Part shown: piece by piece, positions 1-64,000 of the stretch
Numbering within the stretch: the first letter of the stretch is position 1
Layout of the letters: each line of letters opens with the position of its first letter
Assembly (NCBI GenBank): GCA_036655355.1
Contig: JAVVQG010000015.1
Coordinates: forward strand, 7,406-71,405
From: Bacteroidales bacterium
GTDB taxonomy: Bacteria; Bacteroidota; Bacteroidia; Bacteroidales; JAUNSR01
Direction: 5' to 3'
DNA: 64,000 bases
Notes under the pieces: generated by a model
Told to the model about the DNA's origin: nothing
The model's input: only the letters and a program-made list of their open reading frames with translations
Database searches by the model: none
Made by a program: the position numbers and the translations under genes

Positions 1-87
1 CAGATGGAACCCCCTGCTTTGACTGATGTTACGAACCGAATCGCAGCAAAGGATTTCATATATCTGTTTGTTTGTTTTGTTTAATTC

Positions 88-1101
88 TTATTTCTGCTCT
101 TTGATACCGATCGCCTGAGTTGCCGTAATAGCTACCAGTTTGTAGATATCATCTACCGAACAACCGCGAGAAAGGTCGTTGATAGGAGCTGCGATTCCCT
201 GAAGGATCGGACCAACCGCCTCGGCACCGGCAAGGCGCTGAACCAGTTTGTAAGCGATGTTACCCACTTCAAGAGTCGGGAACACCAATACGTTTGCTTT
301 TCCGGCAACTTCACTTCCCGGTGCTTTGCTAGCAGCTACGGAAGCTACGATAGCGGCATCCGCCTGAAGTTCACCGTCGATCTGGATTGAAGGATCCATC
401 TCTTTCGCCAATTTAGTGGCTTCTACCACTTTATCCACCATCTCGTGTTTCGCACTACCTTTGGTAGAGAAGCTCAACATGGCAACGCGAGGTTCGATAC
501 CTGCGATTGCTTTTGTTGTGCGAGCAGTTGAAACAGCGATCTGTGCCAATTCCTGTGCATTCGGATTCGGAAGAACCGCACAGTCTGCAAACACCATGAT
601 ACCGTTGTCACCGAAAGATTTATCAGGCATGAACATCAGGAATGCACCCGAAACCACGCTTACTCCCGGCTGGGTTTTCACAATCTGGAATGCTGGACGC
701 AATACGTCGCCCGTTGCATTGGCTGCTCCGGCTACTTCACCATCGGCATCGCCGTTCTTGATCATCAGACAAGCCAGGAACAATGGATTCTCTGCTAGCT
801 TGGTAGCCTGCTCGATCGTCATTCCTTTGCTTTTGCGCAATTCGAAAAGAAGGTTGGCATACACCTCTTTCTTTTCGTTGTTGATCGGATCTACAATCGT
901 TGCTTTCGCCAGGTTGTTCAATCCGTTTGCTTCACCGAAAGCAATGATTTCTGCAGGATTACCAATAAGAATGATATCCGCAACACCGTCTCCGATTAGC
1001 TTATCAGCAGCTCTCATGGTACGTTCTTCTGTTCCTTCAGCAAGAACGATGCGCTGCTTGTTGCCCTGAGCACGCGCAATAATCTGGTTCATCAAGTCCA
1101 T
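88..1101 (-). CDS. pta: Phosphate acetyltransferase
   Basis: 337-aa ORF that looks like a full-length PTA_PTB family protein (N-terminal RIVLAEGTEERT, C-terminal INDLSRGCSVDDIY). The antisense ORF 416..1069 is a shadow ORF. Confidence 0.9.
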   Translation of the reverse strand: MDLMNQIIARAQGNKQRIVLAEGTEERTMRAADKLIGDGVADIILIGNPAEIIAFGEANGLNNLAKATIVDPINNEKKEVYANLLFELRKSKGMTIEQATKLAENPLFLACLMIKNGDADGEVAGAANATGDVLRPAFQIVKTQPGVSVVSGAFLMFMPDKSFGDNGIMVFADCAVLPNPNAQELAQIAVSTARTTKAIAGIEPRVAMLSFSTKGSAKHEMVDKVVEATKLAKEMDPSIQIDGELQADAAIVASVAASKAPGSEVAGKANVLVFPTLEVGNIAYKLVQRLAGAEAVGPILQGIAAPINDLSRGCSVDDIYKLVAITATQAIGIKEQK

Positions 1102-1219
1102 AGTGGATATTTATTTAAAGTTTCGTAAGTACTTAAATAGGTTGAGGAAAATAAAAAAGCATACCGTATTCAGGTTGCTTTTTAAAAGGACCGCTTGACC
1201 TGCGATTCTTAATTTAGTG

Positions 1220-1227
1220 CAAAAGTA
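1220..1227 (-). promoter_or_regulatory. Candidate Bacteroidota -7 promoter box (TAnnTTTG) upstream of pta
   Basis: Minus strand reads TACTTTTG, about 119 nt upstream of the pta ATG. This is a motif match only. Confidence 0.3.
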
Positions 1228-1309
1228 TAAATAATTGCAATATGGAGATAGCAATTAGGGATAAAAAAACGAAAGCGGAGATTACAAAAACAGATATTTC
1301 GATAAGAAT

Positions 1310-1339
1310 ATAAAATTTCGCTAAAAAGAAAGCGAAATT
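1310..1339 (-). terminator. Candidate intrinsic terminator downstream of waaA
   Basis: 9-bp perfect stem aatttcgct/agcgaaatt (1314..1322 and 1331..1339) with an 8-nt loop. It is followed on the minus strand by a short T-rich tract. Confidence 0.4.
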
Positions 1340-1505
1340 ATTGAACTGTAACCCCATTGAGTTAAATCCAATAATCTCGCTTAAATAATTTTAATAGCAA
1401 AATGCCATTATCACGTACTATTCTTCTCTTTTTTCAGATCAACTTCTTAGAGGCGGCTTGAGAAAACATCGAACCCGAATAATGTATGTAAACTCAAACT
1501 GCTTC

Positions 1506-2732
1506 TTAGAAAACTGCTTCCAGAATATGGCTGGTGGCTCCCGAATTATGGGCTACATAATACCCTGCCGTATCTCCTGCACTTTTCAAGAATGCCTGCT
1601 CTTGCTCAAACTGCGCCATCAGCGCTTTGAACTCAGCCGCATTTGCAATCGAAAAGGCTCCTTTGGCCGCGATCAACTCTTTCGCCTCACGGAATTTCTG
1701 ATAATTGGGACCGAAGACAACCGGAATGTCGTAGACAGCCGCTTCGAGCACGTTATGAATCCCCACACCGAAACCGCCTCCGATGTAGGCTAATTTACCG
1801 TAACGGTACACCGAAGACAACATCCCTATGCAATCGATGATCAAACAGCGCGCATCAGCGGGTACCTCATCGGTCAATTCGGTATAACGAACATAAGGCA
1901 TATTCAACTTCCGGATAATATCGCGGATATGCGATTCGTGTATCTCGTGCGGAGCTATGATCAGTTTCATATCCGGACGATTATTGAAATAATCGATCAA
2001 GATATCCTCATCCTTGGGCCATGAACTGCCTGCAACGAGGGTCAAGGGCGTATCCTTTACGAATTTCTCCACCAACGGAAGTTCTTTCGCCCCTTTCATG
2101 ATTTCACGTACCCTGTCAAATCGGGTATCGCCGCTTACGGATACCTTTTTGACTCCGATATTCCGCAACAATGCATAAGAGGATTCATCCTGCACAAAGA
2201 TGTGTTCATAAAGCGGAAGGAGGTTCCGAAAAAACTGCCCGTACCCTTTGAAGAAAATCTGATCCGGACGGAAAATCGCGGAGATCAGGTAAACCGGAAT
2301 GCCTCTGCTTTTCAATCCCAGCAAATAATTGGCCCAAAATTCATACTTGATAAAGAATGCCTTCTCAGGTCTTACCAAATCAAGAAAACGTTTTACACGG
2401 GAGGGCTCATCAAACGGAAGGTAACAGATCAAATCCGCGCCCTCATAGTTTTTCCGAACTTCATATCCCGACGGAGAGAAAAAGGTCAGCAGAATCTTAT
2501 ATTCCGGATGACTTTTGCGAATCTCTTCGATCATTGGACGTCCCTGTTCAAATTCGCCCAAAGAGGCTGCATGAAACCACAGATAGCGATCTTCAGGCTT
2601 ACGATTCTCACGAAGATAATCGAACACCTGTTTGTGCCCCTCGGTCATCTTCTGGGCTTTGGAATTCTTTAATGCGGCCAATTTCACAGCCGATGCATAA
2701 AAAGAGATCCCAACATTATATATTATTTTCAT
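1506..2732 (-). CDS. waaA: 3-deoxy-D-manno-octulosonic acid (Kdo) transferase
   Basis: 408-aa ORF. The N-terminal WFHAASLGEFEQGRP motif and overall GT30-like layout fit the family. It sits 15 nt downstream of the preceding gene. Confidence 0.85.
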   Translation of the reverse strand: MKIIYNVGISFYASAVKLAALKNSKAQKMTEGHKQVFDYLRENRKPEDRYLWFHAASLGEFEQGRPMIEEIRKSHPEYKILLTFFSPSGYEVRKNYEGADLICYLPFDEPSRVKRFLDLVRPEKAFFIKYEFWANYLLGLKSRGIPVYLISAIFRPDQIFFKGYGQFFRNLLPLYEHIFVQDESSYALLRNIGVKKVSVSGDTRFDRVREIMKGAKELPLVEKFVKDTPLTLVAGSSWPKDEDILIDYFNNRPDMKLIIAPHEIHESHIRDIIRKLNMPYVRYTELTDEVPADARCLIIDCIGMLSSVYRYGKLAYIGGGFGVGIHNVLEAAVYDIPVVFGPNYQKFREAKELIAAKGAFSIANAAEFKALMAQFEQEQAFLKSAGDTAGYYVAHNSGATSHILEAVF

Positions 2733-2747
2733 CTGATTAATGTCATA

Positions 2748-3800
2748 TCAAAACACAATGACTCGTTTCTGTTTCTTTTTTCCACCGTACGACTGATCGA
2801 TATGAAAGCGTACGAACAATTGTTGTTGCCGTTGCACCCGACCGTCGGCAAAATGGAAATTAGCTGAGAATTTACACTCCACAAATCGTTTTTTCAGGAG
2901 ATAAACGTAAACATCCAGCCTGTCGTAAAAAGAGAGACGATAGAAAGGGTCTCCCCGGTAAAGATATGACCCGAACTCGTTATAGAACGTAAACTGGTCT
3001 TTTCCTGCATACAGCAGGTTCTTTACACCCAAGATGCGCCATTCCGCGCCTATCTCTCCTAAAAATCCGGTAGGAACATGCCATGTTCCCACACCCCTGT
3101 TTCTATTTGCAGAGAGAAGAAGTCCCCCTTTCACCTGCAACGAATCCAGGAAAGTCAATCCGGAAAGGTTTGTCCCGAGATACGGATTGAACATCAGATT
3201 GTCAATCACATGGGTATTATCGGCATACTTAGCTTTGGCGAAATGATTCATCGAAAAGAACCACCCGGCAAAGGTGCGGCGATAGTTAAACTTACCGTCG
3301 GATGCGATGGTAAATATTTCCCGATGCGATTCGGTCTGTTTACTTCGCCAGTCTACATACATTTCGGCGTAACCCGCCTCGGCATAAAACTGAAGAAGTA
3401 CTCCGTTGATATTCGGATTAAAATAGAGTATCGAATCATATTGCATGGCCATCGGATACTCCTCCGCGAGTTGTCTGCGCGGAAAAGACCCGAAGGTTGC
3501 ATTCATTTTTTTACTTTTATACCGATAGTATACGGTCCAATCTATTTTTGAATCTTTCTCAGAACCGAATTCCGATATCCAGCTTAATCCGGCCATCAGC
3601 TGATGGTTTTCCCGGAATCCCACGCCCACTTCGGGAGAGAGCCGCGTACCGAAAAAGGTTTGCGGTATCTGGCAGGGCTTCGTGAATTCCCGGTTATCGA
3701 AGAAACCGAAAAAATCAAGATCCCACAGAAGCTGTTGTGCCTTTCCGGTAAAGGAGGCACAAAGAGATAGGATTAGGATTAAGGTTCTGATGCGTTTCAT
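2748..3800 (-). CDS. Secreted hypothetical protein, probable outer-membrane beta-barrel
   Basis: 350-aa ORF with signal peptide MKRIRTLILILSLCASFTGKAQQ, an aromatic-rich alternating pattern, and a C-terminal Phe. It abuts the gltX stop with no gap, so it is co-transcribed with gltX and waaA. I do not recognise a family. Confidence 0.5.
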   Translation of the reverse strand: MKRIRTLILILSLCASFTGKAQQLLWDLDFFGFFDNREFTKPCQIPQTFFGTRLSPEVGVGFRENHQLMAGLSWISEFGSEKDSKIDWTVYYRYKSKKMNATFGSFPRRQLAEEYPMAMQYDSILYFNPNINGVLLQFYAEAGYAEMYVDWRSKQTESHREIFTIASDGKFNYRRTFAGWFFSMNHFAKAKYADNTHVIDNLMFNPYLGTNLSGLTFLDSLQVKGGLLLSANRNRGVGTWHVPTGFLGEIGAEWRILGVKNLLYAGKDQFTFYNEFGSYLYRGDPFYRLSFYDRLDVYVYLLKKRFVECKFSANFHFADGRVQRQQQLFVRFHIDQSYGGKKKQKRVIVF

Positions 3801-5309
3801 TTAGATTGTTTCAACAGCTTTTCGGATGCGGGCTACAGACTCATCTTTGCCCAAAACCTCCGTAATGTCAAACATATGGGGACCTTTCGATTCGCCAACG
3901 ATTGCCAAACGGAAAGCATTCATGACGTTGCCAAGATGGTAACCTTTCTGCTCGATCCAGCCTTTCACGATTGTTTCGGTATTTTCAGCCGAGAAATCCT
4001 CAATCGCTTCCAATACGCCGGCTAGTTCGGTCATCTGCTCAGGCGATTCCGCTTTCCAGCGTTTCTTCACCACTTTCTCATCGTAAGAAACTGGAGCTAC
4101 GAAGAAGAACGAAGCCTGATCCCACAACTCTTTCACAAAATTCACACGCTCTTTCACAAGAGATACGATGCGAACCACTTTCTCTTTCGGTGCTTCCACT
4201 CCATGAGCAGCCAAGACAGGAGCAAAAAGATCAGCGATCTCTTCATTGCTCTTCATCTGGATGTATTTGTGATTGAACCATTTTCCTTTTTCATAATCGA
4301 ACTTCGCACCGCTCTTACTACAACGATCCAAAGCGAACAACTGAATCAGTTCATCCATGCTCATGATCTCCTGATCATTTCCCGGATTCCAACCCAATAG
4401 TGCCAGGAAGTTGATAACCGCTTCCGGAAGATAACCCGACTCACGGTATCCCGAAGAGATATCGCCGGTTTTCGGATCTTTCCATTCCAACGGGAAAACA
4501 GGGAAACCGAGACGATCGCCATCGCGTTTGCTCAATTTACCGTTACCGTCCGGTTTAAGCAACAACGGAAGGTGTGCGAATTCGGGAGCTTCCCATTCGA
4601 ATGCTCTGTAAAGCAAAACGTGAAGCGGTGCAGAAGGCAACCACTCCTCTCCGCGGATAACGTGAGACACCTCCATCAAGTGGTCGTCTACGATATTCGC
4701 CAAGTGATACGTAGGCAGCTCATCAGCCGATTTATAAAGTACTTTGTCATCGAGAATGCTTGAGTTGATCGTCACCTCACCGCGAATCAGGTCGTTTACA
4801 ACCACGTCTTCGTTCGGTTCGATCTTAAAGCGCACCACATACTGAGTACCGTTGGCGATCAGCGCGTCAACCTCCTCTTTCGGAAGGCTTAGCGAGTTGC
4901 GCATCTCCATACGGGTAGAAGCGTCGTACTGGAAATTCGCCACGTCGCTACGTTTCAAATCCAGTTCAGCCGGAGTATCGAATGCGATATACGCCTTACC
5001 GGCCTCCAACAACTGATTAACATATTTCTTATAGATGTCTCTTCGCTCCGACTGACGGTACGGCGCGTGATTTCCACCCACACCGACACCTTCGTCGATC
5101 TTAATCCCCAGCCAGTTCAACGATTCGATAATGTACTCTTCGGCACCCGGAACGAATCGCTGTGAATCAGTATCTTCAATACGTAAAAGCATATCCCCGC
5201 CATGCTGTTTTGCAAACAGATAGTTATATAGGGCGGTTCTGACGCCTCCGATATGCAATGCCCCCGTAGGGCTTGGTGCGAAACGCACTCTTACTTTTCT
5301 TTCTGACAT
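3801..5309 (-). CDS. gltX: Glutamate--tRNA ligase
   Basis: 502-aa ORF with class I signature [11 protein letters not shown] (HIGH) and KLSKR (KMSKS). Confidence 0.95.
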
Positions 5310-5337
5310 ATATTTATGAAATTTATTTCTAATGCGG

Positions 5338-5345
5338 CAAAATTA
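5338..5345 (-). promoter_or_regulatory. Candidate -7 promoter box (TAnnTTTG) for gltX
   Basis: Minus strand reads TAATTTTG, about 29 nt upstream of the gltX ATG. Confidence 0.45.
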
Positions 5346-5439
5346 CACCTTTTTTTGGCAATTTGCTCTTTGGCATTCCTTAATTCTTTGTGTATGATCG
5401 GCTTCATCGATTACCGGGCGAGCACCTCAAGTAATCTAC

Positions 5440-5640
5440 TCAGTCAATCTCCTCAAGCAGTTTTTTCAACTCCTCATCCGTTTTAAAGAGCTTCTCCTTA
5501 CAGATTCGAAGCAGTTCCACCGATCGGGCCGTATAAGCTTTCAGCTCATCGATCTCACACTCATTTCCTTGTAGTTTTCGAACAATATCCTCCAGCTCCT
5601 TAATCGCTTCGGAATAACTTTCTGTCTTCTTTTGTGCCAT
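5440..5640 (-). CDS. xseB: Exodeoxyribonuclease VII small subunit
   Basis: 66-aa helical ORF immediately downstream of xseA. The sequence is typical XseB (YSEAIKELEDIVRKL). Confidence 0.85.
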   Translation of the reverse strand: MAQKKTESYSEAIKELEDIVRKLQGNECEIDELKAYTARSVELLRICKEKLFKTDEELKKLLEEID

Positions 5641-5672
5641 AATTGATATGATAATAGCTTCTATTAAACGAT

Positions 5673-7064
5673 TTATGATTTGTATTTGAGGTCTGTTACA
5701 ATTGACTCGGCACTTCCGTCGGCCAACAGGGTCTGAATCCGATCGCCCCGCTTGAGTTCGGTAGCCGATTTCACCACGCGCCCGTTGACAACGGTAAGCG
5801 AATACCCCTTTTTGAGGATATTCTCGGGCGAAACCAGTTCGATCACCTTTTCGGTATTCTCCAATTCCCTTTTCGCCCGGTCCACCAACAACGGAACCGT
5901 ACTTTTGAGACGCTCACGAATGATCTCCAGTCGCATCTCCTGCGCCCGCACCAATGTCTGCGCCAGCCGGGGGATCTGTACCGATAAACGTTGCAGGTTA
6001 TTGCGTTCTTCCGATACCATCAGACGAATCCGCGAACTGAGTTGCGATTTCAACAACGCTTGTTGCGACACCTCACGATCGATCCGGTGACGAATCAGGT
6101 AAGGGATTGCCTCTGTGACGCTGTTCAATCGCTGTTTTTCGCGATCCACGCGCTCTTTCACCGTTTGATTGATGAGTTGTTGCAATCCCACAGTCGTTTC
6201 ATATGCCTCATCCATCCTGCCGATCAGAAACTCTGCGGCAGCCGTAGGGGTTTTCACGCGGGTATGGGCGATGGAATCAAGCACCGTCTCATCCCGCTCG
6301 TGTCCGATTCCCGTAATGAGAGGTAACGGAAACTGAGCGCAGTTGAGGGCCAACAGGTAACTGTCGAAACTATTGAGGTCCGAAGTGGCTCCTCCTCCGC
6401 GGATCAGCACCACCACATCGAACAGATCGCGGTGCAGAAAAATCTTATTTAACGCGGCGATGATGCTCTCTTCGGTTTGCGAGCCCTGCATCACCGCGGG
6501 AAACAAACGGGTATAGAACCGATAACCGTGTACATTGTGTTCGATCTGATTCATAAAATCACCGAACCCGGCGGCGGTGGCAGATGAGATGATTGCGATG
6601 CGATTCGGCAGGAGCGGTATTTCCAACTCCTTATTCATATCCTTCACACCTTCCTCTTCGAGCTGTCTGAGAATCTCTGCCCGATGACGCGCCATGTCGC
6701 CCAACGTATAGGTGGGATCGATATCGGAAACGGTAAGCGAATAACCGAAAAGCTCGTGAAACTCAACGGAGACCTCCACCAACACCTTGATGCCGGCTGT
6801 AAAGTGCTGTCCCGTCTGTTTCTCAAAATAGGGCTTGAGCAATTTCCAATTGGAAGCCCAGATGTTACCACGGGCCTTGGCGATGATGGTGCCCCGGCGG
6901 TTATCCTTTTCTACAAACTCCACATAACAGTGCCCCGAGGAGTAATTCTCCTTTACATCGCTCAGTTCGGCCCGAACCCAGTAGCGATCCGGGAAGCATC
7001 CCCTCAGGGCATCCTTCACGATGCCGTTAAGTTCGAAAAGCGATAGTTCATGAGAATGAGTCAT
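5673..7064 (-). CDS. xseA: Exodeoxyribonuclease VII large subunit
   Basis: 463-aa ORF with an N-terminal OB-fold region, a central RGGG-containing catalytic region (VLIRGGGATSDL), and a long C-terminal coiled coil. Confidence 0.9.
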   Translation of the reverse strand: MTHSHELSLFELNGIVKDALRGCFPDRYWVRAELSDVKENYSSGHCYVEFVEKDNRRGTIIAKARGNIWASNWKLLKPYFEKQTGQHFTAGIKVLVEVSVEFHELFGYSLTVSDIDPTYTLGDMARHRAEILRQLEEEGVKDMNKELEIPLLPNRIAIISSATAAGFGDFMNQIEHNVHGYRFYTRLFPAVMQGSQTEESIIAALNKIFLHRDLFDVVVLIRGGGATSDLNSFDSYLLALNCAQFPLPLITGIGHERDETVLDSIAHTRVKTPTAAAEFLIGRMDEAYETTVGLQQLINQTVKERVDREKQRLNSVTEAIPYLIRHRIDREVSQQALLKSQLSSRIRLMVSEERNNLQRLSVQIPRLAQTLVRAQEMRLEIIRERLKSTVPLLVDRAKRELENTEKVIELVSPENILKKGYSLTVVNGRVVKSATELKRGDRIQTLLADGSAESIVTDLKYKS

Positions 7065-8653
7065 CTGCGATTATGATTAATTCGTTGTGAATAAATAAAA
7101 TTCTCATTTCGGATGTTGACGATGTAAAGACCGTCTCCGAAATGATCCATATTGAATATATATTGTTCGCCACGGAAACGGGTCTTAAAGACGGGTATTC
7201 CCGAGGTGTTGAATATCTGTAAGTAAAACTCATCCGCACCCGGTGGAAGTCCCGTTATCCGCCACACGCCCGATCGCAACGGATAGGGAGTAATCTGAAT
7301 CTGATGGTCTCCCAACACGACATTGGTTCCCGTAGCATGCACAAAGGCTTGATACATATCCGGAACGCCGTAGCCGGTCAAGGAGTCAGGCGTTGCGAAT
7401 GAAGAGGAATTTTCGCGGATCAGAGACAACAACTCGTTGCTGTCCAAGTGGGGAAGCGACTGCCACAGACAGGTTACCAGTCCCGCCAGGATCGGAGCGG
7501 AGAAAGAGGTACCCGAAGCTTCCGATACGGTATTGCTCTCGTAAATCACATAGGCCGGATTGCCAAGAGCCATCACATCGGGTTTGACAAAGCCTTTGTC
7601 TGTGAAACCGGCTCCCGAAAAGTATGCGCAGGTACGGTCCGGATTGATTGCGCCCACGGTAAGAATGTCGGGACAATCCCCCGGAAAACCGAGACGTTCC
7701 CAATCTTCGGCACGTTCATTGCCGGCACTATTGACCACAACCATCCCTTTACGGGCCGCAAAAGAAGCTCCCCGAGTGATGTAAGCGGTTTTTCCGTCGA
7801 GTGCATCCCACGTATAGCTTTTCGCGGGAGCATCGAACTGACAATATCCCAAAGAGCTGTTGATCACATCAACGCCCACGCTGTCGGCAAACTCGGCCGC
7901 GGCAATCCAATAATCCTCCTCCACGGGAAATTCCGATGAAGAATCTTCCGACCGGAGCAACCAGTAAGAGGCGTTGGGAGCGCTACCCCACAAACGACTC
8001 TTATCGGAAGAGGCCATCGTTGATAATACCCGTGCTCCGTGCGGATGAGTGGAGAAGATATCGCTCCGGGGATCTACAAAATCACGCGTCCCCACCACCT
8101 GACGCAGCAGGTCGGCGTTTTTATCGATATTGAGAAATCCCGCATCGATAACCGCTACCACCATCCCTTCTCCCCGATATCCTGCATCATGAAGCAACTC
8201 GCCGTGGTGAATGAGAATCTGCTCGCGCATGAGATTCATCGAAGGCGCCAATTCCGCCTGTTCCTCTATGAAGAAGCTCTTTTGAACCTGATTCTCTTTC
8301 CATACCAACTCCGCTTTATCCACAAACGGAAACGCCTCAAACACATCCGTCCCGATTGAATCCTCCGTGCCGATCACCACGGTATTCATCCAGCGCGAAG
8401 TCGTAACCACCTCATATCCCCGTTCCCGAAGGAAAGAGAGATAAGAGGGGGAGACAGGTACGTCAGAGCCGTCTAAGCCGATGTGCTGACGGGCACGGCG
8501 ACTCAGAGCCCGCTCGGACAACAACTGTTCGGGATGCTCCAAAAGCGCCTCAACATCCGGTTTATCACTTAGGAAAAGCCGGTATTTATAGTTCGTCTGC
8601 GCTTGAATCGCCGAACCGGACAACAGGAGCAAGAGTGGTAAAAGTATCTTCAT
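7061..8653 (-). CDS. Subtilisin-like S8 serine peptidase with T9SS C-terminal sorting domain
   Basis: 530-aa ORF with a signal peptide. The D/H/S triad contexts are VAVIDAGF, HPHGARV and GTSFSAPILAG. The last ~75 aa (LQIFNTSGIPVFKTRF...GDGLYIVNIRNENFIYSQRI) look like a type A T9SS CTD. The stop overlaps the xseA start by 4 nt. Confidence 0.85.
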   Translation of the reverse strand: MKILLPLLLLLSGSAIQAQTNYKYRLFLSDKPDVEALLEHPEQLLSERALSRRARQHIGLDGSDVPVSPSYLSFLRERGYEVVTTSRWMNTVVIGTEDSIGTDVFEAFPFVDKAELVWKENQVQKSFFIEEQAELAPSMNLMREQILIHHGELLHDAGYRGEGMVVAVIDAGFLNIDKNADLLRQVVGTRDFVDPRSDIFSTHPHGARVLSTMASSDKSRLWGSAPNASYWLLRSEDSSSEFPVEEDYWIAAAEFADSVGVDVINSSLGYCQFDAPAKSYTWDALDGKTAYITRGASFAARKGMVVVNSAGNERAEDWERLGFPGDCPDILTVGAINPDRTCAYFSGAGFTDKGFVKPDVMALGNPAYVIYESNTVSEASGTSFSAPILAGLVTCLWQSLPHLDSNELLSLIRENSSSFATPDSLTGYGVPDMYQAFVHATGTNVVLGDHQIQITPYPLRSGVWRITGLPPGADEFYLQIFNTSGIPVFKTRFRGEQYIFNMDHFGDGLYIVNIRNENFIYSQRINHNRR

Positions 8654-8660
8654 CAGTTTG

Positions 8661-9761
8661 TTATTTTGATCTGTATTTCTTCATCTCTTTGATCTCGGCG
8701 ATAAGTCCTCCCGCTACCACCACATCGCCGTCATAAATAACAGCCGATTGTCCGGGTGTCACCGCTGAAGCGGATTCGGGGAATTCCACCAGGATGTGTT
8801 GCTCATCACAAGCCGTTACCTGAAACGGAATGGCCGCACTCCGGTAACGGATGCGCACCGTCAGGTTCTCACGTTCCAGAAGCGATGGATCGGGTATATT
8901 GCAACGCTTCATCAACATTTTCGAACTGATCAGCTCATCGGCCTTTCCCAAACGAATGGTGTTACGCGCCGGATTGATACGAACCACATAAGCCGGATAG
9001 CCCAATGCGATTTCGAGTCCTTTGCGCTGCCCGATCGTATAAAAAGGGAAACCTTTGTGCTTCCCGATTTTCCTACCCTGTTCATCCACGAAGTGTCCTT
9101 CGCCGATACGCGTGTCAATGTCGGGAACGTGGGTACGCAGAAAATCGCGGTAGTCTTTCTCTACGAAACACACCTCCATGCTCTCTTTCTTCTCGGCTTT
9201 CTCTCTAAAACCGCGTTCCAGCACATATCGTTTAATCTCCTCTTTCACCATTCCGCCAAGCGGAAAAAGTGTACGTGCGAGCTCCTTCTGTCCCAATCGC
9301 CATAAGAAGTACGATTGATCTTTTAAGGGATCCACCCCTTTGGCGATATGCAGTTTTCCGTTGACCTCTACAATACGGGCATAATGCCCCGTAGCCACGA
9401 AATCGCATTCCAAACGATCGGCTACCTCGAGCAGATAACGCCATTTGAAATAGAGGTTACACATCACACATGGATTTGGCGTACGCCCCTCCAAGTACTC
9501 TTTTATAAAATCGGCTACTACGGTATCCTTAAAATCGGAACGAACATCGAGCGTATGGTGCTCAATCCCAAGTCGGTTCGCAAGTTCCCGTGCTTCTAGA
9601 ACAAATGTCGGTTCGGTCTGGTTCTCTTTAAATTGCGAAGAGACGTCCCACATCCGCATGGTGAGCCCCACCACTTCATATCCTTGTTCAAGCAGCATCA
9701 TACATACGGCAGAGCTGTCCACTCCACCACTCATGCCGACCAATACTTTCTTTTTCTTCAT
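8661..9761 (-). CDS. mnmA: tRNA 2-thiouridine(34) synthase
   Basis: 366-aa ORF with PP-loop VGMSGGVDSS and a typical MnmA body. Confidence 0.9.
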   Translation of the reverse strand: MKKKKVLVGMSGGVDSSAVCMMLLEQGYEVVGLTMRMWDVSSQFKENQTEPTFVLEARELANRLGIEHHTLDVRSDFKDTVVADFIKEYLEGRTPNPCVMCNLYFKWRYLLEVADRLECDFVATGHYARIVEVNGKLHIAKGVDPLKDQSYFLWRLGQKELARTLFPLGGMVKEEIKRYVLERGFREKAEKKESMEVCFVEKDYRDFLRTHVPDIDTRIGEGHFVDEQGRKIGKHKGFPFYTIGQRKGLEIALGYPAYVVRINPARNTIRLGKADELISSKMLMKRCNIPDPSLLERENLTVRIRYRSAAIPFQVTACDEQHILVEFPESASAVTPGQSAVIYDGDVVVAGGLIAEIKEMKKYRSK

Positions 9762-9930
9762 TAGTTCTTTATTTTCCCGTTTTATCTCTTTTAATTGGAT
9801 ATCGTCCTAAAAAACAAGTCCGGAAGTTCTAATAGTTTATGATTGTATTCATAAAGCTATTAAAAGTTCCAGACTTATAAAATTATATTCACAAAGGAAC
9901 AACATTCCGGCTTAATAGACAAACGGCGGA

Positions 9931-9960
9931 AAAAGGACATCCCCCCTTTGCCAAGGGGAA
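9931..9960 (-). terminator. Candidate terminator downstream of the GH35 gene
   Basis: Hairpin cccctt/aagggg with a 4-nt loop at 9943..9958. On the minus strand it is followed by ATGTCCTTTTT. Confidence 0.4.
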
Positions 9961-9985
9961 ACCCGGTGAATATTTATTTTATCGG

Positions 9986-12340
9986 TTAAAATTTAAACAG
10001 CTCCCCCTTTACATAGATTTTGTAATCTTTGATCATCTGAGGGGTATGCTGCTCTACGCGCGGAAGGTATTGGAATCCGGAGATCGCTTGCGATTCACCC
10101 AAATCCAATACGATGGTGTGCGGAAACGTATCTTTCTTGCCCGTACTCCAATAAGTGGATTCCTGAAGGTCGTAGATTTTATCCGCGGTTTTATTTCCGG
10201 AATGAATCTCTTCGCTACTGCAATAGACGATGTTCCATTTTTCGCGACTCAGACGTTCGCCGTTATCTCCCAACAAATACCATTCCGCTATCGATGCGGA
10301 TTCGTTTCCATCTTGAGCGCTCAAAGCTTCCAAACAAACGTAACGACCGGTGACCGATGCGTCAAACTTCACCTCCTGATAGCCGTCGCGACTGGCAAAA
10401 GAGCCGATTTTAACCGCCTTCTCTCCCATCAAGTCGAGGTTCTGTCCCTCTTTTCGATGGAGTTCCGGTTTCAATAAGTTTAATTGATCGACAATGTGCG
10501 TATCCAGTCCGGCTACAGAAGCCTCCTTCGGTCCGAGAATATCGAATACGATGATCTCATTTTTCCCTTTCTTCAGCCAACAACCCGGCATATATAAGGT
10601 TTGTTGGGGACCGATATCCCAAAAACGCCCCATCGCATAGCCATTCACATAAACAAGCCCTTTTCCCCAACCCGATAGATCGATGAACGTATCTCCGGTC
10701 TTTTTCAGGTTAAAAGTCGCCCGATAAAACCCGGCTCCCTTTTCCGAGCCGAGCGGAGCGTAATTTTTCTCCTTCACAAATGAATAATCGACAGGAAGAT
10801 TATATACTTTCCAGTTTTTCAAATCGATGCAAACATCGCTTCCGTTATCCAGGGCATAATTCAGCGTCACTTTGTCGGTGATTCCTTTAAAATCCTTTAT
10901 GGAGGTACCAAAGTTTACACGCCCCATCGCCTCCACCAATACATCGATCTTGTCACCTTTATTCAACGGGGGCATCACGAGGCTTTTTTCATTTACACGT
11001 CTGTCTACGGAACCCACTTTAACGCCGTTCACAAAAACCTGTACATAATCTTTCGGATCAAGAATCGTCATGACGCTCTTTTGTGAAATCTCCGGTGCAA
11101 CCGTAGAATAAAGGATAGAACCCCATCCCTGATCAAACTCCTCCATGCTCTTGATTTCAAAACTCTCTTTGGCCTGAGGCAGATTCGCGAACAACGGTGC
11201 ATACTCCGTAAAACGAACTTTCGGAAAAGTGATTACGGGAATCGGTTTCGGAATCGCGATCTGTTTTTCGCCGTTCATGTAACCGGCAAGCATGCTGCGT
11301 AATTCCATGTATTTCTCCGTTGCAATACCCGATTCGCTAATAGGCGCATCGTAGTCATACGAGGTAACATCGGGCGTGTAGGGCGGATTGTTGGCTCCTG
11401 CCCAATGTCCCCAAGTGGTACCGCCATGCGTCATGTAGAGCGAGAAGGAGATCTGACGGTCGAGCATCTCTTTCATACCGCTAATCATCGCCTTGCTGTT
11501 ACGGGTTTCGTGTTGACTACCCCAACGGTCAAACCAGCCACTCCAAAACTCGCTACACATCAGTGGTGAATCCGGTCTGGCTTCCTTCAATCGCTTAAAT
11601 TGCTCCTCAATATTTGCACCTGTCCCGAAATTAATCGTCCACAGCAGGTCATCCAGTCCATTGTTCATGAACGTAGAGCTCCAGTCACATTGAAAAAGAG
11701 CAACCTTATCAAACCCAACCTTACGCAGAATATCCCTTACCGCCATTACATAGGGTTTATTCTTGGCATATGCGCCGAACTCATTTTCAACCTGAACCAT
11801 AATAATCGGACCGCCCTTATCAATGGTCAGATCGGCGATTTCATTTGCCACCGCTTTTTCAAAGATTTCCACCCGTTCCATATAATACGGATCGAGATCC
11901 CTTAGCTTTATATCTTTCTTCTTGAGCAGCCACCAGGGAAGTCCCCCCATTTCCCACTCCGCACAGACGTAGGGACCGGGACGAACGATTACATACATTC
12001 CGTTCTTCTGTGATAGTTTGATAAACTCACGAAGATCATTGTTTTCGGTAAAGTCAAATTCATTTTCCTTCTGTTCATGGATATTCCAGAACACATATAA
12101 ACAAATCGTATTCATGCCCAACGCCTTACACATCTGAATACGGTGTTCCCAATAGGCACGGGGAATACGGGGATAGTGCAATTCGGCAGCTTTCACGATA
12201 AACGGTTTTCCGTTTATCGTGAACGTACCCTTACCGATCTCAAATGTCTCTGTTTTTGGTGCGGCTGCGGTAACCGGTTTTACGATTAACGGCATCATCA
12301 CAGCAAAAACCGTAAAAATGATCTTCAGAAAATCTCGCAT
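9986..12340 (-). CDS. GH35 beta-galactosidase with C-terminal discoidin (F5/8 type C)-like domain
   Basis: 784-aa ORF with a signal peptide, GH35 hallmark IIMVQVENEFG, and a C-terminal ~150 aa resembling a carbohydrate-binding discoidin domain. Confidence 0.85.
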   Translation of the reverse strand: MRDFLKIIFTVFAVMMPLIVKPVTAAAPKTETFEIGKGTFTINGKPFIVKAAELHYPRIPRAYWEHRIQMCKALGMNTICLYVFWNIHEQKENEFDFTENNDLREFIKLSQKNGMYVIVRPGPYVCAEWEMGGLPWWLLKKKDIKLRDLDPYYMERVEIFEKAVANEIADLTIDKGGPIIMVQVENEFGAYAKNKPYVMAVRDILRKVGFDKVALFQCDWSSTFMNNGLDDLLWTINFGTGANIEEQFKRLKEARPDSPLMCSEFWSGWFDRWGSQHETRNSKAMISGMKEMLDRQISFSLYMTHGGTTWGHWAGANNPPYTPDVTSYDYDAPISESGIATEKYMELRSMLAGYMNGEKQIAIPKPIPVITFPKVRFTEYAPLFANLPQAKESFEIKSMEEFDQGWGSILYSTVAPEISQKSVMTILDPKDYVQVFVNGVKVGSVDRRVNEKSLVMPPLNKGDKIDVLVEAMGRVNFGTSIKDFKGITDKVTLNYALDNGSDVCIDLKNWKVYNLPVDYSFVKEKNYAPLGSEKGAGFYRATFNLKKTGDTFIDLSGWGKGLVYVNGYAMGRFWDIGPQQTLYMPGCWLKKGKNEIIVFDILGPKEASVAGLDTHIVDQLNLLKPELHRKEGQNLDLMGEKAVKIGSFASRDGYQEVKFDASVTGRYVCLEALSAQDGNESASIAEWYLLGDNGERLSREKWNIVYCSSEEIHSGNKTADKIYDLQESTYWSTGKKDTFPHTIVLDLGESQAISGFQYLPRVEQHTPQMIKDYKIYVKGELFKF

Positions 12341-12367
12341 TTCAAAGTTGTTTTTTATTGATTAGTA

Positions 12368-14605
12368 TTAGATGCAATCTACAGTCTGGTTCTCTTTCAT
12401 TTCAAAAATCTTCACCTCTTCCGATCCCGGGAGCTGAATGCGGAGCATTCCGCCTTTCTCAGCATGAACGGTTGCTTTTATCAGCCGTCCCTCTTTCAAC
12501 TCTGCTGATACGACAAATGCTCCGATCGCCCGCAAATTGGTGAATGACACGTTTTCCCAAGAAGCCGGAATTGCGGGGAATAAGCGCACAACGCCATCGT
12601 GACTCTGCAGCAACATTTCCTGAATACCTGCAGCAAAAGCAAAGTTTCCTTCGAGTGTGAACGGTCGGTATTGAAAATTAGATTTCCCACTTTTCGTCTG
12701 GTCGCCATTCACATGGAACGTATTCGGGAGACAGAAACAGGTTGCAAACGTGCGCAGGTATTCGGCGGCTCCTTCACCATCGCGCATTCTGGCTTTCATA
12801 TTGCCAAACCAGCTGTAGGAGTAGCCACACCACCAATCCGGACCCACTTTCTCCATTTTGTCGAGCGTGGCCTTTATTATTTTTTGAGAAGATTCTCCGT
12901 CACTCCAATTTATCAACCCTAGCGGATGTATCGCCATGGCATGGGAGAAATGTCGATGAGACTGTTCATACGGAAAACCTTTTGCAAAGGTTAATGCACC
13001 GTCGGCATCCACATCGAATGACGGTAATTCCTCCTCTATCTGTTTCCAATGAGCAGCTTCCCGTGGTAGGTTCAAATCCGAAGCCAACTCCGATGCAGCC
13101 TTAAACGCGAAGGTTATCAGCGACAGGTCATAGTTGGTTATCGTCCGAAACCAGGCCTTTAATGAGTTGTCGAAAATCTCGGGACTTGAACTGATATCCA
13201 GGGTACGTTGTCCCTCTTTTACAACTGTGATCTGTTCCAGGAACACAGCTACGTTTTTAATGAATGGGTACGCTTTCTCTTTCAGGAATTGACGGTCTGC
13301 CGAATATTTATAATGCAGATAGAAATGTTGTGCCAACCAAGCCCCCACGGTGGGTGACAACGAATATTGAATCCAACCGGCCATCGGTTCTCCGGTCAAT
13401 GTACAAACACCGGGTACTGCGATTCCCTCCTTCTCGAAAAATTGGGAAGTATAACGTTTATAGCTCTCCTGTTGATTCCAAAGCGTATTTAAATAACCCA
13501 ACCCTTGAGTTAATTGATTCCCTGTATAGGCAGGCCAATAGCTTAATTGGGTATTTAGATCGTGATGATAATCGCCTTTCCAAGGTGGTAGTTTCCCGTT
13601 GTCGGCCGTCCATACCGACTGCAAGGAGATTGGATAGGAATTTTCACGGGTAGCCGAACCGAATTTATACATCTCATTATCATATTGACGCTGCAAGATA
13701 GGATCCGGTATGTGAACCGAAGATTGGTTCCAATAGGCGTTCCAAAATCCTTGATGTTCCGTATAATCGGCCCGTATGCCGCGGTGCATCGCCTTATTCA
13801 CCTCTTCAATCGCTTCCCCCTTTTTTCGATCGGACGTTATGCTCCAGGAACCGTATAGTTTATCGCCTTGTTTTTGCCAAGAAACCACTACATCATAATA
13901 AAAATCGCCGTGCCCTTTCTGATGATAAACGAGGGTTTGGTTCTCCTTTGTGACCGTGCCCTGCTGATAGCCGAGTCTTTGAAGATCCTGCCCCGTTACC
14001 GGATCTGAGGCGGAACCTTCCGAGCCGCTGTATCGAGGAGAAACTAACTGAGGAATCAAACGCGCCATCGCTCCATCGGAAAGGTTCTCAAAAAGAAACC
14101 ATCCCACGGGCTTCGTTGCATGAACAAAGGTCTGTAGCTGGGTACCGTTCTTCCATTTTACCTCACAAAGGGCATTCTTCAGGTACAAACGTACGGCCAT
14201 CGGCTCACCGAAAGAGGTTATCGGAAATTCAAGTGCGGCCCCCGGTATCTTTGAAGGGGCAGCCGACTGATCATACGGCCAATCGAATTTTTTCTGAACC
14301 GGCAAATAATCGCTCTTCTCTACTTGACTCCGTACCCAATCGTACTTGTAATTCGGTCCGCTAAGACTATCTATCGAACGTAGGTCCCATAAATCCGTTC
14401 GATCTAACGAAAGACGCAACATACTGTCTTTCTGCCATACCAAAGCTCCGATAACCGCATTTCCCAAAGGAATGCCTTCATCCCAACTCCGACTCAGCGA
14501 TTGAAACTGTAAATCACTCTCAGAAGGCGAAATTTTTAACTTAATATCTTTACTACAACTAACAAAAAAGAGGAATCCCAAGAAAGGTAAGATGTGTTTA
14601 TTCAT
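12368..14605 (-). CDS. GH95-like glycoside hydrolase (alpha-L-fucosidase-type) lipoprotein
   Basis: 745-aa ORF with lipoprotein signal LFFVSCSK. It has motifs WKGDYHHDLNTQLSYWP and PFTLEGNFAFAAGIQEMLLQS, which resemble the conserved GH95 core. Confidence 0.65.
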   Translation of the reverse strand: MNKHILPFLGFLFFVSCSKDIKLKISPSESDLQFQSLSRSWDEGIPLGNAVIGALVWQKDSMLRLSLDRTDLWDLRSIDSLSGPNYKYDWVRSQVEKSDYLPVQKKFDWPYDQSAAPSKIPGAALEFPITSFGEPMAVRLYLKNALCEVKWKNGTQLQTFVHATKPVGWFLFENLSDGAMARLIPQLVSPRYSGSEGSASDPVTGQDLQRLGYQQGTVTKENQTLVYHQKGHGDFYYDVVVSWQKQGDKLYGSWSITSDRKKGEAIEEVNKAMHRGIRADYTEHQGFWNAYWNQSSVHIPDPILQRQYDNEMYKFGSATRENSYPISLQSVWTADNGKLPPWKGDYHHDLNTQLSYWPAYTGNQLTQGLGYLNTLWNQQESYKRYTSQFFEKEGIAVPGVCTLTGEPMAGWIQYSLSPTVGAWLAQHFYLHYKYSADRQFLKEKAYPFIKNVAVFLEQITVVKEGQRTLDISSSPEIFDNSLKAWFRTITNYDLSLITFAFKAASELASDLNLPREAAHWKQIEEELPSFDVDADGALTFAKGFPYEQSHRHFSHAMAIHPLGLINWSDGESSQKIIKATLDKMEKVGPDWWCGYSYSWFGNMKARMRDGEGAAEYLRTFATCFCLPNTFHVNGDQTKSGKSNFQYRPFTLEGNFAFAAGIQEMLLQSHDGVVRLFPAIPASWENVSFTNLRAIGAFVVSAELKEGRLIKATVHAEKGGMLRIQLPGSEEVKIFEMKENQTVDCI

Positions 14606-14635
14606 AATTAGATTTTTGGCCTACAACATAGAGGG

Positions 14636-14643
14636 CAAAAATA
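14636..14643 (-). promoter_or_regulatory. Candidate -7 promoter box (TAnnTTTG) for the GH95-like gene
   Basis: Minus strand reads TATTTTTG, about 31 nt upstream of the ATG at 14605. Confidence 0.45.
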
Positions 14644-14774
14644 AACAATACATTCTTTAATGTATAATTTTATCAAAATATTTATAACTAATACCCAGTG
14701 CATCAATTAAAAAATACGTCCATCGAATCACTTTTACCTAAATAATTCTCTATCCCAACCGGAAAGGAAGAAAA

Positions 14775-14823
14775 TAAAAAACCCTCTTTGCGCAACTCCG
14801 AATAAGCGGAGTGACAAAGAGGG
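14775..14823 (-). terminator. Intrinsic terminator downstream of the M28 peptidase gene
   Basis: 9-bp stem ccctctttg/caaagaggg (14782..14790 and 14815..14823) with an inner ctccg/cggag hairpin. A T-run follows on the minus strand. Confidence 0.7.
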
Positions 14824-14829
14824 ACTTTC

Positions 14830-15837
14830 TTAATATTCGCAATTAGCGAGATTCCAGATATTCAGACAAGCCGAACGGGCGATATCCACCATCTTCGGAT
14901 AATTGATCTTATCGGCATGATCTCCCGGCTGATGATAATCGGGGTGCGCATCGGTATGATACCAGATGATCGGAATATTTCGTTTCGCGAAAGAAGCATT
15001 GTCGCTTCCCCCTACCGGTTTATCCCACGGACGGAAATCGGGTTTCAAGTCCAAGTCATACGGCTTGATCTGATTCTTCATCCAGTCGCCGAAAACCGCA
15101 TTGGCTTCGGTATAGAAATAGCGGAACAAGGCAGGATTATTCTCATCCGTATTGCGTCCGATCATATCGAAATTCAGATATCCGCGAATATTATCCACGA
15201 TATCACAATCACGTACAAAGCGTTCCGAGCCGAGCAAACCACGTTCCTCACCATCCCAAAGAGCGAAAATGATCGTACGTTTCGGTTTCTTTCCCTTCTC
15301 ACGGATCGCACGTGCAATCTGAAGTACCGCACTCACGCCGGATGCGTTATCATCCGCTCCGTTATAGATTGAATCGCCATTCACGGCCAAACCGATACCA
15401 AGATGGTCGTAATGCGAACCGATCACCACATATTCGTCGCGATTCTCCCCTTCGATCATACCGATCACGTTTTGCAGGTGCAATTCGCGAACCCCTTCCG
15501 AACGGCGCTTTTCAATCTCTTCCGGCTCCGTCACATACAACGCGCGTTTCCCTTCGCGTGGAATTACCAACGCATCGAACGGGTGATAATAACTCTCGCC
15601 GTAAGCAGGAATACCGTACTCCTTGAATTGCGATACGATGTATTCGGCTGCAATACGGTTCTCGGGAGATCCCGCATCACGCCCTTTTAATAAGTCGGAA
15701 GCTAGAAATGTGATGTGCGCTTCGGCTGTCGTTTGATTGATGGTCTCAACTTTTTTCCCAAAGTCATTTTGTGCGAAAAGTGAAAGTGACGCGAAAAGAG
15801 CGAACGGTAAAATGGAATAAGTCTTCAAATTCAACAA
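14830..15837 (-). CDS. M28 family metallopeptidase
   Basis: 335-aa ORF with a signal peptide and metal-ligand contexts HYDHLG, GADDNASG and DGEERGLLGS. Confidence 0.85.
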   Translation of the reverse strand: MLNLKTYSILPFALFASLSLFAQNDFGKKVETINQTTAEAHITFLASDLLKGRDAGSPENRIAAEYIVSQFKEYGIPAYGESYYHPFDALVIPREGKRALYVTEPEEIEKRRSEGVRELHLQNVIGMIEGENRDEYVVIGSHYDHLGIGLAVNGDSIYNGADDNASGVSAVLQIARAIREKGKKPKRTIIFALWDGEERGLLGSERFVRDCDIVDNIRGYLNFDMIGRNTDENNPALFRYFYTEANAVFGDWMKNQIKPYDLDLKPDFRPWDKPVGGSDNASFAKRNIPIIWYHTDAHPDYHQPGDHADKINYPKMVDIARSACLNIWNLANCEY

Positions 15838-15853
15838 GATTTAGGTGATGAAC

Positions 15854-15885
15854 AAAAAAATGGCACGGATCAAAGAGCCGTGCCA
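15854..15885 (-). terminator. Intrinsic terminator downstream of ispF
   Basis: 8-bp stem tggcacgg/ccgtgcca (15861..15868 and 15878..15885). It is followed on the minus strand by TTTTTTT. Confidence 0.75.
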
Positions 15886-15897
15886 AATATAGTAAAA

Positions 15898-16380
15898 TTA
15901 ATTTCCTTTCTGAATCAATACCGACGCGTATGCCGATATACCCTCTTCGCGCCCGGTAAATCCGAGCTTTTCGGTGGTGGTGGCCTTAATGGAGATATCC
16001 TCGACGTCAATCTGCATCACCTCAGCCAACACCCGCTGCATCTCGGGAATATGCGCTTTCAGTTTCGGCCTTTCAGCAGCTATCGTAATGTCGGCATTGC
16101 CAAACTCATACCCTTTCGCACGAATCAGTTCCATCGTACGGGCCAGCAGGATTTTGCTGTCGATGTTCTTGAACTCGCCCGCGGTATCCGGAAAGTGGTA
16201 TCCGATATCGCGCATATTCGCCGCTCCCAAGAGCGCATCGCACAAAGCATGGATCAATACGTCGGCATCCGAATGACCGAGCAACCCCATGGTGTGTTCC
16301 AATCTGATTCCGCCGAGCCAAAGCTCGCGTCCCTCCACCAAACGGTGGACATCAAAGCCGAATCCGGTTCTTATCTTCAT
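15898..16380 (-). CDS. ispF: 2-C-methyl-D-erythritol 2,4-cyclodiphosphate synthase
   Basis: The ORF track starts at 16416, which would overlap the porV stop. The internal Met giving MKIRTGFGFDVHRL matches the canonical IspF N-terminus. GHSDADVLIHA is present. Confidence 0.9.
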   Translation of the reverse strand: MKIRTGFGFDVHRLVEGRELWLGGIRLEHTMGLLGHSDADVLIHALCDALLGAANMRDIGYHFPDTAGEFKNIDSKILLARTMELIRAKGYEFGNADITIAAERPKLKAHIPEMQRVLAEVMQIDVEDISIKATTTEKLGFTGREEGISAYASVLIQKGN

Positions 16381-16399
16381 ATATTTATCTGTATAACGT

Positions 16400-17617
16400 T
16401 TATCTTCTTCTGCCATAGCCCACCATATCCCGCAGTCCGTCCATGTCGAACGATAGCGTAAAGCGCAGGGTCTGATCCAACGGGCTCGATTGCGCGGTAG
16501 AGATCACATAGGCTGCATCCAGGCGAAACACATTCAACGCGAATCCCGCGCCCATCGTGAAATATTTACGGTTTCCCTTGTTCTGGCTCTCGTGAAAATA
16601 TCCTCCGCGTACAAAAAACTGATCGTTGTAGCTGTATTCGGCCCCGATCGAAATGTTGATCTCTTTTAGTTCCTCTTCGAACCCTCCGGGAGCATCCGAA
16701 AACGATTTGAAAATACCGGAGATCGACGAAGTGGCGTAATATCGCTCCAATGCATCCTGATATTCCGCTTCATTATAGGATCCGTCTTCATTCACGTACT
16801 GACCCGCAAGCGGACGCGTAGGCACCAATAGCTTGTTCAAGTCGAGGCTGACAGACATCCGGTTGTAATCGTCAAGCGGAAACAACAGGGTGGTTCCCAC
16901 TTTCAGGTTGGTCGGAAGAAACGCTGAGGTAGCGCCTCCGTCGTACGAAACCTTAGACCCCACATTGGAGATGTTGTAACCGAAAGACCATTGGCATTCG
17001 CTTCGTCCGATAATCGGATAACGGGTTAGATATCCTGCGATATCGGCCGCAAAAGCATTTCCGGCAGTGATATCTTCCTCTGAACTGTATGCCAGATTGG
17101 AGTAGATATAGCGAAACACCACCCCCATGGAGTAGGAGTCGGAGAGTTTACGCGAATACCCCAGATCCACCGCCATCTCATACGGATTGATCGCATCGGT
17201 CACATCGTTATTCTCATTGGTAATGTTAATCTCCCCAAGCGAGAAATAACGCATGGAAGCACTGATGGCCTGCATATCATTCTGTCCCACTTTCCAATAA
17301 CCGGCCAGATACGCCAGGTTGATATCGCTTACCAATTTACGAAGCCAAGGCGTGTAGGAAAGCGACGCACCCGCACGACTGTAGGCGAAGGCATATTTGG
17401 CGGGATTCCAATATTGTGAATTCACATCCGGATCGGTAGCGGCACCGATGTCACCCATACCGCCTCCCCTTGCATCGGGAGCGATATTGAGGGAGTTGAC
17501 TCCTGTCTGCACAGGATTAAAGAGCTCGCCTTTCAGATCGTCGCTTTGTGCGAAAAGGGGCAAACCCAAAGCACATGCAGCCAGAACCGTAGTAAATCTA
17601 CCAAATCTTATTCTCAT
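16400..17617 (-). CDS. porV: T9SS outer-membrane shuttle protein PorV (LptO)
   Basis: 405-aa ORF with a signal peptide and the N-terminal block NIAPDARGGGMGDIGAATDPDVNSQYWNPAKYAF characteristic of PorV. It lies directly downstream of porU. Confidence 0.85.
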   Translation of the reverse strand: MRIRFGRFTTVLAACALGLPLFAQSDDLKGELFNPVQTGVNSLNIAPDARGGGMGDIGAATDPDVNSQYWNPAKYAFAYSRAGASLSYTPWLRKLVSDINLAYLAGYWKVGQNDMQAISASMRYFSLGEINITNENNDVTDAINPYEMAVDLGYSRKLSDSYSMGVVFRYIYSNLAYSSEEDITAGNAFAADIAGYLTRYPIIGRSECQWSFGYNISNVGSKVSYDGGATSAFLPTNLKVGTTLLFPLDDYNRMSVSLDLNKLLVPTRPLAGQYVNEDGSYNEAEYQDALERYYATSSISGIFKSFSDAPGGFEEELKEINISIGAEYSYNDQFFVRGGYFHESQNKGNRKYFTMGAGFALNVFRLDAAYVISTAQSSPLDQTLRFTLSFDMDGLRDMVGYGRRR

Positions 17618-17730
17618 CTGCTAATATCTATTTTTTTCATTAAGACCAAAGAGAGGGGCCCTCCGGCCGAACAGGCTCTGAGGTACAGTAATAACTGTTT
17701 TTATATCAAATTATTGTATCCGAAAGGCGA

Positions 17731-20700
17731 TTATCGTCCCAGAACGATCAGCTTGCGACTTTTCGTGGTAAAATGCTCACCGTTGTCGGATATCGCGGCG
17801 CGATAGATGTAAATACCGGGCTGTACGCGACCGCCGCTTCTCGCCTCGAGGTTCCAAGTGATCGGAAACTCGCTCATAAACTCAGAAGAACCGGTGAGTT
17901 GTTCCTCCCAGACACATTGTCCCATCTGCGTATAAACCTGCAACCTTACGTGAAGTGAGGCTTCGGGACGGTTATGCGAAAGCAGAAACCGCACCTGTTC
18001 ACGGGCCGGATTCCGGTCGGCGCGAAGATCAAACAGCTCCGGTTTGACATCGTTTTTCACAACGAATGTGATGGTCTCGCTCCGTGAATTGTTGTACACG
18101 TCCCACACTTTCAGCTCCAGGGAGTAGGCACCCTCCGGAAGTGTCGGAATGCTGAACTGTACGCTACCCTTTCCGGTCTCGCCGGTCTGATTCACAAAAT
18201 AGTCGTTCAGGATATAACGTTGCGTTACTCCGTTTCCGGTGATGGTAGCCGTCAAGTCGTGACCGATGCCGTTGCCGGAGGTATTGATACCCGATTCATC
18301 GGCAATGAATGCCACCAGATAGGGAGTCGGATTCACGACATCGCCGTTGCGGAAAAATTGCGAATTGAGATAAAGCGCGGTAATCGCCGGGGGTGTGGTA
18401 TCTGCCGCGACATCTCCTTCTGTACCGCCCAACAGGTAATTGTCAAAATAACCCTGCGCCTCGTTATTCCGTTCGTCCACCGCATAGAGGTTCACCATGC
18501 CCGATTCCATCGAGTAACTGATGTCTTTGGGAACGATGAAGGAGAACTCGAACTCCCCGTGCCGAACCGAGTCGCGACCGGCAAACAACCTACGCGAACG
18601 ATCGCGGAATACGAAAGGGCGATCCGTTTTATCATTATCGACTGCGGTGACCGTCTCTTCACAGTCGAACACCGTAGGCATCACGATACCCGTAAAATCG
18701 GCATCCGTTTCCTCCGATCCCGTTTTCAGAACGCGACCTTTCATGGTAACGCGACTTAATGCTTTCAACAATACCGGCTCGCCGGTAACCGGTTGTCCAT
18801 TGATTTCCGTCAACTCCATCTCTTGTTCGGGGTACGCCATCTTCATCGACGGATCACCCAGCAACACGAAATTGAGCTTATTGGCATCGGTGCCCAATGC
18901 ACATTTGGCGATTTTCATGATATCGCCGATCGCATAACGTGTTCCGTCGGCATGTTTCGTGAATATATTCTCGATCAAATGGTGGTTGATCCGCAGGTTG
19001 CCGTTCGAATAAACCACGCGGGTGGTGGTAAACATGGCGATAGCCCCCCCGTTGGGGTTCAGCAGCAAAGCCTCTCCGGCCGAAGTCTCGGGATGATCGA
19101 AGCGGCTGAAATCGCAGGTCGCCGTCACCCATACCGGAAGTCGTTTCATCGTGATGCTCTCGGCATCCGAAAGCTTGAATATCTTTTCGTGCGTCAAAGA
19201 GGTCGTTGCCCCGTGACCCGAATAATTGACCAGCAGCGACCCCGCCTGCAACTGATCGAAGAACCGTTTCCGCACATCCGGATAGGCGGTACCGGAACTG
19301 GTAATCTCCCGCTTATATGCATCCAAGTAGATCTTATTGAAAACAAACTGGTGCAACCCTTTATCCTGAATGATCGTTGCCATGGAATCGGCATGCTTCA
19401 TGTGGATGTTGTTATCGCCGTCGTCACCCAACAAGGTGATCTGATTCTTCCAACTGCCCGTTGTCTTATTTCCGGAATAAGCGATCACTTTATCCACTAC
19501 CGTTTTAGCCTGTGCAAGGGTACGCACCGGAAAACGGCCGATCCCCACATCCACCTTATCGGATGCAAGGGTGAGATACCCCAAGGCATCGCGCTTGCCA
19601 CCCTCACCGTCATCGAGAAATCCGAAATAATCGTCGCAGACATAAGATTCCGTTTCATTCAACGTCAGTTCTGATTGATAGGTGATGATGTTATGCTGCA
19701 CCGCCGCAGGTTTCCACAAGGCGGTATTCATGGAGCGGTTATCGTAAGAGCCGTCACCGAAAAGCAAAAGGTATCGCGGAGGGGTACCCGCTTGCTCGCT
19801 CCGGTCATAAAACTGCTTCATAAAGAGCCGAATTGCCGTAGCATCGGGCGTTCCGGATGAAAATTCATTGTAAATAGCTTCGGGATGCACCACCGTCACG
19901 TGTAATCCGTCGCGCTCACGGCGGTAAGAGGCGAGTCGCTCCGCCTCACTTTTTAGTCCCGGCTGCACCACGATCACCAGATCCGTTTGCGGCAGCGCGT
20001 GCAGGTTTTGGTTATTCACGCGTCCCAGAGCGCTCACCGAAGGGAACGTCTCTTCCGTACACACCAGCGCATATTCTCGCAATCCGTTGAGCGAGGGCAC
20101 GAACGATGCCGTCTGATCGTTACCCATCGAGAGTTCCTGTTGCAGGATATCCGTCGGGTGCGTCACATCCCACACCTGCATCGAGGCGTTGACACCCGAC
20201 AAGTTGAAGCGGACCCGTTTCTGCGCCGCCTCGACACTTCTGAAAAGCAAGTAGTTACCCTGAGGCGCGAGCGAACGTTTCATGTTCAGACGCACATAAT
20301 TCAGAAACGCCAGTGAAGCGGTTCCCCCTCCCGGATTGTAGGTCAATCGCACGGTAGTAGTTGCATTTCCGTCCGGAGTCCAAGCGGTGATGCTCTTCAT
20401 TTCCTGTGCCTGCTGATACTTATCGGAGCCGATCGCGGAGATGGAAGCCGACCGGATCTCTTTTCCGTTGATCTGCTGGGTGAGTGTGGAAACCGCACTG
20501 TTCTTCGCAATGAAGTTAACGGTGAGTTTACCGGGATCGGTCGTGATTCCGGGCAATGAGAATTTAAAATCACGTGTCCGCGTATAGAGAAAAGATTCGC
20601 CGTACATTTCGCGTCCGGTTCCTCCCACATTCTCTAAATCCGTTTCATGCAACGCATAATCGTCGAAAGCGGTCAAATCCACCTCCGCTCCCGAGCCCTG

Positions 20701-21195
20701 GGGCGAGCGTTTCATTTCGCGAGCCGCCTCATCCTTCTGATGTAGAAAATAGCAACCCTGCACCGAATAGGGATTATTGGTGTGTACGAAACCGGTGGAG
20801 GAACCTTTGTACTCCCATTTGGTTACGCCCCGTGCATAAAAAAGAATACGACCTTTCCGGCTGTCGCGATACACGGCAACTTCAGGAAGATCGTCTATGT
20901 GAGGATTGGAAAAAGCTTCGTCAAGGAGGTGTCCCCCGAAGCCGAACACGCCCACCCTGTCAGGATCTGAGAATCCCATTTTCTTCAGTTCGGCGTCTGT
21001 TATCTGATAAATGCCGTTCTCTTCGACGGCGATTTTAACCCAATGACCATCGGAGAGAACGGAAGATGCGGCAAAAGTGTGAATAGAAGCTGTATGAATC
21101 GAAGCTGTTACCGCTGCCGCCGATACCCTCGAAAAAGGGAACAGGAGCAGTGCGCAAAGCAACAGCATGCGGAAAATAGCGTGTGTTTTGATCAT
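17731..21195 (-). CDS. porU: T9SS C-terminal signal peptidase PorU (gingipain/C25-like)
   Basis: 1154-aa ORF with a signal peptide, the size and layout of PorU, and the conserved porU-porV adjacency. The many antisense ORFs inside it are shadows. Confidence 0.85.
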   Translation of the reverse strand: MIKTHAIFRMLLLCALLLFPFSRVSAAAVTASIHTASIHTFAASSVLSDGHWVKIAVEENGIYQITDAELKKMGFSDPDRVGVFGFGGHLLDEAFSNPHIDDLPEVAVYRDSRKGRILFYARGVTKWEYKGSSTGFVHTNNPYSVQGCYFLHQKDEAAREMKRSPQGSGAEVDLTAFDDYALHETDLENVGGTGREMYGESFLYTRTRDFKFSLPGITTDPGKLTVNFIAKNSAVSTLTQQINGKEIRSASISAIGSDKYQQAQEMKSITAWTPDGNATTTVRLTYNPGGGTASLAFLNYVRLNMKRSLAPQGNYLLFRSVEAAQKRVRFNLSGVNASMQVWDVTHPTDILQQELSMGNDQTASFVPSLNGLREYALVCTEETFPSVSALGRVNNQNLHALPQTDLVIVVQPGLKSEAERLASYRRERDGLHVTVVHPEAIYNEFSSGTPDATAIRLFMKQFYDRSEQAGTPPRYLLLFGDGSYDNRSMNTALWKPAAVQHNIITYQSELTLNETESYVCDDYFGFLDDGEGGKRDALGYLTLASDKVDVGIGRFPVRTLAQAKTVVDKVIAYSGNKTTGSWKNQITLLGDDGDNNIHMKHADSMATIIQDKGLHQFVFNKIYLDAYKREITSSGTAYPDVRKRFFDQLQAGSLLVNYSGHGATTSLTHEKIFKLSDAESITMKRLPVWVTATCDFSRFDHPETSAGEALLLNPNGGAIAMFTTTRVVYSNGNLRINHHLIENIFTKHADGTRYAIGDIMKIAKCALGTDANKLNFVLLGDPSMKMAYPEQEMELTEINGQPVTGEPVLLKALSRVTMKGRVLKTGSEETDADFTGIVMPTVFDCEETVTAVDNDKTDRPFVFRDRSRRLFAGRDSVRHGEFEFSFIVPKDISYSMESGMVNLYAVDERNNEAQGYFDNYLLGGTEGDVAADTTPPAITALYLNSQFFRNGDVVNPTPYLVAFIADESGINTSGNGIGHDLTATITGNGVTQRYILNDYFVNQTGETGKGSVQFSIPTLPEGAYSLELKVWDVYNNSRSETITFVVKNDVKPELFDLRADRNPAREQVRFLLSHNRPEASLHVRLQVYTQMGQCVWEEQLTGSSEFMSEFPITWNLEARSGGRVQPGIYIYRAAISDNGEHFTTKSRKLIVLGR

Positions 21196-21230
21196 AATAG
21201 AGCGTTATTCCGCAGAGAACGTCGAGCGGA

Positions 21231-21848
21231 TTATTTGACGTGGAAGTCAAGCAGCTTCTGCTCGCTGATAAATCCCTGCAGGTGGTCGTTTATCTTAACC
21301 GGACCCACTCCCGACGGAGTTCCCGTAAAGATCAGATCGCCGATCTTCAACGTGCAGAACTTGCTGACATAGGCGATGATCTTATCCACCGAAAACAACA
21401 AATCCGCGGTATTGCCGCACTGCACGAGCTGATCGTTCAACAACATTTTGAACGGGATATCGTTTATCTTGCCTCCGGCTTCCTCCAGCGAGATAAACTC
21501 TCCCACTACGGCCGAACTGTCGAACCCTTTCGAAATCTCCCAAGGCATTCCCTTCTCACGCAATTCGTTCTGCAGGTCGCGCGCCGTAAAGTCGATTCCC
21601 ACGGTCACCGCATCGTAATAGCGGGGAGCAAATTTCTCAGAGATATTCTTACCCAGCCGACTGATACGTACTACGATTTCCGTTTCATACTCGATTCGAT
21701 CTGAAAAATCAGGCAAGAAGAACGGTTTTCCATCCTTCAAAAGTGCTGTTTCCGGCTTCATGAAGAGCGTCGGATCCTTAGAGATAAACGCTTGATCCAT
21801 CTCTTTATTGTGCTGGGCATAGTTCCAGCCTGTGCAAATAATCTTCAT
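21231..21848 (-). CDS. Fumarylacetoacetate hydrolase (FAH) family protein
   Basis: 205-aa ORF with the typical small FAH-fold sequence (GTPSGVG near the C-terminus). Its ATG overlaps the rex stop (TAATG). Confidence 0.8.
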   Translation of the reverse strand: MKIICTGWNYAQHNKEMDQAFISKDPTLFMKPETALLKDGKPFFLPDFSDRIEYETEIVVRISRLGKNISEKFAPRYYDAVTVGIDFTARDLQNELREKGMPWEISKGFDSSAVVGEFISLEEAGGKINDIPFKMLLNDQLVQCGNTADLLFSVDKIIAYVSKFCTLKIGDLIFTGTPSGVGPVKINDHLQGFISEQKLLDFHVK

Positions 21849-22501
21849 TACTTATTATCCATAAAGTTAAGTCGGTTGAACATCACGGCAAGATGGGCGT
21901 AGATCGAGGTGTTCTGAACCACGATGTGCTTGGGTACCTTGATTCTGAAAGGAGTAAAATTCCATACGGCTTTGATACCGCCCTCAATCATCATGTCGGC
22001 TACCTTTTGCGCCTTATCCACCGGTACGGTAAGTACTCCGATGTTCACCTCAAACTCTTTTCTGTACTTCTCAAAATCACGGATATCATATACCGGAATG
22101 CCGTTGATCACCGTTCCGATCTTATTCGGATCGACGTCAAAGGCCGCTACGATGCATAAACCGAATTGCTCCAGACCATTGTCATGAAGTAACGCGGCAC
22201 CCAGGCTACCTGCCCCCATGATAAATGCCCGATGTCTTTTCTTGAACCCAAGAAAATCTTCCAGAACCTCTACCAGAGAGTTCACCTCATATCCAACGCG
22301 CGTCTTTCCCGAAATATTGATAAAAGAAAGATCTTTCGCAATCTGAGACGCATCCACATTGATCTCTTTCGAAATCTGTGTGGATGAAACGTACTCCTCG
22401 CCCCTGTCTTTCAATAATTTGAGGTATGCCAGATACCAGGGTAACCGTCGAAGGGTTGGTTCGGGAAGTTTGATCATCAATTTTGATATGTCATCGGTCA
22501 T
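21848..22501 (-). CDS. rex: Redox-sensing transcriptional repressor Rex
   Basis: 217-aa ORF with an N-terminal winged-helix region (RLPWYLAYLKLL) and Rossmann motif IMGAGSLGAAL. Confidence 0.9.
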   Translation of the reverse strand: MTDDISKLMIKLPEPTLRRLPWYLAYLKLLKDRGEEYVSSTQISKEINVDASQIAKDLSFINISGKTRVGYEVNSLVEVLEDFLGFKKRHRAFIMGAGSLGAALLHDNGLEQFGLCIVAAFDVDPNKIGTVINGIPVYDIRDFEKYRKEFEVNIGVLTVPVDKAQKVADMMIEGGIKAVWNFTPFRIKVPKHIVVQNTSIYAHLAVMFNRLNFMDNK

Positions 22502-22527
22502 ATTCGTACAATAGTTTGACTTTTATG

Positions 22528-22535
22528 CAAAAATA
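22528..22535 (-). promoter_or_regulatory. Candidate -7 promoter box (TAnnTTTG) for rex
   Basis: Minus strand reads TATTTTTG, about 27 nt upstream of the rex ATG. Confidence 0.45.
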
Positions 22536-22617
22536 GCACTTTTTTCATGTTCAATTTTGTTTGAAGCGCTAATTTTAAAGCGCAGAAGCGGCAACTCACA
22601 TCTAAATAGCCTATTTT

Positions 22618-22962
22618 ATGAAGAATAACGACTGGAAGGAGAGACTAAACGTGGTCTTTTCCACCAACCCCGATTTTAAATACGAGAGTGAAGAGGAAAA
22701 CGAAGTGGTTGATACCCTACCCAATAACAAACAGAACCTGCGCATCGAGCTCGATAAGAGACACCGCAAAGGAAAAGCGGTGACACTCGTGACCGGTTAT
22801 GTGGGCAGCGAAGATGATTTAGGGGTATTGGCCAAGATGCTGAAAACCAAATGCGGTTCGGGCGGCTCTTCCCGATGCGGAGAGATCCTGATTCAGGGCG
22901 ACTTCCGACAGAAAATCCTGGAAATCCTCCAGAAAGAGGGTTACAAGGCGCGCGTCATCTAA
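22618..22962 (+). CDS. yciH: Translation initiation factor SUI1/YciH family protein
   Basis: 114-aa ORF with the SUI1 fold sequence (RKGKAVTLVTG...CGSGGS...ILIQGD). Confidence 0.8.
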   Translation: MKNNDWKERLNVVFSTNPDFKYESEEENEVVDTLPNNKQNLRIELDKRHRKGKAVTLVTGYVGSEDDLGVLAKMLKTKCGSGGSSRCGEILIQGDFRQKILEILQKEGYKARVI

Positions 22963-22978
22963 CACACATCCACAATTT

Positions 22979-25900
22979 ATGCTAACAGTCTATCGTGCTT
23001 CCGCCGGGTCGGGCAAGACCTACCTGCTTACCGGAACTTTCCTGCGAATGCTTTTTACGGAGAACACCACCTTCGATAACATCCTGGCCGTAACCTTTAC
23101 CAATAAGGCTACCGACGAGATGAAACAACGTATCATCGAACAGCTGCACCTGCTCTCTGTTCAACCCGAGAAATCGGGGTACCTGAAGATGCTGACCGAG
23201 CAGTTCGGCATCTCCACGGCACAGGTGCGCGCCAAAGCCAGAAAAGTGCTGATCTCCATTCTGCACGATTTCTCCGGTTTCAACGTAAGCACGATCGACC
23301 GTTTCTTCCAACAGACCACGCGCTCTTTTACCCGAGAGATCGGACTTCAGGGCGGCTACGAAGTGGAACTGGATACAGACAAGGTGCGCAACGAGGCGAT
23401 AGACCGCATGATAGCGGGACTCGCGAATCCCGAAAATAAGAAAACGCTCGATTGGCTGCTCCTTTTCTCCAACGACCGCACCGAAAGCGGTAAAGATTGG
23501 AATACACGCAAGGAACTGCTCTCTCTGTCGCGCGAAATTCTCAAGGAAGACTACAAGAAAAACAGCGAGAAGATCCTGGCCTTTACCGAAAACAAAGAGA
23601 ACCTCGAGGATTTCATCAAGGAGATCAAAGTGCTGATGAACGATTTCGAGGAAGCCTCCAAAGAGATCGGGACAAGTGCCTTGGAGATCATGAAAGCCAA
23701 CGACCTGACACCTACCGACTTCACAGGCGGCTCCCGCTCACAATTCAAATATTTCGAACTCTGGGCCAAAGGTGAAATCAAGCCCCCCACCCCCTCTTTC
23801 CTGAAACTGGAGGAAGGCGTGGAAAACTGGAGCGCCAAAACGACTCCCGCAGGAAAAAAAATGATGATCCAAGGTGCGTTCGATGCCGGATTGAAGGAGT
23901 GCGTGGAGCAGGTCATCTACCTCTACGGAAACCTCTCTCGCATCTACGACAGTGCCAAAGCGACCCTGCGCTACATCTATACCGTGGGAATCCTCAGCGA
24001 TATCGACCGCAACATGCGCGATTACAGTCGCGAGAACAACATCATGCTCATCACCGACACCACCGAATTGCTCCACAAAGTGATCGACGGCAAGGATACC
24101 CCTTTCGTGTATGAGAAAATCGGCACGCGCATCAAACACTTCATGATCGATGAATTTCAGGATACATCGGGCATGCAATGGGACAATTTCAAGCCGCTGA
24201 TCAGCGATTCCATCGCACAGGATTTCTCGAACCTCATCGTGGGCGACGTAAAGCAAAGCATCTACCGTTGGCGAAATTCCGACTGGATGCTGTTACACGA
24301 CGGGATCAGACGTTATGAACCGGAACAACGTGAAGATTGCGTGCTCGACACCAACTGGCGCAGTTGCAAAAACATCGTCGACTTCAACAACACCTTCTTC
24401 ACAATGGCCGCCAACATGCTGCAAGACAAATACAACGCGGCGGTTGACAAGGCGGAAACTTCCGCCCGGATCGGCGAAGAGTACCGCAGCATGATCAGTT
24501 CGGCCTACACGGATATCTACCAGAAGGTTCCGAAAGAGAAACAGGATCAGGCCGGTCACGTGCGCGTGGAATTCATCGACAACGAAAAAGAGGAGAGTTG
24601 GCGAGAAGAGGTGCTCAACCGGCTACCCGATACACTTATCGAACTGCAGAAACAGGGATATCCGCTCAAAGACATCGCCATCCTGGTTCGTACGGGGCGC
24701 GAAGGGGCGGTGATCGCCGACACCCTGCTTACGTATAAGGCGGAACATCCCGAATCGCCCTATCGCTTTGACGTGATTTCGAACGAAGCGTTGTTCATCA
24801 GTCAGGCGCCCGTGATCCGGATGATCATCAGTTTCATGAACTACTTGAACAACCCCTCGTCCGACATCAACAAGGTGATCGCCGCCTACAACCTTTTTAT
24901 GAACGTAGAGGGCAGTTCGGCGGAGAAAGCGTTGGCGGATTACTTCTACGACGAACCGCAGGCACACGCCTATTTCAATAAAATGATCATCGAGGAGTCT
25001 GAGTCACTACGCAAATTGCCGCTGTTCGAGATGAGCGAGAAAATCATCGATCTGGTGATCCGTAGAGACAACCCTTCAGACAAGGTGTATGTACAGGCAT
25101 TCCAAGACTTGGTGGTGGACTTCACCACATCCAATACGGCCGATTTGTCGGCTTTCCTCACCTGGTGGGAAGCTACGGGCGAACGGAAAACCATCTCCAC
25201 GCCCGACTCGCAGGATGCGATCCGTATCCTGACCATCCACAAATCGAAAGGGTTGGGATTCAAAGCGGTCATCGTGCCGTTTGCCGCTTGGGACATTGAC
25301 CACGAAGCGATCAAGGAGAACATCATCTGGTGCGAACCCACGCTCGAGCCTTTCAATAAATTGCCGATGATTCCGGTTCGTTACGGCAGTTCGCTGCTCA
25401 ATACGATTTATGCGGAGAATTACCTGACCGAGATGCGCCAGGCTTTTATCGACAACCTCAACATCGCGTATGTCGCCTTCACCCGAGCTAAAGAGGAACT
25501 GATCGTCTTCGCTCCGAAAGAGAAAAAACCGGAAGATCTGAAACACATCGGATCGGTGCTGTACAGTGCGATGGAATGGAGCCGTCTGCCGGTCGACGAC
25601 CGAGAATACCTGAACCTCTCGGAGCTTTTCGATCCGGAAGAGCAGTGCTTTGAAGCGGGTAACTGGTGGAATGCAGGAGTGGAAAAGGAGAAAGGAATCG
25701 AAGAGATCAGCATGGGCAGATACATTTCCATCGACCCGGGCAGCCGTTTGCAATTGCGTCTGCATGGGAAAGGGTATTTCCAAGACAAGGAGGAGCGATT
25801 GTACGGCAACCTGATGCACGAGATTCTCTCCGCGATCAAATACCCGGAAGACATTGAGGGCGCCGTACGCGAATTCGTACGCAAGGGCAGTTTCCGCGAG

Positions 25901-26239
25901 GAAGAAGCGCCGGAAATCATCAACCGGATCAAATCGCTCGTGAACGCTCCCGCAGTGCATGCCTGGTTTGCCCCCGAAGCGAATGTTTTCAATGAAACGG
26001 AGATCCTCATCGCCGACGGCACCTTTCTGCGCCCCGACCGCGTGGTAATGATCGATGATACGGTGATCGTAATCGATTATAAATTCGGTAAGAAAGAACA
26101 AAAATCTTATATTAGACAAGTAACAGGTTACATGCAGCAACTGTATGCTATGGGATACGAAAAGGTGGAAGGCTACCTTTGGTACGTCGAATTGGATAAG
26201 ACAGTACGAATCGAATCACCACAACTCAGCTTATTCTAA
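22979..26239 (+). CDS. UvrD/AddA-type helicase with C-terminal PD-(D/E)XK nuclease domain
   Basis: 1086-aa ORF with Walker A ASAGSGKTY, the helicase motif FMIDEFQDTS, and a C-terminal nuclease-like motif (DRVVMIDDTVIVIDYKFGK). No AddB-like partner lies in the window. Confidence 0.8.
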   Translation: MLTVYRASAGSGKTYLLTGTFLRMLFTENTTFDNILAVTFTNKATDEMKQRIIEQLHLLSVQPEKSGYLKMLTEQFGISTAQVRAKARKVLISILHDFSGFNVSTIDRFFQQTTRSFTREIGLQGGYEVELDTDKVRNEAIDRMIAGLANPENKKTLDWLLLFSNDRTESGKDWNTRKELLSLSREILKEDYKKNSEKILAFTENKENLEDFIKEIKVLMNDFEEASKEIGTSALEIMKANDLTPTDFTGGSRSQFKYFELWAKGEIKPPTPSFLKLEEGVENWSAKTTPAGKKMMIQGAFDAGLKECVEQVIYLYGNLSRIYDSAKATLRYIYTVGILSDIDRNMRDYSRENNIMLITDTTELLHKVIDGKDTPFVYEKIGTRIKHFMIDEFQDTSGMQWDNFKPLISDSIAQDFSNLIVGDVKQSIYRWRNSDWMLLHDGIRRYEPEQREDCVLDTNWRSCKNIVDFNNTFFTMAANMLQDKYNAAVDKAETSARIGEEYRSMISSAYTDIYQKVPKEKQDQAGHVRVEFIDNEKEESWREEVLNRLPDTLIELQKQGYPLKDIAILVRTGREGAVIADTLLTYKAEHPESPYRFDVISNEALFISQAPVIRMIISFMNYLNNPSSDINKVIAAYNLFMNVEGSSAEKALADYFYDEPQAHAYFNKMIIEESESLRKLPLFEMSEKIIDLVIRRDNPSDKVYVQAFQDLVVDFTTSNTADLSAFLTWWEATGERKTISTPDSQDAIRILTIHKSKGLGFKAVIVPFAAWDIDHEAIKENIIWCEPTLEPFNKLPMIPVRYGSSLLNTIYAENYLTEMRQAFIDNLNIAYVAFTRAKEELIVFAPKEKKPEDLKHIGSVLYSAMEWSRLPVDDREYLNLSELFDPEEQCFEAGNWWNAGVEKEKGIEEISMGRYISIDPGSRLQLRLHGKGYFQDKEERLYGNLMHEILSAIKYPEDIEGAVREFVRKGSFREEEAPEIINRIKSLVNAPAVHAWFAPEANVFNETEILIADGTFLRPDRVVMIDDTVIVIDYKFGKKEQKSYIRQVTGYMQQLYAMGYEKVEGYLWYVELDKTVRIESPQLSLF

Positions 26240-26312
26240 ATTTACACACTCAATTATTTATTCATCATTACAGTTTATTCATTTAACTGTTTACTCAATT
26301 CATTTTTTACCT

Positions 26313-28982
26313 ATGAAAAAACTATTCTCATTTTTCTGGTTCCTCACCATCGCCCTGTTCTCGGTGCACGCGGCACATCAACCCGAATTCTCCACGGCAG
26401 GGTTCTACCAGACCAAAGAGAGCGGCCGTGAGGTATTCTCTTTTAATCCCGGATGGCGGTTCCATAAAGGGGATGTCGCCAATGCCGCAACCGTGGGATT
26501 CGACGACAGCAATTGGGACGTGGTTTCGTTACCGAACGGAATCGAACTGCTTCCCACCGAAGCCAGCGGATGTGTCAACTACCAAGGGGTATCTTGGTAC
26601 AGAAAGCATTTCACACCTGAAAAATCGCTTACCAATAAAAAGCTTTTCCTCCATTTCGAAGCCATCATGGGAAAATCCAAGGTGTTCGTGAATGGAAAAC
26701 AGGTAGCGGAGCATTTCGGCGGTTACCTCCCTTTCTCGGTGGAACTGACCGATGTGATCAATCCGGCGGGAGAGAATGTCATCGCTGTATGGAGCGATAA
26801 CAGCGACGATCCAGCATACGCTCCCGGAAAGCCGCAACACACGCTTGACTTCTCCTATTTCGGAGGGATTTATCGCGATTGCTGGCTGATCGCACACAAC
26901 GACATCTACATCACAGACCCCAACGCCGAAAACGAGATCGCCGGCGGAGGACTTTTCGTGGCATTCGACAACGTTTCGGATCAGTCGGCAGACATCCTGC
27001 TGAAAACCGAAGTACGCAACGCTTCCGGAAAACGATTCAAAGGAGTCGTGGAGTATGAACTGCAAACCAAAGCGGGAGAAACGGTCGCCCTTGTGAATGA
27101 TGTCATTCAGATCGGCAACGGTAAAAAAGGCGTCTCTTCCGACAAGGTAAAAATCAGCAACCCGAAATTGTGGAGTCCCGAATCGCCCGTCCTGTACAAC
27201 CTTTTCGTCCGTATTCGCGACAAAGAAGGGAACATCATCGACGGTTACAGACGTCGCATCGGTATCCGCAGCATCGAATTCAAAGGGGAAGACGGCTTTT
27301 GGCTTAACGGCAAACCGTACGAAAATCCACTTATCGGTGCCAACAGACACCAAGACTTCGCCATTATCGGCAATGCGGTACCCAACTCATTGCATTGGCG
27401 CGATGCGAAAAAATTGCGCGATGCCGGACTGAAGGTGATCCGTAACGCACACTGCCCGCAAGATCCGGCATTCATGGATGCTTGTGACGAATTGGGACTT
27501 TTTGTGATCGTCAACACCCCGGGATGGCAGTTTTGGAATGAAGACCCGATCTTTGCCAAACGAGTTTATCAGGACATCCGAAACATGGTGCGCCGCGACC
27601 GTAACCACCCGAGTGTCTGGTTGTGGGAGCCGATTCTGAATGAAACCTGGTATCCTGCGGACTTCGCGAAGAATGCCCACGATATCGTGATGGCTGAATA
27701 TCCTTATCCTTATTGTTATACGGGATGCGACAACGAGGCGCGCGGAAAAGAGGTTTTCCCGGTGCTGTTCGGTCATCCTGCAGGAGGCGATAAAGATTGG
27801 GCGATGAAACACCTCGATCCGAAAAAGAGCTACTTCACCCGCGAATGGGGAGATAACGTAGACGACTGGAACTCGCACAACTCACCGAGTCGCGTAGCAC
27901 GCAACTGGGGAGAAGAGCCGATGTTGGTACAGACCCGCCATTACGCCAATCCGCCTTACGCCTATAGCAGTTTGCAGACACTGCATGAAACGAATCGTCA
28001 ACACATGGGTGGCTGTTTGTGGCACTCATTCGACCACCAGCGCGGGTACCATCCCGATCCTTTTTACGGAGGGATGATGGATGTATTCCGCCAGCCGAAA
28101 TATTCCTACTACATGTTCATGTCGCAACGTGAAGCGGAAAAAAGCGATCTGATCGCCGATAACGGTCCGATGATCTTTATCGCACATGAAATGACACCTT
28201 TCTCGGGCAAAGACGTTTCCGTCTATTCCAATTGCGAGGAGGTGCGACTAACGGTTAACAAAGAGGGAAAAACCTACCATTATACGAAACCGGCATCGGC
28301 CGATGGAATGCGTTCGCCGATCATCGTATTCGAAGATGCTTTCGACTTCATGACAGACAAGAAAATGTCAATGAATCACGGAAAGCAGAGCGAAGTATTC
28401 CTATTGGCGGAAGGGTTGATCGACGGCAAAGTAGTGGCCACACACAAGGTTGCTCCTGCGCGTCGTCCCGAAAAGATTCTTTTGTGGGCCGACCACGAAG
28501 GGATGAATCCCGAAGCGAACGGAAGCGACGTCGTGACGGTGATCGCCGCAATTGCGGATAAGAACGGAAACATCAAACGCCTAAACAATTACTTCGTCAA
28601 GTTCGAGATTGAAGGGGAAGGAACATTGGTAGCAGACGATCGCACCAATTCCAATCCGGCACCGATTCGCTGGGGCACCGCTCCGGTTTTGGTAAAGACC
28701 ACCACCACTCCGGGCAAGATCCGCGTAAAAGCAAGCGTATTGTTTGAAGGAGCGCAAATGCCGACGGAAACCATCCTTGAATTGGAAACCTCCGCGAGCA
28801 CTTTCCCACTGATCTTCGATCCGCAGGAGAAAGCCGTGGCATCCGGAGCAAAACAAGCTAGCGCTTCGACAAAAAGCGACAGCGAATTGGAGAAAGAGAT
28901 CGCCCGTCTGAAGAAAGAGATCGTAAACCTTCAGTTAAAGGAGGTGGAACGCCAACAGAAAGAGTTCGGCGAACAGAAATAA
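26313..28982 (+). CDS. GH2 family glycoside hydrolase (beta-galactosidase-like) with charged coiled-coil C-terminal tail
   Basis: The track ORF begins at 26145 inside the helicase gene. The ATG at 26313 gives a clean signal peptide MKKLFSFFWFLTIALFSVHAAHQ. The GH2 sugar-binding and TIM regions are present (VIRNAHCPQDPAFMDACDELGLFV). The last ~45 aa are K/E-rich and helical. Confidence 0.8.
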   Translation: MKKLFSFFWFLTIALFSVHAAHQPEFSTAGFYQTKESGREVFSFNPGWRFHKGDVANAATVGFDDSNWDVVSLPNGIELLPTEASGCVNYQGVSWYRKHFTPEKSLTNKKLFLHFEAIMGKSKVFVNGKQVAEHFGGYLPFSVELTDVINPAGENVIAVWSDNSDDPAYAPGKPQHTLDFSYFGGIYRDCWLIAHNDIYITDPNAENEIAGGGLFVAFDNVSDQSADILLKTEVRNASGKRFKGVVEYELQTKAGETVALVNDVIQIGNGKKGVSSDKVKISNPKLWSPESPVLYNLFVRIRDKEGNIIDGYRRRIGIRSIEFKGEDGFWLNGKPYENPLIGANRHQDFAIIGNAVPNSLHWRDAKKLRDAGLKVIRNAHCPQDPAFMDACDELGLFVIVNTPGWQFWNEDPIFAKRVYQDIRNMVRRDRNHPSVWLWEPILNETWYPADFAKNAHDIVMAEYPYPYCYTGCDNEARGKEVFPVLFGHPAGGDKDWAMKHLDPKKSYFTREWGDNVDDWNSHNSPSRVARNWGEEPMLVQTRHYANPPYAYSSLQTLHETNRQHMGGCLWHSFDHQRGYHPDPFYGGMMDVFRQPKYSYYMFMSQREAEKSDLIADNGPMIFIAHEMTPFSGKDVSVYSNCEEVRLTVNKEGKTYHYTKPASADGMRSPIIVFEDAFDFMTDKKMSMNHGKQSEVFLLAEGLIDGKVVATHKVAPARRPEKILLWADHEGMNPEANGSDVVTVIAAIADKNGNIKRLNNYFVKFEIEGEGTLVADDRTNSNPAPIRWGTAPVLVKTTTTPGKIRVKASVLFEGAQMPTETILELETSASTFPLIFDPQEKAVASGAKQASASTKSDSELEKEIARLKKEIVNLQLKEVERQQKEFGEQK

Positions 28983-29008
28983 AAAGGCAATACTAGATTT
29001 ACAAAAAA

Positions 29009-29041
29009 TCCCCCTGAAACGTTTTCAGGGGGATTTTTTTT
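29009..29041 (+). terminator. Intrinsic (potentially bidirectional) terminator after the GH2 gene
   Basis: 11-bp stem tccccctgaaa/tttcaggggga followed by T8. An A-run precedes it. Confidence 0.85.
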
Positions 29042-29149
29042 GAAATAACCGGATTGGTTGTAAAATTAATTTTCAAGGATTTCATCGCCCCAAGCACTCA
29101 ATTTGAATTGGGATGGACTATAACTTAATTCAGATAAACCATAGGGTGC

Positions 29150-29222
29150 GAACCACGGCCGTGGTTCAGTCGAAGCAAGGCCGTGGTTCGACCGAAGCAA
29201 GGCCTTGCTTCGACTGAACCAC
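29150..29222. repeat. Mosaic nested palindrome built from two modules around GGCC cores
   Basis: With A=gaaccac and B=cgaagcaa, it reads as A-GGCC-A', B-GGCC-A', B-GGCC-B', A. It contains a 20-nt perfect inverted repeat (29161..29180 with 29203..29222). Confidence 0.8.
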
Positions 29223-29368
29223 CGTCTTGCTTTTTTTGATATATAGGAGCAGAAAGGAAATTCAAAGGATCGGTTTGGAATTTCATAGGATCAAAACCAC
29301 TACACTCTTCAAAATCAAGCCTTTGTTTTACTCCACCTTCATTAAAATTGCTCCTGAAAGATACTGAT

Positions 29369-29472
29369 TTATTTATTAATAACCCTCAGATTCTTCATAT
29401 ACCCCTTGAAATCACCCGTTTTCTGAAGCGGGAAGACTAGCGTCTGGTTGTAGTTGAATTTCGCTTTTTCCT
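29369..29472 (-). pseudogene. Displaced 3'-terminal fragment (last ~33 codons plus stop) of a GH20 gene; left copy of the island-flanking direct repeat
   Basis: 29370..29472 aligns without gaps to 40544..40646, with 4 mismatches in the first 39 bp and then 64 bp identical. It translates on the minus strand to ...EKAKFNYNQTLVFPLQKTGDFKGYMKNLRVINK*, against ...KVINK* in the intact gene. Confidence 0.85.
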
Positions 29473-29679
29473 ATGTAATAATTATTGATACTATAAAGGC
29501 TTATGAAATCAGCGTAACTAGAAATAAAGATTCCAAAGAAAATACGAGGGAGGGACGTATAAATAACACCATAGAGAACAAACTCTTAAAATAATATATT
29601 ATTCATAACTTAAATGAGTCCTATTTTGAATGATTTTTGCAAAAGCACAAACGAAACCAAAATATTACTTATTTATTTA

Positions 29680-29687
29680 TATTTTTG
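29680..29687 (+). promoter_or_regulatory. Candidate -7 promoter box (TAnnTTTG) for the island operon
   Basis: Reads TATTTTTG, about 100 nt upstream of the ATG at 29788. I saw no clear -33 TTTG. Confidence 0.3.
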
Positions 29688-29787
29688 CAATTATTTAAAA
29701 TACATATTCCAAAAACACATCTCCTCTTATTCCACTATCCAATCAATACAACCATTTATTTTACATCATAATATAAATAAACTATAT

Positions 29788-31053
29788 ATGAAATTAAACA
29801 AAGGCTTACCTCTTTTCGCATATTGTCTCCTTTCCGTATTCCTTCTATTTAGTTGCGGGAAAAAGAATCGAGTATCTGAAGAAACAAAAGAGGACGTAAT
29901 AACAGAACTTACGAAATCGACTCTGCCAATAACAAATAGTATTTTTTATCTTGAGAATTCCGGAAGCATGCTAGGTTATGTGGCTACCGGGGGCTCTGAC
30001 TTTGTTCGCTCTGTCGCGGAAATCGTTTCTAAATCAGACTTTAATGATACTGATAAAAAATATTTCTTAATCAATGCAGTAACTACACCTCTTGGTGATA
30101 GCAAGCAGAAATTTAATCAAGCTTTATCCCCGACAGGAATGAGGCAAGGTAATATTGCAGATAGTGATTTAGTTAAAATGATATCTCAAGTAATGAATCA
30201 CGCAAATGATTCTTCTATAAGTATCCTTATTACAGATGCTATATTCTCAATACAAAACAAATCAAAATCGCTGATAGAAAATCAACTAATTACAAAAAGT
30301 GGAGACACAAAAACCGAATTCTACAACATGCTTTCCAAATGGGATATGCAGACCATATTAATTAAAATGAATTCGCACTTTAAAGGAAACTATTACACAG
30401 CGAGTGGTAGTCGCATAGCCGTTGACCATAATAGGCCTTATTATATCTGGATCTTTGGGCCTTCTGCACATCTTTCAACGGTATTTAACAGCAATTATAT
30501 AGAAACACTTCCGGGTTATGAGGCGATGAGTAGATTCTTATTATTAGATAAAGAGAATGAAGTGAATTTTGCCATTGTAAACAATAACCGAAAAGGAAAA
30601 TTCAAACAATCAAAAAAGGATCCAGCACTTCTTACTTTTGAAGGACGTGACCGTAACACGAAAGAATTTCAATTTTCAGTGGCCATTGATTTATCTCATA
30701 TTCCTTGTTCGAATGAATACTTTAAAGATCCCATGAACTATTCTATAAGCTCAAATTATGAGTTAATAGAAATTGCGGAAACTACGGATGTCAAGTTTAC
30801 TCAAAAACTGAGCTTTACCCCAACCCATTTACTGACCTTTCGAGCAACCCAGACTCCATTCGGGGAATTATCAGTGGCGTTGTTATCTGACCGGAATAAA
30901 TGGGTTGAAGAATCTAGCAACATCGACGATTCGATAGTTGATTCATATTCAACTTTTGGTTTCAGCTATTTAGTAGAAGGTGTACGCCGAGCATATCACG
31001 AAAAACAGGGAGACTCGAATCTTCTAAACTTCAAAATAACAGTTAACAAATAA
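29788..31053 (+). CDS. Island gene 1: lipoprotein with vWA-like domain (variant MIDAS E-N-S-G-S)
   Basis: The track ORF starts at 29614. The ATG at 29788 gives a lipoprotein signal MKLNKGLPLFAYCLLSVFLLFSCGKK. IFYLENSGSM (motif at 29953..29967) followed later by SISILITDAIFS resembles the vWA strand/MIDAS pattern (DxSGS...TDG). The family assignment is by eye only. Confidence 0.55.
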   Translation: MKLNKGLPLFAYCLLSVFLLFSCGKKNRVSEETKEDVITELTKSTLPITNSIFYLENSGSMLGYVATGGSDFVRSVAEIVSKSDFNDTDKKYFLINAVTTPLGDSKQKFNQALSPTGMRQGNIADSDLVKMISQVMNHANDSSISILITDAIFSIQNKSKSLIENQLITKSGDTKTEFYNMLSKWDMQTILIKMNSHFKGNYYTASGSRIAVDHNRPYYIWIFGPSAHLSTVFNSNYIETLPGYEAMSRFLLLDKENEVNFAIVNNNRKGKFKQSKKDPALLTFEGRDRNTKEFQFSVAIDLSHIPCSNEYFKDPMNYSISSNYELIEIAETTDVKFTQKLSFTPTHLLTFRATQTPFGELSVALLSDRNKWVEESSNIDDSIVDSYSTFGFSYLVEGVRRAYHEKQGDSNLLNFKITVNK

Positions 31054-31062
31054 ACAAATACA

Positions 31063-31494
31063 ATGAACGATCTATTTGCAACAGTTTATGAATTGTGGAT
31101 ATACAATCAAGATTATCAGGATATTTTCCAAACTATGTATGATGGAAATGACGGATTATTTTCGCATTATTCCTTGATAGGCCTTCTAACACTCTTTGTG
31201 TCATTATCTGCAGCGATTATCTTCTATTTCTTGATACGTTACCCTTACACCAAGATATGGCATTGGCTTCTTTATGCATTCGGCATTGGGGTATTTTTAG
31301 TGGGAGGAATCACATATGGTTATCTACAGGAGTCTTTGATTGAGTTTACCCAGGATTCAGAAATGTCTGATATTACAAACCGAATAATCCTGAACTATTC
31401 GGTATATAACACAGTGGCCTTTTTATTATTTTTCACAGGATTGAGTCTCGTGTTAAAAAGAGTAAGCAAACATCAATACCATTTACCTTTTTAA
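31063..31494 (+). CDS. Island gene 2: small polytopic membrane protein
   Basis: 143-aa ORF with three clear hydrophobic spans (LIGLLTLFVSLSAAIIFYFLI, WHWLLYAFGIGVFLVGGITYGYL, VYNTVAFLLFFTGLSLVL). It starts 9 nt after gene 1. Confidence 0.7.
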   Translation: MNDLFATVYELWIYNQDYQDIFQTMYDGNDGLFSHYSLIGLLTLFVSLSAAIIFYFLIRYPYTKIWHWLLYAFGIGVFLVGGITYGYLQESLIEFTQDSEMSDITNRIILNYSVYNTVAFLLFFTGLSLVLKRVSKHQYHLPF

Positions 31495-31513
31495 ACTTAT
31501 TGAACTTTTTTAT

Positions 31514-32920
31514 ATGGCAAAAATATATTTATTCGCTATTGGGGGTACGGGGTCACGCGTACTTAAAGCACTTACTTTGTTATTTGCATCGGGATGTAAA
31601 TTACCAAATGGTTTTGACACTGTGGTCCCAATCATTCTGGACCCAGATTTACAAAATGGAGATATGAATCGAACGTGTGACATCATCGGTTATTATCGGA
31701 ATATCCGTAAATCGATGGAAGTACCTAACGACTTTTTTTCTCAAAAAATTGAAGCACTCAAAGCGGAGAATGGAGTGAATGAAAAGATCTTATTCTCTAT
31801 CAATACACAAGAACAAGACTTTTCTAGTTTCATAGATTATAACTTACAAACAAAAGAAGATAAGCATTTTCTGAATCTCCTATTTTCTCAGAACAATCTT
31901 GATTCAGACCTTTCGGTAGGCTTTAAGGGTAATCCGAATATGGGAGCAGTCGTATTAAATAGGTTTATTGAGTCGGATGATTTTGCAAATTTCATAAATG
32001 CCTTCCAATCCAACGACGCCATTTTCATCGTCAGTTCTATTTTTGGAGGGACTGGTGCAGCAGGATTTCCTTTGGTATTAAAGACTCTTCGCTCAGATTT
32101 ACATGGAAAGCCAGAGATCAAAAATGCCAAGATTGGAGCCATTTCTCTCCAACCCTATTTTAATGTAGAAATCAATGCAGAAAGTGCCATTGATTCTTCG
32201 ACTTTTAACGAAAAGGCAAAGGTGGCTCTAGAGTATTATAAACGTACCATTCACCAAACAAATTTGTTGGAGTGTCTCTATTTAATTGGATATGATAGTC
32301 CAACTCCCATCCCTAATTCAGACGGTGCAGCCACCCAAAAGAATAAGGCCAACTTCATCGAAATGGCAGCAGCTCTCTCACTATTCGATTTTTGTAAATC
32401 TATTGACAGGGTGGATCGACATATTGAATCGGAAATTCGAGAATTTGGAGTGGAAGATGACACATTGCCTTATTCTTTTACTTCATTAAACAGAATTGAC
32501 TATGATGTTGTGGCTGAAAATATGGCCAAATTCAAATTAATGAGCAATTACTTGAATTCCGATAATAAAAAGACTTCTTGGCGGAAATATTTTGAAGAGA
32601 ACTTCTTTCATGAAACTGATTATTCGAATCTACGAAAGGTATTCGAAAATTATGAAGAATGGCTTCAAGAGATGTCACTTAGCCACCCTGAATTCAAACC
32701 ATTCCAAGAAGTTGAAGAGAGTAAAGCGATGAATTTCATTGTTGGAAAATCATGTAAAAGCAGTTTTCTAGGATTTGGGGGAACTACCAATTATCAGGAA
32801 CTGGACACACAACTGAATGAGTTTATCAAGAAGAGTGAAGAGAAAGCGTTATTTCCAAAGTTTGTAAAAATGTTTGACGGAGCAACTGAATCTACGCTTC
32901 AAAAAAAGAAATTGATTTAA
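31514..32920 (+). CDS. Island gene 3: divergent tubulin/FtsZ-superfamily GTPase (Tubulin_2-like)
   Basis: 468-aa ORF with an N-terminal glycine loop LFAIGGTGSRVLKAL and the tubulin-signature-like SSIFGGTGAAGFP (GGTGAAG at 32045..32065). There is no P-loop GK[ST]. Confidence 0.6.
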   Translation: MAKIYLFAIGGTGSRVLKALTLLFASGCKLPNGFDTVVPIILDPDLQNGDMNRTCDIIGYYRNIRKSMEVPNDFFSQKIEALKAENGVNEKILFSINTQEQDFSSFIDYNLQTKEDKHFLNLLFSQNNLDSDLSVGFKGNPNMGAVVLNRFIESDDFANFINAFQSNDAIFIVSSIFGGTGAAGFPLVLKTLRSDLHGKPEIKNAKIGAISLQPYFNVEINAESAIDSSTFNEKAKVALEYYKRTIHQTNLLECLYLIGYDSPTPIPNSDGAATQKNKANFIEMAAALSLFDFCKSIDRVDRHIESEIREFGVEDDTLPYSFTSLNRIDYDVVAENMAKFKLMSNYLNSDNKKTSWRKYFEENFFHETDYSNLRKVFENYEEWLQEMSLSHPEFKPFQEVEESKAMNFIVGKSCKSSFLGFGGTTNYQELDTQLNEFIKKSEEKALFPKFVKMFDGATESTLQKKKLI

Positions 32921-32921
32921 T

Positions 32922-35900
32922 ATGGCCAAAAAGACTCTACGACTACATAATTATGCCCAACATAACAGTGGATGGCATACTAGCATTTTCCCTCCCCAGG
33001 ATACTGTAAACGGGATTATGTCAAATTGCGACGTAATAGCGACGTCTATACCGTCACCGTTTGCGCAGTTTGATCTTATAAAATCAGCTTTTGAACTTGT
33101 TGTACGTAATAGATGTGTACAAGGAGATACCCCTCAACATCGTTTGATTTCTTATACCCTAGATGTTGCTCAACTATTTTATCTCTCAGAGAGATATAAA
33201 GAAATTTTAAAAATAATTCCTTGGAGATGCTCAAATTTGAATGAATTGGCCGACAATGAAACGTTGCGAAATTCGCTACAGGCATATTGGGATCAAGATG
33301 AAGAAGTTTATGATTTTAATCGAGTTGATGAGCTTTTTTTCTTGCTATATGACAATACAATTGTTGGCAGTACATCTCCCACCACCATGTTTGTGCCTTC
33401 GCCGGATGTGCCAATGTTGGGAATAGATCTAAGATCAGGAACACACACCTTCTTTAAAGAGATTCGTTCCTTGGAAGAGCGTGACGATGATTTTATTTTA
33501 TATTTCTATCATTTAGTGAATCAAGATCACCGTACGCTAAAAATGCCCGAATTGCGTAAATATCTAGATTTCATTTTAAAAGACAAAACACTCTTAGATC
33601 GAACTGTTCGTAATAAAATAGTGAATGGAGAATTTCCAGAATATTCTCCTTGTACGGTAGCTACAACCCATCTTTGTATAGTTGGTCCACATACGTTAGG
33701 ATTAACCATGCCTAAATGTGATAGTATTCAGGAGGAGAGCGATTTCATCATCAAGCCCGATTTTGAAACAAATGAATCTTTAATTCCCATGGTTCTTCCT
33801 AATAAAGCATTTAACTCTCGATGGGTGTATACAACTAAAGGGGTAAACTGGGAATATACAAATATGGCGCCTGAGACCGGAGGTGATGTACTTCCTTTCT
33901 TAGGGGAACCCTATCCTTGGTTGGGAATTGGGGATTTTCTTGAAGACAAACTAATCCGTATTCCCTATTCAATTGATCATGAACATTTCTTCTCAGCTAA
34001 GAACTCAAAAGGTGAAAATCTAAATGTTCTATTGCCACTTAAAGAGGTTTTCTTCAAATACTTTAGCGCTGATTATCTGAATCGATATATAACTATTTCG
34101 GAAGGAATTAACAAATCTATTACAGTAAGATTGAATATTCCTACTCGAAAGGGCATAGTTAGTTTGGAGAAAACCTACAATATAGCTGATATTGATTCAT
34201 GGGCCGGAGATATTGCAATTTTACCATTTTATAAATCGGTGAATCCGGACATCAACATTCAGTATAAATTTGGAGTGATTGATGGTGAAACCAATAAAGG
34301 TGCAACCGTACCAGAATTTTCTTTATTGAATAAAGGACACCGTATTGAGAATATTAACTCCACGGTTCGCTTAGATGGGGTAATTTCCTCTTTTTATTCT
34401 GCTTTTTCTAATTATCAAGGCGATTTTGACGTAATTATCATTCGTAAAAACAAATTACAAGGAGTAATCGTTCCTCTTCTCAAAACTTACCAGGGAACCG
34501 GCAACGGCATGGACGCTTCCATTGATTTTGGCACAACGAACACCCATATCGAATGTAAAATCGGGGAAAAGATTTCTGAATTGGCATATGATGAGAATAG
34601 TGCTCTTTACAAAACATTCTTGAAAGATGATGCGATGCATATTCAGAGCCAACAACGCTATTTGGAACACCAACTCGTGCCTCTTCAAGTGGGCAAAAAG
34701 GAAGAAGGTAGCGTATCGTTCCCACTCCGTAGTGCCCTTTTGATTAATAAGAACAAAAGCATACATACAAATCAGATTCCTTTCCAAGATGCAAATGCCC
34801 ATTTATTGCATAATGAAATTATTGAATCGGGAATATTCACATCAGTGACTAATCTAAAATGGGAAAATTTTGATAATGAAGAGGCGAGAGAACGTCTTAA
34901 TGTTTACCTAGGAAGTATCCTACATTTAATTTATTACAAGGCGATTTCTACCAATAGCGACCTTAGAGCAATTAATATTACATGGTTTTACCCCGTTAGT
35001 TTGTCTGTGAATAATCTTCAGATTATGGAACAAACATGGTCGAACAAATTTAAAGCGCTTTTCCCCGCTTCTGACATCAATCGATTAAGTAAGATTACGG
35101 AAAGTATTGCACCTTATTATTATTACCGTAAGCATGGTAATCAAGTGATGGGGTTGTCGGCCTCCATTGATATTGGTGGGGGATCTGCTGATCTTGCCAT
35201 CTTCGATGGAAAGATACAGAACAATAATACCCCAATCACCATCTCTTCCTTCAAATTTGCCTGCAATGTAATTTTTGGAGACGGGTTCTCGGGAAGTCCT
35301 GATTCTAATGGTTTTGTTCAGTATTTTAAAGATAATATATCCAAGAAGGTCGATTCAAAACAACGCCAGAAACTGGAGTATATTCTTGAGAATAACGATT
35401 CTACCGAGTTTAGCAATTTCGCTTTCTCAATGCAGAATTATAATTATCTGGAAGAAATTCGTTATACAAGCGACATCAAACTTTGTGTATTGATATATTA
35501 TGCTGCAGTGATCTATTACCTCGCCCAGTTCATGAAGCGCAACGGAAATGATATTCCAAGAAACCTAATGTTTAGTGGTAATGGTTCCAAAACATTGGAG
35601 ATTCTTGACTGTTCGCCAAACAAAGCGATTATTGGCAAACTATTTACAGGAATTTTCTCTCACGTTTTCAATAAAAAGACAGATCAGTTGATTCGTGTTA
35701 TTACCGATGAAGATCCGAAAGTGTTAACCTGTAAGGGTGCTCTTTCTATTAATCAGAATAATGTGCGTAACACTAATTCAGGGGAAGAGAACGCAGGAAT
35801 CATTTCAACTGAACTCAAACATTGGATTGGAGGTATAAATGAAGAGAGAACGGATAGGATTGTTTTAGCTAACGATTTTAATGACCTCTTTGCCTATAAT

Positions 35901-36203
35901 GAAATTGAGAATTCCCATATTAACTCTGTACTCCATTCAGTTAAAGACTTTTATCAGATGTGTGATTCATGTTTTTCACGAGAGTGTGAAATCACCAATA
36001 ATTTTGGAATTGACAAATCAGCGTACGCTTGTTTTGAAGATATCCGGAATATAGATTTAAAAGATTATCTGGAACGTGGTATTGAAGATGCTCAGTCAAG
36101 AGAAGGAATTAAAGCTCCTTTAAGCCAGACACTATTCTTCTATCCTTTGATTGGAGTATTGGCTAATTTAGCGGCTACAATAAATTCGAATAAAACGAAA
36201 TAA
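32922..36203 (+). CDS. Island gene 4: 1093-aa protein with C-terminal actin/Hsp70-fold (ASKHA) ATPase module and an unassigned ~500-aa N-terminal region
   Basis: Phosphate-1-like DASIDFGTTNT (34524..34544), phosphate-2-like SIDIGGGSADLAIFD (35169..35192), and adenosine-like LMFSGNGSKT. It starts 1 nt after the gene 3 stop. Confidence 0.6.
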   Translation: MAKKTLRLHNYAQHNSGWHTSIFPPQDTVNGIMSNCDVIATSIPSPFAQFDLIKSAFELVVRNRCVQGDTPQHRLISYTLDVAQLFYLSERYKEILKIIPWRCSNLNELADNETLRNSLQAYWDQDEEVYDFNRVDELFFLLYDNTIVGSTSPTTMFVPSPDVPMLGIDLRSGTHTFFKEIRSLEERDDDFILYFYHLVNQDHRTLKMPELRKYLDFILKDKTLLDRTVRNKIVNGEFPEYSPCTVATTHLCIVGPHTLGLTMPKCDSIQEESDFIIKPDFETNESLIPMVLPNKAFNSRWVYTTKGVNWEYTNMAPETGGDVLPFLGEPYPWLGIGDFLEDKLIRIPYSIDHEHFFSAKNSKGENLNVLLPLKEVFFKYFSADYLNRYITISEGINKSITVRLNIPTRKGIVSLEKTYNIADIDSWAGDIAILPFYKSVNPDINIQYKFGVIDGETNKGATVPEFSLLNKGHRIENINSTVRLDGVISSFYSAFSNYQGDFDVIIIRKNKLQGVIVPLLKTYQGTGNGMDASIDFGTTNTHIECKIGEKISELAYDENSALYKTFLKDDAMHIQSQQRYLEHQLVPLQVGKKEEGSVSFPLRSALLINKNKSIHTNQIPFQDANAHLLHNEIIESGIFTSVTNLKWENFDNEEARERLNVYLGSILHLIYYKAISTNSDLRAINITWFYPVSLSVNNLQIMEQTWSNKFKALFPASDINRLSKITESIAPYYYYRKHGNQVMGLSASIDIGGGSADLAIFDGKIQNNNTPITISSFKFACNVIFGDGFSGSPDSNGFVQYFKDNISKKVDSKQRQKLEYILENNDSTEFSNFAFSMQNYNYLEEIRYTSDIKLCVLIYYAAVIYYLAQFMKRNGNDIPRNLMFSGNGSKTLEILDCSPNKAIIGKLFTGIFSHVFNKKTDQLIRVITDEDPKVLTCKGALSINQNNVRNTNSGEENAGIISTELKHWIGGINEERTDRIVLANDFNDLFAYNEIENSHINSVLHSVKDFYQMCDSCFSRECEITNNFGIDKSAYACFEDIRNIDLKDYLERGIEDAQSREGIKAPLSQTLFFYPLIGVLANLAATINSNKTK

Positions 36204-36213
36204 GCACCCATTC

Positions 36214-36852
36214 ATGAAGAATATTTTTAGATCTTCTAAGAAGAACATTGAAATCCTTGACGATGAGAAAATGGTCAATAAAACATGTCAGGATCAGAAT
36301 GATATAAAAGAGTTGAAATCTCAGATATCCAATCTAAACTCACACATAATCAGCTTAAAAAGAGAAATCTATGAGGTTCGAAACATTGCTTCCGAATTGA
36401 AAGAGTGTTTGGATTATTTAAGATCTATTCCCGGGGAAAAACTCTCCGGGAAACCTATTACGATATCTTCGAAAGAGAATAGCCAGGATTTTGTTCTTGT
36501 ATCCTCTCAATCTCTTATAACTGAGAAAAACACTCCTGAAAAATATAAATTTATCAGTGTACCTTCGTACACTAAGGAGGTGGTTCCCTGTGATCATTTT
36601 GTAGGCCGCGATCATTATTATGAAATCATATTCGATCAACTGAGTGAAAACAAAGCATTTTTTAGAGTATCTCCAAAAGCTGACTTTCAGCGAATGTTGG
36701 GCTTGCCTGATACTTATATTTCGGAGGCATGCGACTCTATAAATGATGCATTGGGTAACTTAAGCAAAGTTGAGACCATTCAAAGGGGTGAACTTGAAAA
36801 AACGCCGAAGGGGTGGCGTCTGACAAAGAAAGCCCAAATCAAATTTATTTAA
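36214..36852 (+). CDS. Island gene 5: coiled-coil protein with C-terminal domain shared with gene 6
   Basis: 212-aa ORF with heptad-like IKELKSQISNLNSHIISLKREIYEVRNIASELKE. Its C-terminal ~90 aa align by eye with the C-terminus of gene 6. Confidence 0.6.
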   Translation: MKNIFRSSKKNIEILDDEKMVNKTCQDQNDIKELKSQISNLNSHIISLKREIYEVRNIASELKECLDYLRSIPGEKLSGKPITISSKENSQDFVLVSSQSLITEKNTPEKYKFISVPSYTKEVVPCDHFVGRDHYYEIIFDQLSENKAFFRVSPKADFQRMLGLPDTYISEACDSINDALGNLSKVETIQRGELEKTPKGWRLTKKAQIKFI

Positions 36853-36862
36853 AATAGAATCA

Positions 36863-38797
36863 ATGCAATTATTAGAATATCTTATCATCGGAGCTATTAT
36901 TATTTATCAGTTTGTTTTTTCATTTAAATTGATTCGAAATATATCTCTCTACAAATTCTTATTTAAAAATGAAGTATCAATTCTCTCATATGAGAAAACG
37001 GCACCCAAACTCATCGCAGATTCCGATAATTTGTATCTCGAGCGTATTATTACTCCTTTGAACCGTTACCTGACGGCAAATTTTGGAGCAGCCCTAAACT
37101 TCACAATTATCAAGGATATTATTGACCGTGAAGTCGATTTGCGTGAAGAGGAAATTTCACAAAAACTGCCTGTCCCTCTGTATCTCGGGCTCGCAGCTAC
37201 GATGGTCGGAATTATTTGTGGGTTAATATCGATGGATGTCTCTGCTAACGAGGTTACATCTTCAATTTCGGGATTGATTTGGAGCGTTATGGTAGCAATG
37301 TTTGCAAGTCTTTGCGGGTTGGCTTGGACTACAATATTAACTTCATTTATTTATAAAGAGGCTCGAATCACAGTAGCTTCAGGAAAAGCCGATTTGTTAA
37401 ACCTCTTGCAAACCGATCTTATTCCAGAAATTAATAAAGCAGATGATAGTGAATTAAATGGCTTGAAAACCTGTTTAAATGAATTTTCTCGTCAATCTAC
37501 CTATATGATTGTGGAACTTAAAGCCATTGGCGAACAGACTGCTAGGGTAATGACCGATCAGAAAGCGATTATTAACAAAGTAGAGAATCTAGATATAAAC
37601 AAGATTGCAAAATATAATCTGGAAGTCTTTGAGAAAATAGATAATAGCTTCGAGGCCTTAAACCAATTCTCCGGTTATTTAGGGGAATTAAATAAAGTTG
37701 CAAATAAGTTAACTCATTTCGCTGAGAGCATCGATCAAGTAGAAACACTTATTCAAAATATTGATGCCAATACAACTCATTCGAATAAGTTGACTCAGTT
37801 TCTATCCACTCATCTAACAGAAATAGATAAAGTTAGTACTCAGACACAAAACGCTCTTGTTAAGTCTAATAACGATATAAGTCGTGTTATGGACGAATTA
37901 TACAAAGAGATTGGTATGCGAATGGATGGATTAAGTAATAATGCCTCTAATTTCGGGGTTGCGATGGAAGAGCATTCACGATTGCTGTATGAAGGAATGG
38001 AGAAAGTAGCCAAAGCAAATGCGGATCATCTAAGTTCTGTCTTAGTGGAATTTACACCGGACTTCAGACCTCTTGGGCAACTGAATCATCTTCATGAGGG
38101 GATTGAGACGCTCTCCAAATTGATGGCTGAAACCCTTAGAAAATTGGAAGATAGATTACTTCCGGATGTTGAGTCTATTAAGAAATCGAATGAAAGACTA
38201 GTCAATCCCGCTGCATTGTATGGGAACTCTCATGCGGGAGGATATATAAAGCCTGAGAAGAAAGAGGTTCATACAACCCCGCAAAATCACACGAGCATTC
38301 CAAATTCGATGAACATAGAGAACCTTATAGGGTCTACAAGCTCGATAGAATCTCCTCCTCAGAATATTAAGAGTAACCCTAATAATTTGAGCAATGATTA
38401 TCAGAATCAAAATCGTGTATTACGGACTGTTACCTCTCCGGCACCCCCGCGCCCTATTTATGTGGAATGGCCTGAAAACAATGCCCTTATTGTAAAAATT
38501 GATTCTCTTGTATTTAATAAGGATAAGCACATCTTTATAATACAACCTGATATGCACAACCCCAATAAAGGAACTTTTGACCTTTGCCATTTTGAGAACC
38601 ATCGGTTCCTTACGAAAAACTACAAGAACCTAGAAATAGCCTGTAACCTAAAGGAGGTATCAAATAAGGATCAGACTTTAGAAACGATTTCAGTGGGAAG
38701 GGTGACACTGAAGGGTGAAAGATGGGAAATTGAGAATAAGTTAGAATTGAAAGGAAAAAATCCCGTAAGCGCAGTTGGTAAATTTTTTGGTAAATGA
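36863..38797 (+). CDS. Island gene 6: MotA/ExbB/TolQ-like membrane protein with long helical cytoplasmic tail (ZorA-like architecture)
   Basis: 644-aa ORF with three transmembrane spans in an ExbB-like arrangement. PLYLGLAATMVGIICGL and VAMFASLCGLAWTTILTSF resemble the MotA_ExbB channel helices. These are followed by ~250 aa of predicted helix/coiled coil, an N/S/P-rich linker, and a ~100-aa C-terminal domain. Confidence 0.6.
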   Translation: MQLLEYLIIGAIIIYQFVFSFKLIRNISLYKFLFKNEVSILSYEKTAPKLIADSDNLYLERIITPLNRYLTANFGAALNFTIIKDIIDREVDLREEEISQKLPVPLYLGLAATMVGIICGLISMDVSANEVTSSISGLIWSVMVAMFASLCGLAWTTILTSFIYKEARITVASGKADLLNLLQTDLIPEINKADDSELNGLKTCLNEFSRQSTYMIVELKAIGEQTARVMTDQKAIINKVENLDINKIAKYNLEVFEKIDNSFEALNQFSGYLGELNKVANKLTHFAESIDQVETLIQNIDANTTHSNKLTQFLSTHLTEIDKVSTQTQNALVKSNNDISRVMDELYKEIGMRMDGLSNNASNFGVAMEEHSRLLYEGMEKVAKANADHLSSVLVEFTPDFRPLGQLNHLHEGIETLSKLMAETLRKLEDRLLPDVESIKKSNERLVNPAALYGNSHAGGYIKPEKKEVHTTPQNHTSIPNSMNIENLIGSTSSIESPPQNIKSNPNNLSNDYQNQNRVLRTVTSPAPPRPIYVEWPENNALIVKIDSLVFNKDKHIFIIQPDMHNPNKGTFDLCHFENHRFLTKNYKNLEIACNLKEVSNKDQTLETISVGRVTLKGERWEIENKLELKGKNPVSAVGKFFGK

Positions 38798-39513
38798 AAA
38801 GATCAAGACAACATCTCTTAATGCTATTGTTTCTCTTACCCTCTACTCTACTTTTATTTAATTCTTGTACAGGATGTAGCCCTTCCGGGAGAAATCGGTC
38901 TAGGGACAAAGTGATAAATGAAGTGGTGAGACCGTCGAAAGGAGGTGCAAACGATAACAATCTATCAACCTTATATAAAAATACTTGTCCAGGAGTATTG
39001 TTGATTTATACCTCCACTGAAGAGGCCACACTGCAAGGGACCGGCTTTTTCATCGCCTCTAATGGAATAGCTGTGAGTAACTATCATGTTTTCAAGTCTA
39101 CGTTGGTAGGTAAAGAAACGGTTCGGACCATAGATGGAACTTCCTATAAGATAGAGAGGGTATTGGAATCGAACCAAAATTTGGATTATATAATTTTTCA
39201 ATTAAAGGATTGCCATAATAATTCCTTTCTCCGGATTGCCTCTAATGAACCCATTATAGGGGAAGATTTGTTTGCGGTCGGAAATCCTAAAGGTCTTGAA
39301 CTCACATTATCAAAAGGAATTGCTTCCTCCTTTCGTGAGGGTAAAAATCTTATCCAAACTACCACAGAAATTACTCATGGAAGCAGTGGAGGACCTTTGT
39401 TGAATATGAAAGGAGAAGTAGTAGGAATTACTACTTCCGGGTATGGAGAGGCAAATCTGAATTTTGCAATTAATATCCAAAAGCTTAATTTAAAACGATT
39501 TATCAGAGAATGA
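38794..39513 (+). CDS. Island gene 7: trypsin-like (S1/Trypsin_2) serine protease lipoprotein
   Basis: 239-aa ORF with lipobox LLLFNSC. The triad contexts are VSNYHVF, NLDYIIFQL and THGSSGGPL (Ser codon at 39385..39387). Its ATGA overlaps the gene 6 stop. Confidence 0.8.
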   Translation: MKRSRQHLLMLLFLLPSTLLLFNSCTGCSPSGRNRSRDKVINEVVRPSKGGANDNNLSTLYKNTCPGVLLIYTSTEEATLQGTGFFIASNGIAVSNYHVFKSTLVGKETVRTIDGTSYKIERVLESNQNLDYIIFQLKDCHNNSFLRIASNEPIIGEDLFAVGNPKGLELTLSKGIASSFREGKNLIQTTTEITHGSSGGPLLNMKGEVVGITTSGYGEANLNFAINIQKLNLKRFIRE

Positions 39514-40181
39514 AGAAAAACAATTTTTTTTGGGTAAGTTATTCCGATTTGATGACCAGTTTATTTTTTATTGTCTTGCTGCTTTTTAGCCTGATGTGGT
39601 CACTTAATAAAGACCTGTCCGAAGATTCTGAGGCGGTAAAAGAAAAACTGGGCACCGCATTAAAAGATTATGAGGCAGTAAAGAAAGAATTGGGCACCGT
39701 CTTAGTTAAAAATAAAGAAGCTGAAAAAATAAAGGAGATAAAAAAAGCGATTGAAACCCTCCCCAAAGACTACTTCGTATTTGACTCTGATAATCAGCGC
39801 TTTCAACTCAGAAAAAACATTTCCTTTGAGATCAATAGTTCTGAAATTAACACCAATGATTATGAATATTTATCTCAGGTAGGTAATCAATTGGTAAATT
39901 TAATCAAGCGCTTGGATAATGAGCCCGGAATTCGTTATCTAGTATTGATCGAGGGAATGGCCTCCAAGGATAGTTACTCCCGCAATTATGAGCTCAGCTA
40001 TGAAAGAGCACTTTCTCTTTATCGTTTCTGGGAAACCTCGGGAATCTCTTTTGATCCAAACCGATGCGAGGTTCATATATCTGGAAGCGGAACAGGAGGA
40101 ATAGGACGTTTCCCTGAATCTGAAGAACGGAAAAACCAACGTTTCTTGATTCAGATTATTCCAAAAGTGGGAAATATCTAG
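39510..40181 (+). CDS. Island gene 8: MotB/OmpA-like protein (ZorB-like) with conserved transmembrane Asp and peptidoglycan-binding domain
   Basis: 223-aa ORF. The N-terminal FWVSYSDLMTSLFFIVLLLF matches the MotB pattern xYADxMTxxxxFF, with the Asp codon at 39546..39548. The C-terminal OmpA_C-like blocks are LIEGMASKDSYSRNYELSYERALSLYRFW and NQRFLIQI. Its ATGA overlaps the gene 7 stop. Confidence 0.75.
   Translation: MKKNNFFWVSYSDLMTSLFFIVLLLFSLMWSLNKDLSEDSEAVKEKLGTALKDYEAVKKELGTVLVKNKEAEKIKEIKKAIETLPKDYFVFDSDNQRFQLRKNISFEINSSEINTNDYEYLSQVGNQLVNLIKRLDNEPGIRYLVLIEGMASKDSYSRNYELSYERALSLYRFWETSGISFDPNRCEVHISGSGTGGIGRFPESEERKNQRFLIQIIPKVGNI
39630..39713 (+). repeat. In-frame diverged 42-bp tandem duplication inside island gene 8
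   Basis: EAVKEKLGTALKDY / EAVKKELGTVLVKN, with about 70% nucleotide identity between the two units. Confidence 0.8.
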
Positions 40182-40350
40182 TTGTTGATAAATCGAGAAT
40201 CCTTTATCTTAATTGATTAATGCTAATTTACTTTTTGCAATAAATATGGCAATTTCACTGGGGAGTTTGCTTTTCGCCACCATTAAGGTTTTTATTTTTC
40301 AGATTACTCTTTTATCTGTTAGGCTTCATATTACTCTTACGAATTAAAAA

Positions 40351-40409
40351 TCGCCCCTACATTCCGGCACTACGAAGGAATTAAACCTTCCGCCATAATG
40401 TAGGGGCGA
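40351..40409. repeat. 13-bp perfect inverted repeat with structured 33-nt spacer at the right end of the island
   Basis: tcgcccctacatt (40351..40363) pairs with aatgtaggggcga (40397..40409). An inner gaagg/ccttc stem lies in the spacer. There is no clear T-run. Confidence 0.6.
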
Positions 40410-40542
40410 ATAATTATTTAAAAATGCATTTTAGACCCTATAGCAAGTTTCACATAAGGTATTCAACAATCGGACTTCCGAGAAAAATTGAACGAGTGTA
40501 AACGTAAATACGCTAGCATTACTTTTTAGCTTTCCGTTTAAC

Positions 40543-42489
40543 CTATTTATTAATAACCTTCAGATTCTTCATATAGCCTTTAAAATCACCCGTTTTCTGA
40601 AGCGGGAAGACTAGCGTCTGGTTGTAGTTGAATTTCGCTTTTTCCTGTTGGTCTTTGTAAACCGGAACCACTTCGAGCGTTTCGATCAGGTGACCGTTTA
40701 CGTAGAATTTGGTAGAGACGTTATTTCCCTCAAATGCGAGCGTTAGCGTCTTATCGTTCGGGATGACGTAGTTGAACGTGTAATTGTAGCCATCGCGACT
40801 AAAGCCGACTTTACCTGTTTCAGGATCGCGAAGATATACTACTGCATCAGGCGATTCAAATAATACGGCTCCGTTCTTATTATCCTTCGAATAAAGATCG
40901 AACTCAACAAAATAATCATATCCGATCTCTTTCAGAGGCGTTTCACTATTTGCCGCAATGGAATCGAGACGAAGGATCTCTCCTTTCTCTTTATAAGTAC
41001 CCATGATGTTAACACCCGGAGCCTCACCGATCAACTTCGATTTTGCCGTAAAGGTATCAAAATCGGCACCGGTCTTCTTCCCTTTCCACATCTTGGTAGA
41101 TAACGTTTTCATGGATGGCAATACACGGTGATGCACATCCTTCTGTGAGATTCCATTGCCTACATGATCATTCCATACGGCGAACATTCCCCCTTTAATC
41201 TGCGGGTCGTTTTCGTCGAACACTTGATTGCCGATAACCGCCGGAGTCCAGTTCTCATAAAGGTGTTTATTATTCAAATAATCGTAGTAATAACCGGCTT
41301 TCGGAACAATGTACACCAATCCGTCGGGGATGCTCACCATTTCGTAACCCAGTTTCTTCATCTCTTGCGGATCGGCGTATCCGTTGTACCAGCAAAGCAT
41401 CAATACGCTGTCAACCTTCACCGGAGTCTCCCCTTTGGCATGCGTCAGTGCGCCCCACAGAGCAGCCTGTTTGCCGAAGCTTTCGATGTAATTGATGTAT
41501 CGGTCTGTAAAATATCTGAATTTCTCTACAACTTCTTTGTTCTTGTTTGAATACTCATCCGTTCCGATATGTACATATTTCCCTCTGAAAACAGGGTCAT
41601 CCCCTTCAAGGTATTCTTTGAAGAGCCCATCCATAAATTCGTAGGTTTTCGGATTGAATAGATCGAAATGGTCCATTCCGTACTCTTTGCTTCCGATTTC
41701 GGGCATGTAATGGGTAAACGCGAGTACGTGTGCCGGTGCATCGATTTCCGGAATAATCAAAACCCCGTAACTCTCGGCAAGCTTCTGTAAATCTTTAAAC
41801 TCCTGCTTTGTGTAAGAGCCGTCTTTTGCGGTCAGTCCGGGATATGTTTCGCTTTCCAGGCGAAAAGCCGCATAGGTATTATCCCAGTTATCGCCCCAGA
41901 ATTGTTTGAATCCGTTATCGTTGAGATGAATCTGGAACGTATTCATCTTATAATAAGACATAAAACGGACATACTGCTTCAGGAAGTCAAGTGTAAAGAA
42001 CTTTCTACCGCAATCGAGCATAAACCCACGCAAAGGGTAAGCGGGATAATCCACGATCTTCCCTTTCGGCAGTTTGTGATTATCACTTTGCTCGGTCATC
42101 TGCAGCAACGTTTGGGCTGCCCAGTTGATACCGATCGGATTGTTCGCGCCAATTTCAATCGTGTTATTGATATTGATGAAATAAGCCTCCTCATTTTTAG
42201 AAGAAGGTTTTTTAGCGGTAATCACGATATCGCCGGCCTTTGCTTTCTGTTTTGTTACCACCTCGATATCAAGGTCGGCGATTTTCTTCAGATCTTCGGC
42301 AAAGCGGGTCGCATAATCGAATGCATCGGGATTGTTACAGATGATTTTAGCATCGGAGGTAAGGTTGAAATGTCCCGTCGAGCCTTTCCAGCTCTGTAAT
42401 TCAGGTACCACAAAGGGTTTTTGATTCATCTGGGCGAAAAGTGTCCCCGTAATGAAGGTTAAGATAAAGAGAATACTGAATTTTCTCAT
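40543..42489 (-). CDS. GH20 beta-N-acetylhexosaminidase
   Basis: 648-aa ORF with a signal peptide and GH20 blocks RGFMLDCGRKFF and HIGTDEY. Confidence 0.85.
   Translation of the reverse strand: MRKFSILFILTFITGTLFAQMNQKPFVVPELQSWKGSTGHFNLTSDAKIICNNPDAFDYATRFAEDLKKIADLDIEVVTKQKAKAGDIVITAKKPSSKNEEAYFININNTIEIGANNPIGINWAAQTLLQMTEQSDNHKLPKGKIVDYPAYPLRGFMLDCGRKFFTLDFLKQYVRFMSYYKMNTFQIHLNDNGFKQFWGDNWDNTYAAFRLESETYPGLTAKDGSYTKQEFKDLQKLAESYGVLIIPEIDAPAHVLAFTHYMPEIGSKEYGMDHFDLFNPKTYEFMDGLFKEYLEGDDPVFRGKYVHIGTDEYSNKNKEVVEKFRYFTDRYINYIESFGKQAALWGALTHAKGETPVKVDSVLMLCWYNGYADPQEMKKLGYEMVSIPDGLVYIVPKAGYYYDYLNNKHLYENWTPAVIGNQVFDENDPQIKGGMFAVWNDHVGNGISQKDVHHRVLPSMKTLSTKMWKGKKTGADFDTFTAKSKLIGEAPGVNIMGTYKEKGEILRLDSIAANSETPLKEIGYDYFVEFDLYSKDNKNGAVLFESPDAVVYLRDPETGKVGFSRDGYNYTFNYVIPNDKTLTLAFEGNNVSTKFYVNGHLIETLEVVPVYKDQQEKAKFNYNQTLVFPLQKTGDFKGYMKNLKVINK
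40544..40646. repeat. Right copy of the 103-bp island-flanking direct repeat (lies within the functional GH20 3' end)
   Basis: See 29369..29472. The identical 64-bp core is 40583..40646. Confidence 0.85.
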
Positions 42490-42518
42490 AGTACGAAATT
42501 TAATTTATTGATGTAATA

Positions 42519-42557
42519 GATAATGCGATTGGATAATGTGATTAGATAATGTGATTA
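42519..42557. repeat. 3 x 13-bp tandem repeat (gataatgYgattR) upstream of the GH20 gene
   Basis: The three units are gataatgcgattg, gataatgtgatta and gataatgtgatta, lying 30-68 nt upstream of the ATG at 42489. Confidence 0.8.
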
Positions 42558-42762
42558 GACAAGGCCTTTGGATTAACGATGCCAAATATAACTAAATATC
42601 AATGATATGCCATATTTTATCTAAAGATGAGCGTCCCGGCGACAGCTAAGGTCGCGGTGTTAAGGTAAGGAGTAAGGAGCAAGGAGCACGTACCTCTTTT
42701 TTATAAAATACAAAAGGGAGCCTTTACAAAGACTCCCTTTTATATTATGATTCAAAAATCAA

Positions 42763-42933
42763 TTAGTTTCCCGGATGAATAGCTTCAGTAGGACAAACAT
42801 CTGCACAAGTACCACAGTCAGTACATAGTTCAGGATTGATTGAATAGATATCTCCTTCAGAGATAGCTGAAACCGGACATTCATCGATACAAGTACCGCA
42901 TGCGATACAATCTTCTGATATTACGTAAGCCAT
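42763..42933 (-). CDS. 2x[4Fe-4S] ferredoxin (56 aa; below the ORF-track cut-off)
   Basis: My own translation gives MAYVISEDCIACGTCIDECPVSAISEGDIYSINPELCTDCGTCADVCPTEAIHPGN*, which contains two CxxCxxCxxxCP motifs. Confidence 0.85.
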   Translation of the reverse strand: MAYVISEDCIACGTCIDECPVSAISEGDIYSINPELCTDCGTCADVCPTEAIHPGN

Positions 42934-42975
42934 TTTTGTAAAGTATTTAATTGAATTAGTACTAAATTAGCATTG

Positions 42976-42983
42976 CAAAAATA
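42976..42983 (-). promoter_or_regulatory. Candidate -7 promoter box (TAnnTTTG) for the ferredoxin gene
   Basis: Minus strand reads TATTTTTG, about 43 nt upstream of the ATG at 42933. Confidence 0.45.
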
Positions 42984-43133
42984 GACGTTTTTAATATCCA
43001 ACAAAGTAAAATGCGATTATTTTTTCAAATTGCCTGCAAGTACGGAGCAATCTAACTCATTCATAACATGATAACATAAGAGATGTAATAATTAACCTCT
43101 CTTTACGTTATCTAAGGATAAGAACCATTACAA

Positions 43134-43841
43134 ATGCAACATTTAAAAAACATTCTGCTCCTTTTTTTACTCCTCTTCAGCATACCGGGAAGCGCCCAAA
43201 CCGAGAAAGTACGCAACCTCATGTATGTGGATCAGCGACGCGTTCATTTCGGGTTCATGCTCGGATTGCATGCACAGGATCTTTCGTTTCGGCATTCCGG
43301 CTTTGTCACAGCCGATGGCGAGACTTGGTTTGCCGAGATTCCACATTTCTCACCCGGCTTTGCAGTGGGATTGGTTGGCGATCTGGCCTTTACCGAACGC
43401 ATCAACCTGCGTTTTACTCCGAGCATGTATTTCGGAAGCAAATATGTGGAGATGCGTGAAATCGGATCAAAAGAGAAGGTGACACAAGATATCAAATCCA
43501 ATTACCTGGCTTTTCCGGTTAGCATCCGATACAGCGCTCGCCGGGTAAATAATTACCGTCCCTACCTGATTACCGGTGTGAGTCCGTCGTTCGATCTCTC
43601 GAAACGCAAGGATACACCCTTGGTATTGAAGCGTTTCGATACGGCGCTGGAGATTGGCTTCGGGTGCGATCTTTACCTTCCTTACTTCAAACTGATTCCG
43701 GAATTGAAATTCAGTTTCGGACTATTGGATGTACTTGAACACAACAGAAAAGACCTGCGCGATCCGACAATGATCAAATACACGCAGGCCTTGAATAAGG
43801 TGAAGTCCAGAATGGTTGTTCTCTCTTTTTATTTTGAATAG
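43134..43841 (+). CDS. PorT/SprT-like outer-membrane beta-barrel protein
   Basis: 235-aa ORF with a signal peptide ending SAQ. The early HFGFMLGLHAQDLSF block, alternating beta pattern, and C-terminal Phe-rich end resemble PorT family proteins. Confidence 0.55.
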   Translation: MQHLKNILLLFLLLFSIPGSAQTEKVRNLMYVDQRRVHFGFMLGLHAQDLSFRHSGFVTADGETWFAEIPHFSPGFAVGLVGDLAFTERINLRFTPSMYFGSKYVEMREIGSKEKVTQDIKSNYLAFPVSIRYSARRVNNYRPYLITGVSPSFDLSKRKDTPLVLKRFDTALEIGFGCDLYLPYFKLIPELKFSFGLLDVLEHNRKDLRDPTMIKYTQALNKVKSRMVVLSFYFE

Positions 43842-43932
43842 ATATCGGAAAGCTTTGTTCTGTCGCGCAAAGAGCTGCAAGGCGGTATGCACCGGTTCTC
43901 GATGTTGAGACATAGGTGGTCACATGACACCT

Positions 43933-46900
43933 TTATTTCTCCAATGCATCATAAATCGCGGTCTGAATGCGTCCGCGGTAACTATGTTCCGAGATTTTAT
44001 TATTCCAGCGATGCGGATATACGCGATTCGTGAGCAGTATATAGATCAGCCGATTGTCGGGATCCACCCAGAAACAGGTGCCCGTAAAGCCGGTATGACC
44101 GTATGCGGAGGCCGGAACCTGAGGTGGAGTGGGACTGTTGTTGGGATTCGTGGCATTCGGTTTATCGAAGCCCATGCCTCTTCGGGAGTTGGGACTCTTG
44201 GTCATCGTAAACAACCGCGCCGTTTCTTTGGTATAGATCCGGTCGCCCCCGTATTCCCCTTCATTCAAGAACAACTGGAAAAGCTTCGCCAGTCCCGCAG
44301 CATTCGAAAACAACCCCGCGTTACCGTCCACTCCCCCGTTGTATGCGGCGATTTCATCGTGTACATAACCACGCACCACCTGTTTGCGCAGAAACAGATC
44401 GTGTTCGGTAGGCACGATGTCCACGATGTCTAATTTTTCGAGGGGATTATACATCGTCAGCGTAGCGCCGAGGGGACCGAAAACTTCCTTTTCAAGGTAT
44501 TTGTCAAGACGCTGTTTGGTGATGTTCTCTACGGCGGTGCGAAGCAATACGAAGTTCAGGCAGCTGTAGAGGTATTTTCCCCTTTTGCCAAGCGGCAATG
44601 CGGCGGTCTTGTTGATAATGCTGTCTCGAAAAACCGGATTCACAAATATACCCTCTGCCACATGCATCGTATGCGTTTCGGTCTGGTGATCCGAAACCAA
44701 TTCGGGATAAAATACAATATTCTTGTTGGCAAATGAATTCGGAGCAGCCATCAGACAATACGTCTCATCGCGTTTGCTTTTGAACAGGGGCATCTGCGTA
44801 TGCAGCGTGTCCACCGCCAACGTATAGAAAGGATAACCGGGGCGCATCCCCGTTTCATGGAACAACGCCTCGCGAAACGTGAGCGTCTCCTTATCCGTTT
44901 CCCGAAGTTGCGGAATATACTTACTCAACTTACTGGTCATTTTCACTTTATAATCGTCGCGTACCTTCATCACCGCAGCAACCGTACCCGAAGCTTTCGA
45001 AACGGATGCAAGGTCATACACGTCGTCATTCTCCACTCGTTTGGAGCGGGTATAATCGACATAGCCGTACGATTTTTCCCATACGATATTGCCATTACGG
45101 GCGATCAAAAGCTGACAACCCGGAAAAGCCTCCTCATCGAGACCCTCCTGAATGATCTCCTCCACCTTCATCAATCGGTCGTAATTGATCCGTTCCTGTT
45201 CGGGCAACGCATAACCGAGACGCGATTTCTCCCGGCGTATTCCGGTACCGACCGGAAAAAGATCGGGTACGCTCACACTGAGTTTTCCCTTCGTCTCAAT
45301 CCCACCGTACAAAGCCTGTGCGGCGAATTCTCCCGTCAAGTCGGAATTCTCATACGCCATCAACACCGCTTCGGATTCGGGTATCAATTTCGCAAAAGCA
45401 CTCATCTTATAAGGTGACTGGAAGAAAACAAGAATGAATTTCCTTCCGGCACACAGGTTGTTCACGAATTCCACCTCAGCCGGCTTATCGGAAGAGATCG
45501 CCACGATGAGCAAATTCGATTCGCGGGTCGCATTGAGGATCTCCTGTTGGGTTGATTTGGCACTCTTGGCATTCATCGCATGGAACTGATGGCGCCCGTA
45601 TTTCTCCAACGTGGATTCGAACGCTCCTTTATCAGAATCAGCGCCGTTCACATTGCCGCCGTTCCCATTGCTCACGTTTACATTCCCTACGTTTACCACA
45701 TGAATATTTTTCTCTTCGAGACGATGAATCGGCAATACGTGGTTATCGTCTTTCAGCAGGGTTATCGCCTCGGCATGCAACGTTCGGTTCAGGAGATCGG
45801 CATGACGGGTATTTAACCGCTCATCGAGGTGATCGATGTTCACAAGTCCCTTATCGGTCAGTCCCAGCAAATATTTATAGCGAAGCACCTTCTTGCATTT
45901 CTCCTCCACAAGACACATGGGCAGTTCACCCTGTTTGACAGCTTTTCGGACACTCTCCACCTGCGCACCCAGGTTCACGGGTCCCAGTAGGATATCGTTA
46001 CCGGCGATCAGCGCCCGCACGCAATGGTTCGGCTCGCTGGATACCCCTTTCATGGCGAGACCGTCTGTAAAGATCAGACCGGTAAAGCCCAGTTCATTCT
46101 TCAATACGCCGCTGACAATTTTCGGCGAAAGCGAAGAGGGGCGGTTCTGCCGATCATCCAATGCGGGAACGGCAAGGTGTGCGGTAAGCATTCCCGAAAG
46201 GCCGGCATTGACAAACTCGCGAAACGGCTGCAATTCGTAATCATACATCCGGAGCGAGTCGTGCGCCAATTTAGGCAACGTAAAATGAGAATCTTCGGCG
46301 GTGTCGCCATGTCCGGGGAAATGTTTCCCCACGGCCATCACTCCGTTCGATTCAAGTCCTTTTCCATATTCGATCGATTTACGTGTCACCAGTTCCAGCC
46401 CCTCGCCGAACGAGCGGTTTCCGATCACCGGATTTTCAGGATTGCTGTTGAGGTCGAGTACGGGCGCGAAATTGATGTGAATGCCGAGTTCGCGGCATTG
46501 TCTTCCCACCTCCTCGCCATAGGCATAGATCAGTGAATCGTTACTGATGGCTCCCAGCATCATGTTTCGGGGGAAACGAGTGGTATTTTCCAAGCGCATG
46601 GAGAGTCCCCATTCCCCGTCGAGCGAAATGAAGAGGGGCACTTTGGCGTGTTCCTGGGTGTAATTGGTCAGTTCGGCCTGATCGAAGGTTTTCCCTTTTG
46701 AGTAAAGGATTCCGCCGATCTTATACTCCTCCACATACTTACGGAGCAGTTGTTTTTGCTGCGGCGTATTTCTCACCGCCACCATCGGCATAAAAAGCTG
46801 ACCGATCTTTTCATCGGTGCTCAACGTCTGAAAGACGGAATCCGCCCAATGCTCCATCGCTTCGGCACGATCCGTCTCCTGAACAAAGTTTGTGACGTGA

Positions 46901-46959
46901 TTGGAATAAAGCGAACTCGTAAGCAGTAATGTGAATACAGAACTAAGTACTTTTCTCAT
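43933..46959 (-). CDS. GH3 beta-N-acetylglucosaminidase (NagZ-like) fused to a beta-lactamase-fold serine hydrolase domain
   Basis: 1008-aa ORF. The N-terminal half has KHFPGHGDT, and the C-terminal half has the SxxK motif ASVSKAS and a YGHTGFTG block. Confidence 0.85.
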   Translation of the reverse strand: MRKVLSSVFTLLLTSSLYSNHVTNFVQETDRAEAMEHWADSVFQTLSTDEKIGQLFMPMVAVRNTPQQKQLLRKYVEEYKIGGILYSKGKTFDQAELTNYTQEHAKVPLFISLDGEWGLSMRLENTTRFPRNMMLGAISNDSLIYAYGEEVGRQCRELGIHINFAPVLDLNSNPENPVIGNRSFGEGLELVTRKSIEYGKGLESNGVMAVGKHFPGHGDTAEDSHFTLPKLAHDSLRMYDYELQPFREFVNAGLSGMLTAHLAVPALDDRQNRPSSLSPKIVSGVLKNELGFTGLIFTDGLAMKGVSSEPNHCVRALIAGNDILLGPVNLGAQVESVRKAVKQGELPMCLVEEKCKKVLRYKYLLGLTDKGLVNIDHLDERLNTRHADLLNRTLHAEAITLLKDDNHVLPIHRLEEKNIHVVNVGNVNVSNGNGGNVNGADSDKGAFESTLEKYGRHQFHAMNAKSAKSTQQEILNATRESNLLIVAISSDKPAEVEFVNNLCAGRKFILVFFQSPYKMSAFAKLIPESEAVLMAYENSDLTGEFAAQALYGGIETKGKLSVSVPDLFPVGTGIRREKSRLGYALPEQERINYDRLMKVEEIIQEGLDEEAFPGCQLLIARNGNIVWEKSYGYVDYTRSKRVENDDVYDLASVSKASGTVAAVMKVRDDYKVKMTSKLSKYIPQLRETDKETLTFREALFHETGMRPGYPFYTLAVDTLHTQMPLFKSKRDETYCLMAAPNSFANKNIVFYPELVSDHQTETHTMHVAEGIFVNPVFRDSIINKTAALPLGKRGKYLYSCLNFVLLRTAVENITKQRLDKYLEKEVFGPLGATLTMYNPLEKLDIVDIVPTEHDLFLRKQVVRGYVHDEIAAYNGGVDGNAGLFSNAAGLAKLFQLFLNEGEYGGDRIYTKETARLFTMTKSPNSRRGMGFDKPNATNPNNSPTPPQVPASAYGHTGFTGTCFWVDPDNRLIYILLTNRVYPHRWNNKISEHSYRGRIQTAIYDALEK

Positions 46960-46996
46960 TTTTATGTTTTTCTAAAAGGATGAAGATGAAAGGTGC

Positions 46997-47764
46997 TTAT
47001 GGAAGCACCTTTACCCTATCGTCAATTTTCGATGTCAGTTCTTTTCCCTGAGCGGTTACGCCTTCTACGTAATTCAACATGACGTCGCGCAAGCGAATAC
47101 CGGTATTGATGCGTTTTTCAGCTTCGGTGAAGACGCTCATCCCGGAGTTTCCGTCCGCCAGGTAGTCGATGGTAGAAACCCAGTAAGAGGCATTCTCATC
47201 CACCGGCTTGCCGTTTACCAGAAGCGACTGCACTTTGTTGTCGCGAATCACAAGCGTACAACCCGACAAACCCTCGCCGCCGATAGCCGCCATGCGTTTG
47301 AATAGCTCGTTCACCTGAATTCCGCTGATTTTCAGCAACACCATTTCATTCTCAAAAGGGAAAACCTTGAAGATGTCCCCCACGGTTACGGGCCCTTCGT
47401 TAATCGGTGCGCGCAAACCGCCGTTATTCATCACGGCCAGCGAAACGGTTCCGTCAACGTATTCCGCTCCCGCCAGACGCAACACATCCGCCGTCAGGTT
47501 GGAGAGAAGGCTCTGTGGTTTCCCTTTGTCGAGCGTTTGGGCAGCATAGCCGATCTGTCTGTTCATCACCGAGTCGATCTGCAGTTTGTAGAAATCGACC
47601 ATCGCTTTCAATTCGGGTTCCACTTTGGAATCGAGTTCGCCGTCGATTTTGATCTGTTCGCATTCAACGCTCTTCACTTCATACTGCTCTTTGTTCTGAC
47701 AAGATGAGAAAAGAAGTACGAAGGCCGATGCAAGGGCTAATATGATTGTTTTAATTTTCAACAT
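46997..47764 (-). CDS. 5'-nucleotidase C-terminal (substrate-binding) domain protein
   Basis: 255-aa lipoprotein-like ORF (LLFSSCQN) with a 5_nucleotid_C-like sequence. It is paired with the upstream metallophosphatase gene. Confidence 0.75.
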   Translation of the reverse strand: MLKIKTIILALASAFVLLFSSCQNKEQYEVKSVECEQIKIDGELDSKVEPELKAMVDFYKLQIDSVMNRQIGYAAQTLDKGKPQSLLSNLTADVLRLAGAEYVDGTVSLAVMNNGGLRAPINEGPVTVGDIFKVFPFENEMVLLKISGIQVNELFKRMAAIGGEGLSGCTLVIRDNKVQSLLVNGKPVDENASYWVSTIDYLADGNSGMSVFTEAEKRINTGIRLRDVMLNYVEGVTAQGKELTSKIDDRVKVLP

Positions 47765-47794
47765 GAGTTTTTGTGTGAAGGGTGATTACTTGAT

Positions 47795-48640
47795 TTATTT
47801 CTTTTCAACTTCGATATCCAGGCGTCCCAAACGGAATCCGCGTCCCATGGTCTGGGTGATGCGCACCGGTTTGCCTTTCTGATTGATCACCTCAACACAA
47901 CCGTCTAAAGCCGTGTGGGTATGTCCTCCGATGATGAGGTCGATATCGGTCGACTGCGCCGCGATATAACGGTCGCCGCTCTTATCGTTCTTGAAATAGC
48001 CCACATGCGAGATCACCGCAACCACGTCACATCCCTGTTCACGCAGTTCGCGGGCGTATTTATTAACTGTTTCCGACGGATCGAGGAATTTGATTCCCTC
48101 AAAGTTCTTTTTCGAAATGAGTCCCTCCGGATCCACTCCGACACCGATGAATCCCACTTTGATTCCGTCCAACTCAATGACAGTCGTTTTCTTTACGTAA
48201 GGCGCAAGCGGTGTTCCGGTTACGTCGTAATTGGCGCAAAGGATCGGAAATTCAGCCATCGCCAGAATTTTGGCCAACGGTTCGAGACCGTTATCGAACT
48301 CGTGATTACCCAACGTGGCCGCTTGATAGCCCAGTTTATTCATCATTTTCACTTCCACTTCTCCTCCGAAGAAATTGTAATAAGGCGTTCCCTGAACGAA
48401 ATCGCCCGCATCCACCAGAATCACATTGGCATTCTCTTTGCGAATCTCTTCGATCGCTACGGCACGACGCAATACGCCCCCCTCGTCGGGATTTCTTGTG
48501 GCCGTGGAAGGATTGGGGTCGATCTGACTGTGCGTATCGTTGGTATGAAGAATAATCACCTCTTTTTCCTGTGCGGAGAGAAGGGTGGTAGTAAACAAAA
48601 ATGCGGCGAAAAAGCCTAATTTACCGAGTTGCTTATACAT
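47795..48640 (-). CDS. Metallophosphoesterase (5'-nucleotidase/UshA N-terminal-type)
   Basis: Motifs HTNDTHS, DAGD, GNHEFD and GGHTH are present. The ORF track starts at 48697, but the Met at 48640 gives a clean signal peptide MYKQLGKLGFFAAFLFTTTLLSAQ. Confidence 0.8.
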   Translation of the reverse strand: MYKQLGKLGFFAAFLFTTTLLSAQEKEVIILHTNDTHSQIDPNPSTATRNPDEGGVLRRAVAIEEIRKENANVILVDAGDFVQGTPYYNFFGGEVEVKMMNKLGYQAATLGNHEFDNGLEPLAKILAMAEFPILCANYDVTGTPLAPYVKKTTVIELDGIKVGFIGVGVDPEGLISKKNFEGIKFLDPSETVNKYARELREQGCDVVAVISHVGYFKNDKSGDRYIAAQSTDIDLIIGGHTHTALDGCVEVINQKGKPVRITQTMGRGFRLGRLDIEVEKK

Positions 48641-48852
48641 AATTAATAGAATAATATTGATATATACAAAGGAAACGGATTTTTGCCTTTTTGACAAGTT
48701 AAAAAGGGAGTAAATTATTTTTTAACCCGTTAGCTATTTGTGTATTTCACAGAAAATTAGTTCCTTTGCGTCGCTTTACGTAATCTCTGGCAGGGAACGC
48801 TACTTGTTTACATTACGCAAAGAAATTATAACTCTATAAATATCTATTAAAG

Positions 48853-49206
48853 ATGGATTTAATTAAAATTGCAGAGGAAGCTTTCGCAACAGGCAAACAG
48901 CATCCTTCATTCAAAAGCGGGGATACAATCACGATCGCTTACCGTATCAAAGAGGGTAACAAAGAACGTATCCAGCAGTACAGAGGCGTTGTAATCAGAA
49001 TCTCTGGTCACGGAACAAAAAAACATTTTACAGTACGTAAAATGTCTGACAACGTTGGTGTAGAACGTATTTTCCCAATCGAATCTCCGTTCATCGAAAG
49101 CATCACCGTTAACAAATACGGTAAAGTACGTCGTGCTAAATTGTACTACCTACGTGCACTTACTGGTAAAAAAGCTCGTATCAAAGAAAGAAGAATCAAA
49201 CAATAA
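48853..49206 (+). CDS. rplS: 50S ribosomal protein L19
   Basis: 117-aa ORF with canonical L19 sequence (FKSGDTI...[10 protein letters not shown]...). Confidence 0.95.
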
Positions 49207-49227
49207 TTCTTTCCGAGGAATAAAATT

Positions 49228-49263
49228 GCCGCTTAAAGCTCTGCTTTTAGCGGCTTTTTTTGT
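49228..49263 (+). terminator. Intrinsic terminator after rplS
   Basis: Stem gccgct/agcggc followed by T9. Confidence 0.6.
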
Positions 49264-49295
49264 TTATTTTGTTGAAGTTAAATAATTCAACTCAT

Positions 49296-51362
49296 ATGGC
49301 GTCACTCAACTCCTTCCCCGAATTCACTTTTCGCGAAAAACTGATCCGGGTTCTGTTGTTTCTTGTGGCAACAACGGTCATTGTATATTTTCTTCCCAGA
49401 GAAGGAAAATTCAGATATCACTTCCAAGAGGGAAAACCCTGGAAATACGGCCTCTTAACTGCTTCATTCGACTTCCCGGTCTATAAAAACGAGAAGCAGA
49501 TCGCTTTCGAGAAAGACAGTGTTCTAAAGAAATTCCAACCCTATTACAAGATCGACAAAGCGGTTTATAAAACCCAAAGCGAACGGTTGTCTGAGAATTA
49601 CAGTCAGACGTTGCGCCACAAACTAAGTCGCTCCGAATACGATTTCCTACGTAGAAACCTGCGTGAAGTGTACGAAGGGGGCATCATCTCATCGGGTGAG
49701 TTCAACAACCTGCTGCGCGAACAGATTACGGGAATCCGAATCCTGGAGAAGAACATCTCCCGCCAGAAGGCGCTCTCCTCCGTAATGACGATTCGCCAAG
49801 CGTACGAGACGATCCTACAAAACGCCCCGACAGACGAGATGCGCAAACACCTGCGTGCCAGCGATATCAACAACTACCTGCAGGAGAATTTGGTTTACGA
49901 CACCATCACTTCCACCAAAGTGCGTGAAGAGTTGCTGCAGACCATTTCGCAGTCGGACGGATTGGTTCAGGCAGGGGAGCGTATCGTAGACCGAGGCGAA
50001 ATCATCACACCCCAGACTTACAACATCTTACGCTCACTCGAGATCGTGAATCAGAAACGCGCACGCACAACCAGCCAGCAGTCTTTCACGTTGCTCGGAC
50101 AGATTCTGCTCACCCTGATCTTCATGGGAGCGGTGCTGCTTTTCATGGCGCTTTTCAGACCGGAGATGTACCACCGGCTACGCGACGTCGAGGTGGTGTT
50201 TCTGATGATTACCGTCATGACGGTATTGGGCTCCTTCCTGAGCAGTTTCAGGGTATTGAGCATCTACATCGTGCCTTTCGCGATGGTGCCGATTGTGATC
50301 CGTACCTTTTTGGATTCACGCATGGCGTATTTCGCCCACATCATCACCGTCACGCTCTGTGCCTTTATCGCACCGTTCTCTTTTGAGTTCCTGTTGATCC
50401 AGATCGCGGTGGGTGTGACTACGATATTCAGTCTCAAAGACCTGACACAGCGGTCGCAGTTGGTGAAGACCGCCGGATTCGTCTTGCTGACCTACTGCTC
50501 GATCTATGTGGTGTACACCCTCATTACGGAGGGGAGCTGGAGCAAGCTCAACCCGTCGATGTTCGTTTACTTCGCCATCAACTCCACCACGCTGCTGTTT
50601 GCGTACCTGCTGATCTTCATTTTGGAGAAAACGATGGGATTCACCTCGAACGTAACGTTGGTAGAGCTCTCAAACATCAATGCGCCGTTACTCAGAAGGT
50701 TGTCCGAGGAGTGTCCCGGCACCTTCCAGCACGCCCTACAGGTCTCCAACCTGGCTGCACAGGCTGCCATGAAGATCGGAGCGAACGTGCAGATCGTGCG
50801 AACGGGAGCCCTTTACCACGACATCGGGAAGTTGGCTAACCCCTCGTTTTTCACCGAGAACCAGCTGGACATCAACCCGCACAACAACATCACGTTCGAG
50901 CAGAGCGTGAAAATCATAAAATCGCATGTGTTCGAAGGCCTCAAACTGGCTCAGAAGGAGAAATTACCGGATGTGATCACCGCCTTCATCTCCACCCATC
51001 ACGGCGAAGGGAAAATAAAGTACTTCTACAACCTGTGGAAGAACGAGCATCCCGACGAGCCGATCGACGAGAAACTGTTCTCTTACCCGGGGCCCAACCC
51101 CTATACGAAGGAGCAGGCGATCCTGATGATGGCGGACAGTGTGGAAGCGGCTTCGCGCAGTTTGAAAGACTATAGCGATGAAGCGGTTACGACGCTTGTC
51201 AATAAGATCGTGGAGTCACAGATCAACGACGGCATGTTTCGGGATGCGCCGCTGAGTTTCCGTGACTTGGAACGGATCAAAGAGGTTTTCATCGAGCGAT
51301 TAAAGACGATGTATCATGCCCGGATCAGCTATCCGGAACTTAAAAAAGAGAAGAAGGATTAA
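49296..51362 (+). CDS. 7TM-HD (HDIG) membrane phosphohydrolase, PgpH-like
   Basis: The track ORF begins with TTG at 49260 inside the terminator, so the ATG at 49296 is preferred. It has a multi-transmembrane central region and a C-terminal HD domain (ALYHDIGK, STHHGEG). Confidence 0.8.
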   Translation: MASLNSFPEFTFREKLIRVLLFLVATTVIVYFLPREGKFRYHFQEGKPWKYGLLTASFDFPVYKNEKQIAFEKDSVLKKFQPYYKIDKAVYKTQSERLSENYSQTLRHKLSRSEYDFLRRNLREVYEGGIISSGEFNNLLREQITGIRILEKNISRQKALSSVMTIRQAYETILQNAPTDEMRKHLRASDINNYLQENLVYDTITSTKVREELLQTISQSDGLVQAGERIVDRGEIITPQTYNILRSLEIVNQKRARTTSQQSFTLLGQILLTLIFMGAVLLFMALFRPEMYHRLRDVEVVFLMITVMTVLGSFLSSFRVLSIYIVPFAMVPIVIRTFLDSRMAYFAHIITVTLCAFIAPFSFEFLLIQIAVGVTTIFSLKDLTQRSQLVKTAGFVLLTYCSIYVVYTLITEGSWSKLNPSMFVYFAINSTTLLFAYLLIFILEKTMGFTSNVTLVELSNINAPLLRRLSEECPGTFQHALQVSNLAAQAAMKIGANVQIVRTGALYHDIGKLANPSFFTENQLDINPHNNITFEQSVKIIKSHVFEGLKLAQKEKLPDVITAFISTHHGEGKIKYFYNLWKNEHPDEPIDEKLFSYPGPNPYTKEQAILMMADSVEAASRSLKDYSDEAVTTLVNKIVESQINDGMFRDAPLSFRDLERIKEVFIERLKTMYHARISYPELKKEKKD

Positions 51363-51418
51363 CACTCTCAACTCGCTATAACTTATGTGATTTCGTGCCT
51401 TCCTAACTGTTTTTTTAT

Positions 51419-51426
51419 TAATTTTG
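51419..51426 (+). promoter_or_regulatory. Candidate -7 promoter box (TAnnTTTG) for gpmI
   Basis: Reads TAATTTTG, about 120 nt upstream of the gpmI ATG. Confidence 0.35.
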
Positions 51427-51547
51427 CAGCTCTGAATCATAAATATATCGAGATGAAATCGCCACGGCTCACCAAACGAGGTGATACCCGATTACAGGTA
51501 TATGAATGGTGCATTTGACCTTGATGTAAAAAATAAATTATTTACAA

Positions 51548-53074
51548 ATGAAAAAGAAAGCGCTTCTGCTGATCCTCGATGGTTGGGGAAAAGGCAACAA
51601 ATCAAAAGCTGACGTAATCTCTAACACTCCGACTCCATATTGGACTTCTCTTCTTGAGAACTACCCGAACGCAGAACTTCTTACCGACGGCGTGAACGTA
51701 GGTCTTCCTGAAGGACAGATGGGTAACTCAGAAGTGGGTCACCTGAACATCGGAGCGGGACGTGTGGTTTACCAGGATCTTGTGAAGATCAACATGGCTT
51801 GCAAAGAGAATACGATCATGCAGAATCCGGAGGTGAAAGCTGCTTTTGAATATGCGAAAGCGAACGGCAAAAAGGTTCATTTCATGGGTCTTGTTTCAAA
51901 CGGTGGGGTTCACTCCTCTTTGGATCACGTATTCAAATTGTTGGATATCTCGAAAGAATACGGCATTGAAGATACTTTCGTTCATTGTTTCATGGACGGT
52001 CGCGATACCGATCCGAAAAGCGGTTTGGGATTCATCGAACAGCTGGAGGGTCACATGGCTCAATCTACAGGTAAGATCGCTTCCATCATCGGTCGTTTCT
52101 ACGCGATGGACCGTGACAAACGTTGGGAGCGTGTAAAAGAGGCTTACGACCTGCTTGTAAAAGGCGAAGGTAAGAAAGCCGAATCAATGGTGAAAGCGAT
52201 GGAAGAGTCGTACGCTGAAGGCGTAACAGACGAATTCATCAAACCGATCGTTCACGTTGACGCACAGGGCAATCCGCTTGCGACAATCCAGAACGGCGAC
52301 TTGGTGATCTTCTTCAACTACCGTAACGACCGTGCGAAAGAGCTTACCGTGGTATTGACTCAGGAGAACATGCCTGAATTCGGTATGCACACCTTGCCGC
52401 TTTATTTCTGCACAATGACGCCTTACGACTCGAAGTTCGTAGGTCTTCACATCCTTTTCGACAAAGAAAATGTGGTTAACACATTGGGCGAAGTGATTTC
52501 TGAAGCGGGACTTTCTCAGCTACGTATCGCGGAAACAGAGAAATACGCACACGTAACATTCTTCTTTAACGGCGGTCGCGAGGCTGAATACAAAGGGGAA
52601 GAGCGTATCTTGATCCCTTCTCCGAAAGTGGCTACTTACGACCTAAAACCGGAAATGAGCGCATTCGAAGTGAAAGACGCATTGGTGGAAGCTATCAACG
52701 GTGGTAAATTCGATTTCATCGCTTGTAACTTTGCGAACGGCGACATGGTGGGACACACCGGCATTTACGAAGCGATCCAGAAAGCGGTTGAAGCGATCGA
52801 CATCTGTCTACACGACGTGGTGGAAGCTGCCAAAGCAAACGGATACGACGTATTGATCACTGCAGACCACGGAAACGCAGACAATGCAGTAAACGCAAAC
52901 GGTACGCCAAACACGGCTCACTCATTGAATCCGGTACCTTTGGTTTACGTAAGCAACGATAAAAATGCAAAACTTGAAAACGGTAAGTTGGCTGATATCG
53001 CTCCGACAATCCTACACATTCTTGGCGTAGCGAAAGCTCCTGAGATGACCGGTAAAGATTTGATCGAAGGCTAA
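51548..53074 (+). CDS. gpmI: 2,3-bisphosphoglycerate-independent phosphoglycerate mutase
   Basis: 508-aa ORF with [23 protein letters not shown] and a C-terminal ITADHGNAD. Confidence 0.95.
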
Positions 53075-53107
53075 TATCGCTTTCTAACACTTAGTTTACA
53101 AATACTT

Positions 53108-53146
53108 AACACGGCGCCGACTATTTTGTGCGCCGTGTTTTTTTTA
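53108..53146 (+). terminator. Intrinsic terminator after gpmI
   Basis: 10-bp stem aacacggcgc/gcgccgtgtt followed by a T-run. Confidence 0.85.
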
Positions 53147-53152
53147 TCTTTG
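53145..53152 (+). promoter_or_regulatory. Candidate -7 promoter box (TAnnTTTG) upstream of the DUF3109-like gene
   Basis: Reads TATCTTTG, about 170 nt upstream of the ATG at 53322. The 14-bp repeat array would lie in the leader. Confidence 0.35.
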
Positions 53153-53228
53153 CACCCGGTTTTACGGATAGCCGTTCAATGATCCGTGAAAATCCGGACA
53201 ACGGAAGTTCATCTTCCTTAGGCTACCA

Positions 53229-53317
53229 CTTAATCCAACCTTATTAATCGAAGCTTATTAATCCAAGCTTATTAATCGAAGCTAATTAATTCAAGCTTAT
53301 TAATTCAACCTTAATAG
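53229..53317. repeat. ~6 copies of a 14-bp tandem repeat (ttattaatcNaagc) ending 5 nt before a start codon
   Basis: Full units lie at 53241, 53255, 53269, 53283 and 53297, with partial units at both ends. Several units contain AAGCTT. Confidence 0.85.
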
Positions 53318-53321
53318 AAAT

Positions 53322-53906
53322 ATGGTTCAAATCGACGATACGATCATCAGTCTTGATGTTTTTGAGAAAGAATTTATCTGTGACCTTGGCGCATGCATGG
53401 GTGGATGTTGCAACGAAGAGGGCGATTCGGGCGCACCGCTCGACGATGAAGAAGTTGCCGAACTGGAAAAAGTCCTTCCGATCGTATGGGACGACCTCTC
53501 TCCTGCCGCTCAGGAAGTGATTCGGGAGCGCGGCGTGGCCTTTCAGGATGAAGACGGCGAATGGGTTACTCCTGTCGTTAACGGAAGAGATTGTGTATTT
53601 ACCTATTACGGGAAAGACGGCATGTGTCTGTGTGCGATCGAGAAAGCGTTCCGCGAAGGGAAAACGGATTATTACAAACCGGTATCGTGTCACCTTTATC
53701 CGATCCGCTGCAAGAAATACCCCACTTTCACAGCCGTAAACTACCACAAATGGCAGATCTGCAAAGCCGCTGAGATTCTGGGACGTAAAGAGGGTGTTAA
53801 AATCTATCGGTTCCTGAAAGAACCCCTCATCCGCAAATTCGGCGAAGCGTGGTATGAACAGATGGAAATCTGCGCGGAAGAGCTGAAAACAATGGAGAAT
53901 AAATAA
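53322..53906 (+). CDS. Cys-rich conserved protein (DUF3109-like)
   Basis: 194-aa ORF with CDLGACMGGCCNEEGDSGAPL and further Cys pairs. The antisense ORF 53286..53924 is judged a shadow. Confidence 0.65.
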   Translation: MVQIDDTIISLDVFEKEFICDLGACMGGCCNEEGDSGAPLDDEEVAELEKVLPIVWDDLSPAAQEVIRERGVAFQDEDGEWVTPVVNGRDCVFTYYGKDGMCLCAIEKAFREGKTDYYKPVSCHLYPIRCKKYPTFTAVNYHKWQICKAAEILGRKEGVKIYRFLKEPLIRKFGEAWYEQMEICAEELKTMENK

Positions 53907-53995
53907 AAATCGGAATAAAGTCACTCTACATCCGAATCGGTGTATTTCCCGAAACGCTCCTCCGTTTTTTACAAAATGATCCTATATAATTACTT

Positions 53996-54189
53996 CTTCA
54001 GTACTCTGAAGAAGGCGCTTCAGTACTCTGAAGAAGGCGCTTCAGTACTCTGAAGAAGGCGCTTCAGTGCTCTGAAGAAGGCGCTTCAGTGCTCTGAAGA
54101 AGGCGCTTCAGTACTCTGAAGAAGGCGCTTCAGTGCTCTGAAGAAGGCGCTTCAGTGCTCTGAAGAAGACGCTTCAGTGCTCTGAAGAG
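53996..54189. repeat. 8.8 copies of a 22-bp tandem repeat, each unit a small hairpin (cttcagtRctctgaag + aaggcg)
   Basis: Units start every 22 nt from 53996. Position 8 is A in units 1-3 and 6, and G in units 4, 5 and 7-9. Unit 8 has one extra substitution. The array is non-coding (22 is not a multiple of 3) and lies between convergent genes. Confidence 0.9.
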
Positions 54190-54310
54190 CCATTTTAAAT
54201 GTTTCTAGAACAGAATTGCTCCTATCAATTCAAATTTTGGTCGTATCGACCACGCTTTTCTTCCGATTACATCTGCTCAAAAGAAATCGGCTCTGATGCA
54301 AATATAGGAA

Positions 54311-54365
54311 AAAAAGAGGAGGCTCTCTGAAAACAAATTGTTTTCAGAGAGCCTCCTCTTTTTTT
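54311..54365. terminator. Bidirectional intrinsic terminator
   Basis: 20-bp perfect stem agaggaggctctctgaaaac/gttttcagagagcctcctct flanked by an A-run and a T-run. It lies between convergent genes. Confidence 0.85.
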
Positions 54366-54394
54366 GGATCGGATTTCCCCGCAAGGAGAATCCA

Positions 54395-55360
54395 TTATTG
54401 CATTTCTGCCAATTGCGCTATTTTTTCAGCCAGAAACTGCTCATACGTATCGATGTAACGCGCTTTCTTTTCAGAGTTGATCTCATCGATCGTGATCAGG
54501 ATTCCCGACTCTTCCACATCGCCGAACTCATCGTTGATCGCCGTATCGAACATCTTCATCGTAGGCGAAAGACTCATATAGGCATTCACCAACGGCGGAA
54601 TATTGTATCCCAGCTGACGCACTTCGGTGTTGAGTACTTTGTAGTTCTCTTTGAAATTATCGTGCGGGAATAATTTGGCCATCTCCTCTTCGTCGGCATT
54701 CGTTTTCAACGGATTGAAGGCCCAGATAAGGTCTTCGTGATCCGGGAAATGCTTCTTCAGGAAGTAAAGGATCATGTTACGACCCCGCTCCGGATAAGAA
54801 GGATACATGGTAAACTTACCGTAGAAATATTTGATTTCGGGGTGATCCACCGCCAAAGCTCCCAAACCGTCCCACAGATTATCCAAAGCGAAAAGACCTC
54901 GGGTTCCGGCTCTTGAAGATTGGTATTCGAGCGTCACAAACGAACGGCCCAACTCAATCGTATAAGGAAGATACTCTTTCATGAATTTTTCGGAGAAGCC
55001 GAACATGTGACCGGTTGCCAATAAGGGCTGACCCTTTTCATCAATCGCCACTTTACTTCCCAGAATATAGCGGTAGCCGCCAAGAATCTCCTCGTCTTCA
55101 GGATTCCATACAATAAGTTGCCAGTATGGCTCCTCCATCGTATCAAACTCATCGATATCAACCGGTTTACCGGTTCCTCCTCCTGCATGACGGAAAGCGA
55201 TTTCTCTCAATCGCCCGATCTCCTGCATCAGATTGGGACAATCCTGAGCTTTAAAGATGTAAATTTCGTTGTTACCTTTTCGGGTAGCACGCAAGAATCT
55301 ATCAGAAGTCAATTCAGATTTTAAGATCTCCTTATCTATAGGAGAAATGATCTCTTCCAT
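54395..55360 (-). CDS. GNAT-fold N-acyltransferase (OlsB/GlsB-like, hemolysin-like) for N-acyl amino-acid lipid synthesis
   Basis: The track ORF starts at 55414 and would overlap the upstream gene. The Met at 55360 (MEEIISPIDKEIL) leaves a 5-nt gap. It is paired with an acyltransferase gene, as in Bacteroidales glycine-lipid loci. Confidence 0.6.
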   Translation of the reverse strand: MEEIISPIDKEILKSELTSDRFLRATRKGNNEIYIFKAQDCPNLMQEIGRLREIAFRHAGGGTGKPVDIDEFDTMEEPYWQLIVWNPEDEEILGGYRYILGSKVAIDEKGQPLLATGHMFGFSEKFMKEYLPYTIELGRSFVTLEYQSSRAGTRGLFALDNLWDGLGALAVDHPEIKYFYGKFTMYPSYPERGRNMILYFLKKHFPDHEDLIWAFNPLKTNADEEEMAKLFPHDNFKENYKVLNTEVRQLGYNIPPLVNAYMSLSPTMKMFDTAINDEFGDVEESGILITIDEINSEKKARYIDTYEQFLAEKIAQLAEMQ

Positions 55361-55365
55361 ATAAA

Positions 55366-56193
55366 TTATCGTTGTTGCAATTCGTAAACTTTGGTTTTCA
55401 AATATTCCGCCCATTGTCTTTGGGAACGGGATTTATCAAAGGTTTGCCAGGGTATTGGCTTCCCTATTCTGACTGCGAATGTTTTATCGCTGTTTTTGAA
55501 CATCTCAGACGGCAGCAGAATCATCTCAATATTCGCCTTGATACCCAGCTTTTTGCGGATATAGGCCAAACGGTAAAAGAATTTCGAGTTGGTTCCCTCG
55601 AAGAATACCGGAATGATGTCACGCTGAAACTCAATCGATTTAGAGATTACCGCTTTCTTCCATTCCAAATCGCGGATTTGATTATTTTGAAGTCGCGAGC
55701 ATAACCCCGCCGGGAAAATAAGCACCTGATTTTCTGATTCGAAAGCTTCGTTGAGCAGATTCGCTTTCTCTTTGTCTTGCGCTCCATGCTTGTTGATGGG
55801 CACGAATACGTTACGTAAAGGTGAAATATGCATCAGGATATCGTTGACGATAAATCTGACTTTCTTGCCATATTTTTCTCCAAAAACCTGAATAAGCGCC
55901 ATGCCGTCAAGGCCACCGAGCGGATGGTTGGAAGCAAAAATAAATTTGCCGTCGGAAGGGATGTTCTCTTCTCCGACCAACTTCACCCGGACATTTAACT
56001 CATCCAGTACCCCCGCAGCGAAATCGACCCCCTGAAGGTGTCCGTAATGATCCAGAATGTAATTCATTTTCTCCTCACAAACCAGTTTGGACAAAAAGCG
56101 ATAAACAAACCCCGGTATTTTCTTTCCTGCTTCGGGTGCTTTGGCCTTTATAGCCTTCTCAACATCTAAATGTAACGAATCAGCAGTATTCAT
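55366..56193 (-). CDS. Lysophospholipid/1-acylglycerol-3-phosphate acyltransferase family protein (GlsA-like O-acyltransferase)
   Basis: It has the acyltransferase block ASNHPLGGLDG and a FPAG block. The track ORF begins with TTG at 56241, so the ATG at 56193 (MNTADSLHLD) is preferred. Confidence 0.6.
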   Translation of the reverse strand: MNTADSLHLDVEKAIKAKAPEAGKKIPGFVYRFLSKLVCEEKMNYILDHYGHLQGVDFAAGVLDELNVRVKLVGEENIPSDGKFIFASNHPLGGLDGMALIQVFGEKYGKKVRFIVNDILMHISPLRNVFVPINKHGAQDKEKANLLNEAFESENQVLIFPAGLCSRLQNNQIRDLEWKKAVISKSIEFQRDIIPVFFEGTNSKFFYRLAYIRKKLGIKANIEMILLPSEMFKNSDKTFAVRIGKPIPWQTFDKSRSQRQWAEYLKTKVYELQQR

Positions 56194-56519
56194 AATCAAT
56201 TTGTAAAGCAATGCAAGCCACAAAAATACATTAATTTTCAAGATTATTCGTCCGGACCTCCTTTTTTATAGTCTTTTATTCGCCTGAAGCGAGTTCCATA
56301 AATGCATTTAACAAAGAGAAAGAGAGCACTTTCGGGAGTTTCAAATCGGTTTGAAATGTAACAATATTTTAATGTAATCACCAAATAACAAGAGAGTTAC
56401 AATATACCCGCGCTGTTGATAACTTTTGGCTAAAAATCAATTCCAATCGAACCGTTTGTGATAAATATAGATTACCTTTACAAATTGAAAACTATTATTT
56501 AAATCTTTTTTAGCTTAAT

Positions 56520-57428
56520 ATGCAAGAAGTTGTTTATCATATCCCTGCTCTTTTGGAAGAGTGTATGACGGGACTAAATATAAAGCCGGACGGAACTTAT
56601 GTGGATGTAACTTTCGGAGGAGGCGGCCACAGCAAAGAGATTCTGAAACGTTTGGGCGAAGGGGGGCACTTGTACTCTTTCGACCAGGACGAAGATGCTG
56701 AAAACAACATCGTGAACGACGACCGTTTCACGTTTATCCGCAGCAACTTCCGTTTCCTTTCCAACTTCATGCGTTATCATGAAGTGGAGTCGATTGACGG
56801 TTTGTTGGCTGATTTGGGCGTATCGTTCCATCACTTCGACGCGGAAGAACGCGGATTCTCGTTCCGTTTTGACGGCAAATTGGACATGCGTATGAATGCG
56901 CGTGCGGGAATGACAGCGGCCGATATCCTGAATAACTACGAAGAGGAAGCCATTGCGGATGTTTTCTACCTGTATGGCGAGATGAAAAACTCACGTCGCA
57001 TCGCAGCCGCGATCGTTCGTGCCAGAGCGGTAAAGAAATTCGATCGTATCGCAGATTTTCTGGAAGTGATTCGTCCCTTCGTAAACAAAAAACAGGAGAA
57101 AAAAGAGCTGGCTCAGGTTTTCCAAGCACTTCGTATCGAGGTAAACCAAGAGATGGACACGCTGAAGAAGATGTTATCGCAGGCGTTGCGTGAATTGAAA
57201 CCGGGCGGCCGACTGGTCGTGTTGACTTACCATTCGCTGGAAGACAGATTGGTTAAGAACTTCATGAAAACGGGGAACTTCGAAGGGAAAGCCGACAAGG
57301 ATTTCTTCGGTCGCGTAGAAACACCGTTCAAGCTGATCAATAACAAAGTAATCATAGCTTCTGAGGAGGAGGTGGAGCGTAATCCACGCGCACGAAGTGC
57401 GAAACTCCGAATTGCAGAGAAGCTTTAA
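56520..57428 (+). CDS. rsmH: 16S rRNA (cytosine1402-N4)-methyltransferase
   Basis: 302-aa ORF with DVTFGGGGHS and a C-terminal NPRARSAKLR. Confidence 0.95.
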   Translation: MQEVVYHIPALLEECMTGLNIKPDGTYVDVTFGGGGHSKEILKRLGEGGHLYSFDQDEDAENNIVNDDRFTFIRSNFRFLSNFMRYHEVESIDGLLADLGVSFHHFDAEERGFSFRFDGKLDMRMNARAGMTAADILNNYEEEAIADVFYLYGEMKNSRRIAAAIVRARAVKKFDRIADFLEVIRPFVNKKQEKKELAQVFQALRIEVNQEMDTLKKMLSQALRELKPGGRLVVLTYHSLEDRLVKNFMKTGNFEGKADKDFFGRVETPFKLINNKVIIASEEEVERNPRARSAKLRIAEKL

Positions 57429-57813
57429 GATATTCAAATCGAGAGGAGACATCACATTGGAACCAAAAAACACACAAGGGAAAAAGCATTCTGACACCAC
57501 CCTGCTGGGAGGACTGAAAGGCATTTCGGAGATTGAGATCTTTTCAAAGGATTTCTTCATCACGCATGGTAAGAAGGTTATCGTTTTTGCCGTGCTCCTT
57601 TTGTTTTATATCAACAACCGATATGCTTGTCTGAATAAACTGGATGAGATAGAGAAACTGAAGACTCAGCTTCAAGACATTAAATATGAGGCATTGACGC
57701 GTTCTTCCGAGCTGATCGGCATCAGTCGCCCTTCGCAGGTGAAAGAGCTGATTCACAATCATGGAATCGAACTTGAGGAATCGAACACGCCGCCCTATAA
57801 TCTAAATGACTGA
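57397..57813 (+). CDS. FtsL-like cell-division protein (start uncertain)
   Basis: It has a single transmembrane span (VIVFAVLLLFYINNRY) followed by a short coiled coil, in the position expected between rsmH and ftsI. The ATG at 57397 overlaps rsmH by 32 nt. An in-frame TTG at 57457 is an alternative start. Confidence 0.6.
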   Translation: MRNSELQRSFKIFKSRGDITLEPKNTQGKKHSDTTLLGGLKGISEIEIFSKDFFITHGKKVIVFAVLLLFYINNRYACLNKLDEIEKLKTQLQDIKYEALTRSSELIGISRPSQVKELIHNHGIELEESNTPPYNLND

Positions 57814-57818
57814 TTTCT

Positions 57819-59942
57819 ATGTCTATCGAAAAGAAAAATATAACCTTTAGATTCTCGCTGATCATTATCCTGGCCTTCTTTATCGGAGTGGCTATCCTTT
57901 TTAAAGCATCCATCACGGTATTTATCGAACGTGACGGGTGGCTGAAGAAGGTCGCCAACCTGAAAGTGGAGGACAAAAGGATCGACCCGAAACGCGGGAA
58001 TATTTTTGCGGAAGACGGGCGACTCATGGCAAGTAGTATTCCTCAATACTACGCCTATATCGATTTTAAAGCGGACGGTCTGAAAAAGGATACCCTGACC
58101 AAATACCTGCCGGAATTGTCGAAGGCACTCTCTTCGCTGATCGGCGATATGTCTGCGGCTTCCTACCAGAACCACATCATGCGGGGATATCACAAGCAGA
58201 CGCGTAACTTCCAGCTGATTAAGCGCAAAATATCCTATACGGAGATGAAAGAGCTGAAACGAATGCCCTTTCTGAAGCAACCGAGTCACCGGAGCGGACT
58301 GATCCTGACGGCGATGGCTCAACGAAAAAAACCGTTCGGATTGCTCGCCTCACGCACCATCGGCGATGTGTACGGGGATCAGGCGATGGGGGGGAAGAAT
58401 GGCCTGGAGCTGGCTTTCGACTCGTTGCTGACCGGCACGCCGGGTGTGGGTACGCGCCAGAAAGTATACGGGAAATACATCACCATCACCGAAACCGAAC
58501 CGGTTGACGGGGTGGATATCACCACCACGATCGATATCAACATTCAGGATATCGCAGAAAAAGCGCTGATGGACAAACTGCTCGAGATCGACGCCGCTTC
58601 GGGAACCGCCGTGGTCATGGAGGTGAAAACGGGAGCAGTGAAAGCGATTGCGAACTTAGGCCGTGTTTCGGAAGGGGTGTATCAGGAAACGAAAAACTTC
58701 GCCGTAGCCGATGAATCGGAACCGGGATCCACCTTCAAAGTGGCTTCCATGATGGTTGCGCTGGAGAAGGGTATCGTGGAACCGGAAGATACGATCGATA
58801 CCGGAAACGGCATTTATATGTACAAAGGTGCCCGCATGACGGATCACAACTGGAATAAAGGGGGGTACGGCAAAATAACAGCAGCCCAGAGCATCTGGTA
58901 TTCTTCGAATATCGGTGTGGCGAAAACGGTTCTCAAAGGGTTCGAACAGAATCCGGGAGAGTTTGTAAACGGGTTGTATGAAATGAGTCTGCACCGCAAA
59001 CTGGAGATGAACATCCCGGGTGCCGGTCGTCCCAAGATCCGCCATCCGCAGGATACGGCTCGTTTTTGGTCAAAAACCAGTCTGCCGTGGATGTCTTTCG
59101 GATATGAAACCCAGATCCCACCGATCTATACGCTGAATTTCTTCAATGCCATCGCCAATGGCGGCAAGATGATGAAACCGTATTTCGTGAAGAACATCAG
59201 CAAAGACGGAAAAACAATCGAAACGATGGACCCGGAGGTGGTGAACAGCAAGATCTGCAGCTCCTCCACATTGGATAAGATCCGTCAGATGCTTCTCGAT
59301 GTAGTGGAACAGGAGAAGGGGACAGCGCATGTGATCAAATCCGATCGCCTGTTATTGGCGGGAAAAACCGGTACGGCTCAGATATCGCAAGGTAAAATGG
59401 GTTATACGGCAGGTGGAAAAAGCCATCAGGTTTCTTTCTGCGGCTATTTCCCGGCAGATAAACCTGTTTACTCGTGCATCGTGGTGATTCGCGGACCTCG
59501 TCGCGGATACCCCTCCGGAGGAGGAATGTCCGGTATGGTTTTCAAAAATATCGCCGAACGCACCTATGCGCAAAGTCGCTTTCTGCCGGTAGAGGCGAAT
59601 CGCGACACGGCCGCCGTGCTGGTCCCGCGCATTAAAAACGGCGATTACCGGGCCATCCGCAGAACACTCGACGAACTTGACATCTCTTTTGAAGACGATA
59701 ATAAAGACTGGACTTGGACGGTTACCAAACTGGAGAATAAGGAGATTTCGATGCGCGAACTCTCTACTCCGGAGAACCTGGTCCCTTCGGTTCACGGAAT
59801 GGGAGCGAAAGACGCCGTGTTCCTATTGGAGAACAGCGGATTACGCGTACACATCAACGGAATCGGGAAGGTGTATTCCCAATCCAAACCGGCCGGCCAA
59901 CGATTCTCAAAAGGGGAAACAATCGTATTGAATCTAAGATAA
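57819..59942 (+). CDS. ftsI: Peptidoglycan D,D-transpeptidase FtsI (PBP3)
   Basis: 707-aa ORF with SxxK (GSTFKV), SSN (YSSNIG) and KTGT (AGKTGTAQ). Confidence 0.9.
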
Positions 59943-59958
59943 AACAGAGTATATCCAA

Positions 59959-61413
59959 ATGAGACTAAATAAGCTATTCGAAAGAATCATTCATGTGATG
60001 GTTGGAGGCGACCACACGATTGAAATAACAGGAATCCAATCGGATTCACGTAAAATAGAGAAAGATAATCTTTTCGTAGCTGTACGCGGTACAGCGGTAG
60101 ACGGTCACGATTTTATCGCAACGGCGATTGAAAAGGGCGCTACGGCGATCGTTTGCGAGGAGGTTCCGCAAGAACAGAATCCCGCGATCACCTACATTCA
60201 AGTGGCGGATTCGAATCTGGCTATCGCACTTTTGGCTTCGGCCTGGAACGGTTATCCCTCTGAACAACTGAAATTGGTAGGTGTGACGGGGACGAACGGA
60301 AAAACGACCATCGCAACGCTTTTATATAAACTATTCATGAAGCTGGGGTACAAGAGCGGACTTCTTTCTACGGTTTGCAACTATGTGGACCGCAAGGAGA
60401 TTGCCGCAACCCACACCACTCCCGATCCCCTTTCGCTCAACGAACTCTTAAAAGAGATGGTGGAAGCCGGTTGTGAATATGCGTTCATGGAAGTGAGTTC
60501 GCATTCGATTGACCAGAAACGCATTGCGGGACTGAATTTCGACGGTGGGATATTCACGAACCTGACACGCGACCACCTCGATTACCATAAAACGTTTGAC
60601 GCTTATCTGAAAGCGAAGAAAACATTCTTCGACCTGTTGCCGAAAGAGGCGTTCGCATTAACGAATCTCGACGATAAAAACGGAATGGTGATGCTTCAGA
60701 ATACGGCTGCCCATAAATGCACCTATTCGATGCGCACGCTGGCCGATTACAAAGGGCAGATTATCGAAGACCATTTTGACGGAATGCTTCTGGACATCAA
60801 CAACCGGGAGGTGCTCACCCGCTTTGTGGGTAAGTTCAACGCCTCCAACCTGCTTGCCGTATATGGAGCGGCGATTGAATTGGGTGCCAATGTCGATGAA
60901 GTGCTGGTTCAGCTGAGTCTCCTGACCCCTGTATCGGGTCGGTTCGAAGCGATCCGTTCAAAAACGGGCTTCACGGCGATCGTAGATTACGCCCATACGC
61001 CCGATGCGCTTACCAACGTACTGAATGCAATCCACGAAGTACTGGAAGGTCGCGGACAGGTAATCACCGTTGTGGGTGCGGGAGGTAACCGCGACAAAGG
61101 GAAGCGTCCGTTGATGGCCAAAGAAGCCGCCAACAACAGTGATAAAGTAATCCTTACCTCAGACAACCCGCGCTTCGAGGAGCCGGAGGAGATCATCAAG
61201 GACATGGCTGCGGGCCTCGATCCGGTAGAACGCCGTAAAACGTTGATGATCACAGATCGTAAAGAGGCGATCCGCACCTCCGTCATGCTGGCTCAGCCGG
61301 GCGATGTGATTCTTATCGCGGGGAAAGGACATGAGGATTATCAGGATGTGAAAGGTGTGAAACACCATTTTGACGACCGTGAAGTGGTTCGCGAGCTATT
61401 CGAGACCCTTTAA
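59959..61413 (+). CDS. murE: UDP-N-acetylmuramoyl-L-alanyl-D-glutamate--2,6-diaminopimelate ligase
   Basis: 484-aa ORF with [10 protein letters not shown] and a DNPR block (TSDNPRFE). Confidence 0.95.
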
Positions 61414-61446
61414 TCAATTCGAATCATCGTTTAGAAAAGTTCAAAT

Positions 61447-62709
61447 ATGCTTTACTATTTATTTAATTATCTCGATAAAACAATCGATCTGCCGGGCGCC
61501 GGCTTATTCAGCTTCGTGACATTCCGCTCCGGAATGGCATTCATCATCGCATTGCTTTTTTCAACGATCGCAGGTAAGAAAATCATTCAGAAATTACAAT
61601 ACAAACAAATCGGCGAGACCATTCGCGACCTCGGTCTGGAAGGACAGATGAGCAAGAAGGGGACGCCCACGATGGGAGGCGTTATCATTATTCTTTCCAT
61701 CCTGATTCCGTGTCTGTTGATTTCCAAATTGGGAAACATTTATATGATTCTGATGCTCATCACGACCGTGTGGTTGGGTGCCATCGGTTTTTTGGATGAC
61801 TACATCAAGGTGTTCCGCAAGAACAAAGAGGGACTGAGCGGACGCTTCAAGATCGTAGGACAAGTGGGACTGGGTCTGATCGTGGGACTCACGCTGTACC
61901 TGAGTCCGAACGTTGTAATCCGTCAGAACCAGGAGGTTTATAAGAAAGGGAATGTGGAAGCTGTGAATTATACGGCAGAAAACATCAAGTCCACGCAGAC
62001 AACGATCCCTTTCCTGAAAAACAACAATTTCGATTATGCCCAATTAGTGAGTTTCATGGGCGATAAGGCGCAAGACTACGGCTGGGTGATCTTCATCCTC
62101 GTAACCATCTTTATCGTTACCGCCGTATCCAACGGAGCGAACCTGACAGACGGACTTGACGGTCTGGCCACGGGTAGTTCGGCGATTATCGGTACGACAT
62201 TGGGAATCCTGGCCTACGTATCGAGTCACGTCGAATACGCTTCCTACCTCAACATCATGTACATTCCCGGCTGTGAGGAAATGGTGGTGTTCGCAAGTGC
62301 CTTTATCGGCGCTACCATCGGATTCCTTTGGTACAACGCCTATCCCGCTCAGGTATTCATGGGCGATACGGGCAGTCTGACGCTGGGTGGTATCATCGGT
62401 GTTTTTGCCATCGCAATTCACAAAGAGCTTCTTTTACCGATTCTGTGCGGGGTCTTCCTGGTAGAAAGCTTATCGGTAATGATTCAGGTAGCTTATTTCA
62501 AATATACAAAGAAAAAATGCGGCGAAGGGAAACGTGTTTTCCGCATGGCTCCGCTACATCATCATTTCCAGAAATCGGGCACAGCCGGCATCCAGTCGTT
62601 GTTCAACAAACCGCTGTACGCCATTCCCGAATCGAAAATCGTTACCCGTTTCTGGATCATCGGCATTTTATTGGCCGTGATGACGATTGTGACTTTAAAA
62701 ATCAGATAA
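61447..62709 (+). CDS. mraY: Phospho-N-acetylmuramoyl-pentapeptide transferase
   Basis: 420-aa polytopic ORF with [22 protein letters not shown] and APLHHHF. Confidence 0.95.
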
Positions 62710-62732
62710 CCATTTAGCATTAAGAAAGCACT

Positions 62733-64000
62733 ATGGAAAATAAGAAAAGAATTGTCGTTTTAGGAGGAGGAGAAAGTGGCACGGGTGCCGCTGTCCTGGC
62801 TAAGGTGAAAGGATTCGACGTATTCCTTTCCGATCGCTCACCGATTAAAGATAATTACAAGGAGCTGCTCGATAAATACGATATCCCTTGGGAAGAGGGC
62901 AATCATACTGCTGAATTAATTCTTAATGCGGACGAATTGATCAAAAGTCCCGGTATCCCGGAAACCGCTCCGATCATGATCGAAGTGATTAAGAAACGGA
63001 TCCCGGTGATCTCTGAGATCGAATTCGCAGGCAGATATACCGATGCGAAGATGGTGTGCATCACCGGAAGCAACGGAAAAACCACTACGACGCTGCTCAC
63101 TTATCACATTCTGAAAAGCAGCGGATTGAATGTCGGACTGGCCGGAAACGTTGGCAAGAGTCTGGCGCTCCAGGTTGCTACGGACCATTACGATTACTAT
63201 GTAATTGAACTCAGCAGCTTCCAGTTGGACAACATGTACGATTTCAAGGCCAATATCGCCGTGATTCTGAACATCACGCCCGACCACCTCGACCGCTACG
63301 ATTATAAGATGCAGAATTATGTGAATTCGAAGTTCCGCATCACACAAAATCAGACGGAGAACGATGCGTTCATCTATTGGAATGACGATCCGATTATCCG
63401 AAAAGAGATCATCGAGAATCCGCCGAAAGCGAAGACCTATCCTTTTGCGGAGCAAGGTGACGGATTATCCGCTTTTACCGAAAACCACAAAATGGTGGTG
63501 AATGCGTTGAATCATCATTTTGAGATCGGCATCAGCGAATTATCGCTCGAGGGGAAACACAACCTGCTCAATTCAATGGCAGCTACCATCTCGGCGAATC
63601 TACTCGATATTAAAAAAGAGGAGATTCGTGCCGCATTGTGCGACTTCGAAGGAGTTGAACATCGTCTGGAGCGAGTGAAAAACCTCAACGGCATACAATA
63701 TATCAACGACTCGAAAGCAACGAACGTAAACTCTTGCTGGTATGCGCTGCAAAGCATGCGTACTCCGGTTGTACTTATCCTAGGCGGAAAAGACAAAGGA
63801 AACGACTATTCTGAAATAGCGCAACTGGTTAAAGAGAAAGCGAAGGCACTCATCTTCATGGGTGTCGACAACTCGAAACTTCATCAGTTCTTTGACCCGA
63901 TGGACAAAATCACCCGTGACGCCTCTTCCATGGAAGAAGCGGTGAGACAGGCGCATGAACTGGCCGAAAGCGGCGATACCGTTTTGCTTTCGCCTTGCTG
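62733..64000 (+). CDS. murD: UDP-N-acetylmuramoylalanine--D-glutamate ligase (3' end beyond window)
   Basis: This ORF is not in the track because it is open to the window edge. My own translation gives MENKKRIVVLGGGESGTGAAVLAK...CITGSNGKTTTT..., and it sits in the dcw position expected after mraY. Confidence 0.9.
   Translation, partial: MENKKRIVVLGGGESGTGAAVLAKVKGFDVFLSDRSPIKDNYKELLDKYDIPWEEGNHTAELILNADELIKSPGIPETAPIMIEVIKKRIPVISEIEFAGRYTDAKMVCITGSNGKTTTTLLTYHILKSSGLNVGLAGNVGKSLALQVATDHYDYYVIELSSFQLDNMYDFKANIAVILNITPDHLDRYDYKMQNYVNSKFRITQNQTENDAFIYWNDDPIIRKEIIENPPKAKTYPFAEQGDGLSAFTENHKMVVNALNHHFEIGISELSLEGKHNLLNSMAATISANLLDIKKEEIRAALCDFEGVEHRLERVKNLNGIQYINDSKATNVNSCWYALQSMRTPVVLILGGKDKGNDYSEIAQLVKEKAKALIFMGVDNSKLHQFFDPMDKITRDASSMEEAVRQAHELAESGDTVLLSPC

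Follow-up and report, generated by a model that had tools for sequence, protein, structure and literature searches.

A 64-kb window of DNA from a Bacteroidales bacterium (the whole stretch analyzed here, 64,000 nucleotides) contains an operon that abuts the 3' end of a gene for a GH20 beta-N-acetylhexosaminidase and has a copy of that gene end on either side. This raises the question of how an island with no recombinase gene of its own came to be placed at the very end of a gene that it leaves intact.

A duplicated gene end around an AT-rich operon

The features at the margins of the island are:

28998..29044, + strand: hairpin (inverted repeat I5; 22-nt arms, 91% complementary) directly after the GH2 stop (28982), predicted as the likely GH2 terminator
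29149..29232, no strand: array of palindromic 22-bp units in the host spacer (repeat families D2, I1 and I2)
29369..29472, - strand: copy A, displaced native GH20 3' end of 34 codons and a TAA stop, now a non-coding relic
29473..29787, + strand: island leader, non-coding, GC 0.24-0.32, without recombinase remnant; predicted probably to hold the operon promoter
40182..40543, no strand: island trailer, non-coding, with a hairpin of 27-nt arms at 40342-40418 (inverted repeat I4)
40543..42489, - strand: target gene, GH20 beta-N-acetylhexosaminidase (Pfam GH20 and GH20b), intact
40544..40646, - strand: copy B, working GH20 3' end with a TAG stop and the same 64-bp core as copy A
42756..42757, no strand: second strain breakpoint, to the right of which the sister strain and the window differ

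The direct repeat (29370-29472 and 40544-40646) gives a gapless 103-bp alignment of its two copies, which are 96% identical, with four mismatches at 29385, 29402, 29405 and 29408, no difference in the gene-proximal 64 bp (29409-29472 and 40583-40646), and no similarity past either end. On the minus strand the reading frame of each copy closes with a stop (TAA in A, TAG in B), and the encoded peptides differ only by a K->R replacement. All of this had been reported in the initial annotation and was recovered by our alignments. At three or fewer mismatches the repeat has just two matches in the 64-kb window, and 100 dinucleotide-preserving shuffles produced none.

The island between the copies measures 11,174 bp (11.2 kb) and carries a single uncharacterised operon of eight genes. 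The AT-richness noted earlier is borne out by a GC content of 0.34-0.39 against about 0.50 in the flanks, a GC3 of 0.32-0.39 in the eight genes against 0.48-0.70 in 26 flanking genes, and a tetranucleotide distance with z = 9-11. The anomaly is limited to 29.0-40.5 kb, with GH20 itself being host-like (GC3 0.52); the interval is compositionally foreign and was acquired horizontally.

As the initial annotation had surmised from the reading frames alone, searches of Pfam, PADLOC and NCBIfam assigned none of the eight island ORFs to an integrase, transposase or phage family. No recombinase gene was detected among the main ORFs of the window, those of the island included, and tblastn searches with four Bacteroidetes integrases returned no match anywhere in it. 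Nor did a search of the stop-free frames in the 315-bp leader and 362-bp trailer recover an integrase pseudogene. The locus is an ordinary kind of genomic island, one without its own recombinase gene.

The uninterrupted allele and the origin of the two gene ends

The polarity of the event can be read from a contig (L089) of another metagenome-assembled genome (MAG), in which GH20 is uninterrupted and the 103-bp sequence is present once. Positions 9754-11946 of this contig correspond to window 42756-40544 at 98% identity, and 11844-12117 to window 29472-29199 at 97%, such that past GH20 it runs straight into window 29369->29199, i.e. the sequence to the left of copy A. It ends 273 bp beyond the repeat, the match stopping at window 29199 within the palindromic array; the sole Rfam match at that array (RF02901) is sub-threshold, its 49.6 bits falling short of the gathering score of 97. 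Two further contigs of the same MAG (L096 and L101) are 99.3-99.4% identical to both window flanks, and by sequence the MAG and the window represent the same species. On this comparison the insertion is real, a sister strain having the same gene uninterrupted.

The sister allele shares the copy-A state at 29402, 29405 and 29408, as well as the TAA stop and the downstream flank, which shows copy A to be the native end of the gene and copy B to be an imported one. The earlier reading of the copies as attL and attR, with A as B-O-P' and B as P-O-B', is thus upheld: the sequences support copy A as an attL-like junction, in which island DNA follows the host arm and core, and copy B as its attR-like counterpart. 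Judged by the same alignments, the stop-proximal 39 bp of copy B, its TAG and the 362 bp beyond were brought in by the island, and GH20 owes its full length to them. No similarity was found on aligning the trailer with the native sequence downstream of GH20 (29199-29368), and the trailer hairpin could, as predicted, serve as terminator of both the operon and GH20.

The initial annotation had further listed four differences between the copies. The three synonymous ones were imported; the K->R change at 29385 (AAG->AGG) is private to the relic, with the sister allele and copy B both having AAG, such that only three of the four differences separate the imported from the native end. Relative to the empty-site allele, copy B differs only at 40576, 40579 and 40582 and in the stop codon. 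The three imported changes occupy the third positions of consecutive codons (TTC AAG GGG -> TTT AAA GGC) and are all synonymous. Given the 15 differences between the two GH20 alleles over 1944 bp, simulation gives a cluster of this kind a probability of ~5e-4 in the last 103 bp and of 0.01 anywhere in the gene; elsewhere in GH20 the alleles differ once per 160 bp. The cluster is consistent with copying of the arm from a GH20 allele that was functional and had diverged slightly.

These observations bear on the idea of a local duplication that involved no circular intermediate, wherein an illegitimate insertion of foreign DNA inside the GH20 end generated a 103-bp target duplication that was later altered by mutation or gene conversion. 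The 96% identity of the copies is in its favor, and the K->R change of the relic is indeed a later private one. Nevertheless, the functional copy holds the other three differences, which are all synonymous and fall in three adjacent codons, and the stop of copy B and everything downstream are unrelated to the native sequence. We know of no insertion mechanism that makes target duplications of 103 bp, and regard this explanation as extremely unlikely.

Metagenome assembly is the source of both the window and the empty-site contig, and one may ask whether an uninterrupted chromosome and a separate circle were falsely joined through their shared 64-bp core. The presence of the uninterrupted site in the same species is compatible with this, and a Logan unitig (L090) with the exact extent of window 29443-40612, reaching 30 nt into the core at either end, would be expected equally of a circle. 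However, sequencing reads are longer than the core, which lets assemblers resolve it, and two MAG contigs (the window's, of at least 64 kb, and L097, of 56.6 kb) follow the same integrated path, the latter being an independent assembly 100% identical over 16 kb. Logan unitigs from four samples are consistent with the integrated form, and Pfam and NCBIfam searches found no recognisable plasmid replication or partition genes in the island. We therefore consider an artefact very unlikely; even in that case, the circle would represent this element in its attP form, and the nature of the element would be unchanged.

The empty site had been anticipated as GH2, a spacer of about 0.4 kb and GH20 with one repeat copy. 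The single copy was found; the remaining architecture was visible only in part, since the sister strain and the window differ from soon after GH2 onward. Its GH2 contig (L096) matches window 16313-28999 at 99.28% and departs 17 bp past the GH2 stop (28999/29000), being unrelated thereafter. The locus is thus a wider strain-variable hotspot. At the second breakpoint the window continues with genes for a 56-aa ferredoxin (42763-42933, - strand), an OMP and a GH3 enzyme; the sister strain has GH43, GH35 and SusD genes instead.

Integrase in trans or homologous recombination

Tyrosine integrases target the 3' ends of tRNA, tmRNA and protein genes, and their elements carry a surrogate end in attP; NBU-type elements in Bacteroides are of this kind. 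Like them, the island has left its target intact, shows a block of identity reaching the gene end, has displaced the native end to the far junction, and is of foreign composition. It differs in lacking the defining integrase and in its target, a glycoside hydrolase gene. At 87 other GH20 loci neither the cassette nor, within 10 kb, a repeat of the gene's own 3' end was present, so GH20 ends are no demonstrated recurrent att site; IMG/VR contigs likewise yielded no GH20 end.

We consider it probable that the island entered the GH20 3' end by Campbell-type insertion of a circle, with a tyrosine integrase acting in trans or since lost. A circular intermediate carrying the 103-bp gene-end copy would have met the chromosome and undergone a single reciprocal crossover, which the distribution of mismatches places within the 64-bp identical block, gene-side of 29408. 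The arm would derive from a functional GH20 allele diverged by about 3%, which suggests that the island previously resided at the same site in a related lineage. The catalyst would be an integrase of the Bacteroidetes type, encoded elsewhere in the genome or lost.

Support for such an enzyme comes from related cassettes. The 141 ORFs flanking 80-odd of them include 14 tyrosine integrases (Phage_integrase, SAM_5 and Arm-DNA-bind_5 domains) and five MobA/VirD2 relaxases. In four lineages (L140/L143/L185/L186/L188; L150/L156/L190; L157/L159/L189; L176) an integrase gene precedes the first gene of the cassette on the same strand, at a distance of 10-750 bp, and one 14-kb integrase and cassette unit (L143/L140) recurs with sharp boundaries in two contexts with unrelated flanks. 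These small chromosomal islands and IME-like contexts, seen in Bacteroidetes-type metagenome contigs, share with ours a conserved operon coding for a lipoprotein, a membrane protein, a tubulin-like protein, a large actin-like protein, ZorA-like and ZorB-like proteins, and a protease or nuclease. Unlike ours, they have their own integrase (Arm-DNA-bind_5, SAM_5 and catalytic domain) immediately upstream, in some contexts a MobA/VirD2 relaxase nearby, and no long terminal direct repeats that we could find. They are distant relatives, with tubulin-like proteins only 37-38% identical. The nearest relative (L091, 62%) has a flank too short to judge, and no integrase was seen in the flanks of another (L093, ~43%).

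The main rival is movement driven by RecA, for which the captured 103-bp GH20 arm would serve as a portable homology address with no dedicated recombinase. The island might have formed a circle by RecA action between the two repeats in an earlier host, or arrived on a linear donor fragment with the whole locus, entering the new host through the arm or the flanking core genes. In line with this, the arm consists of true GH20 coding sequence that matches the host allele at 97% identity and includes 64 bp without a mismatch, enough for RecA; the island holds one clean operon and shows no vestige of integrase or mobilisation genes; and strains 99.3% identical also differ at 28999 and 42756. Moreover, about 28 of 40 related cassettes with both flanks available have no adjacent integrase, and another cassette lacking an integrase (L105) is bracketed by imperfect direct repeats of 141 bp at 94% identity. 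However, the proposal leaves the very first gene-end duplication unexplained, and a non-replicating circle with a mere 103 bp of homology would integrate very inefficiently. Homology stopping exactly at the stop codon, together with a stop and terminator supplied by the element, is the signature of 3'-end insertion by an integrase, and related cassettes demonstrably adjoin tyrosine integrases. We judge RecA-driven movement rather less plausible than integrase-mediated insertion; the sequence itself offers no means of separating the two, and site-specific recombination is inferred as the mechanism.

If an integrase acts from elsewhere or was lost, the island would be an integrase-less, att-flanked element of the cis-mobilizable-element (CIME) kind, a category defined for decay products of streptococcal ICEs and IMEs (PMC5704250). 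Like CIMEs, it lies between attL- and attR-like direct repeats, one of them a rebuilt protein-gene 3' end, has retained cargo and no integrase or transfer genes, and keeps att sites that could serve an incoming element. Unlike them, it occurs in Bacteroidales, has repeats as long as 103 bp and no visible remnants of a decayed ICE or IME, and its descent from an integrase-bearing ancestor is suggested by distant relatives only. The 64-bp perfect repeat would also permit precise RecA-mediated loss, which would recreate exactly the sister-strain allele.

The cargo operon

The eight genes of the island are:

29788..31053, + strand: gene 1, lipoprotein with a conserved, MIDAS-like ExSxS motif (YIENSGSM)
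31063..31494, + strand: gene 2, 143-aa membrane protein, conserved and adjoining the tubulin-like gene in relatives
31514..32920, + strand: gene 3, tubulin/FtsZ-fold GTPase of the FtsZl1 (Tubulin_2) type
32922..36203, + strand: gene 4, 1093 aa, with a ParM/actin-like ATPase domain at residues ~664-819
36214..36852, + strand: gene 5, 212 aa, no family found in Pfam or NCBIfam
36863..38797, + strand: gene 6, ZorA/MotA-like membrane protein with a long coiled-coil tail
38794..39513, + strand: gene 7, secreted trypsin-like serine protease (Pfam Trypsin_2, 4e-24)
39510..40181, + strand: gene 8, ZorB/MotB-like protein with an OmpA-type peptidoglycan-binding domain

For gene 1 the ORF list gives a start at 29614; a lipoprotein signal peptide (MKLNKGLPLFAYCLLSVFLLFSC) is predicted to begin at 29788, which is the most likely start. 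From its motif, gene 1 may encode a vWA-like protein; profile searches of Pfam and the PDB gave no vWA match, and its single-sequence AlphaFold model is unusable (pLDDT 36). The gene 3 product matches Pfam Tubulin below the cut-off (E 9.5e-5), with PF13809 being present in relatives; its AlphaFold2 model (pLDDT 84, pTM 0.89) retrieves only tubulin, FtsZ, CetZ or TubZ among the top Foldseek matches. Gene 4 recovers Clostridium ParM in a phmmer search of the PDB (E 8e-5) and has the motifs DFGTTNT and DIGGGSAD.

FtsZl1 (Tubulin_2) operons, described by Makarova and Koonin in 2010, were predicted to function in membrane remodelling, with no link to mobile islands (PMC2875224). The cargo resembles them in combining a divergent tubulin/FtsZ-like GTPase with OmpA-family and membrane proteins in one operon, and in a sparse distribution that looks horizontally transferred. 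It differs in adding the actin/ParM-like domain protein, the ZorA/ZorB-like pair and the protease, and its vWA partner is putative.

The other point of comparison is the anti-phage system Zorya, in which ZorAB is combined with effectors (PMC11946911). Common to both are a MotA/MotB-like pair, the long ZorA-like tail and an island location. Nevertheless, the ZorA and ZorB matches of the cargo fall far below curated cut-offs (gene 6: PADLOC ZorA E 1.9e-5, NCBIfam ZorA_3 21.8 bits against 250; gene 8: PADLOC ZorB1 7.8e-17), and ZorC, D, E, F and G are all missing. Gene 8 also matches MotB in the PDB (3e-4) and passes the Pfam OmpA cut-off (28 bits against 27.2). As in Zorya, the 3'-end position of the operon varies among relatives between a protease and nucleases, with Endonuclease_NS, or an aspartyl protease and an SNase, encoded near the 3' end of the cassette; the position occupied here by gene 7 may hold an effector.

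Composition and boundaries of the island

The interval between the two copies of the GH20 gene end has a GC content of 0.34-0.39, as against about 0.50 outside it. Likewise, its eight genes show GC3 values of 0.32-0.39 versus 0.48-0.70 for the 26 flanking genes, and 3-kb windows taken within it lie 9-11 standard deviations from the tetranucleotide background of the window. The AT-richness noted in the initial annotation is thus borne out by GC3 and k-mer statistics alike. The foreign composition is restricted to the inter-repeat interval, and the GH20 gene itself, with a GC3 of 0.52, is host-like. The reading of GH20 (GC 0.44) as part of a larger island was ruled out by this GC3, which is in the host range, and by its divergence of 0.77% from a sister-strain allele (15 of 1944 positions in the coding region), much like that of the flanks. 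The rest of the window is made up of housekeeping and glycan-degradation genes. The window lacks genes for tRNA or tmRNA, matches to Rfam families between 28.5 and 43.5 kb all stay below threshold, and no terminal inverted repeats are present.

Genes and repeats of the window, with the island operon in gene order
Left-side genes, in order: pta, kdtA, gltX, xseA, mnmA, GH35, GH95, PorV, PorU, AddA-like helicase, GH2
29370-29472: copy A of the direct repeat
29788-40181, plus strand: island operon of eight ORFs
Gene 1, plus strand, start probably at 29788: lipoprotein with a conserved ExSxS motif
Gene 2, plus strand: small membrane protein
Gene 3, plus strand: tubulin/FtsZ-like GTPase
Gene 4, plus strand: 1093-aa protein with a ParM/actin-like domain
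Gene 5, plus strand: 212-aa protein
Gene 6, plus strand: ZorA/MotA-like protein
Gene 7, plus strand: trypsin-like protease
Gene 8, plus strand: ZorB/MotB/OmpA-like protein
40544-40646: copy B of the direct repeat
Genes from GH20 on, in order: GH20, ferredoxin, OMP, GH3/beta-lactamase fusion, mraW, ftsI, murE, mraY

The GH2 ORF as listed (26145-28982) overlaps the upstream AddA-like helicase-nuclease gene (22979-26239) by 95 bp; its true start is probably 26313, because the database protein has 889 aa. On the other side of the island, GH20 and the OMP beta-barrel gene adjoin a gene on the minus strand (43933-46959) coding for a 1008-aa fusion of the N- and C-terminal domains of a NagZ-like GH3 enzyme to a serine beta-lactamase-fold domain.

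The two repeat copies align over 103 bp without gaps and correspond, on the minus strand, to the final 34 codons of GH20 (40543-42489). They differ at only four positions (29385, 29402, 29405 and 29408), all in the stop-proximal 39 bp, and are identical over the gene-proximal 64 bp. The stop is TAA in copy A and TAG in copy B, the encoded peptides are set apart by one K-to-R change, and similarity reaches no further than the stop codon at one end and 29472/40646 at the opposite end. In all these respects the alignment reproduces the repeat as initially annotated. A search for the 64-mer at up to three mismatches finds just these two sites in the window and none in 100 dinucleotide-preserving shuffles; no third repeat copy and no tandem or accreted element is found in the window. 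The GH20 protein, as completed by copy B, is unchanged.

An empty site in a sister strain

A cluster representative (P0001) with the same sequence as the window GH20 protein is present in four MAG records from Bacteroidales. A contig (L089) of the MAG GCA_964383375.1 encodes a variant that differs at three amino acids. Over GH20 and its promoter region this contig is 98% identical to window 42756-40544, and after GH20 it passes without any island straight into window 29472-29199 at 97%. It carries a single copy of the repeat and stops 273 bp past it, with no link to GH2 seen. Other contigs of the same MAG match the left flank of the window at 99.28% (16313-28999; L096) and the right flank at 99.44% (43081-48801); judged by this identity of both flanks, it is a sister strain of the same species. 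The end of the empty-site contig falls in a palindromic array in the host spacer (29149-29232), where three 22-bp units form nested palindromes. This array gives a sub-threshold match to RF02901 (49.6 bits against 97), and is perhaps a REP-like element at which assemblies break.

The empty site shares the copy-A states (TTC AAG GGG) at 29402, 29405 and 29408, and likewise the TAA stop and the downstream flank of copy A. By these shared states copy A is the displaced native GH20 end, and the stop-proximal 39 bp of copy B, its TAG stop and the trailer are the imported part. They support the earlier attL/attR-like assignment of the copies, with copy A as the original gene end followed by the core and copy B as an element-borne end. 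At 29385 the empty site has AAG, as does copy B. Accordingly, of the four substitutions previously listed as three synonymous changes and one K-to-R, the synonymous three stand as differences between the native and imported arms, whereas the K-to-R change is a private mutation of the non-coding relic copy A. For annotation, the 34-codon fragment at 29369-29472 is a relic rather than a gene, and the C-terminus of GH20 is partly element-derived.

The three synonymous changes affect consecutive third codon positions. In simulations against the 15 differences scattered over the GH20 gene, the probability of three changes falling this close together (7 bp) is 0.01 for any place in the gene and 5e-4 for its last 103 bp. 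This pattern fits an origin of the imported arm in a working GH20 allele that had diverged slightly, and a crossover within the identical 64 bp. We consider it very improbable that the repeat arose by local duplication of the gene end with subsequent divergence of the copies.

The empty site proposed in the initial annotation comprised GH2, a spacer of about 0.4 kb and GH20 with a single repeat copy. Its GH20 side is found as such, but its GH2 side is not, as the GH2 contig of the sister strain (L096) departs from the window 17 bp past the GH2 stop (28999/29000). A second break between the strains is seen at 42756/42757, 6 bp from the end of the small ferredoxin gene, and upstream of GH20 the empty-site contig has GH43, GH35 and SusD genes (GC 0.43) absent from the window. 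The interval from GH2 to the OMP gene is therefore a wider strain-variable hotspot shaped by multiple events. Moreover, an ancestral empty site of this type and one left behind by precise loss through the 64-bp repeat would be indistinguishable. A scan of genome contigs with GH20 recovered no empty site, the closest being only 62% identical, and the GH20 homologues at 82-88% identity (L081-L088) have nothing in common with the window beyond the gene.

The integrated form is also found on a second MAG contig (L097; GCA_036650035.1, 56.6 kb), which agrees with window 33134-49196 at 100% identity. In Logan unitigs seen in four samples, one spanning 29443-40612 (L090) and another 40617-48801 (L098), the ends fall exactly 30 nt inside the 64-bp core from either side, as expected of a k = 31 graph at such a repeat. 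The former is compatible with the integrated form and with an excised circle alike, and the unitigs would equally fit a contig misassembled from an empty site and a free circle. We regard such an artefact as improbable, given that the core is shorter than a read and two assemblies agree on integration. The locus offers a clean natural case in gut-type Bacteroidales of two strains about 99.3% identical that are set apart by one precisely bounded island. With sequence available for the uninterrupted site as well as for both junctions, it is directly testable whether an island without an integrase is moved in trans or in cis, or by the recombination machinery of the host, and the near-isogenic presence/absence pair provides material for testing cargo function.

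The cargo operon and its relatives

The structural model of the gene 3 product (AlphaFold2 pLDDT 84) retrieves in Foldseek only tubulin, FtsZ, CetZ or TubZ as top matches. The protein itself scores under the cut-off for Pfam Tubulin, but it belongs to a large family: the search returned 3381 matches, some of them annotated as PF13809, the family that Makarova and Koonin named FtsZl1 (PMC2875224). On this evidence it is a divergent Tubulin_2-type GTPase with the tubulin/FtsZ fold that characterizes FtsZl1. The likeness to the FtsZl1 operon lies in this GTPase; as for the vWA partner, gene 1 has the conserved ExSxS motif, and 39 homologues gave no match to a vWA domain in Pfam or the PDB. Membership in Zorya was ruled out by the curated thresholds (ZorA_3, 21.8 bits against a cut-off of 250; ZorB1, 23.2 against 400) and by the lack of any match to the ZorC-G effectors in the island. 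Throughout the operon, matches to curated families fall short of their cut-offs, save for Pfam Trypsin_2 (4e-24) and OmpA (28 bits against 27.2). In full-text literature, no relevant paper pairs Zorya or ZorA with "tubulin-like", and PF13809/Tubulin_2 turns up solely in FtsZ/tubulin phylogeny or passing annotation.

The order of the cassette genes is kept in more than 80 loci from metagenomes and IMG/VR (91 returned), making the cargo an uncharacterised but widely distributed operon. Its 3'-proximal genes vary between a trypsin-like protease, Endonuclease_NS, and an aspartyl protease with an SNase; we infer from this variation that a conflict system with an exchangeable effector is at work. 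The cargo looks like an uncharacterised defence or conflict system combining two cytoskeletal folds with a stator-like pair.

The closest relative is an 11.3-kb Logan unitig from SRR14300943 (L091; GC 0.32), whose tubulin-like protein is 62% identical to that of the window and which lacks usable flanks. The same sample also holds the host species of the window (L100, right flank 99.6% identical).

Movement of the island

None of the eight island ORFs resembles an integrase, transposase or phage protein, as had been stated at first reading, or a relaxase, and neither the island nor the 64-kb window yields an integrase or recombinase match in Pfam, PADLOC, NCBIfam or tblastn with four Bacteroidetes integrases as queries. 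The 315-bp leader and 362-bp trailer hold no recognisable gene remnant. The phage collection has no match to the island and the plasmid collection only distant ones, and no IMG/VR contig encodes the GH20 end. Among 87 GH20 loci, none has a second copy of the gene end within 10 kb and none the cassette; this negative is a weak one, as the far end of an island of this length would fall just outside the 10-kb flank.

Cassette relatives, on the other hand, do adjoin mobility genes. The 141 cassette-flanking ORFs scanned include 14 tyrosine integrases and five MobA/VirD2 relaxases, besides TraM and DUF4138. These integrases have the Bacteroidetes architecture of Arm-DNA-bind_5, SAM_5 and catalytic domains, and in four lineages they share the strand of the first cassette gene and lie 10-750 bp upstream of it. 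In one of these lineages (L143, 6562-20548, compared with L140, L185, L186 and L188), contigs with unrelated flanks on both sides have a 14-kb unit of integrase and cassette in common at 96% identity; the unit is therefore a small mobile island. In another (L150, L156, L190), the cassettes are 97% identical but the integrases next to them only 71-79%, suggesting exchange of cassettes between integrase backbones. The integrase-adjoining relatives are distant from the window cassette, at 37-38% identity.

Taken together, the empty site, the duplicated gene end and the imported end, which brings a stop and a terminator of its own, call for one reciprocal crossover in which the chromosome recombined with a circle that bore a GH20 end. 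Homology that ends exactly at a stop codon is a classic signature of 3'-end targeting. Because the repeat shows just this, and because the same cassette type is demonstrably carried beside such enzymes, we lean towards a tyrosine integrase, encoded elsewhere or since lost, as the catalyst that would have moved the island. The island would then be by definition a cis-mobilizable element (CIME), a class that retains attL/attR and lacks integration and transfer genes (PMC5704250); the likeness is one of structure only. As in att-flanked integrative islands, direct repeats stand at its ends and one restores the 3' end of the target gene, but the integrase of its own that defines that class is absent. 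With respect to decay from an ICE or IME, leader and trailer retain no remnants, and it is only distant cassette relatives that adjoin integrases or relaxases. The boundary structure is of a known type, and the value of the locus lies in the presence/absence pair and its uncharacterised cargo.

The main rival to the integrase is RecA-driven recombination through the 103-bp arm or the flanking core genes. It would account for the total absence of recombinase remnants and sits well with the hotspot context, but leaves the first duplication unexplained, and we deem it possible though doubtful.

Bracketing repeats were also sought around 40 related cassettes. Those of L122/L123 and L169 were discarded as generic intergenic or palindromic sequences found also elsewhere or around ordinary genes. 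The sole credible case is an integrase-less cassette (L105), with a tubulin-like protein 41% identical to that of the window, lying between 141-bp imperfect direct repeats of 94% identity (13-153 and 11782-11922). These consist of non-coding DNA with a hairpin, and the contig stops just past both copies. It is a speculative proposal, to which we attach little likelihood, that this cassette and the window island are recombinase-free cargo modules for which a captured gene end or intergenic segment serves as a portable homology address. Such modules would be excised by RecA and re-inserted in a Campbell-type manner in a closely related strain, thereby shuttling between close strains, and the cassette would alternatively plug in behind different tyrosine integrases.
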